Sequence record: KM190144
Length of the DNA: 64,000 bases
Reading direction: 5' to 3' (one strand)
Origin: Escherichia phage Av-05
Shown here: positions 1 through 64,000 of the stretch, in pieces
Numbering within the stretch: the stretch's first letter is position 1
How the letters are laid out: the number at the start of each line of letters is the position of its first letter
The notes under the pieces: model-generated
What the model was told of the DNA's origin: nothing
Databases searched by the model: none
Seen by the model: only the letters and a program-made list of their open reading frames with translations
Made by a program: the position numbers and the translations under genes

Positions 1-138
1 AAAAGATAACACAACACGCTTCTTGTGCAAGGTTAAAGATGAAGAGAAGGGTTTTTAACATCCCACACAAAAACCTAACAGTTTTGGATCTTAATGACAA
101 CATTGTTATCTCCAGATACAGAGATAGCCACTGAAAAT

Positions 139-170
139 AAAAAAGGCCAAGAGAAATCTTGGCCTTTTTC
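139..170 (-). terminator. Rho-independent terminator-like hairpin (palindromic, usable on both strands)
   Basis: GGCCAAGA-GAAA-TCTTGGCC stem-loop at 145-164 flanked by A-run and T-run; lies downstream of minus gene 496-1215. Confidence 0.5.
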
Positions 171-495
171 TGGGTAAAAATACCCTTTTACTTTTGGTAG
201 GTACTTAAAATAAATGTCTTACTATAGCACAAAGATATTTTTCAAAATGCTACAACTCGACCTTATCATCGACCTATAGATGCTTGCCTTCAGCACAACA
301 CAAGTGTTAACGAATGTTGCGAGTTGACTACACATCGGTCTTCAGGTGCTTCTTTCGGCTATCTATTACTAGACAAAATCCGTCACCATGAACATCTGGC
401 CTTTAAAATACAAAGCGGAGAGTTCTTATACTTACCAAACATAAATCTTTAATATAAGTATACCATACTCTCTATCATAATGCAACAGCCTATGT

Positions 496-1215
496 TTATT
501 CAAAATCATCAACACCGCTATCGGTAAGGTTTTCTCTGCTCGAGGGTTTTGTTGAAAGAACTTGCTCAAGCAGAGAGGAGAATTTCTGCAAATTGCTTAC
601 AGAAGAAGTTCCTGTTGCCATGGCAAGCATATCCACTTCTTTTTCGGTAGGTTGCGTCCAGTCTAGAAACATCTCTTTCATGTACAACGTTGATGTCCCT
701 ATTGGTGTGGCGTGGTCAACCCTATCAGCATAGACCCAGAAAAGAACTTCTTTCTCTATACATACACACAAAGCAGCACCCAACGAGTATCCTGTAACGA
801 GGATCTCGACATTCAGGTCATCCCAGTGAAATACAACACCCAAACACTTCATACCCACAATGTCTTCCACTGCGGGTTTTAGCTCCTCATGGGAAGAAAG
901 GGAGTCATAGTTAATATTCTTTATGAATTTAAGAACGTCTTGGCTGTTGTAGACGCAATCACTATCTCCTTGCTTCCAGTAACCCCAAAATGAAGTCGAC
1001 AAATTCAACCAAAAACTTGCAGTTGTCCCTAATGTCTCAGCCAGTTTTTCAGCCACATCCTCTGTTACTTCTTCCATGTTATATAGGATAGTTCTTAACT
1101 TATTTACAGGTATACCAGATCTGTCGGCAAGATCATCCACACACCAACCTAATGGATCCAGATATTCGTGGATAATAACCTCACCTGGTGACGCTGGTGC
1201 TCTTTCTTTCTGCAT
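496..1215 (-). CDS. HigA-like HTH (XRE) antitoxin-domain protein fused to unknown C-terminal domain
   Basis: N-terminal PGEVIIHEYLDPLGW...LRTILYN...VAEKLAETLGTTASFWLNL matches HigA/VapI antidote pattern; RBS AAGGGGAAAG before ATG at 1215 (track start 1275 lies upstream of hairpin). Confidence 0.5.
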   Translation of the reverse strand: MQKERAPASPGEVIIHEYLDPLGWCVDDLADRSGIPVNKLRTILYNMEEVTEDVAEKLAETLGTTASFWLNLSTSFWGYWKQGDSDCVYNSQDVLKFIKNINYDSLSSHEELKPAVEDIVGMKCLGVVFHWDDLNVEILVTGYSLGAALCVCIEKEVLFWVYADRVDHATPIGTSTLYMKEMFLDWTQPTEKEVDMLAMATGTSSVSNLQKFSSLLEQVLSTKPSSRENLTDSGVDDFE

Positions 1216-1238
1216 TCTTTCCCCTTTTTCTCTACCAG

Positions 1239-1264
1239 AAAACCCTGCAAAGCAGGGTTTTGTT
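1239..1264 (-). terminator. Terminator-like hairpin between Cys-rich gene and HigA-like gene
   Basis: AACCCTGC-AAA-GCAGGGTT perfect stem at 1241-1259, T-rich flank. Confidence 0.4.
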
Positions 1265-1268
1265 ACTA

Positions 1269-1472
1269 TCAGCATTTAGGCGAGCATTTATCGCACGGGC
1301 ATGAAATGCCGTGGAAACACAAACCTGTTCCGTCTTTCTTGACCCCTGTCCCACCACATTGGGGACAACTATCGTGTAAGCATTTTGTTTTTGTTGTCTC
1401 CTCTTCATCTTTATTAAAGAGGTTTTTCATAATCATTTTCTGTTGTTCAATCGTAAACATTTGCGTCCCCAA
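1269..1472 (-). CDS. Small Cys-rich (zinc-ribbon-like) protein
   Basis: 67 aa with CPQCGG...C...CPCDKCSPKC cysteine cluster. Confidence 0.4.
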   Translation of the reverse strand: MGTQMFTIEQQKMIMKNLFNKDEEETTKTKCLHDSCPQCGGTGVKKDGTGLCFHGISCPCDKCSPKC

Positions 1473-1753
1473 AATCTTTCAAGTGCTTCTGCCTCTTCCA
1501 TGTTTGGGAAGATACCATAGAAACAGAACTTACCTTTAGAGAAGTACGGAATAAATACCTGCCCATCAGATGTTTGAAACATCTTGTCAAAATTTGGTAG
1601 CTTCAGGTGGGATTTTATAGCCTCTTTAATACTTTTATCCCATTGATGCTGCCATTTACAGACTTTTAGGTACTCACTAATATTGTAAGAACCTACTCTC
1701 CCCACAATACTGGAAAGAAACTTTTTATTTTTACGAATAATCTTCTTTTTCAC
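1433..1753 (-). CDS. Hypothetical small basic protein (paralog A)
   Basis: GTG start with GAGG RBS; N-terminus KKKIIRKNKKFLSS resembles the next ORF. Confidence 0.4.
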   Translation of the reverse strand: MKKKIIRKNKKFLSSIVGRVGSYNISEYLKVCKWQHQWDKSIKEAIKSHLKLPNFDKMFQTSDGQVFIPYFSKGKFCFYGIFPNMEEAEALERFWGRKCLRLNNRK

Positions 1754-2036
1754 TCAAAGACCTCGTCTCTTCAAACTGCTCTGGTGTCAATAAACTTGTT
1801 CCTACACGACTGCCATTACCACACATAATGGGCACGGCAATCATGTGGCTATCCTTTTCTGCATTACTTAAATCAAGGTACTGCCCATAACGTTTAATAA
1901 GTCGATGTTTCATTTTTGACTTAGCAAAAGCCCTCTCATTATAGAGATAATCCTCAAGGTACAAATGCATTGCGTTTGCGGATTTTAAGGATTTCGATAA
2001 GAATAATTTATTACGCCGTACCAGTTTTTTCTTCAT
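1731..2036 (-). CDS. Hypothetical small basic protein (paralog B)
   Basis: ATG with GAGGG RBS; N-terminus MKKKLVRRNKLFLSK. Confidence 0.4.
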   Translation of the reverse strand: MKKKLVRRNKLFLSKSLKSANAMHLYLEDYLYNERAFAKSKMKHRLIKRYGQYLDLSNAEKDSHMIAVPIMCGNGSRVGTSLLTPEQFEETRSLSEKEDYS

Positions 2037-2221
2037 GCAACCCTCGCTTGTGCCTGTACATTGCTAAGGGCCATACAGAACTCACTATAAAGCATTTCCA
2101 TGCCCAGCCCCATGCAGTTTTTGGTGCATATACCTGCTCAAGTATTTTACTATTCTCCATCTCTGCGGTATGTACAAACCATACAGCAATATACAATGTA
2201 ACTATAATGTAGATAAAGCCA

Positions 2222-3283
2222 TTAATCATTCATCTTATCCCAGCACATTTGTTGCGCTGTCATCAAAACATCGGCAGCAAAGTTAAGATCTGTTGTCTTC
2301 GGTAAATGCGTGTTCTTGTACAGAGTGTTACGAATATAATCATCCTTCTCTTCTGCCCAAGCCAAGAGCTTCTCCAAAGACCATGCACCATTCCTGATTG
2401 CAAGAAGCTCCTGAGCATCAGGTCTTTTTACTAAGACTTTACCTTCTGCTAAGATCTCCTCAGCCATACGCATCAATCTTACCAAATGGAGGGCATGTTT
2501 GCAATCGTACCCGTACTTTTCTTCTAACTCATGCCGGACCGGATTTCTGTTTTCAACCCATGCCCAGTAGTTCTTATGCTTTTCCTTCGCTTGTTTATGG
2601 TCATCTGCCAGATATTTAACGATTAAAATTGGCTTACGTTTCTTATCCTCGTCAGAGAACTGCTCGTATGGAACTTTACGAATAGAACCATCAGAGTTAA
2701 ACAAACCAGCGTTGTCATGTGTACCAATCACACCATAGATATTATCACCCATCGGCAAAAAGACACACAACTTATTAAGGTCATCCAGCATTTTCTGGAA
2801 GTCTTTATGTTTTGTAAGATTATCATCCATCCACGAGTGTGTCAAGCGCATGAACTCTTTTTGTGTTGGTTGCTCTTTAGGTTGCGGGTTATTAATCCAT
2901 TTATTATGGCCTTTGATACGCTTAAGTTGCGCCATCGCGTACCCAGAAAATGTAAAAGCAACTTTGCTTGATAGAAGTTTTGGCGCTTGCTCGCGTAGGT
3001 ACTCGTAAACATCTGAAGTTTGCAGAATGTCACCTCTATCAACAAACATAAGCTCGATAATGTTTGGGTTCATATCAACGAACAGCTTCATATAGTTTGT
3101 TAGCTCATACAGCTTACCATCCTCTTCATCAATAAGAGTCATCTCCCTGTCAACGAAAAATGGGGTAAGAATGCTTTTAGGCTCTGCACAATAAATTCCG
3201 CGAATATCCACATCGGATGTTGGCAAGTTAGTTCCATAGGCAATACTGCCGGAGTAACAACGCATTAGTTCTAGTTTCTTCAT
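2222..3283 (-). CDS. Pol-beta superfamily nucleotidyltransferase
   Basis: N-terminal GSIAYGTNLPTSDVDIRG (GS...hG[ST]...SDxD minimal NTase motif); 353 aa. Confidence 0.5.
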   Translation of the reverse strand: MKKLELMRCYSGSIAYGTNLPTSDVDIRGIYCAEPKSILTPFFVDREMTLIDEEDGKLYELTNYMKLFVDMNPNIIELMFVDRGDILQTSDVYEYLREQAPKLLSSKVAFTFSGYAMAQLKRIKGHNKWINNPQPKEQPTQKEFMRLTHSWMDDNLTKHKDFQKMLDDLNKLCVFLPMGDNIYGVIGTHDNAGLFNSDGSIRKVPYEQFSDEDKKRKPILIVKYLADDHKQAKEKHKNYWAWVENRNPVRHELEEKYGYDCKHALHLVRLMRMAEEILAEGKVLVKRPDAQELLAIRNGAWSLEKLLAWAEEKDDYIRNTLYKNTHLPKTTDLNFAADVLMTAQQMCWDKMND

Positions 3284-3642
3284 TGTTGTACCTTTTTGTC
3301 TTTTCTTGCATTATCCCAAAAATTAAGGATATTTTGGTAACGGATTTTGTCTTCCATATATTCAGCTTCATCACGAAGACCACATACATGGTCTATTAAG
3401 GCACATACTTCATTATGGTATTCTGTGCCACTCGTGATGTGTTTAATCATACAAGATCCTGCTTTCCATTTCGAGAGGGAGTATCTCAGATTATCATCTT
3501 TTTCTGTGGGGAAAGCATCAACAAGCACCTTTGCTCTATTCCCTTGTATCGTTTGCACTGTTCCTCGGCGCAGTTCGTTATTACCCCAATAGATAAATAC
3601 TGTATCGCCAACAAATAATCTTGTTCCGCTTGCATCCCTCAT
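3280..3642 (-). CDS. Hypothetical protein
   Basis: ORF in track (3280-3660); GGGGG RBS before ATG at 3642. Confidence 0.4.
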   Translation of the reverse strand: MRDASGTRLFVGDTVFIYWGNNELRRGTVQTIQGNRAKVLVDAFPTEKDDNLRYSLSKWKAGSCMIKHITSGTEYHNEVCALIDHVCGLRDEAEYMEDKIRYQNILNFWDNARKDKKVQQ

Positions 3643-3643
3643 T

Positions 3644-3988
3644 TTATGCCCCCAACACAAAGAAATAATGAACTGTTACCGCTGCAAAGTAAAGCGTTTT
3701 GGAAATCAATCGTAGCCAGCAATCTCTGTTTGTATACACTTTTCCTGCTAAGATATTACTCCCTGTTACGATATTTCCCCACAGCCACACAACAAACAAG
3801 AATGCTCCGAGCAAACCACTTGTCGGTGGTGTTAATGTAGTAATCATCGCAATACCTTCGAGGGTGGCGAATATGAAGAAGTATGGAAATGCCTCCCTTA
3901 CACATTTTATTCCTTTGCCAGTAATGCAGGTATTAACTAAACCTATAAGACAAAATATCGTCCAAAGCACATACAATGTATAAACCAT
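3644..3988 (-). CDS. Membrane protein
   Basis: 114 aa, multiple hydrophobic segments. Confidence 0.4.
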   Translation of the reverse strand: MVYTLYVLWTIFCLIGLVNTCITGKGIKCVREAFPYFFIFATLEGIAMITTLTPPTSGLLGAFLFVVWLWGNIVTGSNILAGKVYTNRDCWLRLISKTLYFAAVTVHYFFVLGA

Positions 3989-4053
3989 AATCCACTTAAC
4001 CCCAAAAATGTTAACCTCTCCAAACCTATCAGAGAGGTTTCAAAAATAATCTA

Positions 4054-4551
4054 CTACTCACCTTTTAGCTTAAAACTTTTCAATGTTTTGATAAAGTCTT
4101 TCTCCGCTGGTGTGTAAGTGTGTACGAAACCTGTCTCTTCGCAGGTGTAGGTATCATTAACCTCCATTGCGTGTGGAGGGATAAATGCACCATCAGGAAC
4201 AGACTTATATTCCGGGTTGTAGATAAATTCCGGCAGCACAACAGCTACAGCAGTCATTGCCCCATTCAAGGCTTTCTTTTCTTCACGCCACCAAGCCACA
4301 GGGTAGGTTTGTAAAGACATTGCCTGATCAAGAAAATCTTCAAGCACGGACTGATAACCACCATTCAAAACAATAATGGTCTTATCTTCTTCTTTCCAGC
4401 ATTTCAGCCAATGGTGTGCAGTGATCTGCTCTGGTGTATATGCTTCACCACTATGCAAAACCATAAGCTCTGCAATGGCGTGTGCTGATTGGATACCTGC
4501 ATGGATACCGCAGATATACTGGTTAACAATACAATACATTCTTGTTTTCAT
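4054..4551 (-). CDS. PTH2-like (peptidyl-tRNA hydrolase 2 family) domain protein
   Basis: GIHAGIQSAHAIA and W..W...DKTIIVLNG resemble PTH2 core motifs (GKGKxAAQCSHAA; KVVLK); by-eye only. Confidence 0.35.
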   Translation of the reverse strand: MKTRMYCIVNQYICGIHAGIQSAHAIAELMVLHSGEAYTPEQITAHHWLKCWKEEDKTIIVLNGGYQSVLEDFLDQAMSLQTYPVAWWREEKKALNGAMTAVAVVLPEFIYNPEYKSVPDGAFIPPHAMEVNDTYTCEETGFVHTYTPAEKDFIKTLKSFKLKGE

Positions 4552-4766
4552 TTTTGTTTCTTCCTCAAAATTATCCGTTCAGGACTGAAAAATTCTTTCA
4601 AACACAGGAAGATGGCTAATGCGCCACCCAACCACCAAAAAGGTATCAACAGCAAAGCAGGTATTAAGTCCTCTCCTGTGATACAATCCTGTGTTTTATA
4701 GGTCATGGTAAGAAATACACCTGCTGCTACTATCCCAGCAACCACATACAAGATCAGTTCAATCAT
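4548..4766 (-). CDS. Small membrane protein
   Basis: 72 aa, two hydrophobic helices. Confidence 0.4.
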   Translation of the reverse strand: MIELILYVVAGIVAAGVFLTMTYKTQDCITGEDLIPALLLIPFWWLGGALAIFLCLKEFFSPERIILRKKQK

Positions 4767-5079
4767 TATCCCGTTTCTCCAGAAACGCTTTCACCGCAAG
4801 AGCCGCAGCGTAAATTGCCACAAGACAAATACAAAATGTGAAAATAATAGGTAAAACCATTACCGCAAACATCATAAACAGTGGTCCTGCAACAGTAACG
4901 AATGCTGTTCCAAGCAACAATAGAAATACCACATATTTATCTGCCGTCTCATCCACCTTCTTAAGATACACACCTAAACACACAGAAGACAACAGGAATG
5001 ACAGAATGGACAGCAATAGATACCAATTATCAATAAAGATGATAATTGGACCAGCAACATTTTCTAGCCACCACATCAT
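4759..5079 (-). CDS. Membrane protein
   Basis: 106 aa, strongly hydrophobic. Confidence 0.4.
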   Translation of the reverse strand: MMWWLENVAGPIIIFIDNWYLLLSILSFLLSSVCLGVYLKKVDETADKYVVFLLLLGTAFVTVAGPLFMMFAVMVLPIIFTFCICLVAIYAAALAVKAFLEKRDND

Positions 5080-5093
5080 ATATACTTACCTCT

Positions 5094-6350
5094 TTAGAAT
5101 AACATATCTCTGCTGATTGCTTTACGAATAGCATCAATACGGGCTACTCGCACAGCCTCACCAATCTCTTTACCCTTCTTACCTTTTTCCAGAAGGGGTT
5201 TTGTTATAGCTTTAGAATCAACTTTTGTCATAGCGTCGTAGGCTTCCAACAAAATATGACCCTGAGGATAAGGTTTATGTCTAAAATCACCACCTCTCCC
5301 TTTAGCATCACAATAACACGCATCTGCAAGTGTGTAAACCTTTATTTTCTGATCAGCTTGTCCAGCAGCTTCAAATATTTTCATGATGCTTTTTGGTTTC
5401 AAACCGTTGTTACCATCTTTGGGGGAGATGGCGTGCACTTTTGTGTGATTTTCCGCAACATATTTTGCCGTGTCACGATAGATATTATAAATCTTCAACC
5501 TTTCACACAAGGATTGGATAACATCTACACCAGCTTTTTCATGACCATGAAGATTACCATTGTCCTTATGAGTCACAGCTTTGCCAAAATCATGGCACAG
5601 CACAGCAAACTTGGTCAGTGGATCAGCTCCTAATTCATCAGCAACCCGTAACGCTAGAATTGTATGGGTGTAAGCATCCCCTTCTGGGTGATGTTCTTTA
5701 GGTTGTTGCACACCACGTAGGGCTTCCAGTTCAGGGAGTTCGCCAATACGTCCCATATTGACAGCAAAAGATCTGAAATAACCACTCTTTAAGGCTTTCA
5801 ACATTTCCTTCCATTTACGCTCGGCGCTTATTTCTGCCAAAGAGTGTCGGTTGTCATAAGCCAGTTTAAAAGTTTCTGGATGGATATGCCATTCTTCCCC
5901 AAGCTGGGCTTTAAATCTAAACAGGCGTAGAATACGTAATGGATCTTCAATAAATGCCTGTGATGTATGACGTAATGTTTTAAGTCCTAAGTCAACCTGA
6001 CCACCAAAAGGATCTATAATTTCACCACTCTCAACATCCATCGCCATGGAATTGATGGTTAGGTCTCTACGTGCCAAATCCTCTTCCAGAGTTACATCTG
6101 GACTAAAGCATACCTCAAATCCTTTATGGCCTTCACCTGTTTTTCTTTCTGTGCGTGCAAGAGCGTACTCTTCTCTTGTTTCTGGGTGAAGATAAACTGG
6201 AAAAGATGCGCCAACTTGTGTGAACCCTCTTTTCAACATCTCTTCATGCGTAGCACCAACAACCACATAATCACGGTCTGATATTTCACGACCTAACAAT
6301 TTATCTCTTACTGCGCCACCTACCAAGTATACCTTCATTTCTTCGCCCAC
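5094..6350 (-). CDS. cca: tRNA nucleotidyltransferase (CCA-adding enzyme) with HD domain
   Basis: MKVYLVGGAVRDKLLG...DRD head motif, RRDLTINS, HD motif HHPEGDAYTHT...CHDFGK; probable ATG at 6338 (track GTG 6350). Confidence 0.8.
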   Translation of the reverse strand: MGEEMKVYLVGGAVRDKLLGREISDRDYVVVGATHEEMLKRGFTQVGASFPVYLHPETREEYALARTERKTGEGHKGFEVCFSPDVTLEEDLARRDLTINSMAMDVESGEIIDPFGGQVDLGLKTLRHTSQAFIEDPLRILRLFRFKAQLGEEWHIHPETFKLAYDNRHSLAEISAERKWKEMLKALKSGYFRSFAVNMGRIGELPELEALRGVQQPKEHHPEGDAYTHTILALRVADELGADPLTKFAVLCHDFGKAVTHKDNGNLHGHEKAGVDVIQSLCERLKIYNIYRDTAKYVAENHTKVHAISPKDGNNGLKPKSIMKIFEAAGQADQKIKVYTLADACYCDAKGRGGDFRHKPYPQGHILLEAYDAMTKVDSKAITKPLLEKGKKGKEIGEAVRVARIDAIRKAISRDMLF

Positions 6351-6661
6351 GTATTCATATAATTAACAATATCTTTTACGGCTCTCTTTCCGTCTAGTGG
6401 ATAAACTATGTCATCGCTCATCCCACCGTGTTTTAGCATTGCTACCAGTCTAGTATATACCTCTTTTGGTCTTTTGCAAGTTCTTTTCTTCCATTTATGA
6501 CCGTCTGGGGAGTACTCCTTATCTTCAAGAGAGATATGAAGTATATCCCCTATAAACTCTTTAGCCTGTGTGCTGTAAAGTGGACGGTGGAATATGTAGA
6601 ATTTCATTGCTTGCTCCTTTGTTGTAATAACAATATCAGTGCAAGCCACCTGTGTCAACAC
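6335..6661 (-). CDS. Hypothetical protein
   Basis: ORF in track; overlaps cca start (coupled). Confidence 0.4.
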   Translation of the reverse strand: MLTQVACTDIVITTKEQAMKFYIFHRPLYSTQAKEFIGDILHISLEDKEYSPDGHKWKKRTCKRPKEVYTRLVAMLKHGGMSDDIVYPLDGKRAVKDIVNYMNTWAKK

Positions 6662-6696
6662 ATAAAGAAAAACCCGCTAAAAAGCGGGTTAATCTC

Positions 6697-6978
6697 TTAC
6701 CATGTTACAAATATGTTTATAGATGTGCCTTGTTTTGTTGGTTGATAGCTAATAATATCTACCGTGAAGCCACCACCACGAAGATCGCCAACAATATGAG
6801 GCAGGTAATCACCCATTTCCTCCGGGAACTGTAGTGACATACCCATTCCAAATAGACCTTTCTTTGCACACTGGCTGATCCCGTTTACTATCTGGTCGTA
6901 CAGTTCCACCAGAGATTTTGGGGTGTCCTTTTTCGACTTGTTCGCTATCTCTCTCATTTTGCTGGCGACATTTGCCAT
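6697..6978 (-). CDS. Hypothetical protein
   Basis: 93 aa; AGAGG RBS before ATG 6978; in-frame TAA immediately upstream. Confidence 0.45.
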   Translation of the reverse strand: MANVASKMREIANKSKKDTPKSLVELYDQIVNGISQCAKKGLFGMGMSLQFPEEMGDYLPHIVGDLRGGGFTVDIISYQPTKQGTSINIFVTW

Positions 6979-7489
6979 CTTTACCTCTTAAAAAATAGAA
7001 AGGCTTCAAATTAAGGGTGTTCTTTTTGTCCCACACATACCATGCATACCCGCTTCCATCTGTCTTACCATCATCTGTAAAAGATGGTCTTTGAGAAAGT
7101 ACAAGCAGAGATGTTGGAGGATTATCTTGCCACCACTCCCACCTTTTCATACTTTCAAGAAAACCAAGGCGTAGAAGCATGATAACGACATCAGCGTCAC
7201 GTAGAGCTTTCTCAACAAATTCCTGAGCCAGTGAGTATGGAGGGTTAGAGATTATGATGTCTGTGTGATTATACTCTGTTGCCAGATAATCAACACCTTG
7301 ACGTATTTCTCCCCAAGCACTTCCGATTGGTAGAAAATTATAAATCCTACCGGAAGCCCTGCACGGCTCCATATATTTCTTTTTCATATCTATGGGGATG
7401 ACTTCCAACAGGGCTTCAACAGCCCATACTGGGGTTTCATACGTATCGTATTCTCTCCGCTCACTCTTCCTTTTCAGGGGCGCTACCAT
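6809..7489 (-). CDS. Dam-like DNA N6-adenine methyltransferase (small phage type); 3' end probably artefactually extended
   Basis: DIIISNPPYS catalytic motif; removing one T from the T6 run at 6990-6995 gives a 166-aa protein ending ...KPFYF directly before the RBS of the next gene. Confidence 0.6.
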   Translation of the reverse strand: MVAPLKRKSERREYDTYETPVWAVEALLEVIPIDMKKKYMEPCRASGRIYNFLPIGSAWGEIRQGVDYLATEYNHTDIIISNPPYSLAQEFVEKALRDADVVIMLLRLGFLESMKRWEWWQDNPPTSLLVLSQRPSFTDDGKTDGSGYAWYVWDKKNTLNLKPFYFLRGKDGKCRQQNERDSEQVEKGHPKISGGTVRPDSKRDQPVCKERSIWNGYVTTVPGGNG

Positions 7490-8415
7490 CAGTTATTCAC
7501 CTTTTCCATAGCCTCTTTCAAAAGATCTTCTGAGACACCAAGAATCTGATTTAACAAAACGTCCCGCTTATGTGGTATTGTGCGTGTTTCACTTTCACCA
7601 TATCGTAGGCTATTCAGTTGCACAAGGATTCCTTTTAACTCCTCAACATTAAAACCGTCAAAATCACGTTCATTGAGTGTTAGCATATTGAAACTGAAAT
7701 TTTCACCCCCAATCGCTATATTTAGAGGCACTTCCTGTAGTTCATCTTCAGAAACAATATCTATATTTTGCAGTGCTACACTCTTCGACTTTGCAGGTTT
7801 TGTCGTTTTCGGTCCTGTTATATACTTCAGCCCTTGTTGCTCTCTTCGGATATTCTCTTTATCCAGTAAAGCGGCTTCTGTGCGTACCAAAATATCTTCT
7901 TCTGTCAGCCAAACTTCCCCACCACCTTTAATGGTTTCCATTTCTTCAGGTGTTAGCACATCTTTATAGAAATAATCGAAGACACGATCAAAGTAGTCTT
8001 TTTGGAACACAGCTTGGCGGTAAATATTGGATCCGTCTCCACCTATCCAACCCTGGTAGTTATGGAACATAAAAATTGTCAATGGTGAAACAGTTCTCCG
8101 CTCACATGCCAACCATAATACTGTTCCTGCTGAACACACTTGGCCTTCTGCATGAACAATAACCATGGCCTGACTTTCTCTGATGGCGCTAACGTATGCC
8201 ATAGCAATAGCAACATCCCCACCCAATGTATTTATAATAATGCGTACCGTATCCTCTGGGTTGGCTGCACGAATTGTTTGTAACCGCTCTTGGTGGTCTT
8301 CCAACCAATGCATCTCGTTAACGTACACGACATGATTATTGGCATAGGCACGATATGTGAAAACATTAGAAGTCTCTACACGGTTAATATCAAATCCGTT
8401 ATTCAGTTTTTGCAT
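7489..8415 (-). CDS. ClpP-like (S14 family) serine peptidase
   Basis: INTLGGDV...GQVCSAGTVLWLA...MFHNYQGW matches ClpP core with Ser and His motifs; extra N- and C-terminal extensions. Confidence 0.5.
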   Translation of the reverse strand: MQKLNNGFDINRVETSNVFTYRAYANNHVVYVNEMHWLEDHQERLQTIRAANPEDTVRIIINTLGGDVAIAMAYVSAIRESQAMVIVHAEGQVCSAGTVLWLACERRTVSPLTIFMFHNYQGWIGGDGSNIYRQAVFQKDYFDRVFDYFYKDVLTPEEMETIKGGGEVWLTEEDILVRTEAALLDKENIRREQQGLKYITGPKTTKPAKSKSVALQNIDIVSEDELQEVPLNIAIGGENFSFNMLTLNERDFDGFNVEELKGILVQLNSLRYGESETRTIPHKRDVLLNQILGVSEDLLKEAMEKVNN

Positions 8416-8896
8416 TACAAACCTCTTCGTTTTTAATGAGGATACCCCTCAGAATGTGACTATTGCTCAAAAGCCAATCTATATTTATACCGCACTCCTC
8501 GTCAACAATAACTTTGTCACTATATCTGGAGCACCGGATAACTCTACGCGCATACTCAGCCGCTATAGCTGCTTGATGTATGATTGTAAATATGTCAAGT
8601 TCATCTTTAGTAAGATGAATGAACTTAGATTTACCATTCATGCAGATGAGATGCTCTAGCAGCTCAATTCTGTTAGAGAACATCAATTCGGCATCCTTCT
8701 TAGCAGCACTTTCAGAATAAAACATACTAGCTAAGAGGCTTTTATTAACAACTCTTAAAGAATTAGCTACCGTGGTCATATATCTGTTATAAAGCTCAGT
8801 AGCCATCTCTTCAAACACGTCAGGCTCTACAACACCACAATTCTGTAACTTTACCAAGGTATCGTTTGTTAAGACACTGTAGACAGTATTTTTCAT
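8399..8896 (-). CDS. Hypothetical protein
   Basis: ORF in track, 165 aa. Confidence 0.4.
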   Translation of the reverse strand: MKNTVYSVLTNDTLVKLQNCGVVEPDVFEEMATELYNRYMTTVANSLRVVNKSLLASMFYSESAAKKDAELMFSNRIELLEHLICMNGKSKFIHLTKDELDIFTIIHQAAIAAEYARRVIRCSRYSDKVIVDEECGINIDWLLSNSHILRGILIKNEEVCNAKTE

Positions 8897-8902
8897 TGTC
8901 CC

Positions 8903-9211
8903 CTACCTAGCAATTAGATATTGTATCTTTCCGTCATCTTCCTGATACCCAACATCTACAACATAGTATTCCCCAACATCAGGAATCAACAACTTATCCC
9001 CAACCTCGTACTCTTTTGCGGTATGGTATACCATTGATTCTGTAAAATATTTGTACTTATCCATATCGTTAATGTTGCATGAGATTTCCATTTCTCCGTT
9101 GTTGTTGGGTATGAGAATATCCTCACCATTCTTTTTCCCAACCACATAACCACCTACCAATGTTTTAACTAAGCACAGTGTTTTATTGAGTTTGTCTTGG
9201 AACTTTGGCAA
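8903..9211 (-). CDS. Hypothetical protein
   Basis: ORF in track, 102 aa. Confidence 0.4.
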   Translation of the reverse strand: MPKFQDKLNKTLCLVKTLVGGYVVGKKNGEDILIPNNNGEMEISCNINDMDKYKYFTESMVYHTAKEYEVGDKLLIPDVGEYYVVDVGYQEDDGKIQYLIAR

Positions 9212-9728
9212 AAGAATCCTCCATTTTGTCCAGGAATGTTTCCAGGAGTTTTATTCTTTCTGGTGTGTTAAGATTAAGTGTTTTAATCCCTTTCATCTTA
9301 GCAAGATTGACAGCAGTAGCCGTGCCGCCTCTTGGATTGCCATTCTTATCTTCTTTTGCAAAGTAGAGCACAAAGGAAGATGGCTTTGGGTTGTTAATAT
9401 TCACTCCCAACACTTGATGCACATTCCTAGAATGCAACGCAAATGCTGATCTGTTTCTCAACAATGCTTGTGGGTTTGGATGCACCTTTTGCACCAACTC
9501 ATCTCGATATTCTATTTGGTCGATATATAGATGGTTAATATATTGTAAGGCATAATCCCAGTTATCGTACAAACCCACTTCTTTATCACCAAAACCTTTC
9601 CATGGTATGTAGATTTCTGCGAGTCTGTTACCATACAACATTTTGGTTTTATCGTCAAGGCCATCGAAATATCGCTGCATCCCTCTCTGGAACGCTGCAT
9701 CGGCTCCTTCTGCCTTACCGCTCCGCAA
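9183..9728 (-). CDS. Hypothetical protein
   Basis: TTG start; weak DprA/SLOG-like resemblance (GKAEGADAA, RNRSA) not relied on. Confidence 0.35.
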   Translation of the reverse strand: MRSGKAEGADAAFQRGMQRYFDGLDDKTKMLYGNRLAEIYIPWKGFGDKEVGLYDNWDYALQYINHLYIDQIEYRDELVQKVHPNPQALLRNRSAFALHSRNVHQVLGVNINNPKPSSFVLYFAKEDKNGNPRGGTATAVNLAKMKGIKTLNLNTPERIKLLETFLDKMEDSFAKVPRQTQ

Positions 9729-9762
9729 TGTAAACCCTATTTTTTTTTCAAGGAGTTAAGCA

Positions 9763-11013
9763 ATGACAGCAACAACAGGTGTTGGTGGTTTAATTTATGG
9801 TCGTGCATTGGTTGATCAGAGGACAGGAAAGAAAATAAATTTTGATGAACTGGGCGGCGGGAATATTCCAGAAGACATAACAGATCTTATTGCATCTAAA
9901 GCCCCAATAGAAAGCCCTTCATTTACAGGAAACCCCCAAGCACCAACACCGTTGGATGATGCTATTGGAAAGGAAATAGCTAATGTAGAATATGTGAGGG
10001 GTTTAATTGCAAAATTGGCTGACTCAGCGCCTGAAACATTAGATACTCTCAATGAATTAGCGAAGGCATTAGGTGATGACCCTAACTTTGCGACAACCAT
10101 AACTAACGCTCTTGCTGGTAAACAACCATTGAGTGAAATACTGACATCTTTGTCAGGATTGATTACTGCCGGAAATAAACTAGCTTATTTCAGTGACAAA
10201 AACGTAATGGCTTTGGCAAATCTCTCCGCTGTTGGTCGAGTTATTATAGGGCAAGACTCAAAAACTGGGGTTCTTGATTATCTGGGGATAAAAACCGCCG
10301 CTACAAAAGATGTACAAAACGATATCTATGATGCCACCGATGGGGTAGTATCTTTGCCTGGTGCATTTGGTTTTGGGGCGTTTATCCCTGCCGAGAAAGA
10401 AGTTGTTTTTCAAGAGAAGAATGGGCCAGAGGAATGGGTTTCTTGGTTGAGAAGTGCACAACCTGGTCGTTACCTTGTTCGCCAAGATTTACCTTCAGGT
10501 GGTATACGTATTATTGAAGGGATCACATTTAGAGGTATGGTTGAGGTATTGTCCCTATTTCCAGCGGAGAGTGCGGAACAGGCATCTAAAAATAACAAAT
10601 ATGCTTATTTTTATGGTATAAATGGGGAGTTATACTCTTATCGCTTACTGACTATTTTTGCCAGTGGTGACTGGGTGAATATAAAAGGACAATTCTCTTC
10701 TTTACAGTCTACGGTAGACAATTCATGGGGGAGTCCTGATGTTGGAGGAATAATGTTAGGAGTGTATCTTGGCGCTTCGGACACTGATTCAAACAGAAAA
10801 CTTGTTCGTGGTCAGACTATCCCAGGATCCCGCATAGGGTGTATAACTCTTTACAGCAATGTTTCCGCAACAGGTGCATATCAAAGTACACCAGTTTCTG
10901 TTACACACAGTAATGAAACACAGAGAGGCACGTTTGTAGCCTTATCTGGCTCACCAAGCAACAGCGGTGGTACAGCCACAGGTTACATAGGTCTTTTTAT
11001 GAGGATTGCATAA
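9763..11013 (+). CDS. Tail fibre protein
   Basis: SPSFTGNPQAPTP tail-fibre anchor motif; AAGGAG RBS; N-terminus MTATTGVGGLIYGRALVD. Confidence 0.6.
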   Translation: MTATTGVGGLIYGRALVDQRTGKKINFDELGGGNIPEDITDLIASKAPIESPSFTGNPQAPTPLDDAIGKEIANVEYVRGLIAKLADSAPETLDTLNELAKALGDDPNFATTITNALAGKQPLSEILTSLSGLITAGNKLAYFSDKNVMALANLSAVGRVIIGQDSKTGVLDYLGIKTAATKDVQNDIYDATDGVVSLPGAFGFGAFIPAEKEVVFQEKNGPEEWVSWLRSAQPGRYLVRQDLPSGGIRIIEGITFRGMVEVLSLFPAESAEQASKNNKYAYFYGINGELYSYRLLTIFASGDWVNIKGQFSSLQSTVDNSWGSPDVGGIMLGVYLGASDTDSNRKLVRGQTIPGSRIGCITLYSNVSATGAYQSTPVSVTHSNETQRGTFVALSGSPSNSGGTATGYIGLFMRIA

Positions 11014-11582
11014 TGCTGGATATTAAAGATATTAAGTCCCCGCAGTATCTTCTTAATGGTGACGTTGATTGCCTCGTCCTTTTTGAGGGTTTCTCTGATT
11101 ATCTCCCATACACCGCTTCCAGTAACGACTGTAGCGAAACAGGAAAGGCAGTTTGGGATTCCTTACAATCTGGTAATTTTGGGGAGATTGCCCCGTATGT
11201 AGTAAACCCTCAATTTATCGAGGCATTAAAGCAACAGATGTTATCAGAAATAAAAGAGTGGAGAAAACTGGAAGAAAGCTCTACGGCTATTGTTTCTTAT
11301 AATGGTGCAAGGTATGATGTTGATAATGCAACCCTTGGTCGTATTTATCCAGTATTATTAGCACAAAAAGCATCCCCAGCCAGACAAGCTGTGGTTTGGA
11401 GAGATGTTGATAACAAACCTGTAGAGATGAGTAGCTCTGAATTTGAAAATCTTGTTGTAGCTATGTCTTCCGAGTTGGCAACTAAGAATGATTCAATATA
11501 CATCAAGCAACGAGAAATGAAAGATCAAGTGCTTTCAGCCTCTACGATTGAGGAATTACAAAGGATAAAAATTGGGTGGTAG
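11013..11582 (+). CDS. Putative tail fibre assembly/accessory protein
   Basis: Start overlaps fibre stop (ATGA); position between fibre genes. Confidence 0.3.
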   Translation: MLDIKDIKSPQYLLNGDVDCLVLFEGFSDYLPYTASSNDCSETGKAVWDSLQSGNFGEIAPYVVNPQFIEALKQQMLSEIKEWRKLEESSTAIVSYNGARYDVDNATLGRIYPVLLAQKASPARQAVVWRDVDNKPVEMSSSEFENLVVAMSSELATKNDSIYIKQREMKDQVLSASTIEELQRIKIGW

Positions 11583-13222
11583 CTATGGATTATAAGGATA
11601 AAGTTGTCAATGCTGAAGTCATACTTCCAGATGGGCATAGTATTGGAGGATCAGGACTCCCAAGCCAATCTTTTAAATTATACACAGAAGACACCGCGAC
11701 CATAAAACTTTCAGGTAATGGTGAAAAAGCAACACCACTTAAAGGTGTTGTTGTGGTGGCAGAAGATGAAAATAATGCTCTCCAAGCTGGAGATAATGGG
11801 TTAGCTGTTAAGGTGAGTCCTGCTGCAAATAACCTGCTGGAGTTGAAGCAAGGAGCATTATATGTAACAGCACCAGAGATAAATATTCCAATTTCTCCTA
11901 AAGAAGGAAACGCTTTAACAAATATAACCTCTGAAGGGGAAGAGGGGTTGTATGTTGCGCCTACCAAAGTGCAAGGATGGCTTTATGATTCTGCACCTGG
12001 TGTTGCAGCTTTGCCTGGCGCTTTCGGCTACGGAATGACAGATCCTGGAGCAATTTCACTTATTGCTAACAGTCTTGGCGATGTTGCACGTTCTGCCCAT
12101 AACCTACACCCAGGAAGGTATTATACTTTCACCACACGATCTGAGGAAATGACCGGAATAACAGAAATTATCTGGTTGGATAATGGCTGGGGCAACAAAA
12201 CCAGTCAGACAGCAACAAAGCTGGTTCTGTTTTTTGGAAAAGACGGTCGTATGAAGTATACAATCCGTGGCGACAATCTAAGCGATCCGGCAGTGTGGTA
12301 TGATTTGTTAACTACTAAGCAAACAGATATCTATGATCGTACAGAAGGTGTTGTCGCCATACCTGGCATGTTTGGATTCGGTAGTGATTTCGTCGGTATT
12401 GATACTGTCTATTTTAACAACAAAGCGGAGTTCCTTACTTGGGTGCATAATACTCGTTCTGGTCGTTATCTGGTGAGCCAGATATATGGTAGCGAGCCTA
12501 TCATTAACAGCAATGTTACGTTTAGCGGTATTCTTGAGGTTATCCCAACTGGTAGTGTTGGCGTTGGTTACGAGGAGAATTTACCTAACGTATGGAAAAA
12601 CCTTATTTTTTACGGCGCTAATTACGGCGATATCTGGTACACACGTTTTACCACACAACCGAATAACTTGTCTGGTTGGAGGTGCTTAGATAAGACAACG
12701 GATATAATCAATTTGCAGAACTCGCTTAATAGAAAAGCTCCATTGTACAACCCTAATTTCTCTGGTACACCAACAGTACCTACACCAAGCGATTCAGCAT
12801 CAGGAACCCAGATTGCCAACGTAGATTTTGTTAAAAAACAGGTATCTAATAACACTTACACACTGTCTGCTGGCACGGTTACTGTTTTAGATAGTGGATC
12901 ACAACCTACTATTGAGATAACTGGTCAATCACCATCACAGGTTTTAAATTTGGGAATACCAAAAGCACCTGATGGACAAACAATAAAATCTGTCAATGCT
13001 GTTGTTAAAGAAATAGACAGCGCACAACAGGTTACACTAACTTTTACAATGACAGATGATTCAAGTCAACAGGCGAGCTTTAATATCCCGTTTTCTCCTC
13101 AGCCGACTATGAAGCTGTCAGCAACATCTGGGAATTTCTCTTTCAATTATGGCGATACACCTTCAGCGGAAAAACGCAGCGGGAAGATCTGGGTCTTCTA
13201 TATATTTGAAAACAACAGTTGA
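11576..13222 (+). CDS. Tail fibre protein, N-terminal part (frame-shifted relative to 13149-13553)
   Basis: PNFSGTPTVPTPSDSASGTQIANVDFV fibre motif; stop at 13220 inside overlap with next frame. Confidence 0.55.
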   Translation: MVAMDYKDKVVNAEVILPDGHSIGGSGLPSQSFKLYTEDTATIKLSGNGEKATPLKGVVVVAEDENNALQAGDNGLAVKVSPAANNLLELKQGALYVTAPEINIPISPKEGNALTNITSEGEEGLYVAPTKVQGWLYDSAPGVAALPGAFGYGMTDPGAISLIANSLGDVARSAHNLHPGRYYTFTTRSEEMTGITEIIWLDNGWGNKTSQTATKLVLFFGKDGRMKYTIRGDNLSDPAVWYDLLTTKQTDIYDRTEGVVAIPGMFGFGSDFVGIDTVYFNNKAEFLTWVHNTRSGRYLVSQIYGSEPIINSNVTFSGILEVIPTGSVGVGYEENLPNVWKNLIFYGANYGDIWYTRFTTQPNNLSGWRCLDKTTDIINLQNSLNRKAPLYNPNFSGTPTVPTPSDSASGTQIANVDFVKKQVSNNTYTLSAGTVTVLDSGSQPTIEITGQSPSQVLNLGIPKAPDGQTIKSVNAVVKEIDSAQQVTLTFTMTDDSSQQASFNIPFSPQPTMKLSATSGNFSFNYGDTPSAEKRSGKIWVFYIFENNS

Positions 13223-13553
13223 TCTGAACAGAGCACCTGCTGGCAGTACAGATGTTATGGTGGATGTTCGTTTGACAGAGATACCTTGTACGGAAGACGG
13301 TACGTATCTTGATTATGATATCTATGCAGAATACCCAAGTGTTGTCGGGTCAGGGCAACCCACAGTGGCTGTATGGCTTATTCTGCCAACAGTTCCCACG
13401 CATACCATTGATCCCAAGACGAAGATAATAACTAAACTTCTTCGCGGAGACGGTGGCTTATCAGGACTTAATGGAGTCATTCCTATTGCAGGTGCAGACG
13501 AACAAGTCCACGAGTTTAAATATTTCTTGCAATATTCTTATCTAAACAACTAA
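13149..13553 (+). CDS. Tail fibre C-terminal part (+1 frame continuation, no RBS)
   Basis: No Shine-Dalgarno before ATG 13149; frame is +1 to upstream ORF; A5 run at 13170-13174 in overlap. Confidence 0.4.
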   Translation: MAIHLQRKNAAGRSGSSIYLKTTVDLNRAPAGSTDVMVDVRLTEIPCTEDGTYLDYDIYAEYPSVVGSGQPTVAVWLILPTVPTHTIDPKTKIITKLLRGDGGLSGLNGVIPIAGADEQVHEFKYFLQYSYLNN

Positions 13554-13563
13554 GGGGATAATT

Positions 13564-13821
13564 ATGGCAACAACAGGTGTGGCTGGTAAAGTATATGCAT
13601 CAAGCCTTGTTGATATTAAGACAGGTAAATCTGTTAAAGTTGGAGATATAGTTGCTGGAGGATCCGGTGGCTATGTTCTTCCAGAAGCGACAACATCTAC
13701 ATTAGGAGGTGTAAAGAAAGCAGAGTCCCAATCTGATTCTGTAGCCTCTGAGGTAGCTCAATTAGTAACAGATTTTAATGCTCTGCTTTCCAAGTTAAAA
13801 GCCGCTGGCATCATGGCGTAA
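13564..13821 (+). CDS. Small protein with tail-fibre-like N-terminal module
   Basis: MATTGVAGKVYASSLVDIKTGK parallels N-terminus of fibre 9763-11013; AAGGGGA RBS; followed by terminator. Confidence 0.5.
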   Translation: MATTGVAGKVYASSLVDIKTGKSVKVGDIVAGGSGGYVLPEATTSTLGGVKKAESQSDSVASEVAQLVTDFNALLSKLKAAGIMA

Positions 13822-13825
13822 TATA

Positions 13826-13850
13826 AAGACCCTTCGGGGTCTTTTATTTT
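13826..13850. terminator. Bidirectional Rho-independent terminator between convergent genes
   Basis: GACCC-TTCG-GGGTC hairpin (13828-13841) flanked by A-run and TTTTATTTT. Confidence 0.6.
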
Positions 13851-14248
13851 AGGAAGCTCTGTACTCTTTTGTCCAAATTTGCATTAATATACGGCTCACG
13901 CCCATTTTTGTAGAAAGTACAAATATATTTTCCTGTGTAGGATTGTTTTCCTGAGATAATTGCGACATCATCAAAATATTGATATGCTTCTGCTTGCTCT
14001 GCAATTCTGCCTTCAAAACCTGATGACACAACAATAACGTCCGGTTTAAATGCTTCTCTGAATCTTTTATCGCAAGATAATTGCACAATACGGCTGATCG
14101 CCTCATCTTTTTCTTCTGGCGATAACCAACTTGCCTCGACAGATTTGTAATCGTCAAGATCTGGGTTGTTTTTTATATAGCTGGTAATACCCGCACCAAC
14201 AAGAGCACAAGCACATACTGCAAGCGTAACTTTCAAAATACTTTTCAT
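13844..14248 (-). CDS. Secreted protein / candidate lipoprotein (signal peptide)
   Basis: AAGGAG RBS 6 nt before ATG 14248; MKSILKVTLAVCACALVGAG signal-like N-terminus with Cys near end of h-region; inverted inside tail module. Confidence 0.5.
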   Translation of the reverse strand: MKSILKVTLAVCACALVGAGITSYIKNNPDLDDYKSVEASWLSPEEKDEAISRIVQLSCDKRFREAFKPDVIVVSSGFEGRIAEQAEAYQYFDDVAIISGKQSYTGKYICTFYKNGREPYINANLDKRVQSFLK

Positions 14249-14273
14249 AATATTCTCCTTAGTTGCTAAGGAC

Positions 14274-14302
14274 ATTTTACACATAAGGGTTTTTCGTGTC
14301 AA
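14274..14302 (-). promoter_or_regulatory. Sigma70-like promoter for 13844-14248
   Basis: On minus strand: TTGACA (14297-14302), 17-nt spacer, TAAAAT (14274-14279), about 25 nt upstream of ATG. Confidence 0.5.
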
Positions 14303-14311
14303 GTGTTTTTA

Positions 14312-14340
14312 ATGACAAAAATTGTATTTTGTGATAATAT
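14312..14340 (+). promoter_or_regulatory. Sigma70-like promoter (extended -10) for plus-strand genes from 14375
   Basis: ATGACA (14312-14317), 17-nt spacer, TGaTAATAT (14332-14340); GGAGAG RBS at 14365. Confidence 0.45.
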
Positions 14341-14374
14341 AGTTACTAACAAGTAACATAAAATGGAGAGTTAG

Positions 14375-14893
14375 ATGACAGACCAAGAAATTGTTGATTA
14401 CATCAGGCTCCTGCTTGGGTCAATATCCCCAGAGGCACTACCTGATGAAGTTATCACGGCATTCCTTGAGATGGAGAAAAAAAGAGCAAACTGGCCTAAT
14501 CCGTCATCCACACCGTGTGACATGTGGAGAGTAGTTTATAACACAATGGTAGCTGTATTAAGATGGTTAATTCTTCAAGAGATAAATTCTGGGGAAGCAT
14601 CTATCACAGAAAGACTGGAAAAGATAGGTGATGAGACGATACAGGTAAAAGGGGGATCTTCCTATCAGAACTGGAAAGATTTTCTGGACTGGTTGTTACA
14701 AAACCCTGATTACGTCAATAGCTGCCTGAATGGTGTCTCTGGTTTGGTTATTGTTGGTGGTGTGCGACAGGATGAGTTTTGGCGTGTTAAGAGTAATCCT
14801 AACTCAAGAAGCCCGTTTGATGTTTCCGGTATAGTTCCTCAAACAGGAGTTCCCGGTATTCCTCGGAGATACCCAAAACACAGGTATTGTTGA
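14375..14893 (+). CDS. Hypothetical structural protein (tail/neck module)
   Basis: ORF in track, 172 aa, upstream of sheath gene. Confidence 0.4.
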   Translation: MTDQEIVDYIRLLLGSISPEALPDEVITAFLEMEKKRANWPNPSSTPCDMWRVVYNTMVAVLRWLILQEINSGEASITERLEKIGDETIQVKGGSSYQNWKDFLDWLLQNPDYVNSCLNGVSGLVIVGGVRQDEFWRVKSNPNSRSPFDVSGIVPQTGVPGIPRRYPKHRYC

Positions 14894-14958
14894 CAATCGC
14901 ATTCCTAATTATTGATTTTGCTTGGATAATGTGGTAAAATACCTTAACGGGAGTTCTT

Positions 14959-15435
14959 ATGAGAACAAAATTTAAATCTCATCAAGATTTAAGTGCTGTG
15001 GAGAATTTTTATAATTCTGTACAGCAACTTGATAAAAAACAAGTCTCTTATGGTTATTATGATGATCCACACTATTCAGGACTGAATACTGCAACTCTGG
15101 CAGCTATCCATGAACAAGGCTGGAATAATCTTCCAGCCCGTACATTCATAACTAGCGCGGCTGTATCCTTTCAAAAGGATTTGGAGAAATTACAGAAGGA
15201 GTTATTCGGCACGTTAGCATCTGGAAGTAATAATCCAACCCCGATGCTGAAAAAAATTGGTAAAGCAGGTGCTGAAAAAATTAAGTTTGTGATAGACTCT
15301 GGGCTTTTCCCTCATAATACTGTATCAGATGCATGGGCAGATGTCAAAGGTTTTAGTGCGGCTATGTATCATTATGGGGATTTAAGAGATTCCACGACTT
15401 ATAAAATTTCGAACAGAAGAGGTTCAGGGGCGTAA
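14959..15435 (+). CDS. Hypothetical structural protein
   Basis: ORF in track, 158 aa. Confidence 0.4.
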   Translation: MRTKFKSHQDLSAVENFYNSVQQLDKKQVSYGYYDDPHYSGLNTATLAAIHEQGWNNLPARTFITSAAVSFQKDLEKLQKELFGTLASGSNNPTPMLKKIGKAGAEKIKFVIDSGLFPHNTVSDAWADVKGFSAAMYHYGDLRDSTTYKISNRRGSGA

Positions 15436-15438
15436 ATT

Positions 15439-15873
15439 ATGGCGGGATACAAACTTATAGGCAAGAACAAATTGATACCCAGAGTTACCATGAAAGGTAG
15501 ACACAGGCAGTTCAAAAAGACAGACTTAGATAACCCATTTGAAAATGGTGGGTTGGATATTGAGTATGTTGAATTTGATGTACCTGAATGTGTCGTTCAA
15601 CCTATTAGTGGTAAAGCGGCGAGAGATTACACATCTCAATTAGTTCCTGAAGGTGGTAGGCAGTATGATTCCTTTACTGTGTATTCATCTGTGATGTTGA
15701 AAGGTCCAGTTGAAGGATCTGATAACATGGCTGATCAGATCCTATTAATGAACTCTCGTGGTGAGATGGAGTGGTTCACAGTTATTAAATCTGATTTGTA
15801 TCAGACCACAGGTGTCTCTAGGTTCAGAGCTTATGTGGTGGCAATACCAGAAGGAACAAACGGGGGTATTTAA
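15439..15873 (+). CDS. Hypothetical structural protein
   Basis: ORF in track, 144 aa. Confidence 0.4.
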   Translation: MAGYKLIGKNKLIPRVTMKGRHRQFKKTDLDNPFENGGLDIEYVEFDVPECVVQPISGKAARDYTSQLVPEGGRQYDSFTVYSSVMLKGPVEGSDNMADQILLMNSRGEMEWFTVIKSDLYQTTGVSRFRAYVVAIPEGTNGGI

Positions 15874-16403
15874 TGGCTGATTTTATCAGTACAGATGAGA
15901 TCTTCGATGCCTTGACGAAAACAATAGGTTCTTTTTGTAAAGAGGTTACTGGTCGAAAAGTCGTGCTGGCAGGGGAAGATGAAATACCTAAAGTTGATGG
16001 TGAGTTTATTTTGGTGGATCTTACTGCGGTAGATCAGCTTGACTGGCAATCTGATGATGGATTTACTGATGATGGTCGAGCGATGACAGTCCATAACTAC
16101 GAGGTGGTATATACATTGACTGCTTATCGCGGTAAAGCACCAAATGCCCTAAGTCGTATTTTACAGGCTATGAACTTACCTTTTATATACGATAAGTATT
16201 TCCCAACTAATTCCCCTTTTGCGTATTCCTCTTCTTCAACAATATCTCGGTTAAGAGTTCCTTTGAATGTTCAAAAATATGAAACTCGTGCTGTCGTGTT
16301 GCTAACATTCAATGTTTGCTTTGCAGAAACAGACACTGGAGTTTTCGAAGATTTGGAAACCCTCAATGCGCAACTTTCATATCATTTTCCGAAAGAGGAT
16401 TAA
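15873..16403 (+). CDS. Hypothetical structural protein (possible tail completion/terminator)
   Basis: ORF in track, ATGA overlap with previous gene. Confidence 0.4.
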   Translation: MADFISTDEIFDALTKTIGSFCKEVTGRKVVLAGEDEIPKVDGEFILVDLTAVDQLDWQSDDGFTDDGRAMTVHNYEVVYTLTAYRGKAPNALSRILQAMNLPFIYDKYFPTNSPFAYSSSSTISRLRVPLNVQKYETRAVVLLTFNVCFAETDTGVFEDLETLNAQLSYHFPKED

Positions 16404-16527
16404 AAGAAATATTTTGGTTATTGATAAGCACTGGCTTATTAGTGATCGTAAAGGGCTTTTTGCCCAAAGTACAGCACAAATAAGTGCTGGTCAATAACTG
16501 TACGTACAGAAATAAAAGAGGAAATCG

Positions 16528-17940
16528 ATGGCTTATAATGACAAGGTGGTTGATGTAACAGTCACACTTGGTACTCAACCAATCGACACAAAAGGGTTTG
16601 AAACCCCACTGTTCCTTGCGATCCATAATGTCTTCCCAGAAAGAGTTCGTGCTTATACCGAACTTAGTCAGTTAGTTGATGATGGATTTGCTGTTGGAAC
16701 ACCTGCATACAATTATGCATCTAAGGCATTTTCTGGAACATTCCGTCCACAATATCTGATGATTGGTCGTCAAGGCTTCACCAACACCGTTGTGGATTTT
16801 ACAGGACAAACTAACACAGATCCAGAGACACCTGTTGCATTGAATTTTGTTTCCGGTGCTTACCAGAAAAGCATTATTGTTAACGTTTCAGCTTCCTCTG
16901 AAGCAAATGCGATAGCTACATCTCTGGCAGCTGCGATTAATGCAGACACAACCCTGCAAACAGTACTTACTGCGACAGCAAGTGAAGCCAAAGTAACAAT
17001 TGCTCCAAAAGATGATGGTAAGTTTAGTGTTGGTAAGGACAGTGGCAACATGGTCATCACCAATACCTCTGATGAAACAGTTTCTTCTGTTCTCCCACAG
17101 GTTATGACTGCCAATGAAAACTGGTATTTCGTCAGTACTGAATCCCACACTAAGACATCTATTTTGAGTGCTGCTGCCTTTGCTGCTGCAAATTACAAGA
17201 TGCATGTTTACTCAACTGCTGACGAAAAATCTAAAACTGCCGATACCGATTCTATTGCAGATCAACTCAAAGCATTGCAATACGACACATCTATCGGTAT
17301 GTATGATCCTTTGGCAGACAGTGAGTATCCCGAGGGTGGGATTATCGGAGCGATGGCTTCGAATGACCCTTCCTATGGGGATTCTATCCACCTGAAAACT
17401 ATGGATGGGGTCATTGCTCCAACCTTAAGCGCAACGGAACGTATGACTATCTGGGGTAAGAATCTGAACTTCTACCGCATGATTAATGGTGTGGGATCCT
17501 TCTATGAAGGCAAATGTGCTTCCGGCAATTATGTAGATGTTGTGAGATTTGGTCACTGGCTTAAGTTCCGCACCGAAGAAAGTGTTTTCGGATATATGTC
17601 CCGCAGATCCAACATGGGGCTGTCTGTTAAAATGAGTGATGATGACCTCCCTAACCTGAAGTCTGTCATCATGAATAACCCTATCAACGTAGGTATTTCT
17701 AACGGAGCTATTTTAACAGGTTATGATGAGGTTAACAAGGTCTTCTTCGATCCTGTAATCACAATCCCTCTGCGTGGAAGCATACCCACTAACGATCTGG
17801 CAGCACGTACACTTAACAACGTGAAAGTGGAACTAGTGTACAACACACCACTACATTTTGTCAAGATCCGTATGACTGTCATGCTGGACAAAACAGGTTC
17901 AAATTCTGGCAACGCACAGACAGTAACAGCAGGAGTGTAA
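16528..17940 (+). CDS. Tail sheath protein (putative)
   Basis: 470 aa acidic protein directly upstream of a 157-aa tube-sized gene, chaperones and tape measure; AAGAGG RBS. Confidence 0.5.
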   Translation: MAYNDKVVDVTVTLGTQPIDTKGFETPLFLAIHNVFPERVRAYTELSQLVDDGFAVGTPAYNYASKAFSGTFRPQYLMIGRQGFTNTVVDFTGQTNTDPETPVALNFVSGAYQKSIIVNVSASSEANAIATSLAAAINADTTLQTVLTATASEAKVTIAPKDDGKFSVGKDSGNMVITNTSDETVSSVLPQVMTANENWYFVSTESHTKTSILSAAAFAAANYKMHVYSTADEKSKTADTDSIADQLKALQYDTSIGMYDPLADSEYPEGGIIGAMASNDPSYGDSIHLKTMDGVIAPTLSATERMTIWGKNLNFYRMINGVGSFYEGKCASGNYVDVVRFGHWLKFRTEESVFGYMSRRSNMGLSVKMSDDDLPNLKSVIMNNPINVGISNGAILTGYDEVNKVFFDPVITIPLRGSIPTNDLAARTLNNVKVELVYNTPLHFVKIRMTVMLDKTGSNSGNAQTVTAGV

Positions 17941-17943
17941 TAA

Positions 17944-18417
17944 ATGAATACAGCTATTCTAACGCCGTATGCATATGACCCTAAAAAAGTAAAACTGTAT
18001 CTGATGACTCAAAGAGTAACAGGATTCGCAGCGGACACGAAAATTGTGGTGTCCCGTAATGAAGACAATATCATTCCCCACATGGGGGTTGATGGTGAGC
18101 TATCTGCTGCACTGTCCCGTAACCAATCTGGTGTTATGACGGTTTCTCTTCAGAATACAGCATCATGGAATGGTAATTTAGCAAACTGGCAAAAACAAGC
18201 ATCCGTAACTGGTCTTATTTTCTTCCCTGTTCTTCTGGAAGGTTCTCAAGGTATGGGTTTGAGTACAATTGGATGGATTCAGAAGCAGCCTGACCTTACT
18301 TACGGAACGGAAGTTGGTCAAATGGACTGGGAAATTGGTATTCTGGATGCTTGGTTGAGTCCTGATACTCTGTCCTCTGTTGGCTTCGGCCTCGCTGGAC
18401 TTTCCGGTATCGTTTAA
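17944..18417 (+). CDS. Tail tube protein (putative)
   Basis: 157 aa, follows sheath gene by 3 nt. Confidence 0.5.
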   Translation: MNTAILTPYAYDPKKVKLYLMTQRVTGFAADTKIVVSRNEDNIIPHMGVDGELSAALSRNQSGVMTVSLQNTASWNGNLANWQKQASVTGLIFFPVLLEGSQGMGLSTIGWIQKQPDLTYGTEVGQMDWEIGILDAWLSPDTLSSVGFGLAGLSGIV

Positions 18418-18426
18418 TAATTTCGT

Positions 18427-18960
18427 GTGCCACATGGATGTGGCCTTTATACACGTAAGGATAATTCAACTTTTAAAGACGCAGGAGCGTGCATGAAAAT
18501 TAGACAAACAACTGAAATTGACCTCGCAGGTCACAACTTTGTTATCACACATTGGTCTCCAACAAAAGCATTTAAAAATATTCCTAAGATAGGACGTTAT
18601 ATTGCTGTTCCAATGGCATCCATCTCTGGGGCACTTATGTCTGGTGGGCAGAATCTTTCTGATGCTATCCCAACAGCAGTATTATACCTGTTTGACCAGA
18701 TGGAGCAAGATAATATTGAAGAACTTTTTGCCTTAATTCTGGACGATGTATCTGTTGATGGTATGGCAGGTAAGGTAGACATTGATGATATTTTCCAAGG
18801 GAAGATGATGGACCTTATCAAACTCGTGGCAAAAGTGCTGGAGGTTAATTACGGCTGTTTTTTCACGAAAGACGGTTTCGCAAGCCTTCAGGATCTTCTG
18901 GGACGCCTGGGTCAGACCCATCAACTGAACACGATGGATCAGGCAGAGGAAGCGGAGTAA
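18427..18960 (+). CDS. Tail assembly chaperone (putative)
   Basis: 177 aa acidic protein between tube and tape measure. Confidence 0.4.
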   Translation: MPHGCGLYTRKDNSTFKDAGACMKIRQTTEIDLAGHNFVITHWSPTKAFKNIPKIGRYIAVPMASISGALMSGGQNLSDAIPTAVLYLFDQMEQDNIEELFALILDDVSVDGMAGKVDIDDIFQGKMMDLIKLVAKVLEVNYGCFFTKDGFASLQDLLGRLGQTHQLNTMDQAEEAE

Positions 18961-18995
18961 CACCGTCCAATATTTCGAAAGTTGTCCTGAGAGCT

Positions 18996-19238
18996 ATGAA
19001 TTATGCAAGAAAAAATAGCTCATTGACTTGGTTCGATTATTTGTGGTGTCGTGCTCTGAAGAGTTTTAAAGGTGAGTCTTATTCCTCACTTGAGTCTGCT
19101 GACATGGCCTACCTGCTTAAACTGAACGAATATCTTGATATTGAAGAGTTTATCCAAGACGTACAGGAGAGAGAGGAACAAAGTGCAGCCAATGCTGCCG
19201 CCGCTGCAAATAGGTCGCGCCGAGGTAGAAGAGGTTAA
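18996..19238 (+). CDS. Small tail assembly protein (putative)
   Basis: 80 aa, immediately upstream of tape measure. Confidence 0.35.
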   Translation: MNYARKNSSLTWFDYLWCRALKSFKGESYSSLESADMAYLLKLNEYLDIEEFIQDVQEREEQSAANAAAAANRSRRGRRG

Positions 19239-19243
19239 TCTCA

Positions 19244-19278
19244 AGCCAGGTTCCTTCTCGGAACCTGGCTTTTTTATT
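19244..19278 (+). terminator. Rho-independent terminator
   Basis: AGCCAGGTTCC-TTCTC-GGAACCTGGCT 11-bp perfect stem then TTTTTTATT. Confidence 0.65.
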
Positions 19279-19289
19279 GAGGAAAATCT

Positions 19290-21671
19290 ATGGCGAATAT
19301 CATAGTAACTAAAACCGTAAATACTGTCGAGTGGTCTGTAGATCGCACCAGTTACGGTCGTGCAATGAAAGCTATAAAATCCCTGAAGAAGGAATGGGAA
19401 AAGACTAACAGAGCTTTCACTTCTAATAAAAGTAATCCGGCAGCAATTTATAAACGTTCTGCACAAGAGGCTCGTCTTGTAGCTAAAAGATTACACCAAA
19501 CTGAACGTGCAGAGCAAGCAAAATCTACGGCACATGCTATTGCAATGGCAAAAAAGGAAGCTCGTGCTCGTGAACAAATAGCTAAAGTTGAGAGCGCGAG
19601 AAGAAAGCAAGCAGTAGCCAGACTAACAAACAGAAGAACACCCGAAGAACAAAAAGAATATAATGCATTAAAATCAAAGTTGAAGCAGATGGAAAAAACA
19701 GGTTCTGGGTATGGGACAAATCCAGAAATATCTGCTGCCCGTCAAGCAAGATTGCAGCAAGAACTTGCAGCAAGGAAGTCTTCAGGATCTGCCTCTGGTA
19801 TTGTTGGGGATCCTAATAGTCGCCACGACCCAAGTCTTGTGGCTGCTCAGAACTCTGCTATGGAACGCTATCATAAATCTATCCCGAAAGAAAAAACAGC
19901 GGATGAGATTAAGGCAGAAAAAGATGCTAATAAGAAGAAAGAAAGAGAAGCGTTAAGAGCAGAAAGAATAAAGGCTGCAAAACAATCAACGATTGCTAAT
20001 GCTGCTGTAAGACTTCGTGCTAAGTATGGTGATGATTTCAGATCTAAAATTAAAGGTTATGATGATCTGGAAAAGAGATTTATGCAAAGCCAGACTATGA
20101 GAGCTTCTAATTTCCGTGCTGAATTGGCAGCAATGGAAACAGGACTCCGCAAAGCTAAGGCAAATACACTATCTCTTGATCAAGGATTGAAGAACCTTCG
20201 TAGCACATTAATTAGTGTTTCTGCTGCATACGGGGCTTTTAATGCTGCCGCAAGTGTTGTGAAAACAGGGCAATTCTTTCAAGGCATGGAAGCTACCATG
20301 TTAATGGTTTCTGATGACTCAGAAGAAGCTGCGAAAAGAATGCAGTTTGTTCGGGAGCAATCTTACAGATTGGGTTTGGATTTAAAAACCGCCGCTCAAG
20401 GTTATACCCAAATGGCTATCTCTGCTAACGGTGTTTTGAGCAAGGCGCAAAATGACGAACTGTTCAAAGGCCTCTCAGAATATGCTACTGCACTTCAGGT
20501 TGATCCTGTAAAATACCAGCGTGGTATCACTGCTATCCAACAAATGATGGGTAAAGGTCAGATCATGGCTGAGGAGTTAAAATCACAACTTTCCGAAGGT
20601 ATTCCAGGTTCTCTTAATGTATTCCTTAAAGCCACACAAGAAGCATTCAATGATTCATCTATAGACATTGCAAAATTAATGGATATGATGAAGAATGGAG
20701 AGCTAAAGGCTTCAAAAATTCTTCCTTTGGTTGCTAAGTATTATGCCGAGGCCGCAAGAAAAGGTGGTGCACTTACCAAGGCACAACAAAGCAACCGTGT
20801 TGCTATGCAGCGTTTACAACAAACGTGGATGAACTTTCAGAATCAAATATTTGAAAGTGGTTTTGGTGAAGCCTTGACAGACACGTTTAACAATCTGGCA
20901 AAAGCCTTGGATAGTAATGGGGAATTGGCACGTAACATAGGACAGATAACAAAAGGTTTTGTTGAAGGCTTTATGTGGGTATTCTACCAAATATATAATA
21001 TCTTTATAGATATTGACGGGATTTTGCAGAGATATATCCCAATTTTCAGAAGAAATGGTGATGAATTAGGGAAGGCTTGGGAATGGACAGGAATGGCTAT
21101 AGGAGCTTTGTTCTTCGCCACTTCGCTAGGTAGAGTTTTCACTATCTTATCTAAAATCGCAGGACTTTCGAAGTCTCTCAAATTTTTGAAAACACTTGGT
21201 GGTGGGGTAGCTACGCCAACCGCTCCAAGCAAAGGCCCGTGGGGGGGAGGTGGATCTGGAAAAGGATCATTTCCGTTTTTCTTAAATCCCTATGCTGCTG
21301 CAACAGTTTGGGGTTTGGATTATGCGGTCTCCACTGATAGTGAGAAAGATGATAAAAAGCGGCAGCTTGGTAATGCCTATTCCTATGGTAGTGGTGACTT
21401 CATGGCTGTGGTTGGAGGGATGTTAACAAACTGGTGGTCATCCCTGTGGGCTGGGCATATGCAGGATAAAGCTAACTATCTCCAATCCCATAATCTAATG
21501 CCTGGTGGTTCGACGGGTCAAACTGTAGCCCCTATGGTCATTCCTACCGAGCCTGTCAGTGGTGAAATAACCATTAAAATAGATGCTGGTGAATTACGCA
21601 ATATGATTGATCAGCAAATAGAGACAGCCAATATGGATAACATTAATCTTATTCTCGCTGTCCCTCAATAA
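19290..21671 (+). CDS. Tail tape measure protein
   Basis: 793 aa, long A/K/E/R-rich coiled-coil N-half, hydrophobic and Gly-rich segments (GGGVATPTAPSKGPWGGGGSGKG). Confidence 0.7.
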   Translation: MANIIVTKTVNTVEWSVDRTSYGRAMKAIKSLKKEWEKTNRAFTSNKSNPAAIYKRSAQEARLVAKRLHQTERAEQAKSTAHAIAMAKKEARAREQIAKVESARRKQAVARLTNRRTPEEQKEYNALKSKLKQMEKTGSGYGTNPEISAARQARLQQELAARKSSGSASGIVGDPNSRHDPSLVAAQNSAMERYHKSIPKEKTADEIKAEKDANKKKEREALRAERIKAAKQSTIANAAVRLRAKYGDDFRSKIKGYDDLEKRFMQSQTMRASNFRAELAAMETGLRKAKANTLSLDQGLKNLRSTLISVSAAYGAFNAAASVVKTGQFFQGMEATMLMVSDDSEEAAKRMQFVREQSYRLGLDLKTAAQGYTQMAISANGVLSKAQNDELFKGLSEYATALQVDPVKYQRGITAIQQMMGKGQIMAEELKSQLSEGIPGSLNVFLKATQEAFNDSSIDIAKLMDMMKNGELKASKILPLVAKYYAEAARKGGALTKAQQSNRVAMQRLQQTWMNFQNQIFESGFGEALTDTFNNLAKALDSNGELARNIGQITKGFVEGFMWVFYQIYNIFIDIDGILQRYIPIFRRNGDELGKAWEWTGMAIGALFFATSLGRVFTILSKIAGLSKSLKFLKTLGGGVATPTAPSKGPWGGGGSGKGSFPFFLNPYAAATVWGLDYAVSTDSEKDDKKRQLGNAYSYGSGDFMAVVGGMLTNWWSSLWAGHMQDKANYLQSHNLMPGGSTGQTVAPMVIPTEPVSGEITIKIDAGELRNMIDQQIETANMDNINLILAVPQ

Positions 21672-21675
21672 TTTG

Positions 21676-21700
21676 AAGGGGCTTTTGCCCCTTTTATTGT
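21676..21700 (+). terminator. Rho-independent terminator
   Basis: AAGGGGC-TTTT-GCCCCTT hairpin followed by TTATTGTTTT. Confidence 0.55.
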
Positions 21701-21751
21701 TTTAATAAAAGATTTATGATAAAATCATACAAGAACAAGTGAGGGTTTTTC

Positions 21752-22624
21752 ATGGCTTCAGTTTCTAATAACCAGTCAAAACCACAGCAAGGGAAGGCCA
21801 CGGCAAATGTTGAAAGAAAAGTAAACAATGCGCAGGATACAAGTGCTGGCGTTAAGTATACACTTTTTGCTAGTGGTCTTAATTATGGTGGTCGTAATAT
21901 TGAGTTAAAAGACAAAAATTATACAGATGATCTGGCAATAATTTTCGATGTTGTCGAGGAACACACCTATACAAGAGAAGTGGATAAAACATCTTACGCA
22001 GTTGAAGATAGGGTTAAATTCAGCGACCACGGTGTAATAAAAGATGGGAAATTCTCTTTTAGCGCAAGGGTTAGCTCATCACCACTCTCAATTATTCAGT
22101 TTAACTACATAGATAAAGATACTGATAATAAAAACCCTGCTGCATCAAAAAGACCAGAAAAAGCCCTAGAGATTCTTGAACGTCTTATAGACCAACGACA
22201 AATTGTAACTCTTGTGACAGAGGATAGAATCTTAGATAATTACATCCTCACTTCAATGGAAGCATCACGTAGTAATTCTGATGGTGCGGCATTAGTTTTT
22301 CAATTAGAGTTTACAGAGTTCCGTACATTTACATTGGGAAAGACCATCTTAGCCACCATCTATACAGACGCTAAAAAAACAGGAAAGACAAAGCAAAAAG
22401 GGGCTGTTCAATCTTCGGCTAACCAAGAAGAGTTAGATGTTACAGCTATGAGAACACGGTATATAGGGCCGGATGCTGAGAACAGGCAGAAAATGGCAGA
22501 CGCGAGAGGGTATGGCAATTTTACGAAACATGACACCAAAGTTGGCACATTATCTCCAGATGGGAAATTAAGAGATTTAGAAGGTAATATCACAGATTAT
22601 GATAGCCTAGTGGGGAAAAATTAA
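21752..22624 (+). CDS. Baseplate/tail protein (putative)
   Basis: 290 aa, first gene after tape measure. Confidence 0.35.
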   Translation: MASVSNNQSKPQQGKATANVERKVNNAQDTSAGVKYTLFASGLNYGGRNIELKDKNYTDDLAIIFDVVEEHTYTREVDKTSYAVEDRVKFSDHGVIKDGKFSFSARVSSSPLSIIQFNYIDKDTDNKNPAASKRPEKALEILERLIDQRQIVTLVTEDRILDNYILTSMEASRSNSDGAALVFQLEFTEFRTFTLGKTILATIYTDAKKTGKTKQKGAVQSSANQEELDVTAMRTRYIGPDAENRQKMADARGYGNFTKHDTKVGTLSPDGKLRDLEGNITDYDSLVGKN

Positions 22625-22971
22625 TGAAAGTTACATTTTCGTGGGATATTGATGGATTTGCCGACCAAACAATGAGAGTCGTTTTGGACAGCAGGACTTA
22701 TGAAATGAGATTCCAATGGAATGAGAGAGATGAATCTTGGTTGGTATATTTTGGGGATGTTGGTTCAGAACCTACGGTGTCCTTCAAATTAACAACAATA
22801 TTCGATATACTGGAACCTTTTAAGTATATGGAAAACATTCCTAATGGTGTTTTGAGTGTTTGGTCATTCAGTTCATCTACAAAACGTGTTGGAAGGTACA
22901 ATATCGGATTTCTTGCAGATCTCCAACTTCTTTATTCATCTCCTGATGAGGAGTTAACAGGTGAGGAGTAA
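22624..22971 (+). CDS. Baseplate assembly protein (putative)
   Basis: 115 aa, ATGA-coupled to previous gene. Confidence 0.35.
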   Translation: MKVTFSWDIDGFADQTMRVVLDSRTYEMRFQWNERDESWLVYFGDVGSEPTVSFKLTTIFDILEPFKYMENIPNGVLSVWSFSSSTKRVGRYNIGFLADLQLLYSSPDEELTGEE

Positions 22972-22976
22972 TAATT

Positions 22977-23975
22977 ATGCCATCTTACAGAACAAGAACA
23001 TATAAACTAACAATAGGCAAACCAGTATATATCGGAGAAAAGCCTACAAATATTTCCGATTATACAAATAAAAACAGTAAAGATGCTTATGTTGTAAGTA
23101 ATGAGTACGGTTCTGCAAATATAGAATTTGAAGTTAAAAAAGATAACTCGAAAGACCCCAACAAAGGTTACGTAACAATTTACAATTTGAGTGATGAAAC
23201 AGTTAGCTATTTAGATGCTAACCAGAGAGAATCTATAGCCATAGTGTTGGAGGCTGGGTTTGATGGTGAAAACCAAATGTTATTCTCTGGGACAGTAGAG
23301 TTTGTTCAGGATAAATGGGATGGAAATACCCGCCAAACAAAGATGATCCTTGGTGATGCAACCACAAATATTATGACTGCTAAAACAGCAAGATCATATA
23401 AAAAAGGAACACCTTTAGATACTGTTCTTAATGATTTGATTTCCGATTTAAAATTACCTATCGGAAAAGTTGTTAAATTCGGGAATAGGACTCTTCAACA
23501 ATCAATGGCATTCACAGGGAATGCTGCTAATAATCTTGAGAGATTAGCCAGAAATACAGGTTCCACATTTAGTGTCCAGGATGGCGCTGTGTACTGGACA
23601 ACACAAGGTAAAAGATTTAAGAACGCTGTTTTTGAAATAAGCGCAGAATCTGGGATGCATGATTCTCCAACCCCACAGAATCCAGAACCTGCTAAAAGAA
23701 GACTTGAGAAAGAAAGCAAAAAGAAAAAAAGGAAACCTAAACCTGGCACGGATACAAGACCAAGTAGAGCAAGAATAAAAGAAGACGCTGGGTTGGTTGT
23801 AACCACAGAGCTTAATGGGGCAATTATTCCTGAGAGCACAATTTATTTGAAGAGTCATAAATATACAGGTTTCTATAAAGTAGTATATTTGACACACAAA
23901 GGGCAACTTGAAGGTGGAGATTGGATTTCCGAAATTGGCCTTGCTGAAGCCCGTGGTGGTGTTGTGGAGGAATAA
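22977..23975 (+). CDS. Baseplate hub protein (putative, gpD/late-control-D-like)
   Basis: 332 aa, position upstream of spike; internal Lys-rich linker. Confidence 0.35.
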   Translation: MPSYRTRTYKLTIGKPVYIGEKPTNISDYTNKNSKDAYVVSNEYGSANIEFEVKKDNSKDPNKGYVTIYNLSDETVSYLDANQRESIAIVLEAGFDGENQMLFSGTVEFVQDKWDGNTRQTKMILGDATTNIMTAKTARSYKKGTPLDTVLNDLISDLKLPIGKVVKFGNRTLQQSMAFTGNAANNLERLARNTGSTFSVQDGAVYWTTQGKRFKNAVFEISAESGMHDSPTPQNPEPAKRRLEKESKKKKRKPKPGTDTRPSRARIKEDAGLVVTTELNGAIIPESTIYLKSHKYTGFYKVVYLTHKGQLEGGDWISEIGLAEARGGVVEE

Positions 23976-24676
23976 TGGCAGCAATTCAAAGAATGGACGC
24001 AGCATTGAATCAGTGGTTTGCGAGACAAGCCAGAGACATCCATACAGGATTAAGGGCGAAGGTTGTTGAGGTTGATTATAGCATACCCTCAGCAACTGTA
24101 CAACCTTTAGCATCCACCAATTTCGATGACGGAACAGTAGATGCATATCCTGCTGTTTTCGATGTGCCGCTTTCGATGCCAAGCGCAAACGGCGGTAAGG
24201 CAAGACTTACATTGCCTGTTAAACCCGGTGATATTGTCGGGTTATCTTTTTCAGAGAGAAATGAGTCAGATGCTAATGACTTAACGACACACGGTTTATT
24301 TCCTGGGTGGTCAATCATTGGTGTTCACAGTGATGGGAATGCAATGGTTATCGACCCAAACAATGTGGAATTATGGAACGATCAAGTTCATTTCTCTCTT
24401 GCCCCTGAAGGAGATTTTGTATTAAAAGGCCCAGTGGGAACATTTACTGTTGATAAAGATGGCAAAATGTCTTTTACCAACGGGTCTGCGACATTGACAG
24501 CGAAGCCTGATGGGAATATAGAGATGAATGGGGCGAAGGTGACACCAGATGGGAATATTGTGACAGCTAGAGGTGTGAATTTAAATGATTTCTACGACTG
24601 GTTTGCAAGGCACACACACCACTATGTTTGGACAGACCCATCTGGTGAAAGTGACACAAATGTCCCTAACAAATAA
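23975..24676 (+). CDS. Baseplate central spike (putative)
   Basis: 233 aa; C-terminal HTHHY (HxH-like tip motif). Confidence 0.4.
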   Translation: MAAIQRMDAALNQWFARQARDIHTGLRAKVVEVDYSIPSATVQPLASTNFDDGTVDAYPAVFDVPLSMPSANGGKARLTLPVKPGDIVGLSFSERNESDANDLTTHGLFPGWSIIGVHSDGNAMVIDPNNVELWNDQVHFSLAPEGDFVLKGPVGTFTVDKDGKMSFTNGSATLTAKPDGNIEMNGAKVTPDGNIVTARGVNLNDFYDWFARHTHHYVWTDPSGESDTNVPNK

Positions 24677-24685
24677 GGAGTCTAA

Positions 24686-25213
24686 ATGGCAACTCTCTAT
24701 TCTGATTTATTAATGGATCCTGTTACTGGGGATCTCGATGTCTCAGAAGGTCTTAAACTGATAGAATCAAACCAAGTTAGTCTTCGTCAACGTTTATGGC
24801 TAAGGTTTAATGTCTGGCAAGGAGACTGGTATTTCGATGAGACATTCGGATTCCCATATCGAACATATATTAGCAAGAAGGTTATGAAGACTGTACTTGA
24901 TAATAAGATAAAAGAGGTGACGAGGCAGGAACCGGACGTTTTGGAAATAACTTATTTTCATTCCACAATGGATTCAGGAACAAGAAGCTATCAAGCATAT
25001 TTTGAAGTGACAACCAAAGAACAAGAGGTTGTTAGGATTGCCTTTATAGGGCAGGATGAGTATTATTATCCAGAAGCTGATGCAGGGACAACAATCCTTT
25101 GCGATGATGATGGCTGGATACTTTGGGCTAACAAACTCTATTATCTCATCAATTTCCGTTTGCCTCGTACAGGCGACGCAACTTGGTGGAATAAGTGGGC
25201 AACTAATGAATAA
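24686..25213 (+). CDS. gp25-like baseplate wedge protein
   Basis: VSLRQRLWLRFNVWQGDWYFDETFGFPY resembles GPW/gp25 core. Confidence 0.45.
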   Translation: MATLYSDLLMDPVTGDLDVSEGLKLIESNQVSLRQRLWLRFNVWQGDWYFDETFGFPYRTYISKKVMKTVLDNKIKEVTRQEPDVLEITYFHSTMDSGTRSYQAYFEVTTKEQEVVRIAFIGQDEYYYPEADAGTTILCDDDGWILWANKLYYLINFRLPRTGDATWWNKWATNE

Positions 25214-25216
25214 TGG

Positions 25217-25245
25217 AAAGGGGCATAAGCCCCTTTATTTGTGTT
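25217..25245 (+). terminator. Rho-independent terminator
   Basis: AGGGGC-ATAA-GCCCCT hairpin then TTATTTGTGTTT. Confidence 0.5.
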
Positions 25246-25318
25246 TACTATTTATAATTAAGACATATTGTGGTAAAATAACCACATCTTATAATAATTT
25301 ACAAGAGGAGGCATAATC

Positions 25319-25633
25319 GTGGCTGCTCAATTTGGATTAAATGACTACGGTTTTTCAATTCCGTCCCTTGATGACTTGATAACAGATACCAAGCAATCCC
25401 TTATTAGAGCTTTTGGTGAAAACTTTAACACCCAAACTAACTCCGTTGTTGATAAGATCACTACTATTTTCAACGAAAGGGAATATCAATTAATTCTTTT
25501 GGCTGCATCTATTTATGCAGCACAAACGTTAGCAGGGGCAGAAGGTATATATCTTGACGAGATTCTTGGTCGTCGTGGGATATTCCGTAGAGGAAAAACC
25601 AAAGGGTCCGGTACTGGTTCAAATGGTAATTAA
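25319..25633 (+). CDS. Baseplate J-like protein, N-terminal part (frame-shifted)
   Basis: N-terminus of baseplate J-type protein; stop at 25631 inside overlap with next frame. Confidence 0.45.
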   Translation: MAAQFGLNDYGFSIPSLDDLITDTKQSLIRAFGENFNTQTNSVVDKITTIFNEREYQLILLAASIYAAQTLAGAEGIYLDEILGRRGIFRRGKTKGSGTGSNGN

Positions 25634-26813
25634 TAACACAGTGCCGTATAATATGATTTATGATGCCGCAACATACAGTATTGACGGTGGGAATTTTGTG
25701 TTAACAGAAGATACTGCCGTTGCTGGTAATATCATAGCGCAGCAAATAACCAATCAGGATTGGGTTCTTGGTAACTACACCATCCAGATAGTTAACCAGA
25801 ATGATGGGACAACAAAGACACTGAACCTATCTCTGAAAAACAAAACCCCAAACAGCACCGAATTAAACTCTTTTATGATGGCTATGAAAGAGTTTATAGT
25901 CGATAATACAACTTATCTGAACGAAGATAAGATCTTTATCGAATCTTCTTCAGGAAGTATGTTTATAGGTTATGATCAAAATAAGAAAATGATTGGTCTT
26001 AATGCTCCTGTTGACTTTAGAACATCACCCCTGCTTGGTCAAAGAACAATAACCATGGATGTTATTGCTGTTGAAGCAGGAGAAATATCTAGAGAAGCAG
26101 AGACAGTTACCAACATAAGCCCGACACCAAGTGGTTTTGTTAGCTTGACGAACAGGGAAGCATTTAGTGATGGTACAGATGTTGAGACGGATACAGAATA
26201 TAAGCTGAGGGCTTCGAGCACCACATCAACAGGTGCTGCCGCAACACGGCCAGCTATTGTTTCTGCTGTTTTAAATGTGCCTGGTGTAAGTAAGGTTAAA
26301 ATTTTCTCCAACAATACTGGTGTGACAAACGAGTACGGTGTTCCAGCGTATAAGTTTGAGACAGTAGTCTATGGTGGGGCCACAGAAGATATCAGTAAGG
26401 CACTTTATAATACCATAGCACTCTCTAATGCTACTTATGGTGATGTATTCTATGATGTGACTACAGAAGATGACCAAGTAGAAAGAATTTATCATAGCAA
26501 GGCAAAAGTAAGGCAACTTGAAATTCGTGTCAGATATAAAGGTAAATTACTATCCCTTACAGAACAGAACACGATCAGGGATTCCCTTAAAGCTGTTGTT
26601 GATCCTCTTAACATTGCAGATACGTTGTACAATATCCAACTTGTTTCTGCTGTGGGGTCATCCATCTCATCAGGTAGATTTACTCAACTTTTAGTAGATG
26701 TCAAAAACAAAGGTGAACCAGACAGTACGTATACTAATGATGATATTGTTGCTACTATGACAGAAGTTTTCGCTGTAGAGTTAAATGACATAACTTTCCA
26801 GCAAGTTCTTTAA
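25554..26813 (+). CDS. Baseplate J-like protein, C-terminal part (+1 frame continuation)
   Basis: 419 aa in +1 frame; A5 run at 25594-25598 in the overlap. Confidence 0.45.
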   Translation: MTRFLVVVGYSVEEKPKGPVLVQMVINNTVPYNMIYDAATYSIDGGNFVLTEDTAVAGNIIAQQITNQDWVLGNYTIQIVNQNDGTTKTLNLSLKNKTPNSTELNSFMMAMKEFIVDNTTYLNEDKIFIESSSGSMFIGYDQNKKMIGLNAPVDFRTSPLLGQRTITMDVIAVEAGEISREAETVTNISPTPSGFVSLTNREAFSDGTDVETDTEYKLRASSTTSTGAAATRPAIVSAVLNVPGVSKVKIFSNNTGVTNEYGVPAYKFETVVYGGATEDISKALYNTIALSNATYGDVFYDVTTEDDQVERIYHSKAKVRQLEIRVRYKGKLLSLTEQNTIRDSLKAVVDPLNIADTLYNIQLVSAVGSSISSGRFTQLLVDVKNKGEPDSTYTNDDIVATMTEVFAVELNDITFQQVL

Positions 26814-26823
26814 GGATGTTATT

Positions 26824-27501
26824 ATGGCAGACTATTTAAAAGATGTAAATCATATACACACACTGCCAGATTTCGTTGAGGGAGGTATTGACTATCTCCC
26901 TGGTGATTTTCTGAAAGAGAAAAAGAATCTTGTAAAATTTCTGACAATATACCTTGAAAGATTGAAAGCTGTTGATGAGATGCTTGTAAAGCTATCAGAA
27001 GGTAGATTATTAAGGAATGCCGCAGGGCTGAATCTTGATGAGATAGGTAATCAGGTTGGTATTGAGAGAAACGGGCTTGATGATGCCACCTATAGGGCAA
27101 TAATAATGATCTTGGCTGCTGGATCTGCAAGACACGGTACAAGACCAGAGTTTATTGAAACATTAAATCAACTGTTTGGTGTTGGAAATTTTACAACTTA
27201 CAAAGGGGATAATTACCGTTTTGACGTAAACGTATCGAAAAGCTGTTTCGACTTAGCAGCAGCGATAGATGAGATACTTGACCTATTACCGTTACCAACG
27301 CATCTTAGACTAACAGAGTCTGTGGGTTTGGCGTTTGGTTTTAAGAATGACAAACATGCACTTGGATTCGGATCTGTGACAGAGAAATCAAGAACTGGTG
27401 ATGGTGGTTTAGCCCATCTAGTTTACGTACCGGATCCACCAAGAACATCGGATGACATCCTTATTTATGTTGACAATATTTCTGTAGATGCTACAGAGTA
27501 G
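26824..27501 (+). CDS. Baseplate wedge protein (putative, tail-protein-I-like position)
   Basis: 225 aa directly after J-like gene. Confidence 0.35.
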   Translation: MADYLKDVNHIHTLPDFVEGGIDYLPGDFLKEKKNLVKFLTIYLERLKAVDEMLVKLSEGRLLRNAAGLNLDEIGNQVGIERNGLDDATYRAIIMILAAGSARHGTRPEFIETLNQLFGVGNFTTYKGDNYRFDVNVSKSCFDLAAAIDEILDLLPLPTHLRLTESVGLAFGFKNDKHALGFGSVTEKSRTGDGGLAHLVYVPDPPRTSDDILIYVDNISVDATE

Positions 27502-27513
27502 AGGAGACCACAT

Positions 27514-29577
27514 ATGACAGAGGCTATTTTCACAGCCAGAAGAGAAGATGACTCTGTAGCTGTTAGCTTTGACTATGAAACAATATCAAACACAGCTATT
27601 GCTGGAAGAGATTATACACCCAAAGTAGGTACGGCAACAATTCCTAAAGGGGAAAAGTCTGTACAGATACCTGTGGAGATAAAACAACATCCTAAAAACT
27701 CATTACCAAGAGAATTTACCTTGAAAATGAGTAATCCGTCTTTTGGTGCAAGGCTAGACAGGCTGGCTTCCAGATGTGTTATTAGCACCAAGGAGGATAT
27801 GTCTGAGTTGGGGTGGGGAACAAAAGAAGAGAAAATGTTTCTACCTAAATATTGGACAATTGATTCTCAGCCCACAGAAAGTTGCTCTATAATATCTAAT
27901 GGTAATATACTTACAGCTTATATGACTAATAGAACTGTAAGCGGTTTAGCAGGGGTTATTTGGAGCACAAAAGATAAGTATGATCATAAAGGGATCTCTT
28001 TTCAAGATCACACAGATCTTCGAAACGCTAAACTGTGGTTCGATATAGAGTTGGGCGACGGAATGCCTGATTTTAATAATGAGAAATTGACCCCGACATT
28101 AACTCTTAAACTTTTAGATGGGGCGACCCATTATATCCCTCTGTACGCTTATGCTGAAAATATCGGTGAGGATTATAAAAGAGCCACAATCAAACTTGAT
28201 TTTTCAAATTTAAAATCCGGCCCTGATGTGAACGTGCCAGTGGATACCTCTCAAGTGGATCAGTTTTTCTTTTCTATGATATCTGAGAAGTATGCAGAAG
28301 GAGAAGATGTTGTCCCTAAAGAAAATCAGAACCTTATGTTGAAAATAACTCTTAAAGAGCCTGATACAGGCTATACAATGATGAGAGTTAATAATTTGAC
28401 AATTCCTGCACATGATGTGCGTATGTGTACATCCTATGATGATATGTATAACCTGACACCTGAACGAGTGGTGGACAACTGCTTGAAACTTGGGTACAGG
28501 GATATGATAAACCACTATAATGGTATGTCGCATTATTACGAGTTCTCTTGGGAAAGCTCCGCATGGAAACTGAACAAAGATGTCCCTGTCAATAATGCAA
28601 CCCTACAATGGATGAATAACTATTTCGCACTGACACGAGCAAATGGTTATAAGGTTATCAATTCTATTAGTTTTGAGTTGATGAGTACTGTATGTCCGGC
28701 AGAATGGGTGCAGCATGATTGGAATGATGCATTAGCTGAAACAGGATACACACCACCAAGTTGGGTATTATCTCCTAATATTAATGAGGGTATGCAATAT
28801 ATCCAAAGTGTGATAAATAAAATAGCAGCCACATGCGAACAAGCTAACCAGGTTGTTATCATTCAGATAGGGGAGCCTTGGTGGTGGTATAATACTGCTA
28901 CAAATTTACCTTGTGTGTATGATTATACTACAAAAGCGCGTTTTAATGAAGAGACTGGATTGTATGCTCAAGACATGGGGACAATTTATGACTTTAAGAC
29001 CGGAACACCCTATGATGAGTATGTAGATTTTCTAAGACAGTGCTTAGGGGAGCGAGTGGTAAAATTCGGTGCTGATCTTAAAAAATCTTATCCTAATGCA
29101 AAAATAACACTTTTACCGTTTTTACCATCCATTATTGGTAATGGTATTATGGAAAAGATAAATTTCCCTAGTGGTAGTTATACACCTGAGAATTTTGATC
29201 TCTATTGCTCCGAGTGCTATGACTGGTTACTCCAAGGGAAAATGGAAAAATCATTCCAAGCCATCACCATTCCGCGAGATGTCTTAAAATTTAAAGAAGA
29301 TAAGATACATTATCTGGCAGGATTTGTTCCAGACGAAGGGCTAGCACCATTATACGGATTTGACCCTAATTCTAATTATAGAGAATATCTTTGGAAAATG
29401 ATTATAGGGAACATTGTCCTTAATGAGTTTAAGTTTCCAGGTATTTATCAATACATATGGGCGTATCCACAAGTAATGCATGATTCTATAACAGTGCACA
29501 ACTCTCAATCCGCAGTCTTTCATATGGGGCATACAGCATTGAAAGGGTATTTAAAAGATACCCCACCAGAAGTTTAA
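27514..29577 (+). CDS. Calx-beta domain tail protein (putative receptor-binding or glycan-interacting)
   Basis: N-terminal AVSFDYETISNTAIAGRDYTPKVGTATIPKGEKSVQIPVEI fits Calx-beta pattern; 687 aa W/Y-rich. Confidence 0.4.
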   Translation: MTEAIFTARREDDSVAVSFDYETISNTAIAGRDYTPKVGTATIPKGEKSVQIPVEIKQHPKNSLPREFTLKMSNPSFGARLDRLASRCVISTKEDMSELGWGTKEEKMFLPKYWTIDSQPTESCSIISNGNILTAYMTNRTVSGLAGVIWSTKDKYDHKGISFQDHTDLRNAKLWFDIELGDGMPDFNNEKLTPTLTLKLLDGATHYIPLYAYAENIGEDYKRATIKLDFSNLKSGPDVNVPVDTSQVDQFFFSMISEKYAEGEDVVPKENQNLMLKITLKEPDTGYTMMRVNNLTIPAHDVRMCTSYDDMYNLTPERVVDNCLKLGYRDMINHYNGMSHYYEFSWESSAWKLNKDVPVNNATLQWMNNYFALTRANGYKVINSISFELMSTVCPAEWVQHDWNDALAETGYTPPSWVLSPNINEGMQYIQSVINKIAATCEQANQVVIIQIGEPWWWYNTATNLPCVYDYTTKARFNEETGLYAQDMGTIYDFKTGTPYDEYVDFLRQCLGERVVKFGADLKKSYPNAKITLLPFLPSIIGNGIMEKINFPSGSYTPENFDLYCSECYDWLLQGKMEKSFQAITIPRDVLKFKEDKIHYLAGFVPDEGLAPLYGFDPNSNYREYLWKMIIGNIVLNEFKFPGIYQYIWAYPQVMHDSITVHNSQSAVFHMGHTALKGYLKDTPPEV

Positions 29578-29592
29578 GAAGGAGATACTTTT

Positions 29593-30663
29593 ATGGCTAT
29601 ACCAAGTATACCAATCGAGATTTGGGCAGCGGGAGATGTAATTCTCCCTAATACTCACGGGGAGAACAAAATAAGACCTATTGACGACCTTTGGTTAAAA
29701 GGTTGGGATATGGGAGAAAAACCAGCTTGTGAAGAGTTTAACTATGTTCTTCATATGATGACAAGTTGGATAAAATATGTTACAGGGGATCAAATTCCTG
29801 AATTAGATACAAGATTTTTAAGAAGAAGTGAAAATCTGTCTGATTTAGCGGATAAGGAAACATCCAGAGTCAACCTTGATGTGTGGAGCAGATCAGAGGC
29901 CGACAACCGTTACGTGAATGTAACGGGAGATACAATGACAGGAGCTTTGTCATTGCCGAGATTGAATTTTCAACCTTCTGAGACAGATACTGCGTATATC
30001 ACAACTACAAATCCGGCTTCTGACTGGACGTACTGGGATTTTGTTCTTGGAGATAATCCAGGAACAGCAGGGACAAACGGTGTAGATTCTATACGTTTCC
30101 GATTCTCTCCTTCAGGTAACTCTGGGATGTTCACTATGATGGAGCTTAATGCTATTAGCTCCTCAGCGGCTTTGTGTAAAGTAACAGGAAATGTTGTTGC
30201 CACAGGCACTGTACAAGGAACAAATGTTAATGGCACAAATGCAACATTCACCACAACAAGAACATCCTCTTTGACGGCTACAGGGCAAATTCAAGGTCAA
30301 ACTGTTGTAGCAACAAGCTCATTAACAACACCATATGCAAGGGTTAATGGGGAAGCGAATGTAAATTCACTGGTTGTAAATAATAACTCTGCAAGGGTTG
30401 CGGGGAGAAATATCGTAAGATCTGTTAATGGTGTAGGTGCTGACGGGAATGGTAATGTTAACTTACCAACAGGAAGTGTTCAGCAAATAAGACTTGGTAA
30501 TCGTTTCTCTGCGGGGGTTGTTGAGTCTACGTTTTATCCTGGACATGTAATGACTGGCTGGGCATTTGGTAATAAAAAGGAATTGAGAGGTGGTACGTAT
30601 TACACTGCTCCTTTGCAATATCTTGTGAATGGTCAATGGGTAACAGTAACAAATTTAAACTAA
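29593..30663 (+). CDS. Tail fibre protein
   Basis: T/S/G/N/V-rich beta-repeat region (TGNVVATGTVQGTNVNGTNATFTTTRTSSLTATGQIQGQTVVATSSLTT). Confidence 0.5.
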   Translation: MAIPSIPIEIWAAGDVILPNTHGENKIRPIDDLWLKGWDMGEKPACEEFNYVLHMMTSWIKYVTGDQIPELDTRFLRRSENLSDLADKETSRVNLDVWSRSEADNRYVNVTGDTMTGALSLPRLNFQPSETDTAYITTTNPASDWTYWDFVLGDNPGTAGTNGVDSIRFRFSPSGNSGMFTMMELNAISSSAALCKVTGNVVATGTVQGTNVNGTNATFTTTRTSSLTATGQIQGQTVVATSSLTTPYARVNGEANVNSLVVNNNSARVAGRNIVRSVNGVGADGNGNVNLPTGSVQQIRLGNRFSAGVVESTFYPGHVMTGWAFGNKKELRGGTYYTAPLQYLVNGQWVTVTNLN

Positions 30664-30666
30664 GGG

Positions 30667-31218
30667 GTGCATATGTACAAAATCTATGGTAATTTTCAGC
30701 CTTACACACCTGAAAGAACAGAGTATAATTCGGCCTTCATAGACACAGGGGCAGGTTTCCTTAAAGACAGTGATGGTAGAGATTGGTATGAATTATCAAA
30801 AGAACTAGCTGATAACAAAGCGGAAAACCAAAAATTTTTGCTTCTGACTTCGGATGATATAGTCCTCTGTGTCTCACAAGACCCAACCGCTTATTTTCCT
30901 TATGGAATGAAAATAGTAGTTATTGAGAATCTTACTGTAAACTTAGACCCTAAACTCGGGCATATAAAATTTACAGATGGAGAATTTTTTGATTATAACA
31001 AAGAAGCGGTAGAACAAGCTCAATCAATTATAGAAACAGAAATGATGTGGGCTTCTAATCAAATCTCTACCTTGGAGGATATGATCTCTATGGGATTGGG
31101 TACAGAGAGTAGAAAAAAATATCTGGAAAAATTAAAAGAGTATCGCATAAAACTGTTTTCGTTAGACCCTGAAGAAGATATGAATATTTCTTTACCAGAC
31201 AGACCTTCTAAAAAATAA
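30667..31218 (+). CDS. Tail fibre assembly protein (Tfa-like chaperone)
   Basis: C-terminus LKEYRIKLFSLDPEEDMNISLPDRP resembles Tfa C-terminal signature; follows a fibre gene. Confidence 0.45.
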   Translation: MHMYKIYGNFQPYTPERTEYNSAFIDTGAGFLKDSDGRDWYELSKELADNKAENQKFLLLTSDDIVLCVSQDPTAYFPYGMKIVVIENLTVNLDPKLGHIKFTDGEFFDYNKEAVEQAQSIIETEMMWASNQISTLEDMISMGLGTESRKKYLEKLKEYRIKLFSLDPEEDMNISLPDRPSKK

Positions 31219-31229
31219 GGAGACAAGGA

Positions 31230-31544
31230 ATGTCTATTGACCTATTTGCTATCTTAAAAGCCGTATGGGGTGTATTGACGTTTTTCTTAGTTGGTGTTCT
31301 GAAGTTAACATACTCAGACTATAAAAAGACACAGCAACGTCTTGATGAACTTGATAGGGACATCATAAGAATTAAGGCAGAGATGGTCACTAAAGAGAAA
31401 CTTGATGAGATTCTTGATAAAAAACTGAAAGCTGTCCGCGATGATGTTTCAGATTTTAGAAAAGACTTAAAAGAGGATGTGAGCAGTTTGAGAGTTGATC
31501 TTATAGACCAGCTTAAAATTCTTATAGAGAGTCAAATGAAATGA
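31230..31544 (+). CDS. Membrane-anchored coiled-coil protein
   Basis: N-terminal TM (LFAILKAVWGVLTFFLVGVL) then heptad-rich charged segment. Confidence 0.4.
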   Translation: MSIDLFAILKAVWGVLTFFLVGVLKLTYSDYKKTQQRLDELDRDIIRIKAEMVTKEKLDEILDKKLKAVRDDVSDFRKDLKEDVSSLRVDLIDQLKILIESQMK

Positions 31545-32014
31545 TAAGTTCTGCACTGTACTTTATATGCTTTGCAGTGCTACTTCTTGATAATGACAAA
31601 GGGATCCGAGCCATGTCAGTATTTGGCATGGTTCATATCGTGGCAGAGAATATACTGTACTGGTGGTTCTGTTCCCATATCTACGCATTTGACTTGTCAC
31701 TCTACCTAACCTTTTGTTGGTTCTTGGATATATCTCTGATTTTCTTTACTGCATGTGCTTTGACAGGATGGAGAAAAAAGCTAATGCTTACACTATCTCT
31801 TCCTGTTCTGTTTTGCCAAATTTTAGTTATGCAGTTCCCATTTATTTTACCAATCGCATTAGGCTTCACGATAAATTCATCATATCCAACATTTATGGAA
31901 GTTCTTTTATTATGCGCAGCATACAAAAGCGGCACAATAAAAGAATTGCTTGAGACTTCTGTTGTTGTTGGTTTCATAATTATAGCCAGAATTGTTCCTG
32001 GAGTAAATTATTGA
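31541..32014 (+). CDS. Polytopic membrane protein
   Basis: 157 aa with about four hydrophobic helices; ATGA-coupled to previous gene. Confidence 0.4.
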   Translation: MISSALYFICFAVLLLDNDKGIRAMSVFGMVHIVAENILYWWFCSHIYAFDLSLYLTFCWFLDISLIFFTACALTGWRKKLMLTLSLPVLFCQILVMQFPFILPIALGFTINSSYPTFMEVLLLCAAYKSGTIKELLETSVVVGFIIIARIVPGVNY

Positions 32015-32029
32015 GGATTCTAATGTATT

Positions 32030-32293
32030 ATGCTAAAATCAATATTGAAATTTTTAAAAGACCTTGTCAGATCCCCAGTAAATCCAGAGAAGGCCTCTCA
32101 CACAAAATTTTGGAGTAATATCGGCTTGGCTGCAATGACAGCAGTTTTTTTAGATTGGGGTTTCAAAGGCACATTGACGGAGTGGTATATGTGGGTGTAT
32201 GCCCCCACAGTGGCTGCTCCACAGTTAATAAGTAAGTTAATATCTCTACGTTGGGGTGTAGAAGCACAACGTAGGGAAGAATCAGACCAATAA
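32030..32293 (+). CDS. Small single-TM membrane protein
   Basis: 87 aa, central hydrophobic helix NIGLAAMTAVFLDWGF. Confidence 0.4.
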   Translation: MLKSILKFLKDLVRSPVNPEKASHTKFWSNIGLAAMTAVFLDWGFKGTLTEWYMWVYAPTVAAPQLISKLISLRWGVEAQRREESDQ

Positions 32294-32303
32294 GGAGATT
32301 CTT

Positions 32304-34058
32304 GTGGCAGACATGACTAAATTTGAACAGGCGGTCGATCAGGTTGTAGAAGATTCTGAACGCCTTCATAAAGTTGTCAATGGGGCAGCTACTGAAACTG
32401 TAGTTACAGAGGATGGCAGTCTGATACCTACAGTCAGAAAAGCATTTCTTGACAATTTATTCTTTAAAACACCTCCACTACCGTGGGTTGCTGGACAACA
32501 GGCAACGGTATTTAATCAGTTGTATGCTTATACAGGGGAAAGAGGTGTCCAATGGTGGTATGCACCCGGTGCGACAGAGAGTTCACCTGTAACACTACCT
32601 TCTAATCCAGTCAACAATGTTAACTGGAGATTATACAACGATTCAGAATCTATGTCTCAGCTATTTGCGCCTATTGACAGCCCTATCTTTACAGGGAACC
32701 CTCAAGCACCAACACCATCAGCGGATAGTAACAGTACAACTCTGGCAACAACACAATTCGTTACCAGAGCTATTGCTACCGCTTTGGCTGGAATTGCGGG
32801 TGGAAATGGTACATTCGCAGATCTTACTGTAACAGGTTTAGCTAGTCTTAATACGCTTTCTGTTGGCGGTGTATCAACATTTAATGGGCCTGTTAATGCT
32901 GACAACCAAACAGGAAAATTCCAGAATCTTATCTTAACAAAAGATAATTCAAGCCTATCTTTTGCCTACAGTGATGATTCTAACCCGACGTTTATAAAAA
33001 CAAGGCTTGAAGCATACTCAGCACAGACCCATCAGTTACATACAGATATCATCATAAACGGTGTGCCAGTAGCAGACAATACAACAATGTCTTTCACAGG
33101 TCTTGGTAATAATACCTTCGACTATGTTTATATTACAGGCAACTCTAAAAAAGACCCATCTGAAGCTCGTCTCAAAGTTTCTGGGATGACAGAACTTGAA
33201 AACTTAAAGATCACAGGTACTGTAACAGGACTTTCTTTTTCTGTCAATGGGGAAGACATCTCGCCTAATTCTGTAACAACGGCACAAGGGGTTACTGTAG
33301 GTGGTGATTTACAAGTCAATGGTAACACCAATCTCAACAGTACAACATGTGAGAGCTTAGAAGTTACTAACAACCTTGTTGTTAATGGACAAACCAGCCT
33401 CAAGGATTTCTCCTCTACAACTGGTAATGTCACAGGGCTATTAACTTTAGGGGAGGGATTCACTGCGACTGGTGACGGGTCTGTAGGTGGTGATCTAACT
33501 GTCAACGGAACTTCAACCCTTGGTAAGATAATATCTGATGGTGATGTGACTTTAAATAGATCTTCTGGCACAACAACAGTAAACAATTTGGTTGTTAAGG
33601 GGACTGTATCTGGTATTACGTTTGATTTGACAGGACAAAACGTAAACGTAGCATCTCTTTCTGCTCAAAGCAGTGTAACGACAAATCAGTTATTTGTTAA
33701 CGGCCAGGCACAACTTTCTTCCACCAATGTAAGTTTCCTAACTTTACAATCGGAAGAGGTTGACGATCCAACAGCAACATGGACACCAAGCGGCACATCC
33801 AACATTTATAATATCACAGTGAATAAAAATCTGACAATCGGAGCATGGCCTGATCCACAGCAACCTTTCTCCGCTATGATTTATCTGACGCAGGATGCCA
33901 CAGGTGGACACAGTGTAACTCTGGATCCTAATTATGTTGTCCTTAACAGTGAAACTGTTAATACGGCAGCAAATTCAGTTACCATCCTTCAATTAACCTT
34001 TAATGGTGTTGAAGATGGGGTTGTTGACACCATTATTGTCCGTAGACCACAACCATAA
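32304..34058 (+). CDS. Tail fibre protein
   Basis: SPIFTGNPQAPTPSADSNSTTLATTQFV anchor motif; repeated NGxTxL/VxG beta-repeats. Confidence 0.6.
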   Translation: MADMTKFEQAVDQVVEDSERLHKVVNGAATETVVTEDGSLIPTVRKAFLDNLFFKTPPLPWVAGQQATVFNQLYAYTGERGVQWWYAPGATESSPVTLPSNPVNNVNWRLYNDSESMSQLFAPIDSPIFTGNPQAPTPSADSNSTTLATTQFVTRAIATALAGIAGGNGTFADLTVTGLASLNTLSVGGVSTFNGPVNADNQTGKFQNLILTKDNSSLSFAYSDDSNPTFIKTRLEAYSAQTHQLHTDIIINGVPVADNTTMSFTGLGNNTFDYVYITGNSKKDPSEARLKVSGMTELENLKITGTVTGLSFSVNGEDISPNSVTTAQGVTVGGDLQVNGNTNLNSTTCESLEVTNNLVVNGQTSLKDFSSTTGNVTGLLTLGEGFTATGDGSVGGDLTVNGTSTLGKIISDGDVTLNRSSGTTTVNNLVVKGTVSGITFDLTGQNVNVASLSAQSSVTTNQLFVNGQAQLSSTNVSFLTLQSEEVDDPTATWTPSGTSNIYNITVNKNLTIGAWPDPQQPFSAMIYLTQDATGGHSVTLDPNYVVLNSETVNTAANSVTILQLTFNGVEDGVVDTIIVRRPQP

Positions 34059-34064
34059 TATAAA

Positions 34065-34090
34065 AGGCCACAGCAGTGGCCTTTGTTTTA
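34065..34090 (+). terminator. Rho-independent terminator
   Basis: AGGCCAC-AGCA-GTGGCCT hairpin then TTGTTTTA. Confidence 0.6.
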
Positions 34091-34099
34091 GGAGGATTA

Positions 34100-36043
34100 A
34101 TGTATCCAATCCCTTGTTTTTATATCATAATTTCCAATAACCCTCTAGCCAACTCCATTTCCTTAACCTCCCTCGGTACGTGTCTTAAAGGAGGCAAAGC
34201 ACAATTAATATGGTCTGTTGTGCCAGAAGGTGCAGACTTGCATGATATAACATTTACACCAGACAAACCGACAATTGTATCTGTTGATCCTACGGGGCTA
34301 GTATCTTTTCTTGAAGATGGTGATTTTATCATCACAATGTCTGCAAAGACTGGCAAAGGAGATGAAGAAAAGACCTTAACAGCACAAATCAATGGGCATG
34401 TTGACACATTACGCATTGATGTTGATCCTATAGGCAGCAGAAGCATTAGTGATAGATTCTGGTTTGTCTACAAAGGCGACCCGTCTTTTGACCCAGGCAA
34501 TCCGAATCCGAATATGATTGGCTTTAACATCTCCCCAGCAGAAGTTATGGAGGAGGATGACTTTTATGTCACCGCAGTTTCTGAAACACCTGATATATTA
34601 AGTCTGGCTCCTAGTGGTATCATTACATGTGTTAGTAAAGGTGTTGGGCATTGTGGCATGAAAGGAACCTATAAAGATGTGACAGTAACGACGCTTACCG
34701 ATGTATATGTGGATATAGCACCAGCACTTATAAATCCGACTGCTGTAGCCAACAGTTATGGTGACGTTAAGATAGCGTGGGATGTTCAATTTCCCTCCTC
34801 GGATGATATTTATACCGTAGAGGTTTATGACCCTAAAATGCCAGATGCTGTGTGGAGTAAGAAAACCAAAGACACATTCGTATTCTTTGATGTTACAGAA
34901 TCAGTGCCTATCTTTGGATTCGCCCCTACATATCTTGATGTGGTCATCAAAGGATCAAATCCAGAAACACAACCTATAAGTCCTGATAGGAATATAACTG
35001 TTGACGACTCTTTTGTTAAAGAGGTGCTTGTTTTTGCTGGCGGTGATAACGCAGCAGCGCATTTTAACTCTTTTTCTGGTAGGGATAAAACAACCCAAAG
35101 TGCGACCACAGCACGTAATGAGTATGCTCTCAGCAAAGGGTTTTACCCAGCAGAAGTATTACCAATCAATGCCGCATTCATTACATCTTGTGCAGAAGCA
35201 CAGGCAAACTCCTCTACAGGGTTAGCCACAAATTACTGGTATGACGTTAGTTCCTCCACAGCAGGTCCGTGTCTAACACAGTTCCTTGCGAAGGTTAAAC
35301 CTTATAAGGATAAAATTAAGGCTGTTTTCTGGTCGTTAGGGGAACAAGATGCCATGGTAGCAGCAGCAAAACAAGAGGGAAAACATAGCGATGATGCTCG
35401 TTTTCAGACTGCTATGACCGCCATCTTTGAAAATATCCGATCTGTTATCACAAATCCTGAAGCCAAGATTGTATTGCAGACACTTGGCAGATGCTTTGAT
35501 GATGATGTGGAAGTAGGTGGTGTTGAGTGGTATCGTTATAGAAATATTCAACAACAGTTAGTGGTAGATTCCAAGGGTGGAGTTATAATTGGCTCTTGGG
35601 TTGATGGCGCTGAACACTACGGCAATTATGTTGTTTCAGGGGCAGGGGGTGGTTTAAGAATACACTACCGACCAACAATTTATAAGAATGCCGCAATATC
35701 CTTGGCTAACATGGAGGACTTGTCGAGCACACCTCCTGCTTGGGTGGATATGAAAGTTCCCATGGGAGGAAAGGCAGTAAGGCAAGCAAACCAAGATATT
35801 CTTTTATCATGGGATACCAGAGACTACAGCAAGTTCTCTCTTTTTAACTTTGATGTCCTGACAGGGGCTGTTATATCCCAACAAACATTGACCACCAATA
35901 GTTACACATTTACCTACGCAGATCAAGTAAAACAGTACGGGTATGCTGCGGGTACAGTTTTGTTTGGTGTTGCATATGTTCAAACAACCAGTAAAGGTGA
36001 TATTACATCTCCGTTGGCGAAATTCAATATTAATGTAGCGTGA
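34100..36043 (+). CDS. Tail fibre/spike protein with Ig-like and SGNH/SASA-like esterase domains (putative)
   Basis: GGAGG RBS 4 nt before ATG 34100 (track GTG 34076 is inside terminator hairpin); VLVFAGGDNA and FWSLGEQDA resemble SASA/SGNH esterase motifs. Confidence 0.4.
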   Translation: MYPIPCFYIIISNNPLANSISLTSLGTCLKGGKAQLIWSVVPEGADLHDITFTPDKPTIVSVDPTGLVSFLEDGDFIITMSAKTGKGDEEKTLTAQINGHVDTLRIDVDPIGSRSISDRFWFVYKGDPSFDPGNPNPNMIGFNISPAEVMEEDDFYVTAVSETPDILSLAPSGIITCVSKGVGHCGMKGTYKDVTVTTLTDVYVDIAPALINPTAVANSYGDVKIAWDVQFPSSDDIYTVEVYDPKMPDAVWSKKTKDTFVFFDVTESVPIFGFAPTYLDVVIKGSNPETQPISPDRNITVDDSFVKEVLVFAGGDNAAAHFNSFSGRDKTTQSATTARNEYALSKGFYPAEVLPINAAFITSCAEAQANSSTGLATNYWYDVSSSTAGPCLTQFLAKVKPYKDKIKAVFWSLGEQDAMVAAAKQEGKHSDDARFQTAMTAIFENIRSVITNPEAKIVLQTLGRCFDDDVEVGGVEWYRYRNIQQQLVVDSKGGVIIGSWVDGAEHYGNYVVSGAGGGLRIHYRPTIYKNAAISLANMEDLSSTPPAWVDMKVPMGGKAVRQANQDILLSWDTRDYSKFSLFNFDVLTGAVISQQTLTTNSYTFTYADQVKQYGYAAGTVLFGVAYVQTTSKGDITSPLAKFNINVA

Positions 36044-36052
36044 TAGCAAAAT

Positions 36053-36077
36053 AAAAGGGAGCTAAAAGCTCCCTTTT
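36053..36077. terminator. Bidirectional Rho-independent terminator between convergent blocks
   Basis: GGGAGC-TAAAA-GCTCCC hairpin flanked by AAAA and TTTT. Confidence 0.6.
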
Positions 36078-36096
36078 ATATTAACAAATGCTACTT

Positions 36097-37269
36097 TTAG
36101 AAAGGAATATCTTCATCGTAGTCAAACTCAGGTGCTGGCGACTCCATATTCGGAATATCGCTGTTAGCACTGTTCAAAGGTTCCTTAGCATCCTGTTTGT
36201 TCTCTTGTTGTGTCTTCCCATCACCTTTAGATAAGAACTCGTAAAAAGGCTCTGACAGCGTTAGGTAAACATCTTTAGCGGCATTAAGAATGCCATCTTC
36301 TGTTAGTTTATCGATTTGATGATACAAAGCACAAGCTACTAAGATAGCATTACCCGCACTAGCACCCACCGCATTAGATTCCACATCTTTTCCTGTTCTC
36401 TCTGCCACAAAAGCCTTCATAGCTACTGTAGCGTTGTGAACCATCTTCGCGGCAGAGAGACGATCCTCGATCTTAAAACCAGCTTTAATGAGTTCCTTCA
36501 CACCGTTGATGCCGTGCCCACAAGCAACACCTAAAGCATCATAGCCGCCAGATGACTTCTTAGTCTGCCCAGCAGGACCGTAGGCTTTAAATCCACTTAA
36601 GACCGTACCATCACTTAGGTTAACAATCGCAGTGACACGACCACCTACTGCAACTTGCGACAATTGCTCATCTGTGAGGACAAGGTTTCCTTGACCATTC
36701 TTCTCATCATTAACTGTCACCACATTGCCAACGATTGCAGCAATCTCACCATAAATTTTAGTGCCTTTAACTTGGGCATTTGCAGGTGATTGGGTCGAAG
36801 ATTGCTGGCGAGGAGCACTTTGACCAACTTTGCTTTCATCAAGAATGCTGAAGGTCTTTCCGTTTAAAGTGCCGTTTGTATACGTTTTATCCACACTCTT
36901 AGTAATTTTGAGAGGGAAAGAAACAACCATCCCCGCCACAATATCTTTGTATCCAGAATCAAATTTCACCTGAATTTTGTCTGCATGGCTTGGGTGAAGT
37001 TTTTTCTCACCCATAGAAATCCACTCACCTTGGCTCTGTGGGTCAATAACGTTGTTATTATCGTCAACCTCTTGCATCAGGAAACTGATTGAGTGCGTGG
37101 CCTCAATAACTTTAGCTGGTTGCCCATTGCGAGCAGGGATATGGGTACGCCGGATACCATCTGCGTCAGCGTTTTTCACTGGACGAATATTAACATACTT
37201 GATAAAACCTTTCGCAAAATAATCAACTTTTCCGTTGATTGGGTTTTTAAATTCATTGATTACGCTCAT
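36097..37269 (-). CDS. Putative ssDNA-binding protein with SSB-like acidic C-terminal tail
   Basis: Ends PEFDYDEDIPF (bacterial SSB tails end DDDIPF); AAGGAG RBS before ATG 37269. Confidence 0.4.
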   Translation of the reverse strand: MSVINEFKNPINGKVDYFAKGFIKYVNIRPVKNADADGIRRTHIPARNGQPAKVIEATHSISFLMQEVDDNNNVIDPQSQGEWISMGEKKLHPSHADKIQVKFDSGYKDIVAGMVVSFPLKITKSVDKTYTNGTLNGKTFSILDESKVGQSAPRQQSSTQSPANAQVKGTKIYGEIAAIVGNVVTVNDEKNGQGNLVLTDEQLSQVAVGGRVTAIVNLSDGTVLSGFKAYGPAGQTKKSSGGYDALGVACGHGINGVKELIKAGFKIEDRLSAAKMVHNATVAMKAFVAERTGKDVESNAVGASAGNAILVACALYHQIDKLTEDGILNAAKDVYLTLSEPFYEFLSKGDGKTQQENKQDAKEPLNSANSDIPNMESPAPEFDYDEDIPF

Positions 37270-37282
37270 TCTCTCTCCTTTA

Positions 37283-37624
37283 TTACTTAACGCCTTCAGC
37301 AGTTTCGTTTCCAACGCTCAACATCTTATCTACCACTAAATCTTCAACTTGATTTAGCAGGTTCAATGCAAAAGTGGAAGCAGTATTTAATTTCAACAAA
37401 TTGTTGCGGTGTCCTCGGATCCATGAAATTGCATCCTCTACCGTTTTATAGTTACCACTTTGGATGAGCTTTAGCATCTCTTCTCGAATTTCTTTCGACC
37501 CGATTACTGTTCCCATCTGGTGGCTGGCGCTGGACAAGTATACAATTGTTCCAAACTGCCCTTCATCAAGATCAAGAAAACGGATATCTTCTTTGCTTTC
37601 AGGTGTTTGTTTTTCTTCAGACAT
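37283..37624 (-). CDS. Hypothetical protein
   Basis: ORF in track, 113 aa. Confidence 0.4.
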   Translation of the reverse strand: MSEEKQTPESKEDIRFLDLDEGQFGTIVYLSSASHQMGTVIGSKEIREEMLKLIQSGNYKTVEDAISWIRGHRNNLLKLNTASTFALNLLNQVEDLVVDKMLSVGNETAEGVK

Positions 37625-37680
37625 GTCTATTCCTTACAAGGTTGGTGAGTATTACATCTTACACTATGCGTGTATGTATG

Positions 37681-37872
37681 TCAAGATGATTTTTTGTCTT
37701 TTTCTTGGAGAAAAGACAGGACAAATGCTGTAACCGCTATAATCAAAGGTGGCATGACAACAATTGCCCATGGTAGGTATAGAGGGGCAAGAACTAACCA
37801 CCAAGACCAGTCTATAATCTCACACAACTTCAACGCTATGAAGAGAATGCTTAACGCAGATAAAAATCTCAT
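37681..37872 (-). CDS. Small membrane protein
   Basis: 63 aa, two hydrophobic helices. Confidence 0.4.
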   Translation of the reverse strand: MRFLSALSILFIALKLCEIIDWSWWLVLAPLYLPWAIVVMPPLIIAVTAFVLSFLQEKDKKSS

Positions 37873-37879
37873 AGAGACC

Positions 37880-38161
37880 TCAAGAGAAAAACTCTTCTAT
37901 AACTTCCCAAACCCTTTCCGAATCCCCTCCTGAAAGGATACTCCAAATAACCATATCTTGATAGCCTTTCTTACACACATCCACTTGTCGAAATGCTTTA
38001 TGGAAACCCTCTGGACAACTATATTCCACAGGGAGCATATCCACATTATCTTCGAAATATTTAAGTAGCAATTCCTCTTCTAAAGAGGGATTGTTGCGAA
38101 GTTTCTCTTTGAGATTCTCAACAAGTTGTGCACCTGTTAACTTTTTGTTTGTCATGTCCAA
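37880..38161 (-). CDS. Hypothetical protein
   Basis: ORF in track, 93 aa. Confidence 0.4.
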   Translation of the reverse strand: MDMTNKKLTGAQLVENLKEKLRNNPSLEEELLLKYFEDNVDMLPVEYSCPEGFHKAFRQVDVCKKGYQDMVIWSILSGGDSERVWEVIEEFFS

Positions 38162-38508
38162 TCTCCATTTTTAATTTCTAGTACATCCACGCTCTCTGTT
38201 GGTACAAAACCAACAACAGGCTTCATACATTTCTCTTTTACATTGTCGAAAACATACATTTCATCCAATGCTTTTTGTGTTGTGCACGATTCCCAGTTTT
38301 TTGTGTACTCTTTGTAGCCATCCTCGTAAAGGAGAAAGTAGTTAATAGTTGTTGCCCCAAGAATAACGAACATAACAAAAGAGACAACAACGTGTTTCCA
38401 TGTTCCTTTGTACGATAAAATGAAAGCCCAAATAGAACACAACACATAAAACGATAAAGCAGGGAACCAGTTATTATGCACCTGGACCCACTCTAAAAAA
38501 GACATCAT
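38152..38508 (-). CDS. Membrane protein
   Basis: 118 aa, N-terminal hydrophobic helices. Confidence 0.4.
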   Translation of the reverse strand: MMSFLEWVQVHNNWFPALSFYVLCSIWAFILSYKGTWKHVVVSFVMFVILGATTINYFLLYEDGYKEYTKNWESCTTQKALDEMYVFDNVKEKCMKPVVGFVPTESVDVLEIKNGDWT

Positions 38509-38512
38509 GTTT

Positions 38513-38806
38513 CTATCCTTTATTCATATATCTCTTCCAGTCAGAAACAATGTTAGATGCAAGCTGATAAGTTCCGTTGGCATGCCCATCAGCTTTTGCA
38601 GCCGCTTTTACATATGGTAGGGCTTGTTCGAGAGCATCCACAATCAAGGGACACATTGCAATAGCCAAAGCTAGGTTCCCGTTTTCAGCGGTACAGATTG
38701 GGGAGTAGCTCTCTATTCCGTTTCCGTATTTCTCAAGACTACCTTTAACAATAACTTGGTTTTCACCGAACAAATCCTCGTGATGTTCCCACATTTCTTT
38801 GGTCAT
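38513..38806 (-). CDS. Hypothetical protein
   Basis: ORF in track, 97 aa. Confidence 0.4.
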   Translation of the reverse strand: MTKEMWEHHEDLFGENQVIVKGSLEKYGNGIESYSPICTAENGNLALAIAMCPLIVDALEQALPYVKAAAKADGHANGTYQLASNIVSDWKRYMNKG

Positions 38807-39028
38807 CTAGTTGTTCCTCAATTTTGCCATTGCATTATTAAATATTTTTTCGAGTTTCCTGTATTTAATCTTTTGTTTTATGCTTAACTTTTTTCTCTCT
38901 CCGGCAACCATTGCGCCATAATACTTAAATAAAACAACACGTCTATTGCTTACTTTTAATACTTGGGATTCCCTTTTCCTTGGCAGGAGAAGGATTTTAG
39001 CTTTGCGATTTTTCAACTTTACCTCCAA
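38807..39028 (-). CDS. Small basic protein
   Basis: 73 aa, K/R-rich. Confidence 0.35.
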   Translation of the reverse strand: MEVKLKNRKAKILLLPRKRESQVLKVSNRRVVLFKYYGAMVAGERKKLSIKQKIKYRKLEKIFNNAMAKLRNN

Positions 39029-39539
39029 TCATCTTATCCAGTTTTCGCCACATATCCCACACACCACCATTACCTATTGTGTTTTTCGATGGAGTCACAC
39101 AGGCGATAAATTCCAGATCAGTGCCCTTATTCATAAGATATTCAGATACCAACCCTGAAGCGATCAGTTTTATATTTTCAAGGTCTTCTTCAAGCTCCTG
39201 AATACGAGCCTGTGCTTTTTCAATTTCTTCCTTATGTCTTTTGTATTCTTGAAAAGCGTGCCAAGATTGTCCTTTATGAACACTTTCACAAATGGCCTCT
39301 ACTTGCTCTTTTGAGAGCACAGTGAGTGGTTGAGATGGGAAAATCATTATTTGTCCACTATCCCAATCGAATCCTGCATGTATAGATTGAACATCAACCG
39401 AAGGTGTTGCTCCAACAGTGCCTGGGGAATGAATAACGATTGTTACTTTAGTGTCTGGATCCAGATATTGTTTTCCACGTAGAGATGCTATGTGATTAAC
39501 CAAGTCTGTAAATTTTGAAAATTTCATGTAAAACCTCAA
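38997..39539 (-). CDS. Hypothetical protein
   Basis: ORF in track, 180 aa, C-terminal coiled-coil-like segment. Confidence 0.4.
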   Translation of the reverse strand: MRFYMKFSKFTDLVNHIASLRGKQYLDPDTKVTIVIHSPGTVGATPSVDVQSIHAGFDWDSGQIMIFPSQPLTVLSKEQVEAICESVHKGQSWHAFQEYKRHKEEIEKAQARIQELEEDLENIKLIASGLVSEYLMNKGTDLEFIACVTPSKNTIGNGGVWDMWRKLDKMIGGKVEKSQS

Positions 39540-39946
39540 TATGCAAAATAAACTGTTGCCACGCCGTTATAGTGGTCAAACGATACGGCGTTTACTTCAT
39601 AGCTGGCCGGGAGCTTCGAGCCGAGAACGTATCTGGGCCACGTATTCCATGGAGTTTCTATACCCTTACCATTTTTATATACGACACATCCAAGCGAACC
39701 TACAACCTCCCCAGAACGTTTGCCACATGTTACGAAACCTATATTTTTGTTGCTGTCATTAATAACTATTTGGTCATACCTGACTGATGCATTAGCAGCA
39801 CGCTGTGCCAGTTGAGTTGCGATATTCGTAGAGTTCGCAGCAGCCACAGTAGCCATGGTCGCGGCGGTAGATGCCATAATAGCCGTTGAAGCCTGCACCT
39901 GTTGGGTAATTGTCAGCAATGCCGCTGCAAAAATGATCTTCTTCAC
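39536..39946 (-). CDS. Secreted (signal-peptide) early protein
   Basis: MKKIIFAAALLTITQQVQA signal peptide with AxA-type cleavage site. Confidence 0.45.
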   Translation of the reverse strand: MKKIIFAAALLTITQQVQASTAIMASTAATMATVAAANSTNIATQLAQRAANASVRYDQIVINDSNKNIGFVTCGKRSGEVVGSLGCVVYKNGKGIETPWNTWPRYVLGSKLPASYEVNAVSFDHYNGVATVYFAY

Positions 39947-40011
39947 TTGTTATCTCCTTGATGAAGCTGGGCAACTAACCTATCACAGATATGCCAAATA
40001 TTTGTTAATGT

Positions 40012-40266
40012 TCATGCGGCATCGCTATGGTAGATAAAGTCTTCTTTGAACTGTTTGTATGTTAAGCAGTGCTCTAAATAACCCTCGTTAATTTTAATCA
40101 AAGGGAAGTCAGTAATCAAGACATGATTTAAACCAACGGCAGTAACAAGGTATTTCTGCTCTGGATCCCAAGACAATTTAGACTTGTACAAACAACCTTG
40201 TCTAATTTTAAAATCTTCCATATACCCACCCTTCGCAGTTGTGATCACGACATCCTTCAAAATCAT
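40012..40266 (-). CDS. Hypothetical protein
   Basis: ORF in track, 84 aa. Confidence 0.35.
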   Translation of the reverse strand: MILKDVVITTAKGGYMEDFKIRQGCLYKSKLSWDPEQKYLVTAVGLNHVLITDFPLIKINEGYLEHCLTYKQFKEDFIYHSDAA

Positions 40267-40981
40267 AAGGATTGTACTGCCAGGTTATTTTTCCGCAGTG
40301 CGGACAATTCCAGCGCACCTTCCCGCTTCGCGACTTCTTTCTTCTGTTCTGCTTTTTCAACCAGTCAGGCATGACCAAACCTGCGCCCTGAACCATTGTT
40401 CTGCGGTTAAAGTTATTGATATTGAACGTCAGGCGCTTTGCTGAATCAGCAATGGAAAATGGCAACCAAACTATTCCTGGTTCGTTTTTGTTGGCGACGC
40501 TAAAGATGGTCGCTTTACTGAAGTCATCTGTTGGCAATCCACCGTGTTGAAGCCAGTAAACATCGTTGCCGTTCCAGCTACCTTTTTTGTAGGCCACATA
40601 CGCAGTGCAATCTGGCTCAATCAGGTTTTCTGTAGGGATGTACTGGCAATCAACGTGCCACACAGCCATTGCATCAACGCTATCAGCGCAAACAGGCCGA
40701 TCGATATCTCGACCACAATTCCAGGCTTTTTGGGCTTCTTCCAGCGTGTAAACATGGGCGCGATCGATATCAGAACTGTAACCATTACCGTTATGGCAAT
40801 GGAATGAGGCGTTATTACCTACAGTTTCACGCAAGCACATCATGTAAAAACGATTTTTACACATCTTTAGCAACCACCTGTAGACAAGTGAGTAAACCCA
40901 TGATAAAAGCACCAATATGCCCAGCAAAAAGCAGCCCTTTATGAACAGGTAGCCCCGCCATAACCAACGCCACAGGAACAC
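40208..40981 (-). CDS. Cys-rich hypothetical protein (true start uncertain)
   Basis: C-terminal CPHCGKITWQ...CRDHNCEGW zinc-binding-like cluster; N-terminal part of track ORF may be non-coding. Confidence 0.35.
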   Translation of the reverse strand: MFLWRWLWRGYLFIKGCFLLGILVLLSWVYSLVYRWLLKMCKNRFYMMCLRETVGNNASFHCHNGNGYSSDIDRAHVYTLEEAQKAWNCGRDIDRPVCADSVDAMAVWHVDCQYIPTENLIEPDCTAYVAYKKGSWNGNDVYWLQHGGLPTDDFSKATIFSVANKNEPGIVWLPFSIADSAKRLTFNINNFNRRTMVQGAGLVMPDWLKKQNRRKKSRSGKVRWNCPHCGKITWQYNPYDFEGCRDHNCEGWVYGRF

Positions 40982-41195
40982 TTACAAGTGTGAACAGGAA
41001 TGCCCATAATAATTCTTTCATTATTTTCTCTTATGTTTTGACTTTCTACGTATCTTAGCTGCTCGTCGTGCCGCTGCAATACCTGTACGGCGTTTCGAGG
41101 TTGTGATGCCGTTGCCACCCTTCTCTGGCTCTAGAGTGCCTGTGGCATCCAAAAACGGATCGGATATGGTAATAAACTACATAATGCCACACGCA

Positions 41196-41654
41196 TTACT
41201 CACCTCCTTTGCGAAGCTCTGCGGCGAAATATACGGCTGCGGAAACAATAGCTGCATGTAGGTTTTCACCATCAGAAAATAAAGGATCCCCCTTAAGTGC
41301 ATTGACGATACTCTGATGATTTTTTGCCAACATCTCCACCCCCTGCGCCCGTACTTCAGCCAAGAAAGCATCTGTTGCCGGAGTTTCAGGAATCAGTCTC
41401 CTCATCAGTCCTATTGCATGATTGAACCCGAAATCTTCAGCAAGAGATACGTCATCCATATTGTCATTGTCGTCCTCAATATCCCGTGGTTCTGGAATTG
41501 CAGACTTTATTGCCGCATTCTCCGCAGCCAGCGCCGCAAGATTAGCTTCCAGTTCTGAGATTTTCTTTTTGTCATGGTATTTCTCTTCTAAAAGAGTTGC
41601 ACATTTAGCACCAAGGCGTTTGATTTCATCAATGTACACCGATTTCTCAGTCAT
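41196..41654 (-). CDS. Hypothetical protein
   Basis: ORF in track, 152 aa, coiled-coil-like. Confidence 0.4.
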   Translation of the reverse strand: MTEKSVYIDEIKRLGAKCATLLEEKYHDKKKISELEANLAALAAENAAIKSAIPEPRDIEDDNDNMDDVSLAEDFGFNHAIGLMRRLIPETPATDAFLAEVRAQGVEMLAKNHQSIVNALKGDPLFSDGENLHAAIVSAAVYFAAELRKGGE

Positions 41655-41874
41655 GGCTAATTACCTCTCCCTTCAACAACTTGACATTAATTTTGAGTTC
41701 TGCAATTTGACACATAGCGTCAATATTTGTGTCTTCTAACTTCTTAATTTCATCAAGAAGTGCCAGCACAAGCTGGGGCGTGACCATAGCACGGTAGTCA
41801 GTTATTTCTTGATGAGTACCACCATCTTTTGCTATCTCTGCTAACTTACGTAATTCTTGGTAGTCAATTTTCAT
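41647..41874 (-). CDS. Hypothetical protein
   Basis: Track ORF 41647-41994 trimmed to internal Met MKIDYQELRK to avoid overlap. Confidence 0.35.
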   Translation of the reverse strand: MKIDYQELRKLAEIAKDGGTHQEITDYRAMVTPQLVLALLDEIKKLEDTNIDAMCQIAELKINVKLLKGEVISHD

Positions 41875-42250
41875 AACTTGATAAGTCCTGTGTTGTTTTA
41901 TTGACTGCATTATATGCCTCTTTGAGCACCCAGTCAACAGCATCTTTCCATGCTCCGGTTTCGACGGGTGGATTCTCACGCTTAACCTGCTCATAGAAGC
42001 GCACTGCTTTAATCAATCCTTCTAAGGTTACAGGTGTGGTGTATAACGCCTGAATTTCGTAGTTTGGTCTGTCGTTACAATCTTCTTTTGTTGGGACATA
42101 TTTCCAGTCACCAGTCCACAGATTTCCCTGTTTTACATAACGATAGCGCCAAGCAACTGGTTGTTGGGTTGCTGTTTTAAGGCTTGGTGACGAAGGTGGG
42201 AGCGAAACATTAGCCATTTCCGAGATGACAGGTTGATAACCATTGCTCAT
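41864..42250 (-). CDS. Hypothetical protein
   Basis: ORF in track, 128 aa. Confidence 0.4.
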   Translation of the reverse strand: MSNGYQPVISEMANVSLPPSSPSLKTATQQPVAWRYRYVKQGNLWTGDWKYVPTKEDCNDRPNYEIQALYTTPVTLEGLIKAVRFYEQVKRENPPVETGAWKDAVDWVLKEAYNAVNKTTQDLSSYEN

Positions 42251-42425
42251 CTAAATCTCCTCCTGCCTCATATGCCACTTGTAACCAATACATAAATGTT
42301 TCAATAGAAACACAACCACAATCCACATCAATCTGGTCATGTTGTTGTTCCAACCACTGCTGAAAACGTGATTTTTGAGTGTCATTCTCTGGCTGTTCTT
42401 TTATCATTATCACCCCCATCGGCAA
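42210..42425 (-). CDS. Hypothetical protein
   Basis: ORF in track, 71 aa. Confidence 0.35.
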   Translation of the reverse strand: MPMGVIMIKEQPENDTQKSRFQQWLEQQHDQIDVDCGCVSIETFMYWLQVAYEAGGDLDEQWLSTCHLGNG

Positions 42426-42489
42426 ACTGAGTACACTGCAAAGGCTACAGCCATTACAACCCCTACCGTTGTGAATGCTTCAGGCCAAG

Positions 42490-43152
42490 TCATTGATTCA
42501 TCCCCTTCTTCTTGAGCATGGCGGCACGGCAAGCGTTCCAGCCATCAACATAATCAAACGTATTACTATCGTCTGGCTCGATTTCATCCGGTACTGCCAA
42601 TGTCGGCTGGGCGGCAACATTGGCAAAGGCTGCACGCAACCCTGTCTTAATTTCCTCTACCTCATCAGCGCCTAGCGATGAATCTGACAGTGCATGATGG
42701 AATGCGTATGCCATGTCGTCGTTTACTGTTATCGGTTCCACTTTCTGTACTGTAAGTGTTGGCGGCACATGATACAACGGGATTACACGACGCGGGTCTG
42801 TGCCTTTACCTGGTGGGTACGGCATTATCCAGCCTAAACCAATCTGATCAACATCCCGCAACTCCTCTTCGTCCGTCCATCCCACCGGTTCTGCTCTCAA
42901 CTCCACCTGTGCATTAGGGGAGGTGTAGAGCGGGATTCCTTTCCTCCCACCAGAAAATTCATTGCGAGCGTTATACTCACGACCATCTGCGTCCTCACAC
43001 ATCCATGCTACAGGCTTTGTCTCCAGCACTGCCAAAGCAATCCGTGCCAGTTCTTGCGCTTCTTCTGCTGGCAGTACAACGTTGCTACCAAGTCCGTATG
43101 TTTCACGCCACTGCTTGATTGTCAGAAGGCGTTCTTTGGTAAGAATACTCAT
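42490..43152 (-). CDS. Hypothetical protein
   Basis: ORF in track, 220 aa. Confidence 0.4.
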   Translation of the reverse strand: MSILTKERLLTIKQWRETYGLGSNVVLPAEEAQELARIALAVLETKPVAWMCEDADGREYNARNEFSGGRKGIPLYTSPNAQVELRAEPVGWTDEEELRDVDQIGLGWIMPYPPGKGTDPRRVIPLYHVPPTLTVQKVEPITVNDDMAYAFHHALSDSSLGADEVEEIKTGLRAAFANVAAQPTLAVPDEIEPDDSNTFDYVDGWNACRAAMLKKKGMNQ

Positions 43153-43154
43153 AT

Positions 43155-43418
43155 CTATTTCACCTTAATCTCAACATTTCTCACATCTAGCTCTACGGGG
43201 AGTTCTGCCTTTCCAGTCAGTGCTAATGCAAGATTTTCTGGAGTAATAATGACAGTTATTGTTTTTCCTCTCTCCAGACGAATAGCCATTCTTATCTTGT
43301 CATCATCATCACCTGTGTTAGGTCGAGTAATTGATATTTGTCCGTTCATATATTTATCCTCTGTTATTAACATGCCAATCCTTAACAAATGGTTATGTGA
43401 ATGAAAGAAAGCAGCCAA
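43155..43418 (-). CDS. Hypothetical protein
   Basis: ORF in track, 87 aa. Confidence 0.4.
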   Translation of the reverse strand: MAAFFHSHNHLLRIGMLITEDKYMNGQISITRPNTGDDDDKIRMAIRLERGKTITVIITPENLALALTGKAELPVELDVRNVEIKVK

Positions 43419-43525
43419 AGAATTGACTCAATAGCTGCCCAACCAATAACTGCACAAACAACACCAAGAAACAAGAAAAAACCAGGACCTGGCAAATTAT
43501 TGAACATCCTCACTCCCCTTTGTTA

Positions 43526-43831
43526 TTAGCACGCTGTAAAAGCAAGTGGTGAAGTGTACACTTCAATTTTTCCGTTATCAATAGGCCATTCTCCATCTTT
43601 GATATAGTCGCTTGTACCATCGACTCGCTGCTCTGCGATATGGAAAGCACCAATCGGTTTTGCTTCTAATGCATTTAATGCGATCTTGGCAATCTCCAAA
43701 TCAAGAGATACCATATCAAAAATCTTCTTATACTCATCCCCAGCCTCACCAACACGCTGTTGGAGGTCTTTCAGATGGTCAACATTAGAGCGCACATGCT
43801 TAAGTAGCTTCTCTTTTGTAAATCTTTTCAT
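43526..43831 (-). CDS. Hypothetical protein
   Basis: ORF in track, 101 aa. Confidence 0.4.
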   Translation of the reverse strand: MKRFTKEKLLKHVRSNVDHLKDLQQRVGEAGDEYKKIFDMVSLDLEIAKIALNALEAKPIGAFHIAEQRVDGTSDYIKDGEWPIDNGKIEVYTSPLAFTAC

Positions 43832-43839
43832 AAGTCACC

Positions 43840-44103
43840 TTATCCTGCTGTACTTGCCACTACCGAGGGAAATGTAATACTCTCTTCAAACAAAGCGCCA
43901 AGGTTTTCAACAGCCATGCAAAAATCAAATGCCGTCCCAGAGTCCAGTGCCTTAAAAATTTCATCTTCACGGCGTAAATCGTACAGATAAATATGCCTAT
44001 CCCCTATGGTATAAAAACCTATCCTTTTTGGGGATGGGTAACGATCAATGATGCTTTGAAGGTCTCTTAACCACTTCTTTTCTTCTTTTGTCAGTTTTGG
44101 CAT
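43840..44103 (-). CDS. Hypothetical protein
   Basis: ORF in track, 87 aa. Confidence 0.4.
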   Translation of the reverse strand: MPKLTKEEKKWLRDLQSIIDRYPSPKRIGFYTIGDRHIYLYDLRREDEIFKALDSGTAFDFCMAVENLGALFEESITFPSVVASTAG

Positions 44104-44105
44104 AG

Positions 44106-44597
44106 TTACTCTTCCCTTTTGAATAATACATCCCGTAATACAGGAACGCTTTTATCCATACTTGCTTCAAGTTGCTTACTGTCCGCACTTGCCCATGCAT
44201 ACACAACCATTTTAGCAACGTCGCTCAAAGTTTCATACTTATTTCTTAAAGCTCCTTGCTCCTTCTTGAAAAAATCTATATTGTCTTGTACCCATTGCAA
44301 GCGTTCTTTGTTCTCATGGCAAGTATTTTTAAACATTTCTCTACTATAGGGACTTGTCTGGTTAAAAGGCAATCTTTTATCTAGCCCCGCCTTTTCGAAA
44401 TCATCATGCAGCATGTCTAGTAGGTCATCTCTGTAGCCGGACAAATGATTCACATTACACCAATCATATAAATTAGCACACAAACCGCAGTCACGAGAGA
44501 AAATATCAGAGTCTGGTGCTCCTCTTTTTACCCAAGCATCGTAAGAAAGGTAAAAACTTTGTAATAAGACATGTAGCTTTGTAATATCAAAATTCAT
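44106..44597 (-). CDS. Hypothetical protein
   Basis: ORF in track, 163 aa. Confidence 0.4.
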   Translation of the reverse strand: MNFDITKLHVLLQSFYLSYDAWVKRGAPDSDIFSRDCGLCANLYDWCNVNHLSGYRDDLLDMLHDDFEKAGLDKRLPFNQTSPYSREMFKNTCHENKERLQWVQDNIDFFKKEQGALRNKYETLSDVAKMVVYAWASADSKQLEASMDKSVPVLRDVLFKREE

Positions 44598-45055
44598 TGC
44601 TCGAAATCTCCATTGCGAAGTTGCTCTGCATAAAGAAGGGCTTGTTTTCCCGCATAGATGATGCTTTCTTCTTGCTCCTGCTCTCCGATACGGATTGTGA
44701 GCATACCGTACATATGAACACCTTGAGCCATCATCTCTGTGGAGAACTTCTTTGTGGCTTCCAAACTGGGCATCAAAGGTGACTGATCTGCTGGGGTATA
44801 TGCATCAGAGATATCAGATTGTTCCCCATCAAAAACATAACAACTCTCACGAATGAACTTCTTTAGGAGTGCATTTTCTGATGCTACGTCAATGAACATA
44901 CCCTCCAGTTTCTTGTAGTCATCGTAAGAAACCATGTCTGTACAGAAGGAACTCCCTTGTACAGGGGGTGATAAATAGTCACTTGGTATTGCATGTATCT
45001 TTACATTTCTCATAGAAATTCTCCACAAAGTGTCAGGTAGTGAAATGATACACAA
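44594..45055 (-). CDS. Hypothetical protein
   Basis: ORF in track, 153 aa. Confidence 0.4.
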   Translation of the reverse strand: MCIISLPDTLWRISMRNVKIHAIPSDYLSPPVQGSSFCTDMVSYDDYKKLEGMFIDVASENALLKKFIRESCYVFDGEQSDISDAYTPADQSPLMPSLEATKKFSTEMMAQGVHMYGMLTIRIGEQEQEESIIYAGKQALLYAEQLRNGDFEQ

Positions 45056-45079
45056 ACAGATTGCCTATAGCAAGTGTTC

Positions 45080-45451
45080 TTAATTAGCCAATTCAGCATC
45101 CAACGACATTATATACTCAGGTAGCTTTCGAATGTTCTCATACAGCACAATCTCTCCGTGTGTCAATGGCCTGATTTCTTTATCCACACCAACATTATTA
45201 TGGTAATCCCAATCTGCATCGACATGGACGAAGACCAGCGTTCCTCTATTGCCAGTCTTAGCGGCCTTTCTTACGATAATCTCTCCGTCTATTGAAGGTA
45301 GGCATCTTTTAAAGAACTTGTTTAAAAGTTTTTGTTGAATTGCTTCTGCCAAGATCATTTTGTCTTGGCTATCTATGATTCTTTTAATTTCAGAGTTGTT
45401 TACTTCAACATCAATAAGTTGTGTTGTTGTCTGGGTTCCTTTTACTTTCAT
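45080..45451 (-). CDS. Hypothetical protein
   Basis: Track ORF 45080-45544 trimmed to Met MKVKGTQ (45451) so it does not overlap the HNH gene. Confidence 0.35.
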   Translation of the reverse strand: MKVKGTQTTTQLIDVEVNNSEIKRIIDSQDKMILAEAIQQKLLNKFFKRCLPSIDGEIIVRKAAKTGNRGTLVFVHVDADWDYHNNVGVDKEIRPLTHGEIVLYENIRKLPEYIMSLDAELAN

Positions 45452-45461
45452 TATTTTTACC

Positions 45462-46100
45462 TTACTCTGATATAGGGTCTGTTTTTGATCTTCTTTTCTG
45501 GACTTTCTTGGGTCTTCCTGTGATATGTGACCATGAGTATCCATTATTTAAAGAAGATATTGTATTTCTGGAAACTCCGAATAGTTCCGCAATAGCTTTG
45601 TGTGTTATCCCACAATCAATAAGCCGTACAATCTCTAAAACTTTCTCCTTTGTAAGGACAGATAAATGATAATCATCACCAAATTTTTGGATTCTCCCCA
45701 TACTATAAGCCACTGTATTGTTATGGCTATAGGTACACCACTCAAGATTTTCAACTCTATTATTATGTCTGTTACCATCTATGTGGTTTATAATTGGAAC
45801 TCCTAGCACAGTTTTTCTGCATTCTTTCTGCAATTCTGGAGAAGGAGGCTCTTTAAAAGCCTCCGCTACAAGTCTATGGACTGAAAAACTTTTCCCTGAA
45901 TCTTTACCCCTTTTGTACAAGCACACGCTCGGATAGCATTGTGGAGATAAATTTTCACTTTTAGTTTTTAAATATTTCCACATTCCTGATTTAAAAGATC
46001 TTACATTTCCATAATTACTTACTTGATAATCAGGATACCCTACAATATCCTTCCAAATTTCCTCTACTTCATCAGTGGGAATCTGCCCATGTGTATCCAC
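45462..46100 (-). CDS. Free-standing HNH homing endonuclease (NUMOD4-like N-terminus)
   Basis: GYPDYQVSNYGNVRS motif and NHIDGNRHNNRVENLEW HNH motif; GTG start overlaps 3' end of polymerase exon 3. Confidence 0.65.
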   Translation of the reverse strand: MDTHGQIPTDEVEEIWKDIVGYPDYQVSNYGNVRSFKSGMWKYLKTKSENLSPQCYPSVCLYKRGKDSGKSFSVHRLVAEAFKEPPSPELQKECRKTVLGVPIINHIDGNRHNNRVENLEWCTYSHNNTVAYSMGRIQKFGDDYHLSVLTKEKVLEIVRLIDCGITHKAIAELFGVSRNTISSLNNGYSWSHITGRPKKVQKRRSKTDPISE

Positions 46101-46371
46101 AAAGATATTCTCCTGTAATTAAAACGGGAAGCCCCATTATCTTAGACGCTTTTTCTACACATTTTGTTGCAAGCTCTCCTACTGGGCAATGCAGTATCCT
46201 GTATTTCCCATACACATCAGGTTCAACAATAACTTTACCTGCTTTCACATAATGTCCGTCGAAACGATGGCCTTTTTCAAGCATCATATCTACATAGCTT
46301 TGTGCAGCCTCTAAGTTAGAATGCTCCGTTATTGATTTAAATCTTTCCGGTACTTGTACCTGTATCTCATC
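46072..46371 (-). CDS. DNA polymerase (family A), exon 3
   Basis: Begins DEIQV (completes motif C as ...YYH|DEIQV) and ends GLPVLITGEYLCGYTWADSH, like Pol I/T7 pol C-terminus. Confidence 0.6.
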   Translation of the reverse strand, partial: DEIQVQVPERFKSITEHSNLEAAQSYVDMMLEKGHRFDGHYVKAGKVIVEPDVYGKYRILHCPVGELATKCVEKASKIMGLPVLITGEYLCGYTWADSH

Positions 46372-47214
46372 CACTAGTTCAAGGAGTTCGCTACTCTCCC
46401 CCGCACCGTTACGTGCATAGCCACAAGATTTCTCCTGTGGGTCAGACTATATCATAACCCTTTTTCAAGGGTTCCTCCCGTTTGGACCGCGCTTGCTGGC
46501 CTACTCTACTCGCTTCTTCACATCAGATGAAGCTGATGCTATGCTTTCGATAGTCGTTGAACGTCACTTACCAAGTATAGTCTTTAGAGATATGCACCCA
46601 CAATCTCCGTTGTTTAATTCCTTTTACGGATGGGTAGGGGTATCCGAGATCTCTAATCTCGCATTGCCTTAGCCCTGACTGTAGCAATTCACAAATCTCT
46701 CTCACATCTTTTTCTGTGAGAATGGCATTCGCATTGTTTTCACCAATAGGTATAACACGTAATCCTGTATCGTAAGCATGTTTTATATTGCTGCCATGTG
46801 TCCCCCACTCAAGATTCCACGCTGCGTTATTAAGTTTGTTTCCATCTTTATGATTAACGCTGGTGAATCTTTCTGGATCTGGATTAGGCACAAAACATTC
46901 TGCCACCATCCGATGTATGGCTTTCGTACAGGACTTACCGTCTATCCTTATAATTGTACACAGATATCCCCTCCCATTATCAAATACCTGCAAGGGAAGT
47001 TTATCTCTTTTTGAAAGAGGCGTGGAACCATCTTCAAAAACTGTATACCCATGGTAATCTTTTGCTTTTACCATTTTACTATACCTCTTTAAGTTTTCGC
47101 TGCGGATTGGCATATTGTCCTTATAACACAATACATTATAAGAATCAACTTAGCTTTCCCGACAATTAGAGAGGTTTTCGACATGCATTACTGCATGAAG
47201 CCACAATGTTATTT
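46372..47214 (-). mobile_element. Group-I-intron-like insertion 2 in DNA polymerase gene, with HNH ORF
   Basis: Splits motif C; minus strand has R-like GTTCAACGACTA and S-like ATGATATAGTC elements; 5' exon ends U, insertion ends G. Confidence 0.55.
46568..47131 (-). CDS. Intron-encoded HNH homing endonuclease
   Basis: VNHKDGNKLNNAAWNLEWGTHGSN HNH motif; 187 aa inside insertion 2. Confidence 0.65.
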   Translation of the reverse strand: MCYKDNMPIRSENLKRYSKMVKAKDYHGYTVFEDGSTPLSKRDKLPLQVFDNGRGYLCTIIRIDGKSCTKAIHRMVAECFVPNPDPERFTSVNHKDGNKLNNAAWNLEWGTHGSNIKHAYDTGLRVIPIGENNANAILTEKDVREICELLQSGLRQCEIRDLGYPYPSVKGIKQRRLWVHISKDYTW

Positions 47215-47547
47215 ATGGTAGTAGATAACCCTTCTGACACCCTGGTCGTACCATCCCCGTTTCACCAATTCCCAATGGAACAGGACTCCCATGAGGTCAA
47301 ACAATGAAGCACCACCGTTTTGTTGGTAAGCATTCAGCAGAGAATGTTTAGAACGAGTCCAAATTTTACGCCCATCCATACCTGGAATATAGCGTCTCCC
47401 ATTTGCCTCCCAGAATTTTTCTAACCACTCCCTACGCATTTTCAACCCGAAGTTACTATCCCAGAATGCGTCTATTACAGCCTGTGCTCTATTAAGGGGG
47501 ATACCCAGCATTGCGGCTATCTTAGGAGCTTGTGCTCCATACATGAT
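47215..47547 (-). CDS. DNA polymerase (family A), exon 2
   Basis: IMYGAQAPKIAAMLG...YIPGMDGRKIWTRSKHSLLNAYQQNGGASL parallels T7 gp5 region FLYGAG...IKGLDGRKVHVRSPHAALNTLLQSAG. Confidence 0.6.
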
Positions 47548-48281
47548 CATATTGTTCAACATGGCTCGCTACACCATGCCCGTCCTTTTAGGAACTGCTA
47601 CATATTTCTATGCAGATCAGACTATATCTTCATCCTTTTCAGGATGCCCACCGCTTCGGCAGTCTGAAAGACTGGAGGTTTCCCTCACCGCTTGGCCCTA
47701 CGCCTTTCGGCTAGTCGTTGAAGTTTCGAATGCTTCCCAACATTTATGTTCTATTTGATGGCATTTTTTACAAAGTAATTCAAAATTACTTATTTCGTTA
47801 TTCGTCCTGTCATGGTCAATATGATGAACGCACCATTCATCTTTACCTGCATAAAGAAGATCTTTATTACATCTATTACAGTATCTTCTCTGTTCCTTTA
47901 TGACAGGGGATAACTTACGAAACATCGATATGCCATTTTTATAAAATTTGGACAATTTCCCACGAGGCTGCCCACCACCTTTTCCTATGCCAACTCTGTC
48001 AAGCCTATTTTCTCTTTCGGCCTTTCTGCGTCTATATTCTCTGGTTTTTATCTTTGAATATTCTCTTCTACAACCTTCAGAGAGACATACTTTTTGATTT
48101 TTACCAGTTTTAACACATTGTTCACCGCAGATTATACAACAAAATGTGCCCATATTCTCCCTCCTTTTGTAAGAGGGAAGCATTCGCTTACCTGCTGATT
48201 ATCTTCGACATAACTCGGTCAGATTTCCCAGCAATTCAATGGGTGCACCTTACAAATTACTTTGTAAGGGGGCTATCATTA
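47548..48281 (-). mobile_element. Group-I-intron-like insertion 1 in DNA polymerase gene, with HNH ORF
   Basis: Splits motif B region; R-like CTTCAACGACTA and S-like GAAGATATAGTC on minus strand; TAATGATAG stops in all frames right after exon 1. Confidence 0.55.
47698..48183 (-). CDS. Intron-encoded HNH endonuclease (Cys-rich zinc-finger N-terminus)
   Basis: CVHHIDHDRTNNEISNFELLCKKCHQIEH HNH motif; GGAGGGAG RBS. Confidence 0.65.
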   Translation of the reverse strand: MLPSYKRRENMGTFCCIICGEQCVKTGKNQKVCLSEGCRREYSKIKTREYRRRKAERENRLDRVGIGKGGGQPRGKLSKFYKNGISMFRKLSPVIKEQRRYCNRCNKDLLYAGKDEWCVHHIDHDRTNNEISNFELLCKKCHQIEHKCWEAFETSTTSRKA

Positions 48282-50318
48282 ACCATACGTAATCCCCTTT
48301 CCTCCAGAGCGTGTTACCTCCTTTCCTGCTGCTATTGTGTATGCTCTTGCGTTTCGTTCATGGGCATCCTCTTCCATCATGATACGTAAATACTCACCAC
48401 CATCAAACTCAAAAGCCCCTGCTGCAGCAATCATACCTTCTAAGTTAGACCCGTCACAACCCATCAGGTAGTAGCCTTCAGGGACTGTCCAAAGACCCCG
48501 CATTTCTTTTCCCAACAAAACCTTCGGATCAGGCTTGGGCATGTTTGCGCAAACAGTGTGCTTGCACCTGCCCGTGTTAGTGATTCCAGAAAAACGTGCT
48601 GGAAGTTTTCCGTCAATGTCTAAACGAGGGTGATTTAATAACCCTGTATCCGTCTTGTCCTCATCCATTGGGTCTAAAACAGATCGCCTGTTACGAAGTG
48701 ATAACCACTTAACAATCTGTTTTGCCATATGCACATCAATTTTCTCCAGATTTGGACACAGATGCCCAAAATTATCTTTTAGTTGAGGAGATGTCGGTAA
48801 CTGGCGTGCCTTACGCCGAAATTTCTTAAATATCTCTGAATAACCTCTTTCAGATGCATGTCGATGGTCAAACTTACGCTCTGAAATGTTGAATTTCTCA
48901 TCTGAATCATTAAGGTAGTCAAGAATAAGAGATTTATACTCAGACTCAGCCAACTCTTCTATGTACTTCTTAACTAGTACATCAATTTCAGAATCTTCTC
49001 TGGCCTTTTTAAATTGATCCTTCGTAACGTCCTTTACACGCCACAGTGTAGGTTTCCAACCAGCATCTTTGATCAGATATTTTTTAATGTCATCTTGATT
49101 GGAGATTTTCATTGGAACCATTAAATCTGGCATTTTTCTGTTTCGAAGGTCTTCTTTAGCCTTCTCTAGAAGATCCGGCGGCAAAGGTTCGAGTGTGTTC
49201 TCTTTGGTTCGCTGGGAACGAATGAAATTACCGTATAAAGCCGGATCTTCAATGCCATTCTGGATGCAATATCTCTCCCCTGCTGCACTTACATCCCCAT
49301 TACTCTTAAAAGCTGTTTTTGGTGGGGCTTTAAACTCTAGAGCTTCTCTGTTAACAGGATAACCAAGTTTATATTCCAACCAATTCCACCCATGATAAGA
49401 TATATTACCCGCTGTGTCAAAAGGGTTAGCTGGGAATTTTGGTTGTTGGGATTTCGTCATCTCTTTTTTTGGAAGAAGTGGTTCTACCTCTTCTTCAATC
49501 TCCCGCATCATCTTATCTATGCGGTCTCTTAATTTTTCTGCCTCCTCTCGATTAAAGTATACACCCTGTATTTCTTGCTCTATCATCAAATAGTCTGTGA
49601 GCATTCTCCTACGTAATGCATTTTTCCAATTAATCTGGTGCATCCCGTGAGGTTTATCAGCATACATGAACTGCTTGTCATCAGGCCATCGCGTACCATT
49701 TGACTCGTCAATAAGAGCTTTCCACACAAGTTCGTTAATGATAACGTCTTCCCACACACGGTTTACATATTCCCACAATGGTTGATTACGCCAATCATCA
49801 ATCTGTACTTTCTTGTTTGCCACACGATAACCCCATGCCAATAAGCCGTGTGGCCCAACCCTATCACGTTTTCCTGTTACAGGGTTTAATACAGAGTCTG
49901 GGCAGCCATTAGGCAATGGGCGATCTGGGTAAAGAACACGACTCATTGAAAGAGTGTCGTAAAGATTTACCTGTTTATTACCTATCGTCCCCATACATTT
50001 TGGGTCTTTGAACATATCATATTCAATCCCAGAAAGTTTTTTCCACAGACGTAAATCATAGCCAAACAGGTTATGTATTGCTATCCCTCTTGGTTCGGTC
50101 TGTAACCAAGAGTAAAAATCATCATAAGAAAGGATTCGTAAATTAACACCTTCTTTGCTGCGTGCAAAATTAACTGCACTCTGGTATTCCTTGTGAGCAG
50201 GATCGAGAAACAACACCCAGTTATTTACAGCATATTCTTTAAAAAGTGTGCAGTGATATTTAGTTGCCTCTTCTAATAATCCGTCAGCCTCTGTATCGGC
50301 TAAAAAAAGTCCTTTCAT
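48282..50318 (-). CDS. DNA polymerase (family A, T7-like), exon 1 (3'-5' exo plus N-terminal polymerase part)
   Basis: Exo I motif FLADTEADGL; motif A region CDGSNLE; ends ...RSGGKGITYG; AGGAGG RBS before ATG 50318 (track start 50360 upstream of RBS). Confidence 0.65.
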
Positions 50319-50513
50319 ACTCCTCCTATTCAAGATGGGCTTGACTGTATCGTCGCCCATCTCTTAGTTGGTTATAGATTATGTGGAAAACTACCTATTT
50401 TTGATTTATGTTTCTTTGCCAAAGGGCTTCTCTTGGCGGGAATGTATCCCTCAAGCCCCTTGGCAACACGAATAGCTAACTCATCATATTTTACATGTAT
50501 CCTCTTTTTTCTC

Positions 50514-52514
50514 TCAAAATGGAGAATCGCTATCTAAATCTTCAGGTTGCTCAATCACAACAGCAGGTTCTTGTTGAGGAACAGAAACAGCAATTTTCCC
50601 CACAGGTGTTTCAAGTTCCAGACTTTGAATCATTGATTTAGGTCTTAGCATTACCTCCCCATTAAGTTTAAACATACCATCTTCCCACACCCAACCAGAT
50701 GCATCAGAAAACTGACCATTATCATCCATAATCAGAGTATCCGCTATGCCTAATTTTTTGTGTGGACGGTTTTTCAAAACAACACTACGAATACGCCCAC
50801 GAGATCGGTCAGGGAGTTCTTCAGGCTCGACACCTAAGACAACCCACGATAACTGTTCGAGTGCTGCACTTCCCCTTAAAGATTCTTTTCTCACCGGATA
50901 CCAGAAAGGTAACAAATTACCTTCTTTATCTTTCGGAATTTGTATATCAACACGCTTCATATGACTGATACTGAGGATAAACACGTCATATTTTTTGCAG
51001 AAGGCAGCCAATTCCGTCATGATGTTATCTAAATCTCTTCTCTCGTTATCAGATTTTAATCCTGATATCACCATCGACAAGTGATCTAAAATAATCCACC
51101 TACACCCGTCAAGGAAAACCATCTGTTTCAATTTTTGTAGTAATTGGTCAGTCGGTATTGAACCAAAGTGATCAAAAATTTTAACCTTATCTTCGGCAAT
51201 CCACCGTTGGTGTATAGCTAAGTGCTGCTCATCGGTAAGAAATTGCTCTGGATCTGCAACAAATGCTTTCGGGTCAATTTTTAACTCCTCAGCATATAGA
51301 CTGTTTACAGACTCCTCTTCATCCTCCTCTAGACGGATAATTGCAATTTTCTCGTTCTCTTTCCAACCGTCCAGTCGGGGAATATCCATGTTACGGAGGT
51401 ACTCGATAATTGCATACTCAATCTTTCTTGAGAAAGTTGATTTCCCAGCTCCAGATGGGCCTGTCAGTGTCCACAATTCTCCTGTTCGTGGGCCTCTTGT
51501 TAGTTCATACAAACGAGGAAAGCACGGCAACGGAACGCCATCTTTTTTCTTTTTACGGAGATTTTCAATAGATATTCTCTCCAACCCAATCAATTTGTCT
51601 GGAACATATTTATCCTGCGCTTTAGCAAACATGTTCCAGATATCCATCCACTTACCTTTTTTGTAAATATCCCGGATATCTTTAACACCATTTGGGTCAT
51701 TGCGTTCATTTGGGTATCGTGCAACGTAGATATTGTCAGACAGTAAAAAACCTGCGACATCATCTGTAGCTTCCTTGCCTTTCTTAATTCTGTGTTCTTT
51801 TTCCCTTGCTGTGGCTTCATCATTGTCTAAACCAAGGACAATCTTTTCATATTCCCTGATAAACTTTTCGTTGTGGGCAAATGTATCTACCGCATTGGCT
51901 GTTCCACAGTTCAACCCGATAAAAGGTAATGTCGGGCAATTAGAAACCTCCTCACCATCCTGAATGGCTTTGATACCTTTTAAAGCATTGTTTGCCCACT
52001 CACGTACTGAACGTGACGTATTAGGATTACTATGAAGAAATTTAATATACTCAAACCCAGCTTGCCAGCCAGCCGTTACATCGCCTTCCCCCTCAACAAT
52101 AAAGATCTGTTTTTTACCAGATCCCATAGAGGCCTCATGTTGACCAAAAAATTGAGAGGAAGCCTTTACTGTGCCAACAACAGAGAAATGCCCCTTTTTC
52201 TCTTTCGGAACAGTCCAGTCTCGTTTCTTGTACCCTGTCAATTTCCCATATTTGTCATAATATGGAAGATATGTTGCCACTACTGTAGTACCGTCTTTCA
52301 AATCTGTTGCAGATCTGATCTTGAAGTACTTAGCTGCATCTAAACTAATATCCATTTGGGGGACAGCCAAGATCCTTGTACTATCCAGGACAGACTCTAC
52401 AGTTTCTTCTTCTTTTTTCTGATAATTCACTTTACCACCACTTTTTGTAGGTCGGAATGCTTTTGGGTTCTCACCTTCAAAGTATGCACCAGCCCCCCAT
52501 TTTGTAATCTTCAT
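50514..52514 (-). CDS. Primase-helicase (TOPRIM primase fused to DnaB-like helicase, T7 gp4-like)
   Basis: TOPRIM IFIVEGEGD and LGLDNDEAT; Walker A LTGPSGAGKST; Walker B WIILDHLS; acidic C-terminus ending DSDSPF. Confidence 0.7.
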   Translation of the reverse strand: MKITKWGAGAYFEGENPKAFRPTKSGGKVNYQKKEEETVESVLDSTRILAVPQMDISLDAAKYFKIRSATDLKDGTTVVATYLPYYDKYGKLTGYKKRDWTVPKEKKGHFSVVGTVKASSQFFGQHEASMGSGKKQIFIVEGEGDVTAGWQAGFEYIKFLHSNPNTSRSVREWANNALKGIKAIQDGEEVSNCPTLPFIGLNCGTANAVDTFAHNEKFIREYEKIVLGLDNDEATAREKEHRIKKGKEATDDVAGFLLSDNIYVARYPNERNDPNGVKDIRDIYKKGKWMDIWNMFAKAQDKYVPDKLIGLERISIENLRKKKKDGVPLPCFPRLYELTRGPRTGELWTLTGPSGAGKSTFSRKIEYAIIEYLRNMDIPRLDGWKENEKIAIIRLEEDEEESVNSLYAEELKIDPKAFVADPEQFLTDEQHLAIHQRWIAEDKVKIFDHFGSIPTDQLLQKLKQMVFLDGCRWIILDHLSMVISGLKSDNERRDLDNIMTELAAFCKKYDVFILSISHMKRVDIQIPKDKEGNLLPFWYPVRKESLRGSAALEQLSWVVLGVEPEELPDRSRGRIRSVVLKNRPHKKLGIADTLIMDDNGQFSDASGWVWEDGMFKLNGEVMLRPKSMIQSLELETPVGKIAVSVPQQEPAVVIEQPEDLDSDSPF

Positions 52515-52665
52515 CTCTTCTCCTTAGAAGGGTTTGGCAACTACAGCCATATACCAGCCATTACACACAGATATGCCACCTGAGATACAGTAGCCTTTTC
52601 TAAACCAAGTGTTTAGTTTTGATTCTAATTCTGAAATACTGGTTCCTGTGAGAATCTTGACATTT

Positions 52666-53406
52666 TTATCCACCAACCCTCCTAAAATCATTATATAGGA
52701 ATACAGCTTTGGCAAAACCTCTTGGGGTTAACGATCTTATAACCTTTGTCTTTTTTGATTTGCCACCCAATTTTAGGTGCTGCTCAGAATACCCGTCTAA
52801 CACGGGGACGGGTAATTTCTCAGGCATCTTAAAACCATTGCCTGTCCACAAACAAGTCTTTTTAGGGTAGGCATCTCTGGGTTTTATGTATTCTGGAAAA
52901 AATGGATGAACATCATTCTCTGGTAGATACCCGCCGTACTCATAAGGATGAAATGAATAGTCTGGTTTACGCCACAGAGAAGATAGAACACTAACTGGAT
53001 TTTCTATCATGTAAGGGCAGCCGTATTCATCTGCCAGCCTTGCTGCCACTTTTGCTGTATTTACAGCCTTTATCTGGAATAAAGGGTCTTTTGCAGCTTT
53101 TCTTGCGAAATGCGCTGCGCCACTAACAGCCATATCTGTGCATGGTGGGAATGCGAATATAATACTTGGCGTACATATCCCTATCTCTACTGGGTTAAAC
53201 TGGTCGTCTATCCAAACATTGATATATTCTATATTTTTGTGTTTTATTCTGATACTTTCATAACCACCGTGATCAGCGCCATCATAGTTAAGGCATATTA
53301 CTTTGTACCCATTCTTTGCCCACTCATAACCCATGATGCCGGATCCGTCAAACATGCACAAAACTGTATCACTCAATACACCTCCTATACCAGAAAACAG
53401 GCCCAT
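52666..53406 (-). CDS. DNA (cytosine-5)-methyltransferase-like protein
   Basis: Motif I LFSGIGG, motif IV FPPCTDMAVSG, ENV-like IENPVS; short (246 aa) for this family. Confidence 0.45.
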   Translation of the reverse strand: MGLFSGIGGVLSDTVLCMFDGSGIMGYEWAKNGYKVICLNYDGADHGGYESIRIKHKNIEYINVWIDDQFNPVEIGICTPSIIFAFPPCTDMAVSGAAHFARKAAKDPLFQIKAVNTAKVAARLADEYGCPYMIENPVSVLSSLWRKPDYSFHPYEYGGYLPENDVHPFFPEYIKPRDAYPKKTCLWTGNGFKMPEKLPVPVLDGYSEQHLKLGGKSKKTKVIRSLTPRGFAKAVFLYNDFRRVGG

Positions 53407-53433
53407 AGCTGGGCCTTTTAAGTTACGCTAAAA

Positions 53434-53655
53434 TCAGTGCAATACTGCATGAACAGGGCTTCCATCAGCCCCGTAAGGAATGTCTCGTACCTGGGCCAGC
53501 CTTTTCACTAAAGTATACACCAGCCAACCTTCAGCTTCATGTTGTCCTGCAATATCATAACCATCATCAAGAAGTTCAGCCAGTTTGTTCTCTACTTCTT
53601 CTCTTTTTGTTCTGCTAATTTTGAACTCAATGAGTTTAACAGTGTTTTTAACCAT
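53434..53655 (-). CDS. Hypothetical protein
   Basis: ORF in track, 73 aa. Confidence 0.35.
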   Translation of the reverse strand: MVKNTVKLIEFKISRTKREEVENKLAELLDDGYDIAGQHEAEGWLVYTLVKRLAQVRDIPYGADGSPVHAVLH

Positions 53656-53659
53656 AATT

Positions 53660-53944
53660 CTAGAAACCTTCTTCTCTATTGTAACACCCGTTTATCTCTA
53701 GATCTCTCAGGTATTCTCTTAAATGATGGTATAGCACATCATCTGGAATGTCAAGATAGATTTGCTTACCGTTTTTGAATACAGCGTAATATTCCAGTTC
53801 CTGAAAGCCGTTGTAATCCCAGTCGCTTTCTTTACTGAAGAAGTCAGGTTTTTGAACAGAAAATAGAGCTTCGACAACCACCAATCCGCAATCCTCATGG
53901 TCGTATTCGAACTCAATGTCTACCATAGGGGATTTGCTATTCAT
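53660..53944 (-). CDS. Hypothetical acidic protein
   Basis: ORF in track, 94 aa. Confidence 0.4.
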   Translation of the reverse strand: MNSKSPMVDIEFEYDHEDCGLVVVEALFSVQKPDFFSKESDWDYNGFQELEYYAVFKNGKQIYLDIPDDVLYHHLREYLRDLEINGCYNREEGF

Positions 53945-54410
53945 ACTCCCCCAACTCTTGTTTTAACTCAATATTTTCTTTTAACAGGGCATTCACAAAA
54001 GCTAATATGTGAACAAGAGAACTCTGACAACCATTAGCATATAGTTCAGCTTCTACACGCTTTTTCAATTTCGCACCATAACCGTCTAAGTTGTCGAGAT
54101 GCTCTTTAATTTTATCATAAGCATCTCGTTTTCCTCTTAGCTCATTAATAATGTACAGAACATTATCTGGGCTTGCGGTGGCAATGTAACTGGCATCGTA
54201 GTCATTTTGCCAGTGAGATAAATTCCCAGTTCCCTCATGTCTCTTTGCCGGACCCATTTTAGGATCTGTGATGAAAACAGTTTTTACCTCCTTATCATCC
54301 TGAAAGGATACCATCGAATGTCCATGGCTATCTATCCACCAGTGCCCTCTGGTGGCTTTCTTTGCCAGTTTCTCAATATCTCCGATTAAGATATCAGCTT
54401 TTGTCTGCAT
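53937..54410 (-). CDS. Hypothetical protein
   Basis: ORF in track, 157 aa. Confidence 0.4.
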   Translation of the reverse strand: MQTKADILIGDIEKLAKKATRGHWWIDSHGHSMVSFQDDKEVKTVFITDPKMGPAKRHEGTGNLSHWQNDYDASYIATASPDNVLYIINELRGKRDAYDKIKEHLDNLDGYGAKLKKRVEAELYANGCQSSLVHILAFVNALLKENIELKQELGEYE

Positions 54411-54663
54411 TGATATCCTCCTTCTTCAAGACTAAACTTGCTCTTGAGATCTCAGAAGAAACATACTCTATGTGACTAATCACATATGTCGTTACTTCGC
54501 TTCCATCGCCAAAAATATTATCAAGATCTACGATAACAAGATCACCATTCTCCGGTTTTTCTACATCATCGGATAAGATAATCACAGCTTCTGCAACCTC
54601 CCCAGATTGGTTGAGACGCAGTGTAATATCATGACCATTACCCCTATACTCAGTAAAATCCAA
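54394..54663 (-). CDS. Hypothetical protein
   Basis: ORF in track, 89 aa. Confidence 0.4.
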   Translation of the reverse strand: MDFTEYRGNGHDITLRLNQSGEVAEAVIILSDDVEKPENGDLVIVDLDNIFGDGSEVTTYVISHIEYVSSEISRASLVLKKEDINADKS

Positions 54664-54701
54664 AACCTTTTTCTGCTTTTTGGTGTGGTGGGAAAAACCA
54701 C

Positions 54702-54884
54702 TTAAAGAGCTTCTTCAACATGCATTCGCTCCTTAATTTCATTTAGGATGTCTTCGTATCGCTGCCACGACTCTTCGGCAGACAACTTTGCTTCGAGAAA
54801 GTTGTCTCGTGCAACATCTCGTAATTTCAACAATTTTTCAGTTGAAACTTGACTCAAATCTGTAAAGTCTTCGACTTTAAACAT
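54702..54884 (-). CDS. Small hypothetical protein
   Basis: Track ORF 54702-55100 trimmed to Met MFKVEDF with AAGGA RBS; start overlaps stop of upstream gene. Confidence 0.35.
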   Translation of the reverse strand: MFKVEDFTDLSQVSTEKLLKLRDVARDNFLEAKLSAEESWQRYEDILNEIKERMHVEEAL

Positions 54885-55248
54885 CTTTATTTTCCTTAAA
54901 GTAGTTAAATAAATCAGTGATTTTCTCTTCCACACCTTTATAGAAGAGATACTTTGTGTCTGCCATACGAGAATTATATGCGTCTTGACCTTTTTCCTGC
55001 AACCAGAAGAACGCTTGTGCAAACTCACCCTCTTTGAGGGTCGGGTCATATTCAAAACCAATTCTTTTACAGGCTTGCAAAGACTGATGGATAAGAACAT
55101 CCAAGGAGTTTATTATATGTGCAGCATTCTCAACATCGCACGCCATACGATGCTCACCTTTTGCAGAGAGTTCTTTAGAAATCTCCATAAGTCGACGGAA
55201 AGTTTCTTCTGCCACTGTTCTTGTACCTTTACTTGTAGATATTTTCAT
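54877..55248 (-). CDS. Hypothetical protein
   Basis: ORF in track, 123 aa. Confidence 0.4.
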   Translation of the reverse strand: MKISTSKGTRTVAEETFRRLMEISKELSAKGEHRMACDVENAAHIINSLDVLIHQSLQACKRIGFEYDPTLKEGEFAQAFFWLQEKGQDAYNSRMADTKYLFYKGVEEKITDLFNYFKENKDV

Positions 55249-55250
55249 AA

Positions 55251-55676
55251 TTAGTCCTCGAATTTAATCCAACGCTTCTGGGATTTGATCTGACCTTTCT
55301 CACCTTTACCTTTCAAACGCTGGACAGCCACCTGTTGTACAATTTTACTCCGTAAAGCAAAGCTGATAGCGTCAGGAGCTAAAACACGAGCTTTACAAAC
55401 ACAATTATTATGAAGTGACACAGCATCTTCAAAAGACAGGTTTAAAGGGTGTTTTTCAGAACCCCAAACACGATAATATCCAAAACGACCATCCTTAACA
55501 TCTGGGTAGTTAGGTAGTAAACGAGGTGCATATCCTAATGCAGCCATCATTTCATCAACCGATGCCATCTGGATATGTGTGGTGTCTTTACCATGATGAG
55601 ATTCTTTATTATCCCACCAACCCTTTAATTCAGCTTTAAATTTCTTCAAAAGTTCACTTTTTGAATATGAGGTCAT
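55251..55676 (-). CDS. Hypothetical protein
   Basis: ORF in track, 141 aa. Confidence 0.4.
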   Translation of the reverse strand: MTSYSKSELLKKFKAELKGWWDNKESHHGKDTTHIQMASVDEMMAALGYAPRLLPNYPDVKDGRFGYYRVWGSEKHPLNLSFEDAVSLHNNCVCKARVLAPDAISFALRSKIVQQVAVQRLKGKGEKGQIKSQKRWIKFED

Positions 55677-55686
55677 CAGCTATCTC

Positions 55687-56991
55687 CTACTTACCAGGGA
55701 AAGTCTCTTCATAAAACTTAACAAGACGTTGATCAACGATAATATCTTTATCCCTGATCCTACGTAATAACCTTAATCCTTTTGCACTTGTTGCTCTGCT
55801 AAAAGCCACGTATGCCATGCCCGGTGCAAAAGTCCCATTGCCAAAGTCAACATTAACTTCCGGTAATGTTAATCCTTGTGCTTTGTGTATTGTAACAGCC
55901 CACCCAAGACGAATCGGTAAAGCCCTGTACTCACCAATGATAATCTTCTCAATTTCTTCAGTTATTGTACCATCTGGGTTTTTCACCTTTATGGGGTTAT
56001 ACTCAACATTTTCCCACACATAAGGTTCTACGTCAACAATATCCCCATTTTCAAGACGGACTCTAACACTGTACCTACGTAGTTCAACAATCTCTCCACG
56101 GGAACCATTCACATAGCTTGGTTCATTTAGTCCTTTAGGGTCATTGACAGTAATCATCACCTGCGCCCCCTCTTTCAGATACAACTCTTCCGGTACAGGT
56201 GTCTGGTTAAATTGCCCTGTCTTTTTTGCCTTGTAAACTGTTGGGATTCCAGGTATTGCATCAAAACGTTTTTTGTTTATTTTGTCTGCTGCCGCGTTTG
56301 TTGAGGTTATTGTTATAGCATCCAAGGGTTTTCCCATGTTGTAGCAATAAGTATTCATAAACTCAACAATCTCTGGAATACGCTCTCCCTTGCGAAGGCA
56401 ATTAAGAAGTGTTGAAAAATGAACACTACTTTGCCTGTATATTTTATCAAGAAATACAGGATATGGGTTCAATTCTTTCCATGTTTTAGAAAAGCAACAA
56501 AGTTCTGTGTCGTGGAACTGGTAGTAGATCTCTTTTTCTTCACCTTTCAAAACAGGTGGATTCTGTAAGAAATCCCCGAACATGCACACCTGCAAACCAC
56601 CGAAAGGCTCTTTAGGTTTTTTACGTGCCAGACGACATTTCATGTCCATTTCCCAAAGTTTGTCTGCCCTGAACATACTTATCTCTTCAATAATAAGAAT
56701 CTTCAGTGCTTTACTTTTAAGCAACTTCTTAGCCTTTGCCTTTATCTCTTCTGCATCTTTTTTAGTGGACACGCCTAATGAAAGTCCGAAAGCTCTGTGT
56801 GCCGTCATACCATCCACATTAATGGCAGCAGCCCCTGTAGGGGCCACTGTCAAGACTGAACCTGCGTATAAGGATTGGATAGTTTTTATGGTATGGCTCT
56901 TTCCAGCACCTGCATAACCACTGATAAACACATTTTCACCGGACATTATAGCGCCAAGAGCATCTTCAACGCCAACCCCGTATTGAGACAT
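55687..56991 (-). CDS. Dda/RecD-like SF1 DNA helicase
   Basis: Walker A ISGYAGAGKS, VLTVAPTGAAA, Walker B IIEEISM, TIHKAQGLT and AYVAFSRA motifs. Confidence 0.7.
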   Translation of the reverse strand: MSQYGVGVEDALGAIMSGENVFISGYAGAGKSHTIKTIQSLYAGSVLTVAPTGAAAINVDGMTAHRAFGLSLGVSTKKDAEEIKAKAKKLLKSKALKILIIEEISMFRADKLWEMDMKCRLARKKPKEPFGGLQVCMFGDFLQNPPVLKGEEKEIYYQFHDTELCCFSKTWKELNPYPVFLDKIYRQSSVHFSTLLNCLRKGERIPEIVEFMNTYCYNMGKPLDAITITSTNAAADKINKKRFDAIPGIPTVYKAKKTGQFNQTPVPEELYLKEGAQVMITVNDPKGLNEPSYVNGSRGEIVELRRYSVRVRLENGDIVDVEPYVWENVEYNPIKVKNPDGTITEEIEKIIIGEYRALPIRLGWAVTIHKAQGLTLPEVNVDFGNGTFAPGMAYVAFSRATSAKGLRLLRRIRDKDIIVDQRLVKFYEETFPGK

Positions 56992-58004
56992 CAGTCCTCC
57001 TTAGATTCTTGTAGATAAATCTCTTCAAGAATTTTACCCTGTACACCAATGACAATAATATCTGGCGCACCTGCTGGTTTTGGTGTTCCTGTCAGAACTT
57101 CATAACGACAGCAACGGCATTTTTTCTGGTTATAGTCATAAGGGACACTGACAATATCTGCCGGATCCACAGATACTTCTACAAGTACCCTTGAAGTCTT
57201 CTCAAAGGTAGTGGCATAGTCAATAGATGCAACATGCAAACCTTGGCTACATGTTCTATTGGGATTATCCTCAACCATATTACGTGGCATGGAAATAACT
57301 TGCCCTTTATAATTAGGAACTTTACCTGTATGACAATCTCGTGGGCCATCTACAGTTATCTTAATTTTCTTGTATGCCTTAATATTTCCGTTTTCAAGGA
57401 TCTCAAGATCATTATGTTTTACAAAATCATAAAGCATTTTAACAGAAGCATACGACGGGTTGTGTAGCAACTTCTGCATGAATTTGACATATCGTTCGTC
57501 AAAGCAATCATTCTCAATATCTTTAATGATTCGTTTAGCAATACTGCTTTCCTGTTTTTGCCCGTGCCAATACAAAACACCATCTATCAATACTAAATTA
57601 TCACCAAAATCAATGGTCTTTTTCTTTTCTGCTTCTTTCTCTTCTAAAATACGTTGTACAGCAGCATCTATTCCTCCTGTCCAAAGGATAACACCAACTT
57701 CTTTGAAGATGGGGCTGCTACTATTTAGAGTATATTGTTCACCATTTAACAAAGTGATATGAATATTGTCTTGGGTAACAAGGACAATTGGTTGTGCAAG
57801 AGAATGCACTGGCTTCATAATACCTACAGGATCTTCCTTGGCCTTTTTGGTTGTCGGCATTCCTTTTTTGGGTGCAACTGTCCAGCGTTTAAGAACATTT
57901 AGACCACGATCAACAACCATCATATTATTTTTCTTAGCGTATTCACGAGCTTCACGACGTGACATGAATAAAGGATTACTCACCTTTTCCTCCTTTGCTG
58001 TCAA
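56991..58004 (-). CDS. rIIB: rIIB-like protein
   Basis: Immediately downstream of rIIA-like gene; C-terminal MPRNMVEDNPNRTCSQGLHV...DPADIVSVPYDYNQKKCRCCRYEV resembles rIIB conserved C-terminus as recalled. Confidence 0.45.
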   Translation of the reverse strand: MTAKEEKVSNPLFMSRREAREYAKKNNMMVVDRGLNVLKRWTVAPKKGMPTTKKAKEDPVGIMKPVHSLAQPIVLVTQDNIHITLLNGEQYTLNSSSPIFKEVGVILWTGGIDAAVQRILEEKEAEKKKTIDFGDNLVLIDGVLYWHGQKQESSIAKRIIKDIENDCFDERYVKFMQKLLHNPSYASVKMLYDFVKHNDLEILENGNIKAYKKIKITVDGPRDCHTGKVPNYKGQVISMPRNMVEDNPNRTCSQGLHVASIDYATTFEKTSRVLVEVSVDPADIVSVPYDYNQKKCRCCRYEVLTGTPKPAGAPDIIVIGVQGKILEEIYLQESKED

Positions 58005-59976
58005 TAAATTTACGATACTCTAGCATCTCTGGAGTATTGAAATGCCTAATATTAATGTATTTTAACAATGGGTAGCGATCTTTCTTAATTTGTAGCAGCT
58101 TTTTACCAATTCTCTTCTTGGCCTCTATCATCCATAATGCTTTCTCACGGCTATCTTCGTAGCCAGGAACTGAACAATAACTGGGCATGTTTACCTTCAT
58201 CTCCCATTTTGGGAAACTGGCTACCATCACACCAAAATAGCTAAGCTCTTTAACAATGTTATGATACTCATGATCTTTCCCCACTTCTTGATATAAATGA
58301 TATTCAAGAAGGTTAGTTTTTGCAAGAGCATGAATATCCTCCTCAGTTATAACCCGTGCCTCATCTGGCAGCCAACTTGATCTGTTTAAAGGCACAATGT
58401 ATAACTTACCTGCCACACCAAGATGTTTAAGAAATGTTGGTGGTTGCTTTCTCCAAGTTGTTCTAAGATTGGAAACGTATCCTAACGGGCATAATCCTTT
58501 CACCTGCCCACCCCAGTAGACCATAGCCGCCTCAATATCTTCAAATTGAGCACGGGAAATACGGGTTACATCTACGGAGCCATCTTGGTTGATTATCCAA
58601 ACTTTATGACCCGGTTCGTAATAACCATAGCCACCATACTTTTTATCTGCTTTTTGCACTGGTCGTTTTTCAAGTTCAGATAACTTGAAAATCATCCCTT
58701 CAAAGAATTTATCACTGTATAAGGACAGAGCGTAATCAGCATCGGTTATAAACGATCTCTTACCGAACTTCTCTGCAAGCCAGTTACATTTAGAACGCAC
58801 ATACTTGCGATCATCATTGTAAACCAGTGGATGACCATTCATCAACTCTGCGTATGAATAACGCTCATCCTTACCACGGCGTGAGCCTTCGCCACCATAT
58901 GTTTCACAGTAATCTATGTAAGAACCATCAGTATAATTCTTGAATTTATTTGCAATAAAAGCAGCACCGTATTTTGTGGCGAAGTAACCGCCAATAAACT
59001 TCATATGATCAAGGACTGCTTTTAAAGTTGGCAGATCGCTTAATTCTTTTGTGATTTCTTCTCCGCGAAGTCGGATAGCTTTCGTCACAAAACTTTCAAG
59101 TTTATCACGGAATCCTCCGTCATTCTTTCCTTCTACTGTCCATTCTCGGCCTGGGTCTACATTACAATCCCCAATAGGGATAGATACCGTCATCATGGGC
59201 AGTTCTTTACGAGTCGAGAGATAATCAGAAAGATATGGTTGCTGACCCATGATAACAACACTATCCGCGTTTCTTGAAATGCTACTATACATCTCAAGAA
59301 CCCAGCCAGTCTCCTCATCCTCATAACGATACTGAACAGGATAAGTGCGATCTTCAATCTGAGTTTTAACAAAAGGATCGTTAATGATATATGGAAATTT
59401 AGCATAGCGAAGGCATTTTACAATAGCCAGCCGATAAGCTCCTGTTTCCCAAGTGTTTACGTTAAATTTAACCTCTACACCATTCTCCTCTGTTGTTTCA
59501 CAAGAGAATAAAGGCACAACCTCTGGGATTCCACTGTTTTTATGGACAGAGTATGTTGTTTTCACTCCATCTTTAACAGAAATAACTGTGAACATATCTG
59601 TTACTGCAAGAGGCGCTTTTGACCCAATACCTTTCGCGCCAATCAGATCATTACTGTTTCTTTTTGTGGACTCACCAATCATCATGAATGTACGTGTTAC
59701 CATCTCATGATCCATACCTAACCCTGTATCCTTAACAGAATACCAAGGTTCCAAGTCTGTTGGTGAGTGGATGATGATGGGTTTGTCAGAACACCCTGCC
59801 TCTGTGTGAGCATCTACAGCGTTGAAGAGAGGCTCTCGTACTGCTGCTAAAGGTTTATCTTTATAAATTCCATCGATAAGAATACTGAAAGTCTCAGGAT
59901 TCATTGCAATTGATGCTTGGTATCTTTCTACGTTCCCAGTTACCTGAACTTTGTTGTCAGATCTTTGAATAATCAT
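57976..59976 (-). CDS. rIIA: rIIA-like protein (N-terminal GHKL ATPase-like domain)
   Basis: N-box AVREPLFNAVDAH, G1 VKDTGLGM, G2 GAKGIGSKA. Confidence 0.55.
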   Translation of the reverse strand: MIIQRSDNKVQVTGNVERYQASIAMNPETFSILIDGIYKDKPLAAVREPLFNAVDAHTEAGCSDKPIIIHSPTDLEPWYSVKDTGLGMDHEMVTRTFMMIGESTKRNSNDLIGAKGIGSKAPLAVTDMFTVISVKDGVKTTYSVHKNSGIPEVVPLFSCETTEENGVEVKFNVNTWETGAYRLAIVKCLRYAKFPYIINDPFVKTQIEDRTYPVQYRYEDEETGWVLEMYSSISRNADSVVIMGQQPYLSDYLSTRKELPMMTVSIPIGDCNVDPGREWTVEGKNDGGFRDKLESFVTKAIRLRGEEITKELSDLPTLKAVLDHMKFIGGYFATKYGAAFIANKFKNYTDGSYIDYCETYGGEGSRRGKDERYSYAELMNGHPLVYNDDRKYVRSKCNWLAEKFGKRSFITDADYALSLYSDKFFEGMIFKLSELEKRPVQKADKKYGGYGYYEPGHKVWIINQDGSVDVTRISRAQFEDIEAAMVYWGGQVKGLCPLGYVSNLRTTWRKQPPTFLKHLGVAGKLYIVPLNRSSWLPDEARVITEEDIHALAKTNLLEYHLYQEVGKDHEYHNIVKELSYFGVMVASFPKWEMKVNMPSYCSVPGYEDSREKALWMIEAKKRIGKKLLQIKKDRYPLLKYINIRHFNTPEMLEYRKFIDSKGGKGE

Positions 59977-59996
59977 TCAATACCTCTATGAACTAA

Positions 59997-60515
59997 TTAT
60001 GCGTCAGGATGCTTGTAAAAAATATGATTCCCAACCTTCACTGTTCTCACCATAACTTTTGTCCAAGATGGTCTAACAGTAGTTGCATGATAGTACGTTG
60101 CTGATTTTGTGTAGTCAAGAGCTTTGTATAAACTTTTGTGGTCTTTATGCAATCTCATCAAGATTTTAGCATAAAATTTAGCCCTCAACCATCTATCCTT
60201 TTCATAAACTTTAAAGGATTGCCCACCGAATGTCCAAGAGAATTGCCCTCGCTGATAAACTACTTTCTTGATAGTACGAGGGAAATTTTTGTCATCCTTT
60301 CTGTTCAGCGTGGCAAACGCGACACCCATCATTCCATAATCGCCTTCACCTCTTCCTTCTTTATACATATTACAGGCAAGAATATTAAGCTCTGTATCAT
60401 TCTTCTTGCAAATGTGAAGAACTCTGGGCTTCTTTGCACTTTCTTTGGCTAGAACAGGAGTAATAGACAGAGAAAGTGCACAGCAAACTGCAAATAATAA
60501 AGATCTTATTTTCAA
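59997..60515 (-). CDS. SleB-like cell wall hydrolase (Hydrolase_2 family) with signal peptide
   Basis: LACNMYKEGRGEGDYGMMGVAFATLNR and YQRGQFSW motifs; probable TTG start at 60515 with GGAG RBS gives MKIRSLLFAVCCALSLSITPVLA signal peptide; track ATG 60542 lies in a hairpin. Confidence 0.5.
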   Translation of the reverse strand: MKIRSLLFAVCCALSLSITPVLAKESAKKPRVLHICKKNDTELNILACNMYKEGRGEGDYGMMGVAFATLNRKDDKNFPRTIKKVVYQRGQFSWTFGGQSFKVYEKDRWLRAKFYAKILMRLHKDHKSLYKALDYTKSATYYHATTVRPSWTKVMVRTVKVGNHIFYKHPDA

Positions 60516-60534
60516 AACTAACTCCAGACAAATA

Positions 60535-60551
60535 AGCCCCATGAAGGGGCT
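60535..60551 (-). terminator. Terminator-like hairpin after 60557-60901
   Basis: Minus strand AAGCCCC-TTCAT-GGGGCTT then ATTTGT; weak U-tract. Confidence 0.35.
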
Positions 60552-60556
60552 TCTTG

Positions 60557-60901
60557 TTAACGATGGGTAATATCTCCAGATATTGTGTTCACACTACCAT
60601 GGATCGTATTTGCGCAAACATCACCAGACACCGAAGACACATTGCCTAAAATATCTTTTTCAACATTAATATCCCCAGATGTTGAGATCACACCATTAGA
60701 GACATTTCCATAAACATTGATACCACCTGATGTTGTGCGTACCTCTTTAGCATCACCTTTGATAATAACTGTGATGTTTTTATCGTTTGTGGTGTGAACT
60801 AAATCACCATTGATATATACATTATCACCCTTAGTAGTGATAGAGATACTACCATTGGTATAGTTTCCAGAAATTGTATTGCCGTTAATTGTAATCATTG
60901 T
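60557..60901 (-). CDS. Beta-helical repeat protein (bactofilin-like repeats)
   Basis: Repeats of G(N/D)xxVxGxV/I (ITINGNTISGNYTNGSISITTKGDNVYINGD...); start taken at MITINGN. Confidence 0.35.
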   Translation of the reverse strand, partial: TMITINGNTISGNYTNGSISITTKGDNVYINGDLVHTTNDKNITVIIKGDAKEVRTTSGGINVYGNVSNGVISTSGDINVEKDILGNVSSVSGDVCANTIHGSVNTISGDITHR

Positions 60902-61070
60902 TTTGTTTCTCTTTAACAATATGTGCTTTCTGAACAGAGTATACAAATGTTTTATTGTCTTCAATAAACTCTCTGCCCTGTTCTTCATTCTCAAAAATAA
61001 TTGTGTCACACTTTGCCTTTAACATACCACGTTCTACAGTTGTGTGTGTCGTAGAAACAATTAAAGCCAT
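60885..61070 (-). CDS. Small hypothetical protein
   Basis: ORF in track, 61 aa. Confidence 0.35.
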   Translation of the reverse strand: MALIVSTTHTTVERGMLKAKCDTIIFENEEQGREFIEDNKTFVYSVQKAHIVKEKQNNDYN

Positions 61071-62110
61071 TAAGACACCTCGTTAAGTTGTTCCATGTAC
61101 CAGCTACGGGCTTTATTTGTTGTAAATTTTGCCACGTCTTTCATAGAAAGAGAATTGGCTTCTAGCACATCAGCTTCTTCTTTGTTGATATCTCGGTTAA
61201 CCCATGCGATAAATGCCCCCAGAGATGCGATGTCCAATCCAATCTCTTGCAAACCTTGTTGCAAGCGGTTCTCGGTGACTGCATACTCCACAAAATCTTT
61301 GATAGATTGCAGTTTCACAGGATCAACAAAGGCTAGGGTTTTCACTTTAGAGACAGAATGTTTTTGCCCTTTCACTTTAAACCAAAGTGCAGAAACATGT
61401 GCCAAGTGGCGATCTTTAGGTGTCCATACCACACCCTCACCAACACCAGATACACCAAAATATTTACCTACTGGGCACTCTTTTTCCACACCTTCGGTGA
61501 TCTGTGCAATTTCTGATTGCACTGTCTCTGGCATGTTAAAAGGAATATCCAGTTCCCACTTACCAAAAGTTAAAATATTATAAATGCGTTGTTCTGGTAA
61601 TCCAATGCCAAGAATATCGTCTAAAGCTAACCATTTTCGATGGTCATTCTCTTTTCCTACTGCCACACGGAAAATAGTAAAGAAAGGCATGATTTCAGAT
61701 ACCGCAACACCTTTCTGGATACCTTTTCCTGAAAATTCTCCAGCAATTTCTACTGGGAACTTAAATTCAATACCCCGATCTTCGCAGAGTTGCTTAACTT
61801 GCTCCAACAGGAGCTTATGGTCCTTTTCAACCATAAAGGCCATAAACCCATAATTGTCTTCTTCCAAAGACAAAACGCGTTCTTTGGACTGGTATACAAC
61901 CTCATCTTCAGAATTAAAGACTACACGGCAATTAGTCCCGTGAATTTTAACTGTTCCCACATAAGGAATGAGATATTGGTCTGGAGAGGCAACCTTACGC
62001 TTTATATTGCCATTCTCATCACGACCATCATAGGTTAAACGATCATGAATCGCTCGGATAACATTGCGAAATTGGCTAGTGCTTGGATACTTAGTTACTT
62101 GCATTATCAT
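61070..62110 (-). CDS. RNA ligase (T4 Rnl2-like)
   Basis: Motif I KIHGTN, motif III-like GEFSGKGIQKGV, motif IV EGVVW, motif V WFKVKG. Confidence 0.6.
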   Translation of the reverse strand: MIMQVTKYPSTSQFRNVIRAIHDRLTYDGRDENGNIKRKVASPDQYLIPYVGTVKIHGTNCRVVFNSEDEVVYQSKERVLSLEEDNYGFMAFMVEKDHKLLLEQVKQLCEDRGIEFKFPVEIAGEFSGKGIQKGVAVSEIMPFFTIFRVAVGKENDHRKWLALDDILGIGLPEQRIYNILTFGKWELDIPFNMPETVQSEIAQITEGVEKECPVGKYFGVSGVGEGVVWTPKDRHLAHVSALWFKVKGQKHSVSKVKTLAFVDPVKLQSIKDFVEYAVTENRLQQGLQEIGLDIASLGAFIAWVNRDINKEEADVLEANSLSMKDVAKFTTNKARSWYMEQLNEVS

Positions 62111-62477
62111 CTTCCTTATTAATAAAAGTCACACCAAGAGTTGCCTGGGCAAGAAGTTTCGTGATCTCCTGGCTCCATACAGGACTGGAGATAAAATGTT
62201 GTAATTGGAGGCTACCTAAGCGATAGGCACTGTTCATCGTAATAGCATAGATTTCTCCATCGTGCAGGATCAGACTTTCGACAACAGAAGTCCTGATATT
62301 AGAACCACTAAATCCACGCTTTTTGAGGTCATCTGCTAAGTATCCACAAATGCATCGAACATCTTTTGTATAACCAAAACCGAAATAGGGTTCAGCACCG
62401 AACAGGATACCAGCGTATCTCTTCCCACAGACATAGGTATCTTTAGATATGCCTGTTACAGATTTACTTTCCATCAT
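62091..62477 (-). CDS. Hypothetical protein
   Basis: ORF in track, 128 aa. Confidence 0.4.
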   Translation of the reverse strand: MMESKSVTGISKDTYVCGKRYAGILFGAEPYFGFGYTKDVRCICGYLADDLKKRGFSGSNIRTSVVESLILHDGEIYAITMNSAYRLGSLQLQHFISSPVWSQEITKLLAQATLGVTFINKEDDNASN

Positions 62478-62677
62478 TGGCCCTCCACATCGTCAATATC
62501 TTCCATACCATCTTGCCACAGAACTTCATAGCAAGCGTCATAAATTGCGCTCATAGCATCTTTACGATCTAACACATCTACAATTTTTGGATCAATACTT
62601 TTAATTGCTTCCGCAATTTTATCGTAAGCAATATCAGGATGCATGTTCTTTTTTGCCATCTGGGATCTCCTCTTCAT
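62474..62677 (-). CDS. Small acidic hypothetical protein
   Basis: ORF in track, 67 aa. Confidence 0.35.
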   Translation of the reverse strand: MKRRSQMAKKNMHPDIAYDKIAEAIKSIDPKIVDVLDRKDAMSAIYDACYEVLWQDGMEDIDDVEGQ

Positions 62678-63242
62678 TTAAGACATAAATTGTCACATCA
62701 CAATCATGGAGAACAGATTCTATCATAGTTTCTATGATTTTCCAATCCCCACCTGCTAGTCCAGCACCTATTTTTGGCAGCCCGATCTTATAATCAGACA
62801 TAAAACCATCTGTGTGCCTTTGCAAACAATCTCGCATTGCTGCTAAGGAATCGTAAAGGGCGTTATAATTCAGATCCCTCACACCCATTCTACGCCCATT
62901 ATAACCGTATTGTGTGTACAGATTAAAACCAGCCAGTTTACCTTCGTTCATGACAACCCAAGTATAACTGCCCAGTTTTGTTCGATCACCTTTCTCTGTC
63001 TTTAAATCTTCAGCATACATTTTTGGGAATGCATTCTTTATTTCTTTAGCAATTCCAGACCCCATGGTGCAAAATGTATTACAACCATGAGCTATTACAT
63101 TAACATCCCTTTTAAGTGCTGCCTCTATTAAGCAACCAACTTTATACTTAAGCATTGTCTGATACCTCTTCGCATTCGTATGGATAGATATCCAGTCTTT
63201 TCCCATTCCATTCGCAAGAGTAACACTCAAGAAAACTACCAT
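62634..63242 (-). CDS. Macro-domain-like protein (ADP-ribose binding/processing fold)
   Basis: VNVIAHGCNTFCTMGSGIAKEI and KIGLPKIGAGLAGGDW resemble the two glycine-rich macro domain loops. Confidence 0.45.
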   Translation of the reverse strand: MVVFLSVTLANGMGKDWISIHTNAKRYQTMLKYKVGCLIEAALKRDVNVIAHGCNTFCTMGSGIAKEIKNAFPKMYAEDLKTEKGDRTKLGSYTWVVMNEGKLAGFNLYTQYGYNGRRMGVRDLNYNALYDSLAAMRDCLQRHTDGFMSDYKIGLPKIGAGLAGGDWKIIETMIESVLHDCDVTIYVLNEEEIPDGKKEHAS

Positions 63243-63330
63243 TAAATATTTCTTCTCTTACTTCAAGAATATCTCCTGTTTTTGGATATCCATCAACATC
63301 CGAAAAATCAGAAATCATTTTAACCTTCAT
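63148..63330 (-). CDS. Small hypothetical protein
   Basis: ORF in track; GAAAGGAG RBS. Confidence 0.4.
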   Translation of the reverse strand: MKVKMISDFSDVDGYPKTGDILEVREEIFNGSFLECYSCEWNGKRLDIYPYECEEVSDNA

Positions 63331-63502
63331 TCACAACTCCTTTCAAGGAAGGCATTCATACTTTCCAATGCCTCGCTTTTATTTTTAGCACAAACAACAA
63401 ACACACGCTTATTTTTATAGGTGTATCCTGCCATGACCATATCGGATCTTTCAATCCACCATTTCTCATGTAGCTGGTCTTTCTTAAATTTATGTTTTGC
63501 CA
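63327..63502 (-). CDS. Small hypothetical protein (58 aa, below track cutoff)
   Basis: ATG at 63502 to TGA at 63327 (MAKHKFKKDQ...); stop overlaps next start (ATGA). Confidence 0.3.
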
Positions 63503-63919
63503 TCAACGATTATACCATACCACATGTGTGGCCCAGTCTGGTTTTTTATCCCATACTGAAACGTCAGATTCATAGCTATCGTTAGGACACCAGTATCCGT
63601 TCCCATCTTCAGGGCTGAAAATCGCAGCTAGGACACCAAAATTCCAATCATCAAGATCCATCACCTTAGCCCCAGCGGTCTTAAAATTAGCCTCTGTTTT
63701 AAGATGATCTTTCAGAAAATCACTGATAGATGGAATTGGCATGTAAGCAATAACAGGTTCAAAATCAAAGTAGAAAGACCCATTGATGACATGAATAATA
63801 CAGTTATTGCCTTGATAGGATTCACAAATGCCAATCTTACCATCTGCCAAGACGACAAGCCATCTACCAACATCAAGATCTTCAACACCATTGGGAGTTT
63901 TTATCCACACATCATTCAT
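63503..63919 (-). CDS. Hypothetical protein
   Basis: ORF in track, 138 aa. Confidence 0.4.
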   Translation of the reverse strand: MNDVWIKTPNGVEDLDVGRWLVVLADGKIGICESYQGNNCIIHVINGSFYFDFEPVIAYMPIPSISDFLKDHLKTEANFKTAGAKVMDLDDWNFGVLAAIFSPEDGNGYWCPNDSYESDVSVWDKKPDWATHVVWYNR

Positions 63920-64000
63920 TTAGGTATTCCTAGGAAAAGCAGCCATTAGGCTGCTGCTATTAATTTAAAATTGCATCTACATCTTTTGCAAAGTTCTTGT

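Follow-up and report, generated by a model that had tools for sequence, protein, structure and literature searches.

The 64-kb window (the whole stretch of DNA analysed, 64,000 nucleotides) contains a minus-strand gene for a T7-like DNA polymerase of family A, composed of three exons and two group I introns. We consider it very probable (roughly 92%) that both insertions are mobile, phase-0 introns of the IA2 type that are spliced from the polymerase pre-mRNA to restore a 903-codon open reading frame. The source phage is a myophage of the Vequintavirinae (rV5-like, Avunavirus-type). Its nearest records, at 97% identity, are those of Escherichia phages 18-1-2, 19-1-2, 24-2-1 and TH18, among which 18-1-2, the sole one of the four that was retrieved, is classified as Vequintavirinae/Avunavirus. 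The exons, introns, intron elements and endonuclease genes described below all lie on the minus strand.

Exon boundaries and the restored polymerase reading frame

Exon 1 (48282–50360; 693 codons) ends in GGG ATT ACG TAT GGT, encoding GITYG, and exon 2 (47215–47547; 111 codons) runs from IMYGAQ to VIYYH, the last base of each being U. Exon 3 (46072–46371) encodes DEIQVQV...ADSH and closes with a stop codon at 46074–46072; in the GenBank record of 18-1-2, polymerase exon 3 is left without any annotation. Intron 1 (47548–48281; 734 nt) opens with three in-frame stop codons, UAA UGA UAG, and ends in AACAAUAUG, while intron 2 (46372–47214; 843 nt) starts AAA UAA and ends in GAACUAGUG. Excision of both introns yields a single 903-aa polymerase ORF with zero internal stops. 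The spliced product matches T7 DNA polymerase with an E-value of 8e-14 (PDB 1SKR and others), and the alignment runs unbroken across both junctions, KTFIYGFLYGAG and WVHDEIQV. Both insertion sites are in phase 0: site 1 separates the G codon from the I codon in polymerase motif B (ITYG/IMYGAQ), and site 2 separates the H codon from the D codon in motif C (YYH/DEIQV). In tblastn searches with the spliced polymerase as query, HSPs break exactly at residues 693/694 and 804/805 across 13 loci, and the relatives' matches to the spliced product all break at 693/694.

The intron ends were set by natural intron-less alleles: at site 1 that of FFH2, where the sequence is uninterrupted (GKPITYGVMYGAQ) and reads ITYGVMYGAQ, and at site 2 that of NDO71, where window position 47215 is joined directly to 46371. 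These alleles fix the single-base features that the initial annotation had pointed out as expected of group I splice sites, namely upstream exons ending in T (48282 and 47215) and insertions ending in G (47548 and 46372). Occupancy of the two sites varies among relatives: NDO71 and KpS11 carry intron 1 only, FFH2, APECc02 and rV5 carry intron 2 only, and the window phage, SSE121 and Pectobacterium phage CB7 carry both. Intron 2 contains an ORF in the window phage, FFH2 and APECc02 and is without one in 18-1-2, rV5, JEP1 and JLBYU08, the ORF-less site 2 introns of the relatives measuring 276–329 nt. Such presence/absence polymorphism at fixed sites among related genomes is what marks an intron as mobile. 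The record GE_vB_MG (UNVERIFIED, with intron indels) was excluded from the alignments. The N4-like phage PhAPEC5, considered as a guide to the insertion sites, shares a short intron stretch, but its polymerase is unrelated and it was uninformative.

Ribozyme architecture of the two introns

The R/S-like motifs reported in the initial annotation are all four present at the minus-strand coordinates given there. In intron 1, the R element (47712–47723; CUUCAACGACUA) contributes the P7 5' strand GACUA (47716–47712), and the S element (47620–47631; GAAGAUAUAGUC) provides J8/7 and the P7 3' strand UAGUC (47624–47620). In intron 2, the R element (46551–46562; GUUCAACGACUA) and the S element (46445–46455; AUGAUAUAGUC) supply the corresponding strands GACUA (46555–46551) and UAGUC (46449–46445). 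R and S lie about 81 nt apart in insertion 1 and about 96 nt apart in insertion 2. The word TTCAACGACTA occurs exactly at 46551–46561 and 47712–47722, with one other match at no more than one mismatch in 64 kb, at 39880. The word GATATAGTC, present at 46445–46453 and 47620–47628, matches four times in the window, where 0.48 matches would be expected; 0 of 100 shuffles yield as many. Considered as a third intron, TTCAACGGCTA at 39880–39890 sits in a small signal-peptide ORF with no S partner and was discarded as a chance match.

The probability that these are chance R/S-like words beside endonuclease genes, or that the insertions are inteins instead of introns, is negligible. The motifs are merely 9–12 nt long and the near-match at 39880 does show that chance can produce one, yet the exact 11-mers occur twice and nowhere else in the window, and the full-length structure, the covariation and the Rfam scores of ORF-less orthologues presented below refute a chance origin. 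Inteins are excluded because translation would meet stop codons directly past each 5' junction, with none of the three frames open.

Both introns contain a P3–P8 core, a P4–P6 domain, a P3/P7 pseudoknot and a P7 formed by R and S. Every helix from P1 to P10 was located in both insertions, so that the GACUA/UAGUC pairing originally proposed as P7 stands within a full group I fold. Alignment and structure were constructed manually on the window sequence, a procedure biased towards the unslid register. On this basis, the intron 2 model (96 pairs in 20 helices) has 95.9% of cells paired against 35–41% in slid controls, and the intron 1 model 97.4% against 34–43%. Compensation is extensive: 29 intron 2 pairs have changed on both sides, a number matched by 0 of 500 shuffles, and 14 compensatory pairs are seen in intron 1, for which the comparison spans only three or four independent lineages. 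These changes fall in P2, P3, P5, P6a, P7 (intron 2), P7.1, P7.2, P8, P9 and P9.2, with P3 covarying in both introns. Specifically, in P7 of intron 2 a U-A pair is replaced by C-G in 3 of 9 orthologues, and P7 reads GGCCA/UGGUC in rV5 and SSE121, giving the proposed pairing covariation support in this intron. The P3/P7 pseudoknot is needed, since a nested pairing leaves those helices only 20–40% paired. Independently run MFE folding recovered 85 of the 96 proposed intron 2 pairs, with a z of about -4. The long-range helix P6a of intron 1 (47727–48186) pairs CGAAUGCUUCCC (48186–48175) with GGGAAGCAUUCG (47738–47727) through 12 perfect base pairs that enclose the ORF; its counterpart in NDO71 and CB7, CAAAGGCUUCCC/GGGAAGCCUUUG, shows two double compensatory changes.

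The splice-site helices, for which no convincing guide pairing had been seen by eye, are found in both introns. P1 of intron 1 (48271–48284) pairs exon GGU and intron UA (48284–48280) with UAGCC (48275–48271), placing a U.G pair at the 5' splice site, and its P1-loop AUGA (48279–48276) pairs with 3' exon UCAU (47546–47543) to form P10; both helices are unchanged in 6 of 6 relatives and thus have zero covariation support. P1 of intron 2 (47201–47218) pairs exon CCAU (47218–47215) and intron AA with UUGUGG (47206–47201), again with U.G at the splice site, and the Rfam alignment puts the model P1 on identical bases. Here P10 joins the guide CAUU (47208–47205) to 3' exon GAUG (46371–46368), and the P1 and P10 pairs are essentially invariant among relatives. 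P10 is paired in 100% of cells in the relatives for both introns, each of which has the terminal G (omega-G). Being short (5–6 bp for P1, 4 bp for P10) and invariant, these helices draw their support from sequence and position alone.

Introns of subgroup IA2 are distinguished by P7.1 and P7.2 between P7 and P3', joined by G-U-A (PMC3428280). The P7.1-GUA-P7.2 arrangement is present in both introns: in intron 1, P7.1 is GCC-GAAA-GGC, followed by GUA and a P7.2 beginning GGGCC, and in intron 2 it is UCG...CGA, followed by GUAGA-GUA and the P7.2 GGCC...GGUC. P7.1 and P7.2 are 95–100% paired in relatives, with one compensatory pair each. Judged from sequence, each insertion is a complete group I intron of the IA2 type.

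A group I covariance model, the check suggested at the outset, matches both insertions, albeit below its gathering threshold. Rfam RF00028 scores 47.5 bits on intron 1 (E 2e-10, at 47598–47801) and, on intron 2, 41.1 bits for the 5' half (E 2e-8) and 24.5 bits for the 3' half (E 2e-3), and no RF00028 match in the window reaches the curated gathering threshold of 50 bits. The window scores lie just under the threshold because the P6a ORFs (about 450–510 nt) split the model match. Against the same threshold, ORF-less intron 2 orthologues score 91.2 (18-1-2), 73.7, 72.5, 64.7 and 60.8 bits; intron 1 of SSE121 scores 63.8 bits. A permissive whole-window Rfam scan returned no family besides RF00028 at E<0.1 in the 64 kb, and no tRNAs were found in the window. 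Between 45300 and 50600, promoter and terminator counts were no higher than in shuffled sequence, with no convincing minus-strand intron-internal promoter.

A fractured, unspliced gene, whose three separately translated polypeptides reassemble and whose R/S elements are relics, has a precedent in Aeh1 NrdA split by mobE and is highly improbable here. Its case draws on the relatives' GenBank records, which give each fragment a 'DNA polymerase' CDS of its own, on start codons shortly before exons 2 and 3 (ATG at 47562, GTG at 46374), and on an HNH-containing intron in another gene of CB7 that did not splice (PMC7344957). However, these putative internal starts have no preceding SD, the gene is broken within the K..YG helix and a single codon ahead of the catalytic Asp, full ribozyme cores are under compensatory evolution in both insertions, the ORF-less site 2 versions pass the Rfam threshold, and the orthologous CB7 introns do splice (PMC7344957). 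Since ORF-less introns persist at site 2, simple insertion of endonuclease genes is insufficient as an explanation.

It is also very unlikely, if slightly less so, that the insertions are decaying introns, group I by descent, of which at least one no longer self-splices and is either cofactor-dependent or lethal or leaky. The suspect changes would be the ORF in P6a of intron 2 and a P7.2 insertion of about 28 nt (47686–47660) in intron 1, which is found in the window/18-1-2 lineage and missing from NDO71, CB7 and SSE121; the sub-threshold RF00028 scores of the window point the same way. Yet the P7.2 insertion folds as two clean hairpins in a peripheral element, the core helices and conserved joining segments are all intact, both endonuclease ORFs are undamaged and keep their catalytic motifs, and for the polymerase, presumably essential, no second copy occurs among the ORFs of the 64-kb window.

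Endonuclease genes and the proposed splicing and homing

The intron 1 ORF (47701–48153) encodes a 151-aa HNH endonuclease (CxxC...HHIDHDRTNN...CxxCH) within the terminal loop of P6a. It matches the HNH endonuclease family phrog_25862 at E 5e-93 and the Pfam models HNH and HNH_3 at 20.3 and 21.8 bits, each slightly below cut-off, and its start AUG at 48153 agrees with the start that is annotated or employed for the orthologues of NDO71 and CB7. The intron 2 ORF (46571–47074), in the P6a/P6b loop, encodes a 168-aa I-HmuI-like HNH_3 endonuclease, with its SD AAAGAGG and AUG on either side of the P6b 5' strand; it scores 25.5 bits with Pfam HNH_3 (above cut-off), E 5e-35 with phrog_59, likewise an HNH endonuclease family, and E 6e-6 with I-HmuI (PDB 1U3E, residues 37–106). 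Both ORFs are intact and retain their catalytic motifs. The initial annotation had placed the R/S elements 3' of each HNH ORF, which holds for insertion 2, whose ORF stop (46570–46568) precedes R by 6 nt. For insertion 1 it needs correcting: R lies within the last codons of the ORF (...ETSTTSRKA, stop 47700–47698), so that the 3' end of the gene overlaps P6a', P6', R/P7 and P7.1. Additionally, a free-standing NUMOD4/HNH_3/HTH endonuclease ORF (45462–46100; Pfam NUMOD4 1e-10, HNH_3 8e-8, and HTH_7) abuts the polymerase gene at its 3' end. This ORF is linked to the locus and belongs to neither intron, shares 34% identity with the intron 2 ORF, and is replaced by 48 nt in 18-1-2.

Under established group I chemistry, each intron of the pre-mRNA would fold as a P1–P10 ribozyme, and an external guanosine bound in P7 would attack after the U of the P1 U.G pair. 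P10 would then align the 3' exon, and the terminal G would be swapped into the site, leading to ligation of the exons. The early in-frame stops (UAA-UGA-UAG in intron 1, AAA-UAA in intron 2) may halt ribosomes before they unfold the core. Each HNH gene lies in a long-range P6a loop and has a ribosome-binding site that is itself paired or next to paired RNA. Like I-HmuI, I-TslI and I-PfoP3I, the HNH enzymes are expected to act on polymerase alleles that lack the intron in co-infecting phages, nicking or cutting them close to the insertion site, upon which recombinational repair would copy the intron into the cut allele. The comparisons show where the introns begin and end, the reading frame they interrupt, the covarying ribozyme structure, the homology of the endonucleases and the polymorphism among relatives; catalysis by the introns of the window phage, and the activity and target of its endonucleases, are inferred.

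At this locus, the window phage differs from 18-1-2 (97% identity) by exactly two HNH_3 endonuclease cassettes, one in the P6a hairpin of intron 2 and one free-standing after the polymerase stop codon. In intron 2, 18-1-2 is without the block 47095–46565, a 17-nt hairpin standing in its place, and the ribozyme halves are 93% identical between the two phages. In other genera, intron 1 (SSE121) or intron 2 (CB7) houses a third endonuclease type along with a P5 segment that resembles a promoter. Endonuclease genes reportedly invade pre-existing introns independently of the ribozyme (the Bonocora–Shub pathway), and in collaborative homing free-standing endonucleases mobilise ORF-less introns in trans. 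It is conceivable, though we hold it only tentatively, that the window phage and 18-1-2 form a natural before/after pair in which endonucleases invade and swap between existing introns and free-standing ones mobilise ORF-less introns in trans; if so, the locus would be an unusually clear live case of both processes.

The locus matters mainly for annotation: what appears as three 'DNA polymerase' fragments and 'hypothetical proteins' is one 903-aa polymerase with two mobile introns, a correction that extends to the GenBank relatives of the window phage. The known working of such elements is unchanged by this locus. It adds two sites to one published list of phage family-A polymerase sites, in motif B after YG and in motif C before the catalytic DE, and its variant set (no intron, ORF-less intron, three endonuclease types) offers convenient material for studies of homing and modularity.

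Relation to known polymerase introns

The closest characterized system is Pectobacterium phage vB_PatM_CB7 (Certrevirus, Vequintavirinae), which is interrupted at the same two codon junctions (residues 693/694 and 804/805) and has the same layout of exon, HNH intron, exon of about 111 codons, HNH intron, exon and free-standing HNH gene. Splicing of this two-intron polymerase layout is already known, as RT-PCR with sequencing of the cDNA showed that both CB7 introns are spliced out in vivo, while one HNH-containing intron in a different CB7 gene failed to do so (PMC7344957). There, the introns were named group I only for their HNH genes; explicit secondary structures, given here for both introns, are absent from that paper, the only Vequintavirinae report found (PMC7344957). 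Intron 1 of CB7 is 68% identical to that of the window over its whole length including the ORF, but is without the P7.2 insertion. Intron 2 of CB7 differs in carrying another, shorter endonuclease gene that starts inside P5'/P4', and a different P5.

The IA2 polymerase introns of T7-like phages (PhiI/W31 type, Yersinia phage Berlin, and cyanophage Pf-WMP3 with I-PfoP3I) reside in the same host gene family. They have in common P7.1-GUA-P7.2, a UAA start and a 4-bp P10, and their HNH ORF starts in P6a and extends across P6, P7 and P7.1 (PMC3428280), features that are shared with the window. Over its P7'–P9.2 segment, intron 1 has 83% identity with the polymerase intron annotated in Berlin, whose insertion site (AKTF/IYG) lies three codons upstream of window site 1. 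The introns of Pf-WMP3 and of Bacillus-phage polymerases occupy a common site, different from those of the window (PMC3428280), and the Pf-WMP3 intron has no P2, a helix that is well supported in both window introns.

In Bacillus phage SPO1, too, a family-A polymerase gene is interrupted by a group I intron, although the host clade differs, and the likeness of its I-HmuI to the intron 2 ORF is limited to the HNH core. The SPO1 insertion site, at a PNLQNIP-like motif, is also different. The orf142 introns of Staphylococcus phage Twort are self-splicing IA2 introns, one of which has a crystal structure. The orf142 record, annotated as containing group I introns, is 76% identical to intron 1 over P8'-J8/7-P7'-P9-P9.1-P9.2 and the 3' tail; in Twort the host is a structural gene, whereas in the window it is the polymerase gene.

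Exon–intron organization of the polymerase gene

The T7-like family-A DNA polymerase gene of phage Av-05 is preceded by the primase/helicase gene (52514–50514, minus strand) and is divided into three ORF fragments by two insertions, each containing an endonuclease ORF. This region shares 97% identity with Escherichia phages 18-1-2, 19-1-2, 24-2-1 and TH18, of which 18-1-2, the relative whose record was retrieved, is classified in Vequintavirinae, genus Avunavirus; it is 70–77% identical to Klebsiella Mydovirus phages and to E. coli Vequintavirus (rV5-like) phages. In the relatives' GenBank records the polymerase fragments are entered as separate CDSs and the introns are missed. Exon 3 of 18-1-2 is unannotated (retrieved 18-1-2 locus 4714–5274), and the rV5 record places small "hypothetical proteins" over the ORF-less intron (retrieved rV5 locus 445–1044).

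The exon–intron boundaries are fixed by natural intron-less alleles and by the breaks in a tblastn comparison. Klebsiella phage NDO71 has the equivalent of window position 47215 contiguous with 46371 and thus lacks insertion 2, while E. coli phage FFH2 encodes an unbroken ...GKPITYGVMYGAQ... and thus lacks insertion 1; the spliced product breaks exactly at residues 693/694 and 804/805 in all 13 related loci searched. On the minus strand, the gene therefore comprises exon 1 (50360–48282), intron 1 (48281–47548, 734 nt), exon 2 (47547–47215), intron 2 (47214–46372, 843 nt) and exon 3 (46371–46072). Both introns are in phase 0 and, as proposed in the initial annotation, each upstream exon has U as its last base and each intron has G. 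Conceptual removal of the two introns yields a 903-aa ORF with zero internal stops, whose alignment to T7 DNA polymerase structures (E = 8e-14) is unbroken across both junctions. Junction 1 lies in motif B (T7 KTFIYGFLYGAG; window GKGITYG/IMYGAQ, the slash marking the insertion point) and junction 2 in motif C (T7 WVHDEIQV; window IYYH/DEIQV).

Intron 1 begins with UAA UGA UAG (48273–48281, minus), all three stops in frame, and intron 2 with AAA UAA (47209–47214, minus), in which the second codon is a stop. Stop codons placed right after the intron starts rule out inteins, and through them ribosomes arriving from the upstream exon would stop ahead of the ribozyme core.

Ribozyme structure, covariation and model evidence

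Full P1–P10 models of both introns were assembled by hand from the window sequence, all on the minus strand. In intron 1, P1 pairs GGU/UA (48284–48280) with UAGCC (48275–48271), P2 (48269–48261 with 48256–48248) is closed by a GUAA loop, P3 joins CCCAUU (48243–48238) to GGUGGG (47652–47647), and P4 (UGCUGG with UCAGCA) is followed by P5/P5a. P6 pairs GG with CU, P6a forms a 12-bp long-range helix around the ORF between CGAAUGCUUCCC (48186–48175) and GGGAAGCAUUCG (47738–47727), and P7 pairs GACUA (47716–47712) with UAGUC (47624–47620). P7.1 (GCC-GAAA-GGC) is followed by GUA and P7.2, P8 (CAUCCU-GAAA-AGGAUG) is followed by P9, P9.1 and P9.2, and P10 pairs AUGA (48279–48276) with exon UCAU (47546–47543). 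The 3′ strand of P7.2 carries a 28-nt insertion (47660–47686, minus) made of the hairpins GAGG-GAAA-CCUC and CAGUCU-UUC-AGACUG; it is confined to the window and 18-1-2, being absent from NDO71, KpS11, CB7 and SSE121.

In intron 2, P1 pairs CCAU/AA with UUGUGG (47218–47201), P10 pairs CAUU (47208–47205) with GAUG (46371–46368), P2 is CAUGCA-GUAA-UGCAUG, and P3 (CCUCUC, 47174–47169, with GGGAGG, 46479–46474) is followed by P4–P5b. P6/P6a/P6b (CUUA..GUAUAGU, 47093–47078, with ACUAUAC..UAAG, 46581–46567) encloses the ORF, P7 pairs 46555–46551 with 46449–46445, and P7.1, GUA, P7.2, P8, P9, P9.1 and P9.2 follow in that order. The initial annotation had reported no convincing P1 guide pairing; P1 is present in both introns, short and within the first 14–18 nt of each.

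All four R/S motifs that it had reported are found on the minus strand at the positions it gave. TTCAACGACTA has two exact copies in the 64-kb window (46551–46561 and 47712–47722), and GATATAGTC, located at 46445–46453 and 47620–47628, has four copies in the window against 0.48 expected. Their pairing is indeed P7, GACUA/UAGUC in both introns, with U-A replaced by C-G in three intron 2 sequences. The position of R 3′ of each HNH ORF holds for insertion 2 but not for insertion 1, where R lies inside the ORF's final codons (...ETSTTSRKA, stop 47700–47698). Chance occurrence of the R/S elements is ruled out by the full-length evidence. The only near-match to TTCAACGACTA in the window, the R-like word TTCAACGGCTA (39880–39890, minus), is a chance match that lies within a small ORF and has no S partner; this ORF is of secreted type, with a signal-peptide-like N-terminus (VKKIIFAAALLTITQQVQA...).

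Scanning the whole window against Rfam at gathering threshold gave zero matches. With permissive filters, the group I intron model RF00028 (threshold 50 bits) matches intron 1 at 47598–47801 (47.5 bits, E = 2e-10) and intron 2 at 46961–47224 (41.1 bits, E = 2e-8) and 46424–46728 (24.5 bits, E = 2e-3), and a search of 4227 Rfam families at E < 0.1 returned no matches in the window beyond these three. The scores stay below threshold because the ORFs interrupt the model match. ORF-less orthologues exceed it: intron 2 of 18-1-2 reaches 91.2 bits (E = 3e-22) and the ORF-less copies of JEP1, JLBYU08, rV5, EPFV3 and EcoIv14a reach 60.8–73.7 bits. Intron 1 of Salmonella phage SSE121 also exceeds it, at 63.8 bits.

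Covariation was assessed in nine intron 2 sequences with ORFs trimmed and in six intron 1 sequences representing three or four lineages. Standard pairs occupy 95.9% of 750 cells in intron 2, against 35–41% with the 3′ partners slid by 1–3 columns, and 97.4% of cells in intron 1, against 34–43% in slid controls; these percentages favour the unslid register, the structures being derived from the window, and the compensatory-pair count is independent of that bias. In intron 2, both-sided changes affect 29 of 96 pairs, a number attained in 0 of 500 shuffles, and are distributed over P2 (5/6 pairs), P3, P5–P5b, P6a, P6b, P7, P7.1b, P7.2, P8 (4/6), P9 (4/8) and P9.2. Among the 14 compensatory pairs of intron 1 are P3 (C-G replaced by U-A) and, in the long-range P6a, two double changes. 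P1 and P10 are invariant among relatives because the exon sequences are conserved, and they carry zero covariation signal. An unplanned control, in which P3/P7 were nested without the pseudoknot, lowered the pairing of those helices to 20–40%. When intron 2 is trimmed of its ORF and folded by unconstrained MFE, 85 of the 96 model pairs reappear (z ~ -4), and intron 1 gives z ~ -4.6.

These conserved, covarying ribozymes, the ORF-less inserts above the Rfam threshold and the CB7 splicing experiments contradict a fractured polymerase made as three polypeptides without splicing. Decay of the introns to a non-splicing state is unlikely, since all core elements are intact and the polymerase is presumably essential. 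Together, the interpretation of both insertions as group I introns is supported.

Intron-encoded endonucleases and signs of intron mobility

The intron 1 ORF (48153–47701, minus) encodes a 151-aa zinc-finger HNH endonuclease (MGTFCC...) that matches phrog_25862 (E = 5e-93), with Pfam HNH and HNH_3 narrowly below cut-offs. Its start is probably at 48153, a position common to NDO71 and preceded by AAGGAGG. This Shine-Dalgarno sequence lies within a hairpin, CCCUCU...GGAGGG (48177–48159, minus), that shares three bases with P6a and competes with the last three P6a pairs. NDO71 and CB7 have equivalent hairpins in the same place that differ in sequence, pointing to conserved control of the ORF's translation. 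The intron 2 ORF (47074–46571, minus) encodes a 168-aa HNH_3 endonuclease (phrog_59, E = 5e-35) homologous to I-HmuI (PDB 1U3E, E = 6e-6), the endonuclease of the SPO1 polymerase intron; its Shine-Dalgarno sequence and AUG lie on either side of the P6b 5′ strand. By analogy with phage intron endonucleases, RNA structure would restrict translation of both ORFs, and the encoded proteins would nick or cut intron-less alleles, leading to homing. A free-standing NUMOD4/HNH_3/HTH endonuclease ORF (45462–46100, minus), a paralogue of the intron 2 ORF (34% identical), overlaps the polymerase stop codon.

Across Vequintavirinae, the two sites are filled independently of each other: NDO71 and KpS11 carry intron 1 without intron 2, FFH2, APECc02 and rV5 carry intron 2 without intron 1, and the window, CB7 and SSE121 carry both. 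Intron 2 occurs with an ORF or as an ORF-less ribozyme of 276–329 nt, and three endonuclease types are distributed over the two introns. The chief remaining point of interest is this endonuclease/intron modularity between the window and near-identical 18-1-2. In place of window 47095–46565, 18-1-2 has a 17-nt P6a hairpin (CAUCCC-UAC-GGGAUG; retrieved 18-1-2 locus 4806–4822), and the flanking ribozyme halves are ~93% identical. The intron 2 ORF with its Shine-Dalgarno sequence is a discrete cassette, which looks to have been gained or lost recently and independently of the ribozyme. Additionally, 18-1-2 has 48 nt where the window has 46073–45452 and lacks the free-standing endonuclease, so that the two phages differ by a second endonuclease-gene insertion or deletion. 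Intron 1 of SSE121 (locus 2519–3201) and intron 2 of CB7 (locus 4569–5255) share a third type of endonuclease (proteins 55% identical) and have a closely similar P5 segment containing a sigma-70-like TTGACA-17-TATGAT, with the ORF start inside P5′/P4′. It appears that an endonuclease cassette moved from one of the polymerase gene's two intron sites to the other.

Relation to known phage introns

The locus belongs to a familiar type, in which a phage DNA polymerase gene contains IA2 group I introns with HNH genes, and orthologues in a sister genus are already known to splice experimentally. Specifically, Pectobacterium phage CB7 (Certrevirus) has two HNH-containing polymerase introns with adjoining free-standing HNH genes, and splicing of both was demonstrated by RT-PCR and cDNA sequencing; they were termed group I solely for their HNH genes, with no RNA structure given (PMC7344957). 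The CB7 introns occupy the same two codon junctions as those of the window, and the intron 1 sequences are 68% identical over their full length. The rV5 genome paper discusses introns in the terminase gene only.

Subgroup IA2 is defined by P7.1 and P7.2 linked by G-U-A (PMC3428280), and both introns have this P7.1-GUA-P7.2 arrangement. The intron 1 3′ domain (P7′ to 3′ end) shares 83% identity with the polymerase intron annotated in the T7-like Yersinia phage Berlin. The target region is common, but the insertion sites are distinct because the Berlin break (AKTF/IYG; retrieved Berlin locus ~901–990) precedes window site 1 (ITYG/IMYG) by three codons; these are related ribozymes at neighbouring motif B sites. 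The same 3′ domain is 76% identical to part of Twort orf142, whose CDS is annotated as containing group I introns. As here, the polymerase introns of Pf-WMP3 and PhiI/W31 combine an ORF running from P6a through P6, P7 and P7.1 with a UAA start and a 4-bp P10 (PMC3428280).

Follow-up and report, generated by a model that had tools for sequence, protein, structure and literature searches.

Relatives of T4 rIIA and rIIB in the rV5-like Escherichia phage Av-05

The classic rIIA and rIIB genes of phage T4 enable growth on bacteria with a suicide defence encoded by a prophage. Their products are membrane-associated according to fractionation work of the 1970s, and what rII does to lysis timing is a phenotype of mutants that depends on the host, not a demonstrated activity. 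The database label 'lysis inhibitor' implies a role in lysis control. In the Rex system, RexA activates the RexB channel, upon which the membrane depolarises and infection aborts. By homology, the rII pair described here should be needed for plating on hosts with abortive-infection systems of this type, whereas naive hosts should support the phage without it. Knockdown of RIIA or RIIB in five divergent phages, T4, MM02, EdH4, SUSP1 and N4, lowered plating only where the host expressed lambda RexAB (PMC11879866), EdH4 being a Vequintavirus of the same subfamily as the relatives of Av-05 (PMC6563267), and transposon insertions in T4 rIIA and rIIB were depleted on RexAB hosts (bioRxiv 10.1101/2025.11.20.689424). 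In the BASEL study, RexAB affected very few wild-type phages, and defence as the main role was questioned (PMC8594841).

The window analysed here is a stretch of 64,000 nucleotides from phage Av-05 (record KM190144), which was ~95% identical at the nucleotide level to Escherichia phage vB_EcoM_TH18 (Vequintavirinae). Two overlapping minus-strand genes in the ORF listing together covered 56991 to 59976, exactly the span in which the original prediction had placed an rIIA/rIIB-like pair (Table 1). The second ORF was first listed with a TTG start (56991..58004, minus strand, 337 aa), but the GTG at 57983 is most likely the start rather than the TTG at 58004, since it is preceded by AGGAGG 5 nt upstream, yields a protein beginning with MSNPLF that fits the conserved 'MSxLFxSR' N-terminus of rIIB homologues, and agrees with the CDS of 993 nt in the TH18 annotation. 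To judge from the overlap and the AGGAGG, a strong ribosome-binding site, the rIIA/rIIB junction is probably a site of translational coupling. Both genes would be transcribed within one tightly packed minus-strand gene string, in which an RNA ligase and helicases are encoded as well: 20 nt separate the hydrolase stop from the rIIA ATG, and the helicase ATG overlaps the rIIB TGA by 1 nt. The hydrolase carries a hydrophobic signal-like segment at its N-terminus (2.13 at aa 14-32 by KD19, the Kyte-Doolittle 19-residue hydrophobicity), and the helicase also matched the Dda-like helicase family phrog_325 (E 4e-103).

Table 1. Positions of the rII pair, its junction and its neighbours in the window
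Feature	Position	Strand	Details
SleB-type cell-wall hydrolase	59997..60542	minus	Pfam Hydrolase_2, E 2.1e-19; upstream neighbour, not part of rII
rIIA orthologue (predicted)	57976..59976	minus	666 aa
rIIA stop/rIIB start overlap	57976..57983	minus	8 nt, GTGAGTAA, AGGAGG before
rIIB orthologue (predicted)	56991..57983	minus	330 aa, GTG start
Dda/PIF1-type helicase	55687..56991	minus	Pfam PIF1, E 1.1e-25; downstream neighbour, not part of rII

Comparison of the translated products confirmed the pair as genuine relatives of T4 rIIA and rIIB. The original prediction had staked itself on a profile search and had proposed alignment with the T4 proteins; in the PHROGs search both products found the families to which T4's own rII proteins belong, and both alignments were significant. 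For the 666-aa protein, the proposed likeness to rIIA was borne out by a match to phrog_612 (E 3.6e-125, aa 1-659 to profile positions 1-720 of 725), which is also the best family of T4 rIIA itself (E 9e-250), and by the BLASTP alignment to the latter (28% identity over aa 1-278, E 5e-21), likeness to T4 past aa ~280 being visible at the family-profile level only. In the case of rIIB, the best T4 family was likewise recovered (phrog_609, E 5.1e-67, compared to 6.6e-111 for T4 rIIB), and the BLASTP match to T4 rIIB (36% identity, E 4e-40) was confined to the C-terminal ~200 aa (aa 100-304, with T4 rIIB aligned at aa 107-304), in keeping with the rIIB-like C-terminal block that had been recognized from the letters. 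Identities to the proteins of phage AlexBoehm were 39% for rIIA (E 5e-159) and 36% for rIIB (E 1e-65). All close homologues of rIIB carried the precomputed Pfam domain PF26926, its relatives amounted to 7564 cluster representatives at E<=1e-3, which placed the core at aa 68-298, and homologues of rIIA and of rIIB were each found in about 2800-2900 phage genomes. In an rV5-like E. coli phage, an rII pair is to be expected and is nothing out of the ordinary.

The ATPase boxes that had been proposed for the 666-aa protein, NAVDAH (aa 52-57), DTGLGM (aa 83-88) and GAKGIGSKA (aa 113-121), were all present in the translation and invariant in 67 relatives, and with them the GHKL (Bergerat) ATP-binding motifs ExxxNxxD, DxGxG and GxxGxG. 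The residues invariant in this set were E48, N52, D55, D83, G85, G113, G116, G118, S119, K120, R277 and E278, and Pfam HATPase_c_3 matched aa 45-147 with 36 bits (cut-off 25). Three parts can be told apart in rIIA: a GHKL/Hsp90-type ATPase domain at the N-terminus (aa ~27-190), a middle region that contains the R277-E278 loop, and a C-terminal stretch common to the rIIA proteins of Vequintavirinae.

When the locus was compared with that of T4 (rIIA NP_049616, rIIB NP_049889), the same PHROG families, the N-terminal GHKL motifs and SRE loop of rIIA and the co-oriented order with rIIA immediately upstream of rIIB were found in both, whereas the junction is a short spacer in T4 and the neighbours there are rIIA.1/gene 60 and denB.1/denB instead of the hydrolase and Dda-like helicase. 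Av-05 rIIA is 59 aa shorter than that of T4, and its C-terminal 390 aa could not be aligned pairwise. Neither pair has predicted transmembrane segments; in Av-05, no transmembrane segment or signal peptide was predicted for rIIA (KD19 maximum 1.10, compared to 1.18 for T4 rIIA) or for rIIB. The membrane association of rII is not explained by any transmembrane segment in either protein.

A closer likeness was detected within the Vequintavirinae. Other genera of the subfamily carry the genes in the order hydrolase, rIIA, rIIB, helicase under an rII annotation, and this order was identical, with synteny kept, in AlexBoehm (Vequintavirus, bas56_0064/0065) and Hena1 (Henunavirus, gp156/gp157), the hydrolase-rIIA-rIIB part being conserved in three genera. 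Vequintavirinae rIIA proteins were colinear with that of Av-05 over the full length (39% identity for AlexBoehm, 58-68% for other homologues), and the core of Seunavirus-type rIIB (PVP-SE1, 4MG, GAP31) was 51-66% identical. In the closest genomes (TH18, 18-1-2, 19-1-2 and 24-2-1, ~95% nucleotide identity) both genes are labelled hypothetical and could now be named rIIA and rIIB.

The rIIB protein begins with an N-terminal module of ~40 aa (aa 1-40), which a disordered linker (aa 42-60) joins to a conserved core (aa ~63-300), in which the family's invariant residues N175, G199, R234, C245, G248, H250, Y256, P274, P281, K288 and R290 are all present. This core is 36% identical to that of T4 rIIB, which keeps all the invariant residues, and modelling of the protein (AF2, pLDDT 92) found no solved structural relative for it. 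The N-terminus, in contrast, differs between the two phages. That of T4 is a resolvase-type HTH, scoring 27.9 bits with HTH_7 (cut-off 23.8), whereas that of Av-05 is modelled as a beta-alpha-beta-beta unit; its first 47 aa lacked the T4-type HTH, matching no Pfam family and phrog_6265 only weakly (E 4e-4). As flanking domains varied widely among 72 family members, many of them with HTH or zinc-ribbon flanks, the N-terminal HTH is a variable and hence not a defining feature of rIIB. Among Vequintavirinae relatives, rIIB is 393-449 aa long compared to 330 aa in Av-05, and the 'LFxSRxEAR...RWxV' module occurs in two copies in the Seunavirus types and in one copy here.

As modelled (AF2, pLDDT 87.9), rIIA looks Hsp90-like, with an ATPase domain and a middle domain bearing an "SRE" loop. 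The top 50 PDB fold matches of the model were all Hsp90 proteins (~500 columns, E 3e-17) and covered the N-terminal and middle domains. At the level of sequence profiles, the first PDB matches were Hsp90 N-domains (TRAP1, GRP94, HtpG; E 1.6e-8), and hhalign against E. coli HtpG gave a probability of 96.9% (E 1.5e-10). Equivalence to the Hsp90 catalytic loop is suggested by a domain-level fold match, which is not a residue-level superposition, and by the likeness of the family's 'SRExLQ' to the 'SREILQ' loop of HtpG (332-341, with R336), where the local HMM match of 'sREklq' scored only 4.5 bits. Members of the Hsp90 family (HtpG, TRAP1, GRP94, Hsp82) share with rIIA the signature 'LYsxK...RExxxNxxDA', but their sequence identity to it was only 12-16% and the TM-scores were 0.32-0.49, indicating that the domain arrangement or content of rIIA differs. 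The C-terminal half of rIIA is also unrelated in sequence, and rIIA has a dedicated partner gene, rIIB. Since rIIA scored 31 bits with the NCBIfam HSP90 model, below its cut-off of 455, and had no match to Pfam HSP90, it was rejected as a member of the Hsp90 family; the comparison is one of 'works like', not of membership.

Very probably, judging by homology, the two genes are rIIA/rIIB orthologues of a virulent Vequintavirinae E. coli myovirus and constitute an accessory counter-defence module. Their anti-exclusion function is supported by this homology together with the published experiments on other phages. In such a module, rIIA may be a soluble or peripherally membrane-bound, ATP-driven clamp from the Hsp90 branch of the GHKL ATPases, with an intact ATP site and an Hsp90-like arginine loop in its middle domain, whereas rIIB would be its partner, built on the conserved ~230-aa core with a variable N-terminal module. 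By masking or remodelling either the infection signal or the sensor, the two proteins together could keep the abortive system from being tripped.

The counter-defence target could differ from lambda RexAB, as the identities to the tested rII pairs are low (28-39% overall, with 36-39% to Vequintavirus rII and 28-36% to T4). It is possible, though the less probable reading, that these true rII homologues act on one or more other abortive-infection or prophage exclusion systems, and that rIIB itself is sensed as a trigger in some hosts. The N-terminal module of rIIB has been swapped between lineages, many members having the HTH or zinc-ribbon flanks noted above; in the case of T6, RIIB alone suffices to activate a bacterial CARD/gasdermin system (bioRxiv 10.1101/2023.05.28.542683), and rIIA/rIIB mutants of Bas37 showed fitness effects in clinical isolates (bioRxiv 10.1101/2025.11.20.689424). 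However, rII pairs from four subfamilies with <40% identity all countered lambda RexAB (PMC11879866), so that a new target does not follow from divergence alone.

A primary role in lysis timing or envelope integrity, tied to the adjacent secreted cell-wall hydrolase, appears improbable. Rapid lysis was the defining trait of T4 rII mutants, PHROGs files both rII families under 'lysis', and the conserved position next to the hydrolase would suit such a role, but this adjacency may just reflect an early-gene block, given the RNA ligase and helicases in the same string, and the lack of transmembrane segments and signal peptides in both proteins also argues against it. Paddison and colleagues are said to have found in 1998 that lysis inhibition as such does not depend on rII in T4. 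Moreover, rII knockdowns had no phenotype on hosts lacking Rex (PMC11879866).

It is very improbable that rIIA is a GHKL enzyme of DNA topology or repair (a topoisomerase ATPase subunit, or MutL/MORC-like) and the pair part of DNA metabolism, as the matches to the phage topoisomerase II large subunit (phrog_543, E 1.3e-3) and, by profile search, to Topo VI-B (E 1e-3 over about 80 aa) were weak, and the DNA-binding HTH domains of many rIIB relatives and the helicase immediately downstream have to be set against rIIA-family scores more than 100 orders of magnitude better than that of phrog_543, fold matches that include no topoisomerase or MutL among the top 50, and a Pfam search that detected no TOPRIM, transducer or nuclease domain in rIIA. 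With only the weak phrog_543 and Topo VI-B matches, no transducer domain and no topoisomerase among the top fold matches, the type II topoisomerase ATPase subunit was rejected as an identity for rIIA.

As a counter-defence module, the pair predicts superinfection of Rex-type lysogens by Av-05 and also a liability toward CARD/gasdermin defence, since RIIB alone can trigger at least one such bacterial system; both predictions bear on the host range of therapeutic rV5-like phages. The Hsp90-like rIIA, the rIIB core lacking a solved relative and the modular rIIB N-terminus belong to the family as a whole rather than to this locus in particular. If confirmed, they would be of greater consequence, given that how rII works is still said to be poorly understood. 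A unified picture for the family, doubtful as a whole, would have rIIA as a phage Hsp90-type ATPase clamp that keeps the catalytic arginine loop and rIIB as its obligate partner, whose unmatched fold might be a very divergent ADP-ribosyltransferase-like one, with swappable targeting modules (the HTH in T4, the 40-aa unit here). If true, such a clamp would provide a concrete and mutable mechanism for the rII problem, now 70 years old, in which the Rex trigger is remodelled or sequestered in an ATP-dependent manner, and Av-05 would offer a naturally minimal rIIB for its study.

The original prediction had placed an rIIA/rIIB-like gene pair at 56991..59976, and this interval is filled exactly by two co-oriented minus-strand ORFs within a long run of minus-strand genes. 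The predicted start of the second gene was corrected from the listed TTG to a GTG at position 57983, which the junction sequence places 5 nt after an AGGAGG. The resulting 330-aa product begins with MSNPLFMSRR, in agreement with the conserved 'MSxLFxSR' N-terminus of its homologues, and the GenBank record of the nearest genome has a 993-nt CDS that fits the same start. Therefore, rIIB would overlap the stop of rIIA by 8 nt (GTGAGTAA), and rIIB in turn ends in a TGA that shares 1 nt with the ATG of the following gene. A promoter and terminator scan of 55000..63500 gave counts equal to the shuffled expectation and thus no basis for delimiting transcription units in this region.

Features of the rII region and its surroundings
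Feature	Coordinates	Strand	Details
Ead/Ea22-like ORF	53937..54410	-	Pfam Ead/Ea22 weak, E 4.5e-4, below cut-off
DUF7390 protein	55251..55676	-	E 2.6e-26
Second ORF (rIIB) as first listed	56991..58004	-	TTG start, 337 aa, ORF list
rIIB N-terminal module, aa 1-40	57864..57983	-	confident ~40-aa beta-alpha-beta-beta unit, LFMSRREAREYAKKNNMMVVDRGLNVLKRWTV
rIIA	57976..59976	-	ATG start, 666 aa, ORF list
SleB-type cell-wall hydrolase	59997..60542	-	Hydrolase_2, E 2e-19
G+C-rich hairpin, then T-rich tail	60534..60552	-	AAGCCCCTTCATGGGGCTT ATTTGT
150-aa low-complexity ORF	60557..61009	-	repetitive, G/N/S/I/V-rich, e.g. ...SGDINVEKDILGNVSSVSGDVCANTIHGSVNTISGDITHR
RNA ligase 2	61070..62110	-	phrog_548, E 3e-72
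Macro-domain (ADP-ribose binding/hydrolase) ORF	62634..63242	-	202 aa; Pfam 23.5 bits, cut-off 22

The three ATPase motifs on which the prediction relied were found in the rIIA translation (NAVDAH, aa 52-57; DTGLGM, aa 83-88; GAKGIGSKA, aa 113-121). When searched against PHROGs, rIIA matched phrog_612 'RIIA' with E 3.6e-125, aa 1-659 aligning to profile positions 1-720 of 725, and T4 rIIA likewise had this family as its best match (E 9e-250). BLASTP detected 28% identity to T4 rIIA over aa 1-278 (E 5e-21), and the C-terminal 390 aa could be aligned to T4 only via the family profile. For rIIB, the matched family was phrog_609 'RIIB' (E 5e-67), again the best one for T4 rIIB (E 6.6e-111), and the C-terminal resemblance noted from the sequence was recovered by BLASTP as 36% identity between aa 100-304 and T4 rIIB aa 107-304 (E 4e-40). 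The profile searches thus returned clear rII similarity for both proteins, which on this sequence evidence are assigned as rII genes. An NCBIfam search gave only sub-threshold GHKL matches, this collection having no rII model.

Over the 4-kb rII region, the window shares 95.4% identity with Escherichia phage vB_EcoM_TH18 (133.9 kb, Vequintavirinae) and with three partial relatives (18-1-2, 19-1-2 and 24-2-1). In another part of the window, 24 kb are matched by the same four genomes with 94.4% identity over 80% of this length; therefore, the window belongs to a virulent rV5-like E. coli myovirus. Both rII genes are labelled 'hypothetical protein' in the four records. Among relatives closer than T4, Seunavirus-type phages (PVP-SE1, 4MG, GAP31 and KP12) carry a named rIIB 51-66% identical to that of the window, and the Vequintavirus AlexBoehm encodes rIIA and rIIB proteins with 39% (E 5e-159) and 36% (E 1e-65) identity, respectively. 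In AlexBoehm and Erwinia phage Hena1, as in the window, a cell-wall hydrolase gene is followed by rIIA, rIIB and a helicase gene, in this order. The locus is an ordinary syntenic Vequintavirinae rIIA/rIIB pair, the nearest public copies of which are merely unannotated. By tblastn, relatives of rIIA were found in 2832 phage records and those of rIIB in 2901.

The N-terminal region of rIIA (aa 45-147) matches the GHKL ATPase domain HATPase_c_3 of Pfam with 36 bits (cut-off 25). In an alignment of 67 sequences including T4, the ATP-site residues E48, N52 and D55 (ExxxNxxD) and D83 and G85 (DxGxG) were invariant, as were G113, G116, G118, S119 and K120 (GxxGxGSK) and the R277-E278 pair. Therefore, the predicted nucleotide site of rIIA looks intact. 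An AlphaFold2 model built from the same alignment was confident (mean pLDDT 87.9), and its 50 best PDB matches were all of the Hsp90 family (TRAP1, Hsc82/Hsp90, GRP94 and one HtpG-DnaK model), with a best E of 3.4e-17 over ~500 aligned columns corresponding to the N-terminal and middle domains, at low TM-scores (0.32-0.49).

Sequence comparisons independent of the structure model pointed in the same direction. A search of all PDB sequences with the rIIA family profile returned Hsp90 N-domains first (TRAP1, E 1.6e-8), with topoisomerase VI-B appearing only at 1e-3, and hhalign gave a 96.9% probability for the match between rIIA and E. coli HtpG. A reading of rIIA as a topoisomerase or MutL-like protein was rejected on the relative scores and the fold matches. 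In an HMM of aa 185-360, the 'SRExLQ' motif of the rIIA family fell on HtpG 332-341 (LNVSREILQD), the Hsp90 middle-domain loop with the catalytic arginine. As this match scored just 4.5 bits, it is regarded as suggestive; in the clade of the window phage, the motif reads PGREWT. The curated Hsp90 models of Pfam and NCBIfam were not passed by rIIA, and for this reason it is described as working like an Hsp90-type clamp and not as a member of the family. A single-sequence search of rIIA against solved structures gave no match, and nothing relevant was found in the literature on rIIA with Hsp90 in phage. The Hsp90-like architecture is of wider interest and is a property of the whole family.

An exhaustive HMMER search for rIIB homologues produced 7564 cluster representatives at E<=1e-3, sharing a core at aa ~68-298. 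Eleven residues were invariant in a 72-sequence alignment (N175, G199, R234, C245, G248, H250, Y256, P274, P281, K288 and R290). The flanks of the core are variable across the family, many members carrying HTH or zinc-ribbon regions there. In T4 rIIB, the N-terminus is a resolvase-type helix-turn-helix (HTH_7, 27.9 bits vs. cut-off 23.8) unrelated to the 40-aa module of the window protein. No Pfam family was matched by this module, which weakly resembles phrog_6265, a 42-aa stand-alone phage family (E 4e-4). The window rIIB has one copy of the module, whereas Seunavirus-type proteins have two in tandem and are for this reason 75-120 aa longer. Compared with solved structures, rIIB gave one insignificant match (E 0.68), and its family profile likewise gave nothing meaningful. 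This structurally orphan, modular protein is the only other point of wider interest, again as a property of the whole family.

In the 1055-position phrog_609 profile, rIIA N-domains match at ~19-310 and rIIB cores at ~750-1049, which suggests that some members of the family may be natural fusions of rIIA with rIIB, or gene calls that were merged. This, if true, would support a physical partnership between the two proteins.

Homology and published genetics on relatives support suppression of Rex-type exclusion, the abortive infection encoded by the lambda prophage, as the most likely function of the pair, in line with the anti-exclusion role originally proposed. Knockdown of RIIA or RIIB in T4, MM02, EdH4, SUSP1 and N4 reduced plating on hosts with RexAB and on no others, and the authors of that study concluded that rII systems less than 40% identical all suppress Rex (PMC11879866); in T4, both genes are conditionally essential on RexAB hosts, as seen by transposon sequencing (bioRxiv 10.1101/2025.11.20.689424). 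EdH4, for which AlexBoehm served as stand-in in our comparisons, is a Vequintavirus (PMC6563267) and belongs to the same subfamily as the window phage. It is plausible that target specificity has shifted in this phage, given the 28-39% identity to known rII proteins and the swapped N-terminus of rIIB; this would refine and not contradict the anti-exclusion reading.

The database label and the conserved secreted hydrolase next to the pair suggest a primary role in lysis timing, but knockdown had no phenotype when Rex was absent (PMC11879866), and both proteins lack a membrane-spanning segment. The best Kyte-Doolittle averages over 19 residues were ~1.1 for each, without any transmembrane-like hydrophobic stretch, similarly to T4 rIIA (1.18) and rIIB (0.89). 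Thus, any membrane association, as had been envisaged, would have to be peripheral or via partners. A defence-system origin was rejected, as PADLOC support was absent: its models gave only short GHKL-motif matches (TmtA, REase_II) and BrxL at 12.7 bits.

For suppression of exclusion, rIIA could act as an ATP-driven, probably dimeric, Hsp90-like clamp with rIIB as its partner, and together they would mask or remodel the infection signal or the sensor tripping Rex-type systems. The rII proteins are still called 'poorly understood' (PMC8594841, PMC11879866). RIIB by itself is toxic to E. coli and, in the case of T6 RIIB, suffices to trigger a Lysobacter CARD/gasdermin defence (bioRxiv 10.1101/2023.05.28.542683); therefore, the rII module can also be a liability.

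Regarding the neighbouring genes, the hydrolase lies 20 nt upstream of rIIA, a position conserved in AlexBoehm and Hena1, and its N-terminus is strongly hydrophobic (19-residue average of 2.13 at aa 14-32). The hairpin at the 5' end of its listed ORF closely follows the preceding gene and could thus serve as a terminator or in RNA processing; terminators overall were as numerous as expected from shuffled sequence. The low-complexity ORF, a shorter version of which is annotated in TH18, had no Pfam match, and its repetitive pattern is suggestive of a beta-helical repeat. RNA ligase 2 and the DUF7390 protein flank the hydrolase-rII-helicase block, and in Hena1 an RNA ligase is also found upstream of the hydrolase-rII block. 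The Macro-domain ORF, which belongs to the same early-gene string as rII, may counteract ADP-ribosylation.

Parts of 30000..54410 are similar to genes of Stx-converting lambdoid phages that carry the annotation EaA/Ea22; these are lambdoid accessory genes within a Vequintavirinae genome. The GC skew changes sign at ~10 kb and ~36 kb of the window, with the rII region in the last, negative-skew block; as the listed ORFs from 54000 onward are on the minus strand, the skew probably follows the direction of transcription.

Follow-up and report, generated by a model that had tools for sequence, protein, structure and literature searches.

The hydrolase gene and its start region

The window analyzed here, a stretch of 64,000 nucleotides from Escherichia phage Av-05 (KM190144), contains on its minus strand a gene for a SleB-like (Hydrolase_2) wall hydrolase that, when read from a TTG codon, spans 59997..60515 and comprises 172 codons and a stop. 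The region shares 95% nucleotide identity with Escherichia phage vB_EcoM_TH18, which is classified in the Vequintavirinae (rV5-like myoviruses), and with three sibling records. The open reading frame itself extends further upstream (59997..60542, minus strand, 181 aa) and opens with an ATG at 60542-60540. The stop codon of the upstream reading frame lies at 60559-60557, and 5 nt downstream of it begins a GC-rich, 7-bp hairpin, AAGCCCC-TTCAT-GGGGCTT (60534..60552, minus strand), which was found by pattern scan and by folding. A T-rich tail, ATTTGTCTGG (60526-60533), follows directly on its 3' side, and the two together make up an intrinsic-terminator-like element after the upstream gene. The initial annotation had placed the ATG inside such a hairpin, and this is the case: the A and T of the codon (60540..60542, minus strand) are the last two bases of the loop, the 3' arm opening with the G of the ATG, so that the codon, although in frame, lies in loop and stem and is without a Shine-Dalgarno sequence. 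The same annotation had pointed to a TTG at 60515 with a GGAG ribosome-binding site, and both can be read directly from the strand, with GGAG at 60522..60525 (minus strand) followed by the 6-nt spacer TTAGTT and the in-frame TTG at 60515-60513.

In a pattern scan of the minus strand from 59500 to 61500 the 60552..60534 hairpin was the only terminator-like site. Within the window alone it does not exceed chance, as shuffled sequences give 1.1 expected sites per 2 kb on both strands against the one found, and its fold z-score is -1.08. We accept it as real because a hairpin recurs at the same place, with different stems, in most of the related lineages examined.

The upstream gene (60557..60901, minus strand), which has the hairpin at its 3' end, belongs to phrog_3163 (E=1.7e-30), a family to which PHROG assigns no function, and a gene for RNA ligase 2 lies upstream of it. 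On the other side, a homologue of rIIA (57976..59976, minus strand; PHROG 612, E=3.6e-125) starts 20 nt after the hydrolase stop, and the downstream order is hydrolase, rIIA and probable rIIB. The hydrolase and rIIA are probably co-transcribed. The gene order rnl2, phrog_3163, SleB-like gene and rIIA is kept in 13-14 loci, with the hairpin before the SleB-like gene as part of the conserved synteny, and rIIA follows the SleB-like gene in 14 loci.

Comparison of the start with orthologous loci

The choice between the two starts was examined with an alignment of 22 homologues (A1) and a survey of the upstream layout in IMG/VR loci and four more phage records. In A1, the TTG column of the window is the start column, often reading MK[IL]K, of the orthologues from at least nine other lineages, and the nine-residue extension MGLICLELV that the ATG would add is confined to the window, TH18 and a 96%-identical cluster of 181 aa (P0001) for which an automatic gene caller picked the ATG. 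The GenBank CDS of TH18 is 519 nt long, the same as in the TTG model, and the curated record of Murica has a terminator, a ribosome-binding site and a start, here GTG, annotated in the arrangement seen in the window. In Murica (Vequintavirus) the order is CCCCGC-TTCG-GCGGGG, ATTTTCTATTT, GGAG, 5 nt and GTG; in Hena1 (Henunavirus) it is AAGCCCCT-ATCGC-AGGGGCTT, GTTAATTT, GGGAG, 6 nt and TTG; and in EspYZU08 (Seunavirus) it is AGCCCC-TTTCTT-GGGGCT, TTTTAATTT, GGAG, 6 nt and TTG. All three hairpins have the layout of the window but are without an ATG.

Most of the Vequintavirinae lineages examined have this succession of hairpin, T tract, Shine-Dalgarno sequence and start, and in the survey its stems were of six or more different sequences. 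The terminator-like element is present in Vequintavirus, Henunavirus, Seunavirus, lineage L013 and Certrevirus, the stem arms of Certrevirus-type loci being AGGCTCAG and CTGGGCCT, while in Mydovirus the hairpin is weaker and placed further upstream and in two Stephanstirmvirinae orthologues no hairpin was found before the gene. GGAG, GGGAG or AGGAG stands 5-7 nt before the start at all orthologous loci. Since shuffles predict about one site per 2 kb, repeated hairpins less than 30 nt from the same start are not a coincidence. RNAalifold predicted no pairs in 14 upstream regions, where the hairpins are out of register in the MAFFT alignment, and their conservation was therefore judged from per-sequence folds and from the sequences themselves.

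The orthologue starts, the hairpins without an ATG, the 519-nt CDS of TH18 and the Murica annotation all bear out the preference for TTG over ATG expressed in the initial annotation, and we consider that translation very probably begins at TTG 60515. That it begins instead at ATG 60542, giving a 181-aa protein with a longer N-terminus (MGLICLELVLKIRS...), has in its favor that ATG is the commonest start codon, that this one is retained in TH18, and that automatic callers chose it for the P0001 cluster. However, it has no Shine-Dalgarno sequence ahead and sits in a 7-bp GC-rich hairpin, nothing in any other lineage in A1 corresponds to the nine added residues, and the other lineages examined keep the Shine-Dalgarno sequence and the start while having no ATG in the matching hairpin, which together make initiation there highly improbable. 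By this comparison, the ATG arose by accident in the loop sequence and is peculiar to this lineage.

The catalytic domain

The Hydrolase_2 (SleB) motifs pointed out in the initial annotation are matched by Pfam PF07486 with a score of 70.5 bits where the cutoff is 27 (E=2.1e-19), over positions 1-100 of the 100 in the profile, and this is the sole Pfam domain of the protein. PHROG assigns it to family 938, 'endolysin'. The AlphaFold model has a mean pLDDT of 88, with values above 90 in a catalytic domain of SleB-type fold formed by residues 33-168 in the TTG numbering (60012..60419, minus strand) and of 52-63 in the leader and linker (residues 1-30). Foldseek returned as sole matches the SleB catalytic domains 4F55 and 4FET (TM 0.75-0.80, rmsd 2.6-2.8 A), and phmmer against the PDB likewise found 4F55 and 4FET only (E=2.6e-7). 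The predicted catalytic glutamate is E53 (codon GAA, 60357..60359, minus strand), which lies in the motif YKEGRGE, aligns with the glutamate of YGESRGE in 4F55 and 4FET and is invariant in A1 and in a second alignment of 27 sequences (A3). We take the essential glutamate of SleB to be the first Glu of YGESRGE, after the 2012 structure papers, and this fits the numbering offset of 4FET. SleB's lytic transglycosylase activity needs a catalytic glutamate (PMC12331253). As judged from these profile and fold comparisons, membership of the protein in the Hydrolase_2/SleB-CwlJ catalytic-domain superfamily is solid.

The protein is not SleB proper. The SleB equivalog model TIGR02869 scores 47.9 bits against a cutoff of 236.5 and matches at profile positions 82-201 only, and no N-terminal peptidoglycan-binding domain was found with Pfam, only about nine residues lying between the leader and the catalytic domain; the low score and the missing domain together rule that assignment out. 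The cysteine pair C36 and C48 is clade-specific: the pattern HxCKK...LACN is limited to a Vequintavirinae/Stephanstirmvirinae-type clade, all members of which bear a leader. The pair was considered as a marker of periplasmic location and was dropped because phylogeny confounds the association.

Other candidate lysis genes

TH18 encodes a second candidate wall enzyme, peg.172 (234 aa, TH18 108728-109432), which has a GH19 domain and a weak PG_binding_1 match and adjoins phoH, and gp043 of Hena1 is an enzyme of the same kind in the same position. A tblastn search of the window with the Hena1 GH19 endolysin and PhoH gave no match, and the TH18 GH19 gene maps outside the window. A GH19 endolysin of the subfamily, that of KPP-1, has been purified and shown to be active (PMC9862379), and two lysins per genome have been noted for related phages (PMC12210895; PMC10793346; PMC11370258). 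Given the separate GH19 endolysin in TH18, the SleB-like protein would be a second wall enzyme.

In five related lineages the hydrolase gene is followed by a gene for a membrane protein of 51-77 aa, the proteins belonging to differing PHROG families, and the small membrane protein of CB7 has been proposed as a class II holin (PMC7344957). Such a gene after the hydrolase would be what one expects of a dedicated partner, a holin or pinholin, and of a hydrolase with a primary role in lysis, and so speaks against the secondary role proposed below. A search for homologues of these proteins, as holin-like partners, in the window and the fetched parts of TH18 gave no match better than E ~0.1, and Vequintavirus is likewise without a small membrane-protein gene after the hydrolase. 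A spanin candidate beside the terminase (window 31230-31544) was rejected, the neighboring 584-aa reading frame being a tail fibre.

Weak start codons and expression level

The start codon of the hydrolase gene is other than ATG in nine of ten lineages, which share ancestry and so do not represent independent events. TTG is used in the window and TH18, in Seunavirus, in the L008-L009/L014-L015 group, in Henunavirus and in L013, and among Stephanstirmvirinae in Justusliebigvirus and Phapecoctavirus; Vequintavirus uses GTG, Mydovirus apparently ATC, and Certrevirus alone ATG. The Mydovirus gene has no in-frame ATG, GTG or TTG, and its sole supported site is GGGAGG-TTAAC-ATC. As background we used the annotated coding sequences in the fetched parts of TH18, 104 of 116 of which start with ATG (non-ATG about 10%), having dropped a background based on open reading frames as biased to non-ATG. 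Across the lineages the start codon has changed several times, and ATG was reached once.

In most of the Vequintavirinae lineages examined the interval from the hairpin to the Shine-Dalgarno sequence is too short to hold a promoter, and the gene would therefore be transcribed by read-through only. The Certrevirus orthologue CB7_83 has been reported to be toxic when expressed in E. coli (PMC7344957). Weak starts, transcription by read-through only and the toxicity of CB7_83 together suggest, from the arrangement of the sequence, selection for low expression of the hydrolase gene. Two Stephanstirmvirinae genomes have, about 30 nt before the TTG and where the hairpin would be, a promoter-like TTGCAA-17-TACAAT/TATACT that also has an upstream TG, such matches being no commoner than in shuffles. 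The literature was searched for transcriptome data on timing in Vequintavirinae and yielded nothing of use.

The N-terminal leader

Read from the TTG, the protein begins with MKIRSLLFAVCCALSLSITPVLA/KESAKK, where the slash marks the cut predicted for signal peptidase I between A23 and K24. Residues 1-23 (60447..60515, minus strand) form a predicted Sec signal peptide of n-h-c layout with conserved -3 and -1 positions: an n-region MKIR with a charge of +2 is followed by SLLFAVCCALSLSIT and by PVLA/K, giving 19 uncharged residues that end in P-V-L-A. In the AlphaFold model residues 4-15 are a low-confidence detached helix. The signal-peptide-type leader pointed out in the initial annotation is present in the sequence, and it is conserved in orthologues, a leader being present in all those of the Vequintavirinae SleB-like group. 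Every leader-bearing homologue has a small residue at -1, mostly A and in rare cases G or S, together with V, A, L, I, T or S at -3; Pro is often found between -6 and -4, and the cut site is followed by charged residues. Leaders end in PVLA/KE, PVVA/AP, PAMA/TE, PVIA/EP, PALA/IE, PALA/KE, SVQA/QN, VARA/EA and ASHA/ET, and the cleavage motif is retained in more than 20 diverged homologues, even where the rest of the leader is no longer recognizable. A signal peptide was predicted earlier for CB7_83 (PMC7344957). The leader of the window lineage has two adjacent cysteines. By the lipobox rule a lipoprotein reading was rejected, since the leader cysteine of relatives, at position 12, comes too early and behind lysines, and in the window a V precedes the Cys.

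One alternative for this segment, raised in the initial annotation, is that of a SAR endolysin, in which an uncleaved signal-anchor would hold the enzyme inactive at the inner membrane until it is freed by (pin)holin depolarisation. A crude hydrophobicity sum over the 19-residue core gives 1.05, against reference values of 0.5-0.8 for SAR domains and 2.4-3.4 for OmpA and MalE; being nearer to the former, the segment could act as a membrane anchor. The length of the uncharged stretch and the resemblance of this score to those of the SAR domains of P1 Lyz and R21 agree with an anchor, as do the Gly/Ala-rich leaders, with no obvious cut site, of some distant homologues such as L021 and L055, and the small membrane protein (1-2 predicted TMDs) encoded after the gene in the five related lineages. 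However, P-V-L-A/K obeys the -3/-1 rule, the core is free of glycine, Gly/Ala/Ser/Thr together making up only about 37% of it, and no small membrane protein adjoins the gene in the window or TH18. A clear A-x-A site is what sets the leader of T4 RI, which is cleaved, apart from the SAR domains of P1 and P21, the documented SAR domains having no such site (PMC8385771). As the -3/-1 motif is retained in diverged leaders, a cleaved Sec signal is favored over a SAR anchor; we regard the anchor as unlikely, and the leader is probably a cleaved signal, on the strength of this conserved motif.

Proposed role of the hydrolase

We now put forward a hypothetical mechanism in which the hydrolase is a TTG-started, Sec-exported and cleaved periplasmic second wall enzyme made at low dose, a joint reading that we think fairly likely from the sequence comparisons. 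Translation from TTG 60515 would give a 172-residue precursor, whose 23-residue leader would direct it to Sec and be removed by signal peptidase I after V-L-A, leaving in the periplasm an enzyme of 149 aa (~17.5 kDa) that is soluble and basic (pI ~10). With its single domain of SleB/CwlJ type, in which the catalytic glutamate is intact, the mature enzyme would most likely act as a lytic transglycosylase and cut peptidoglycan in its glycan strands. Its dose would be controlled at two points, as only transcription that continues past the hairpin and T tract, 8 nt ahead of the ribosome-binding site, would arrive at the gene, and its transcripts would then be translated from a weak start codon. 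The enzyme would be made together with rIIA and rIIB, and would act from the periplasmic side, beside the cytoplasmic GH19 endolysin, either to weaken the wall in advance or to add to its breakdown at lysis. It should be noted that, if present in the periplasm from an early stage of infection, a soluble and active muralytic enzyme would need some further restraint.

The same export signal would also serve an early wall remodeller without a direct role in lysis, which would act with rIIA and rIIB, for example on wall turnover, cell shape or superinfection. The gene immediately precedes rIIA-rIIB in the early/replication region, the weak start and terminator imply a low dose, a separate GH19 endolysin is present, and E. 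coli tolerates its own periplasmic lytic transglycosylases; in addition, the TTGCAA-17-TA(C/T)A(A/C)T with TG of the two Stephanstirmvirinae genomes suggests transcription by the host polymerase. However, the GH19 endolysin gene too is found among early-type genes (phoH, nrd), so that position says little, the promoter-like matches are as frequent in shuffles, and the holin-like genes beside the orthologues of relatives point to lysis. We consider a remodeller of this kind improbable. A further reading, which from the sequence we would hold only tentatively and still think rather doubtful, is that the protein is no endolysin in the ordinary sense but a deliberately under-expressed, Sec-exported periplasmic lytic transglycosylase, made early with rIIA and rIIB, that conditions the wall before lysis or against competing phages. 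In such a wall conditioner the dose would be lowered by the conserved terminator and by weak starts (TTG, GTG and possibly ATC) in two subfamilies. If true, such 'early periplasmic wall conditioners' would form a class of their own, apart from both holin-dependent and SAR endolysins.

Novelty and significance

SleB-like hydrolases have been described in all genera of the Vequintavirinae, together with the signal peptide, toxicity and a possible role in lysis, since 2020 (PMC7344957). The layout of terminator, ribosome-binding site and non-ATG start is already annotated in Murica, and the gene is an ordinary member of a described family. What the present analysis adds is proof by comparison that TTG is the start, together with the wide spread of the arrangement of weak start and terminator and the conserved cleavage motif. 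The start matters in practice, as a preference of gene callers for ATG puts nine spurious residues on the protein here (as in the 181-aa cluster P0001), and caller errors elsewhere have cut off the leader in NDO71 and placed the start of PVP-SE1 inside the ribosome-binding site. Such errors hide or distort the export signal. The rV5-like phages have two wall-degrading enzymes and no recognized lysis cassette, and one of the two enzymes is probably exported by Sec and apparently made at low dose. The hydrolase therefore offers a concrete handle on how the rV5-like phages, which are used therapeutically, lyse their hosts, and enzybiotic work should make the mature enzyme from K24 onward.

Relationship to known systems

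The closest known proteins are the other SleB-like hydrolases of the Vequintavirinae (CB7_83, CR3_087, the 'cell wall hydrolase SleB' of PVP-SE1 and Murica gp002, 'endolysin, SleB-like'), with 50-64% identity over 94-100% coverage. They have a common synteny and a signal peptide as reported for CB7_83 (PMC7344957). The window lineage differs from them in the accidental in-frame ATG within the hairpin and in the two adjacent leader cysteines, and, unlike Certrevirus, Seunavirus, Henunavirus and others, it has no small membrane-protein gene next after that of the hydrolase. Bacillus SleB, the spore cortex lytic transglycosylase of 4F55 and 4FET, has a like fold and its catalytic Glu in the same motif but is only 26% identical, and the window protein, in contrast, is without a peptidoglycan-binding domain and has C36 and C48. 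As the host has no cortex with muramic-delta-lactam, the substrate rule must differ from that of Bacillus SleB.

Leaderless Hydrolase_2 proteins, such as the 'cell wall hydrolase homolog' of T5 and those of T5-like and Pakpunavirus-type Pseudomonas phages, are 34-43% identical to the window protein from residue 42 or 45 onward. They start with M..LLKSAL.CLALNIYHE and, unlike the leader-bearing window protein, are presumably cytoplasmic. The principal endolysin of T5 is a different enzyme, an L-alanyl-D-glutamate peptidase (PMC7344957). With SAR endolysins (P1 Lyz and phage 21 R) the window protein would have in common a Sec-dependent hydrophobic N-terminus, a small muralytic enzyme and a Gram-negative host, whereas these have another catalytic fold and no likely cut site (PMC8385771), and the window protein has a conserved cleavage motif and a core free of glycine. 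The proposed export and removal of the leader are what bring the window protein close to an endolysin of a Gram-positive-infecting phage. Lys44 of the Oenococcus phage fOg44 is exported by Sec with a cleaved leader and restrained until lysis, and it is the sole endolysin of its phage; it differs from the window protein in host envelope and catalytic domain, and the window lineage has a GH19 endolysin too.

Start region of the SleB-like gene in related phages

In the two Stephanstirmvirinae genomes compared (loci L088 and L089), the hairpin upstream of the SleB-like orthologue is absent, and its place is taken by a sigma-70-like site, TTGCAA-17-TACAAT/TATACT with a TG upstream (L088, 626-654; L089, 625-653), which is followed by AGGAGG and then by the TTG start. 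The Mydovirus ORF has no in-frame ATG, GTG or TTG ahead of the intact signal peptide, and the sole start with Shine-Dalgarno support is GGGAGG-TTAAC-ATC. The GenBank CDS starts instead at an internal ATG, so that the leader is lost. An HNH endonuclease gene is inserted immediately 5' of the ORF in these phages and overlaps its first codons (Klebsiella phage NDO71, locus L090, 840-1060; comparison loci L010 and L012, 2460-2520).

Two further database records concern this gene (PVP-SE1 contig, L005, 2516-2530; locus L004, 2501-3031). The PVP-SE1 protein record opens with MEQDL, its start being a TTG that shares bases with the ribosome-binding site, and the record probably carries four residues too many. 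In the EspYZU08 record, the gene is called "tail sheath protein".

Neighboring genes and candidate lysis partners

The phrog_3163 gene upstream of the hydrolase (window 60557-60901, minus strand, ORF listed to 61009) adjoins it in 13 loci, a conserved arrangement. Its start is ambiguous between ATG 60901 and GTG 61009, and its product, which is rich in repeats and in Gly, Asn, Ser and Val, has no match in Pfam or NCBIfam.

Outside the window, at 40496-43143 of TH18 (L086), the annotation gives the large subunit of the anaerobic ribonucleotide reductase as three CDS (peg176-178) separated by gaps, a pattern suggestive of an intron or intein, of an inserted homing endonuclease, or of frameshifts.

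In five lineages, a protein of 51-77 aa, predicted to cross the membrane once or twice, is encoded between the SleB-like gene and rIIA (comparison loci L003, 3047-3280; L017, 3039-3269; L004, 3036-3209; L008, 3060-3215; L013, 3040-3231; L018, 3055-3252; L091, 1228-1425). No such gene lies in this interval in the window, TH18 or Murica. The window encodes other small membrane proteins that are possible holin or spanin candidates: a transmembrane and coiled-coil protein (phrog_5345, 31230-31544, plus strand) and a multi-transmembrane protein (phrog_7451, 31541-32014, plus strand), both directly 5' of the tail-fiber gene (32304-34058); a 63-aa protein with two transmembrane domains (phrog_1374, 37681-37872, minus strand); and an adjacent pair (4548-4766 and 4759-5079, both minus strand). 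No lysis cassette is recognized in this phage group. The proteins between the SleB-like gene and rIIA are spread over different PHROG families (24442 and 10205) or have none, consistent with their being positional analogues of a holin-like kind.
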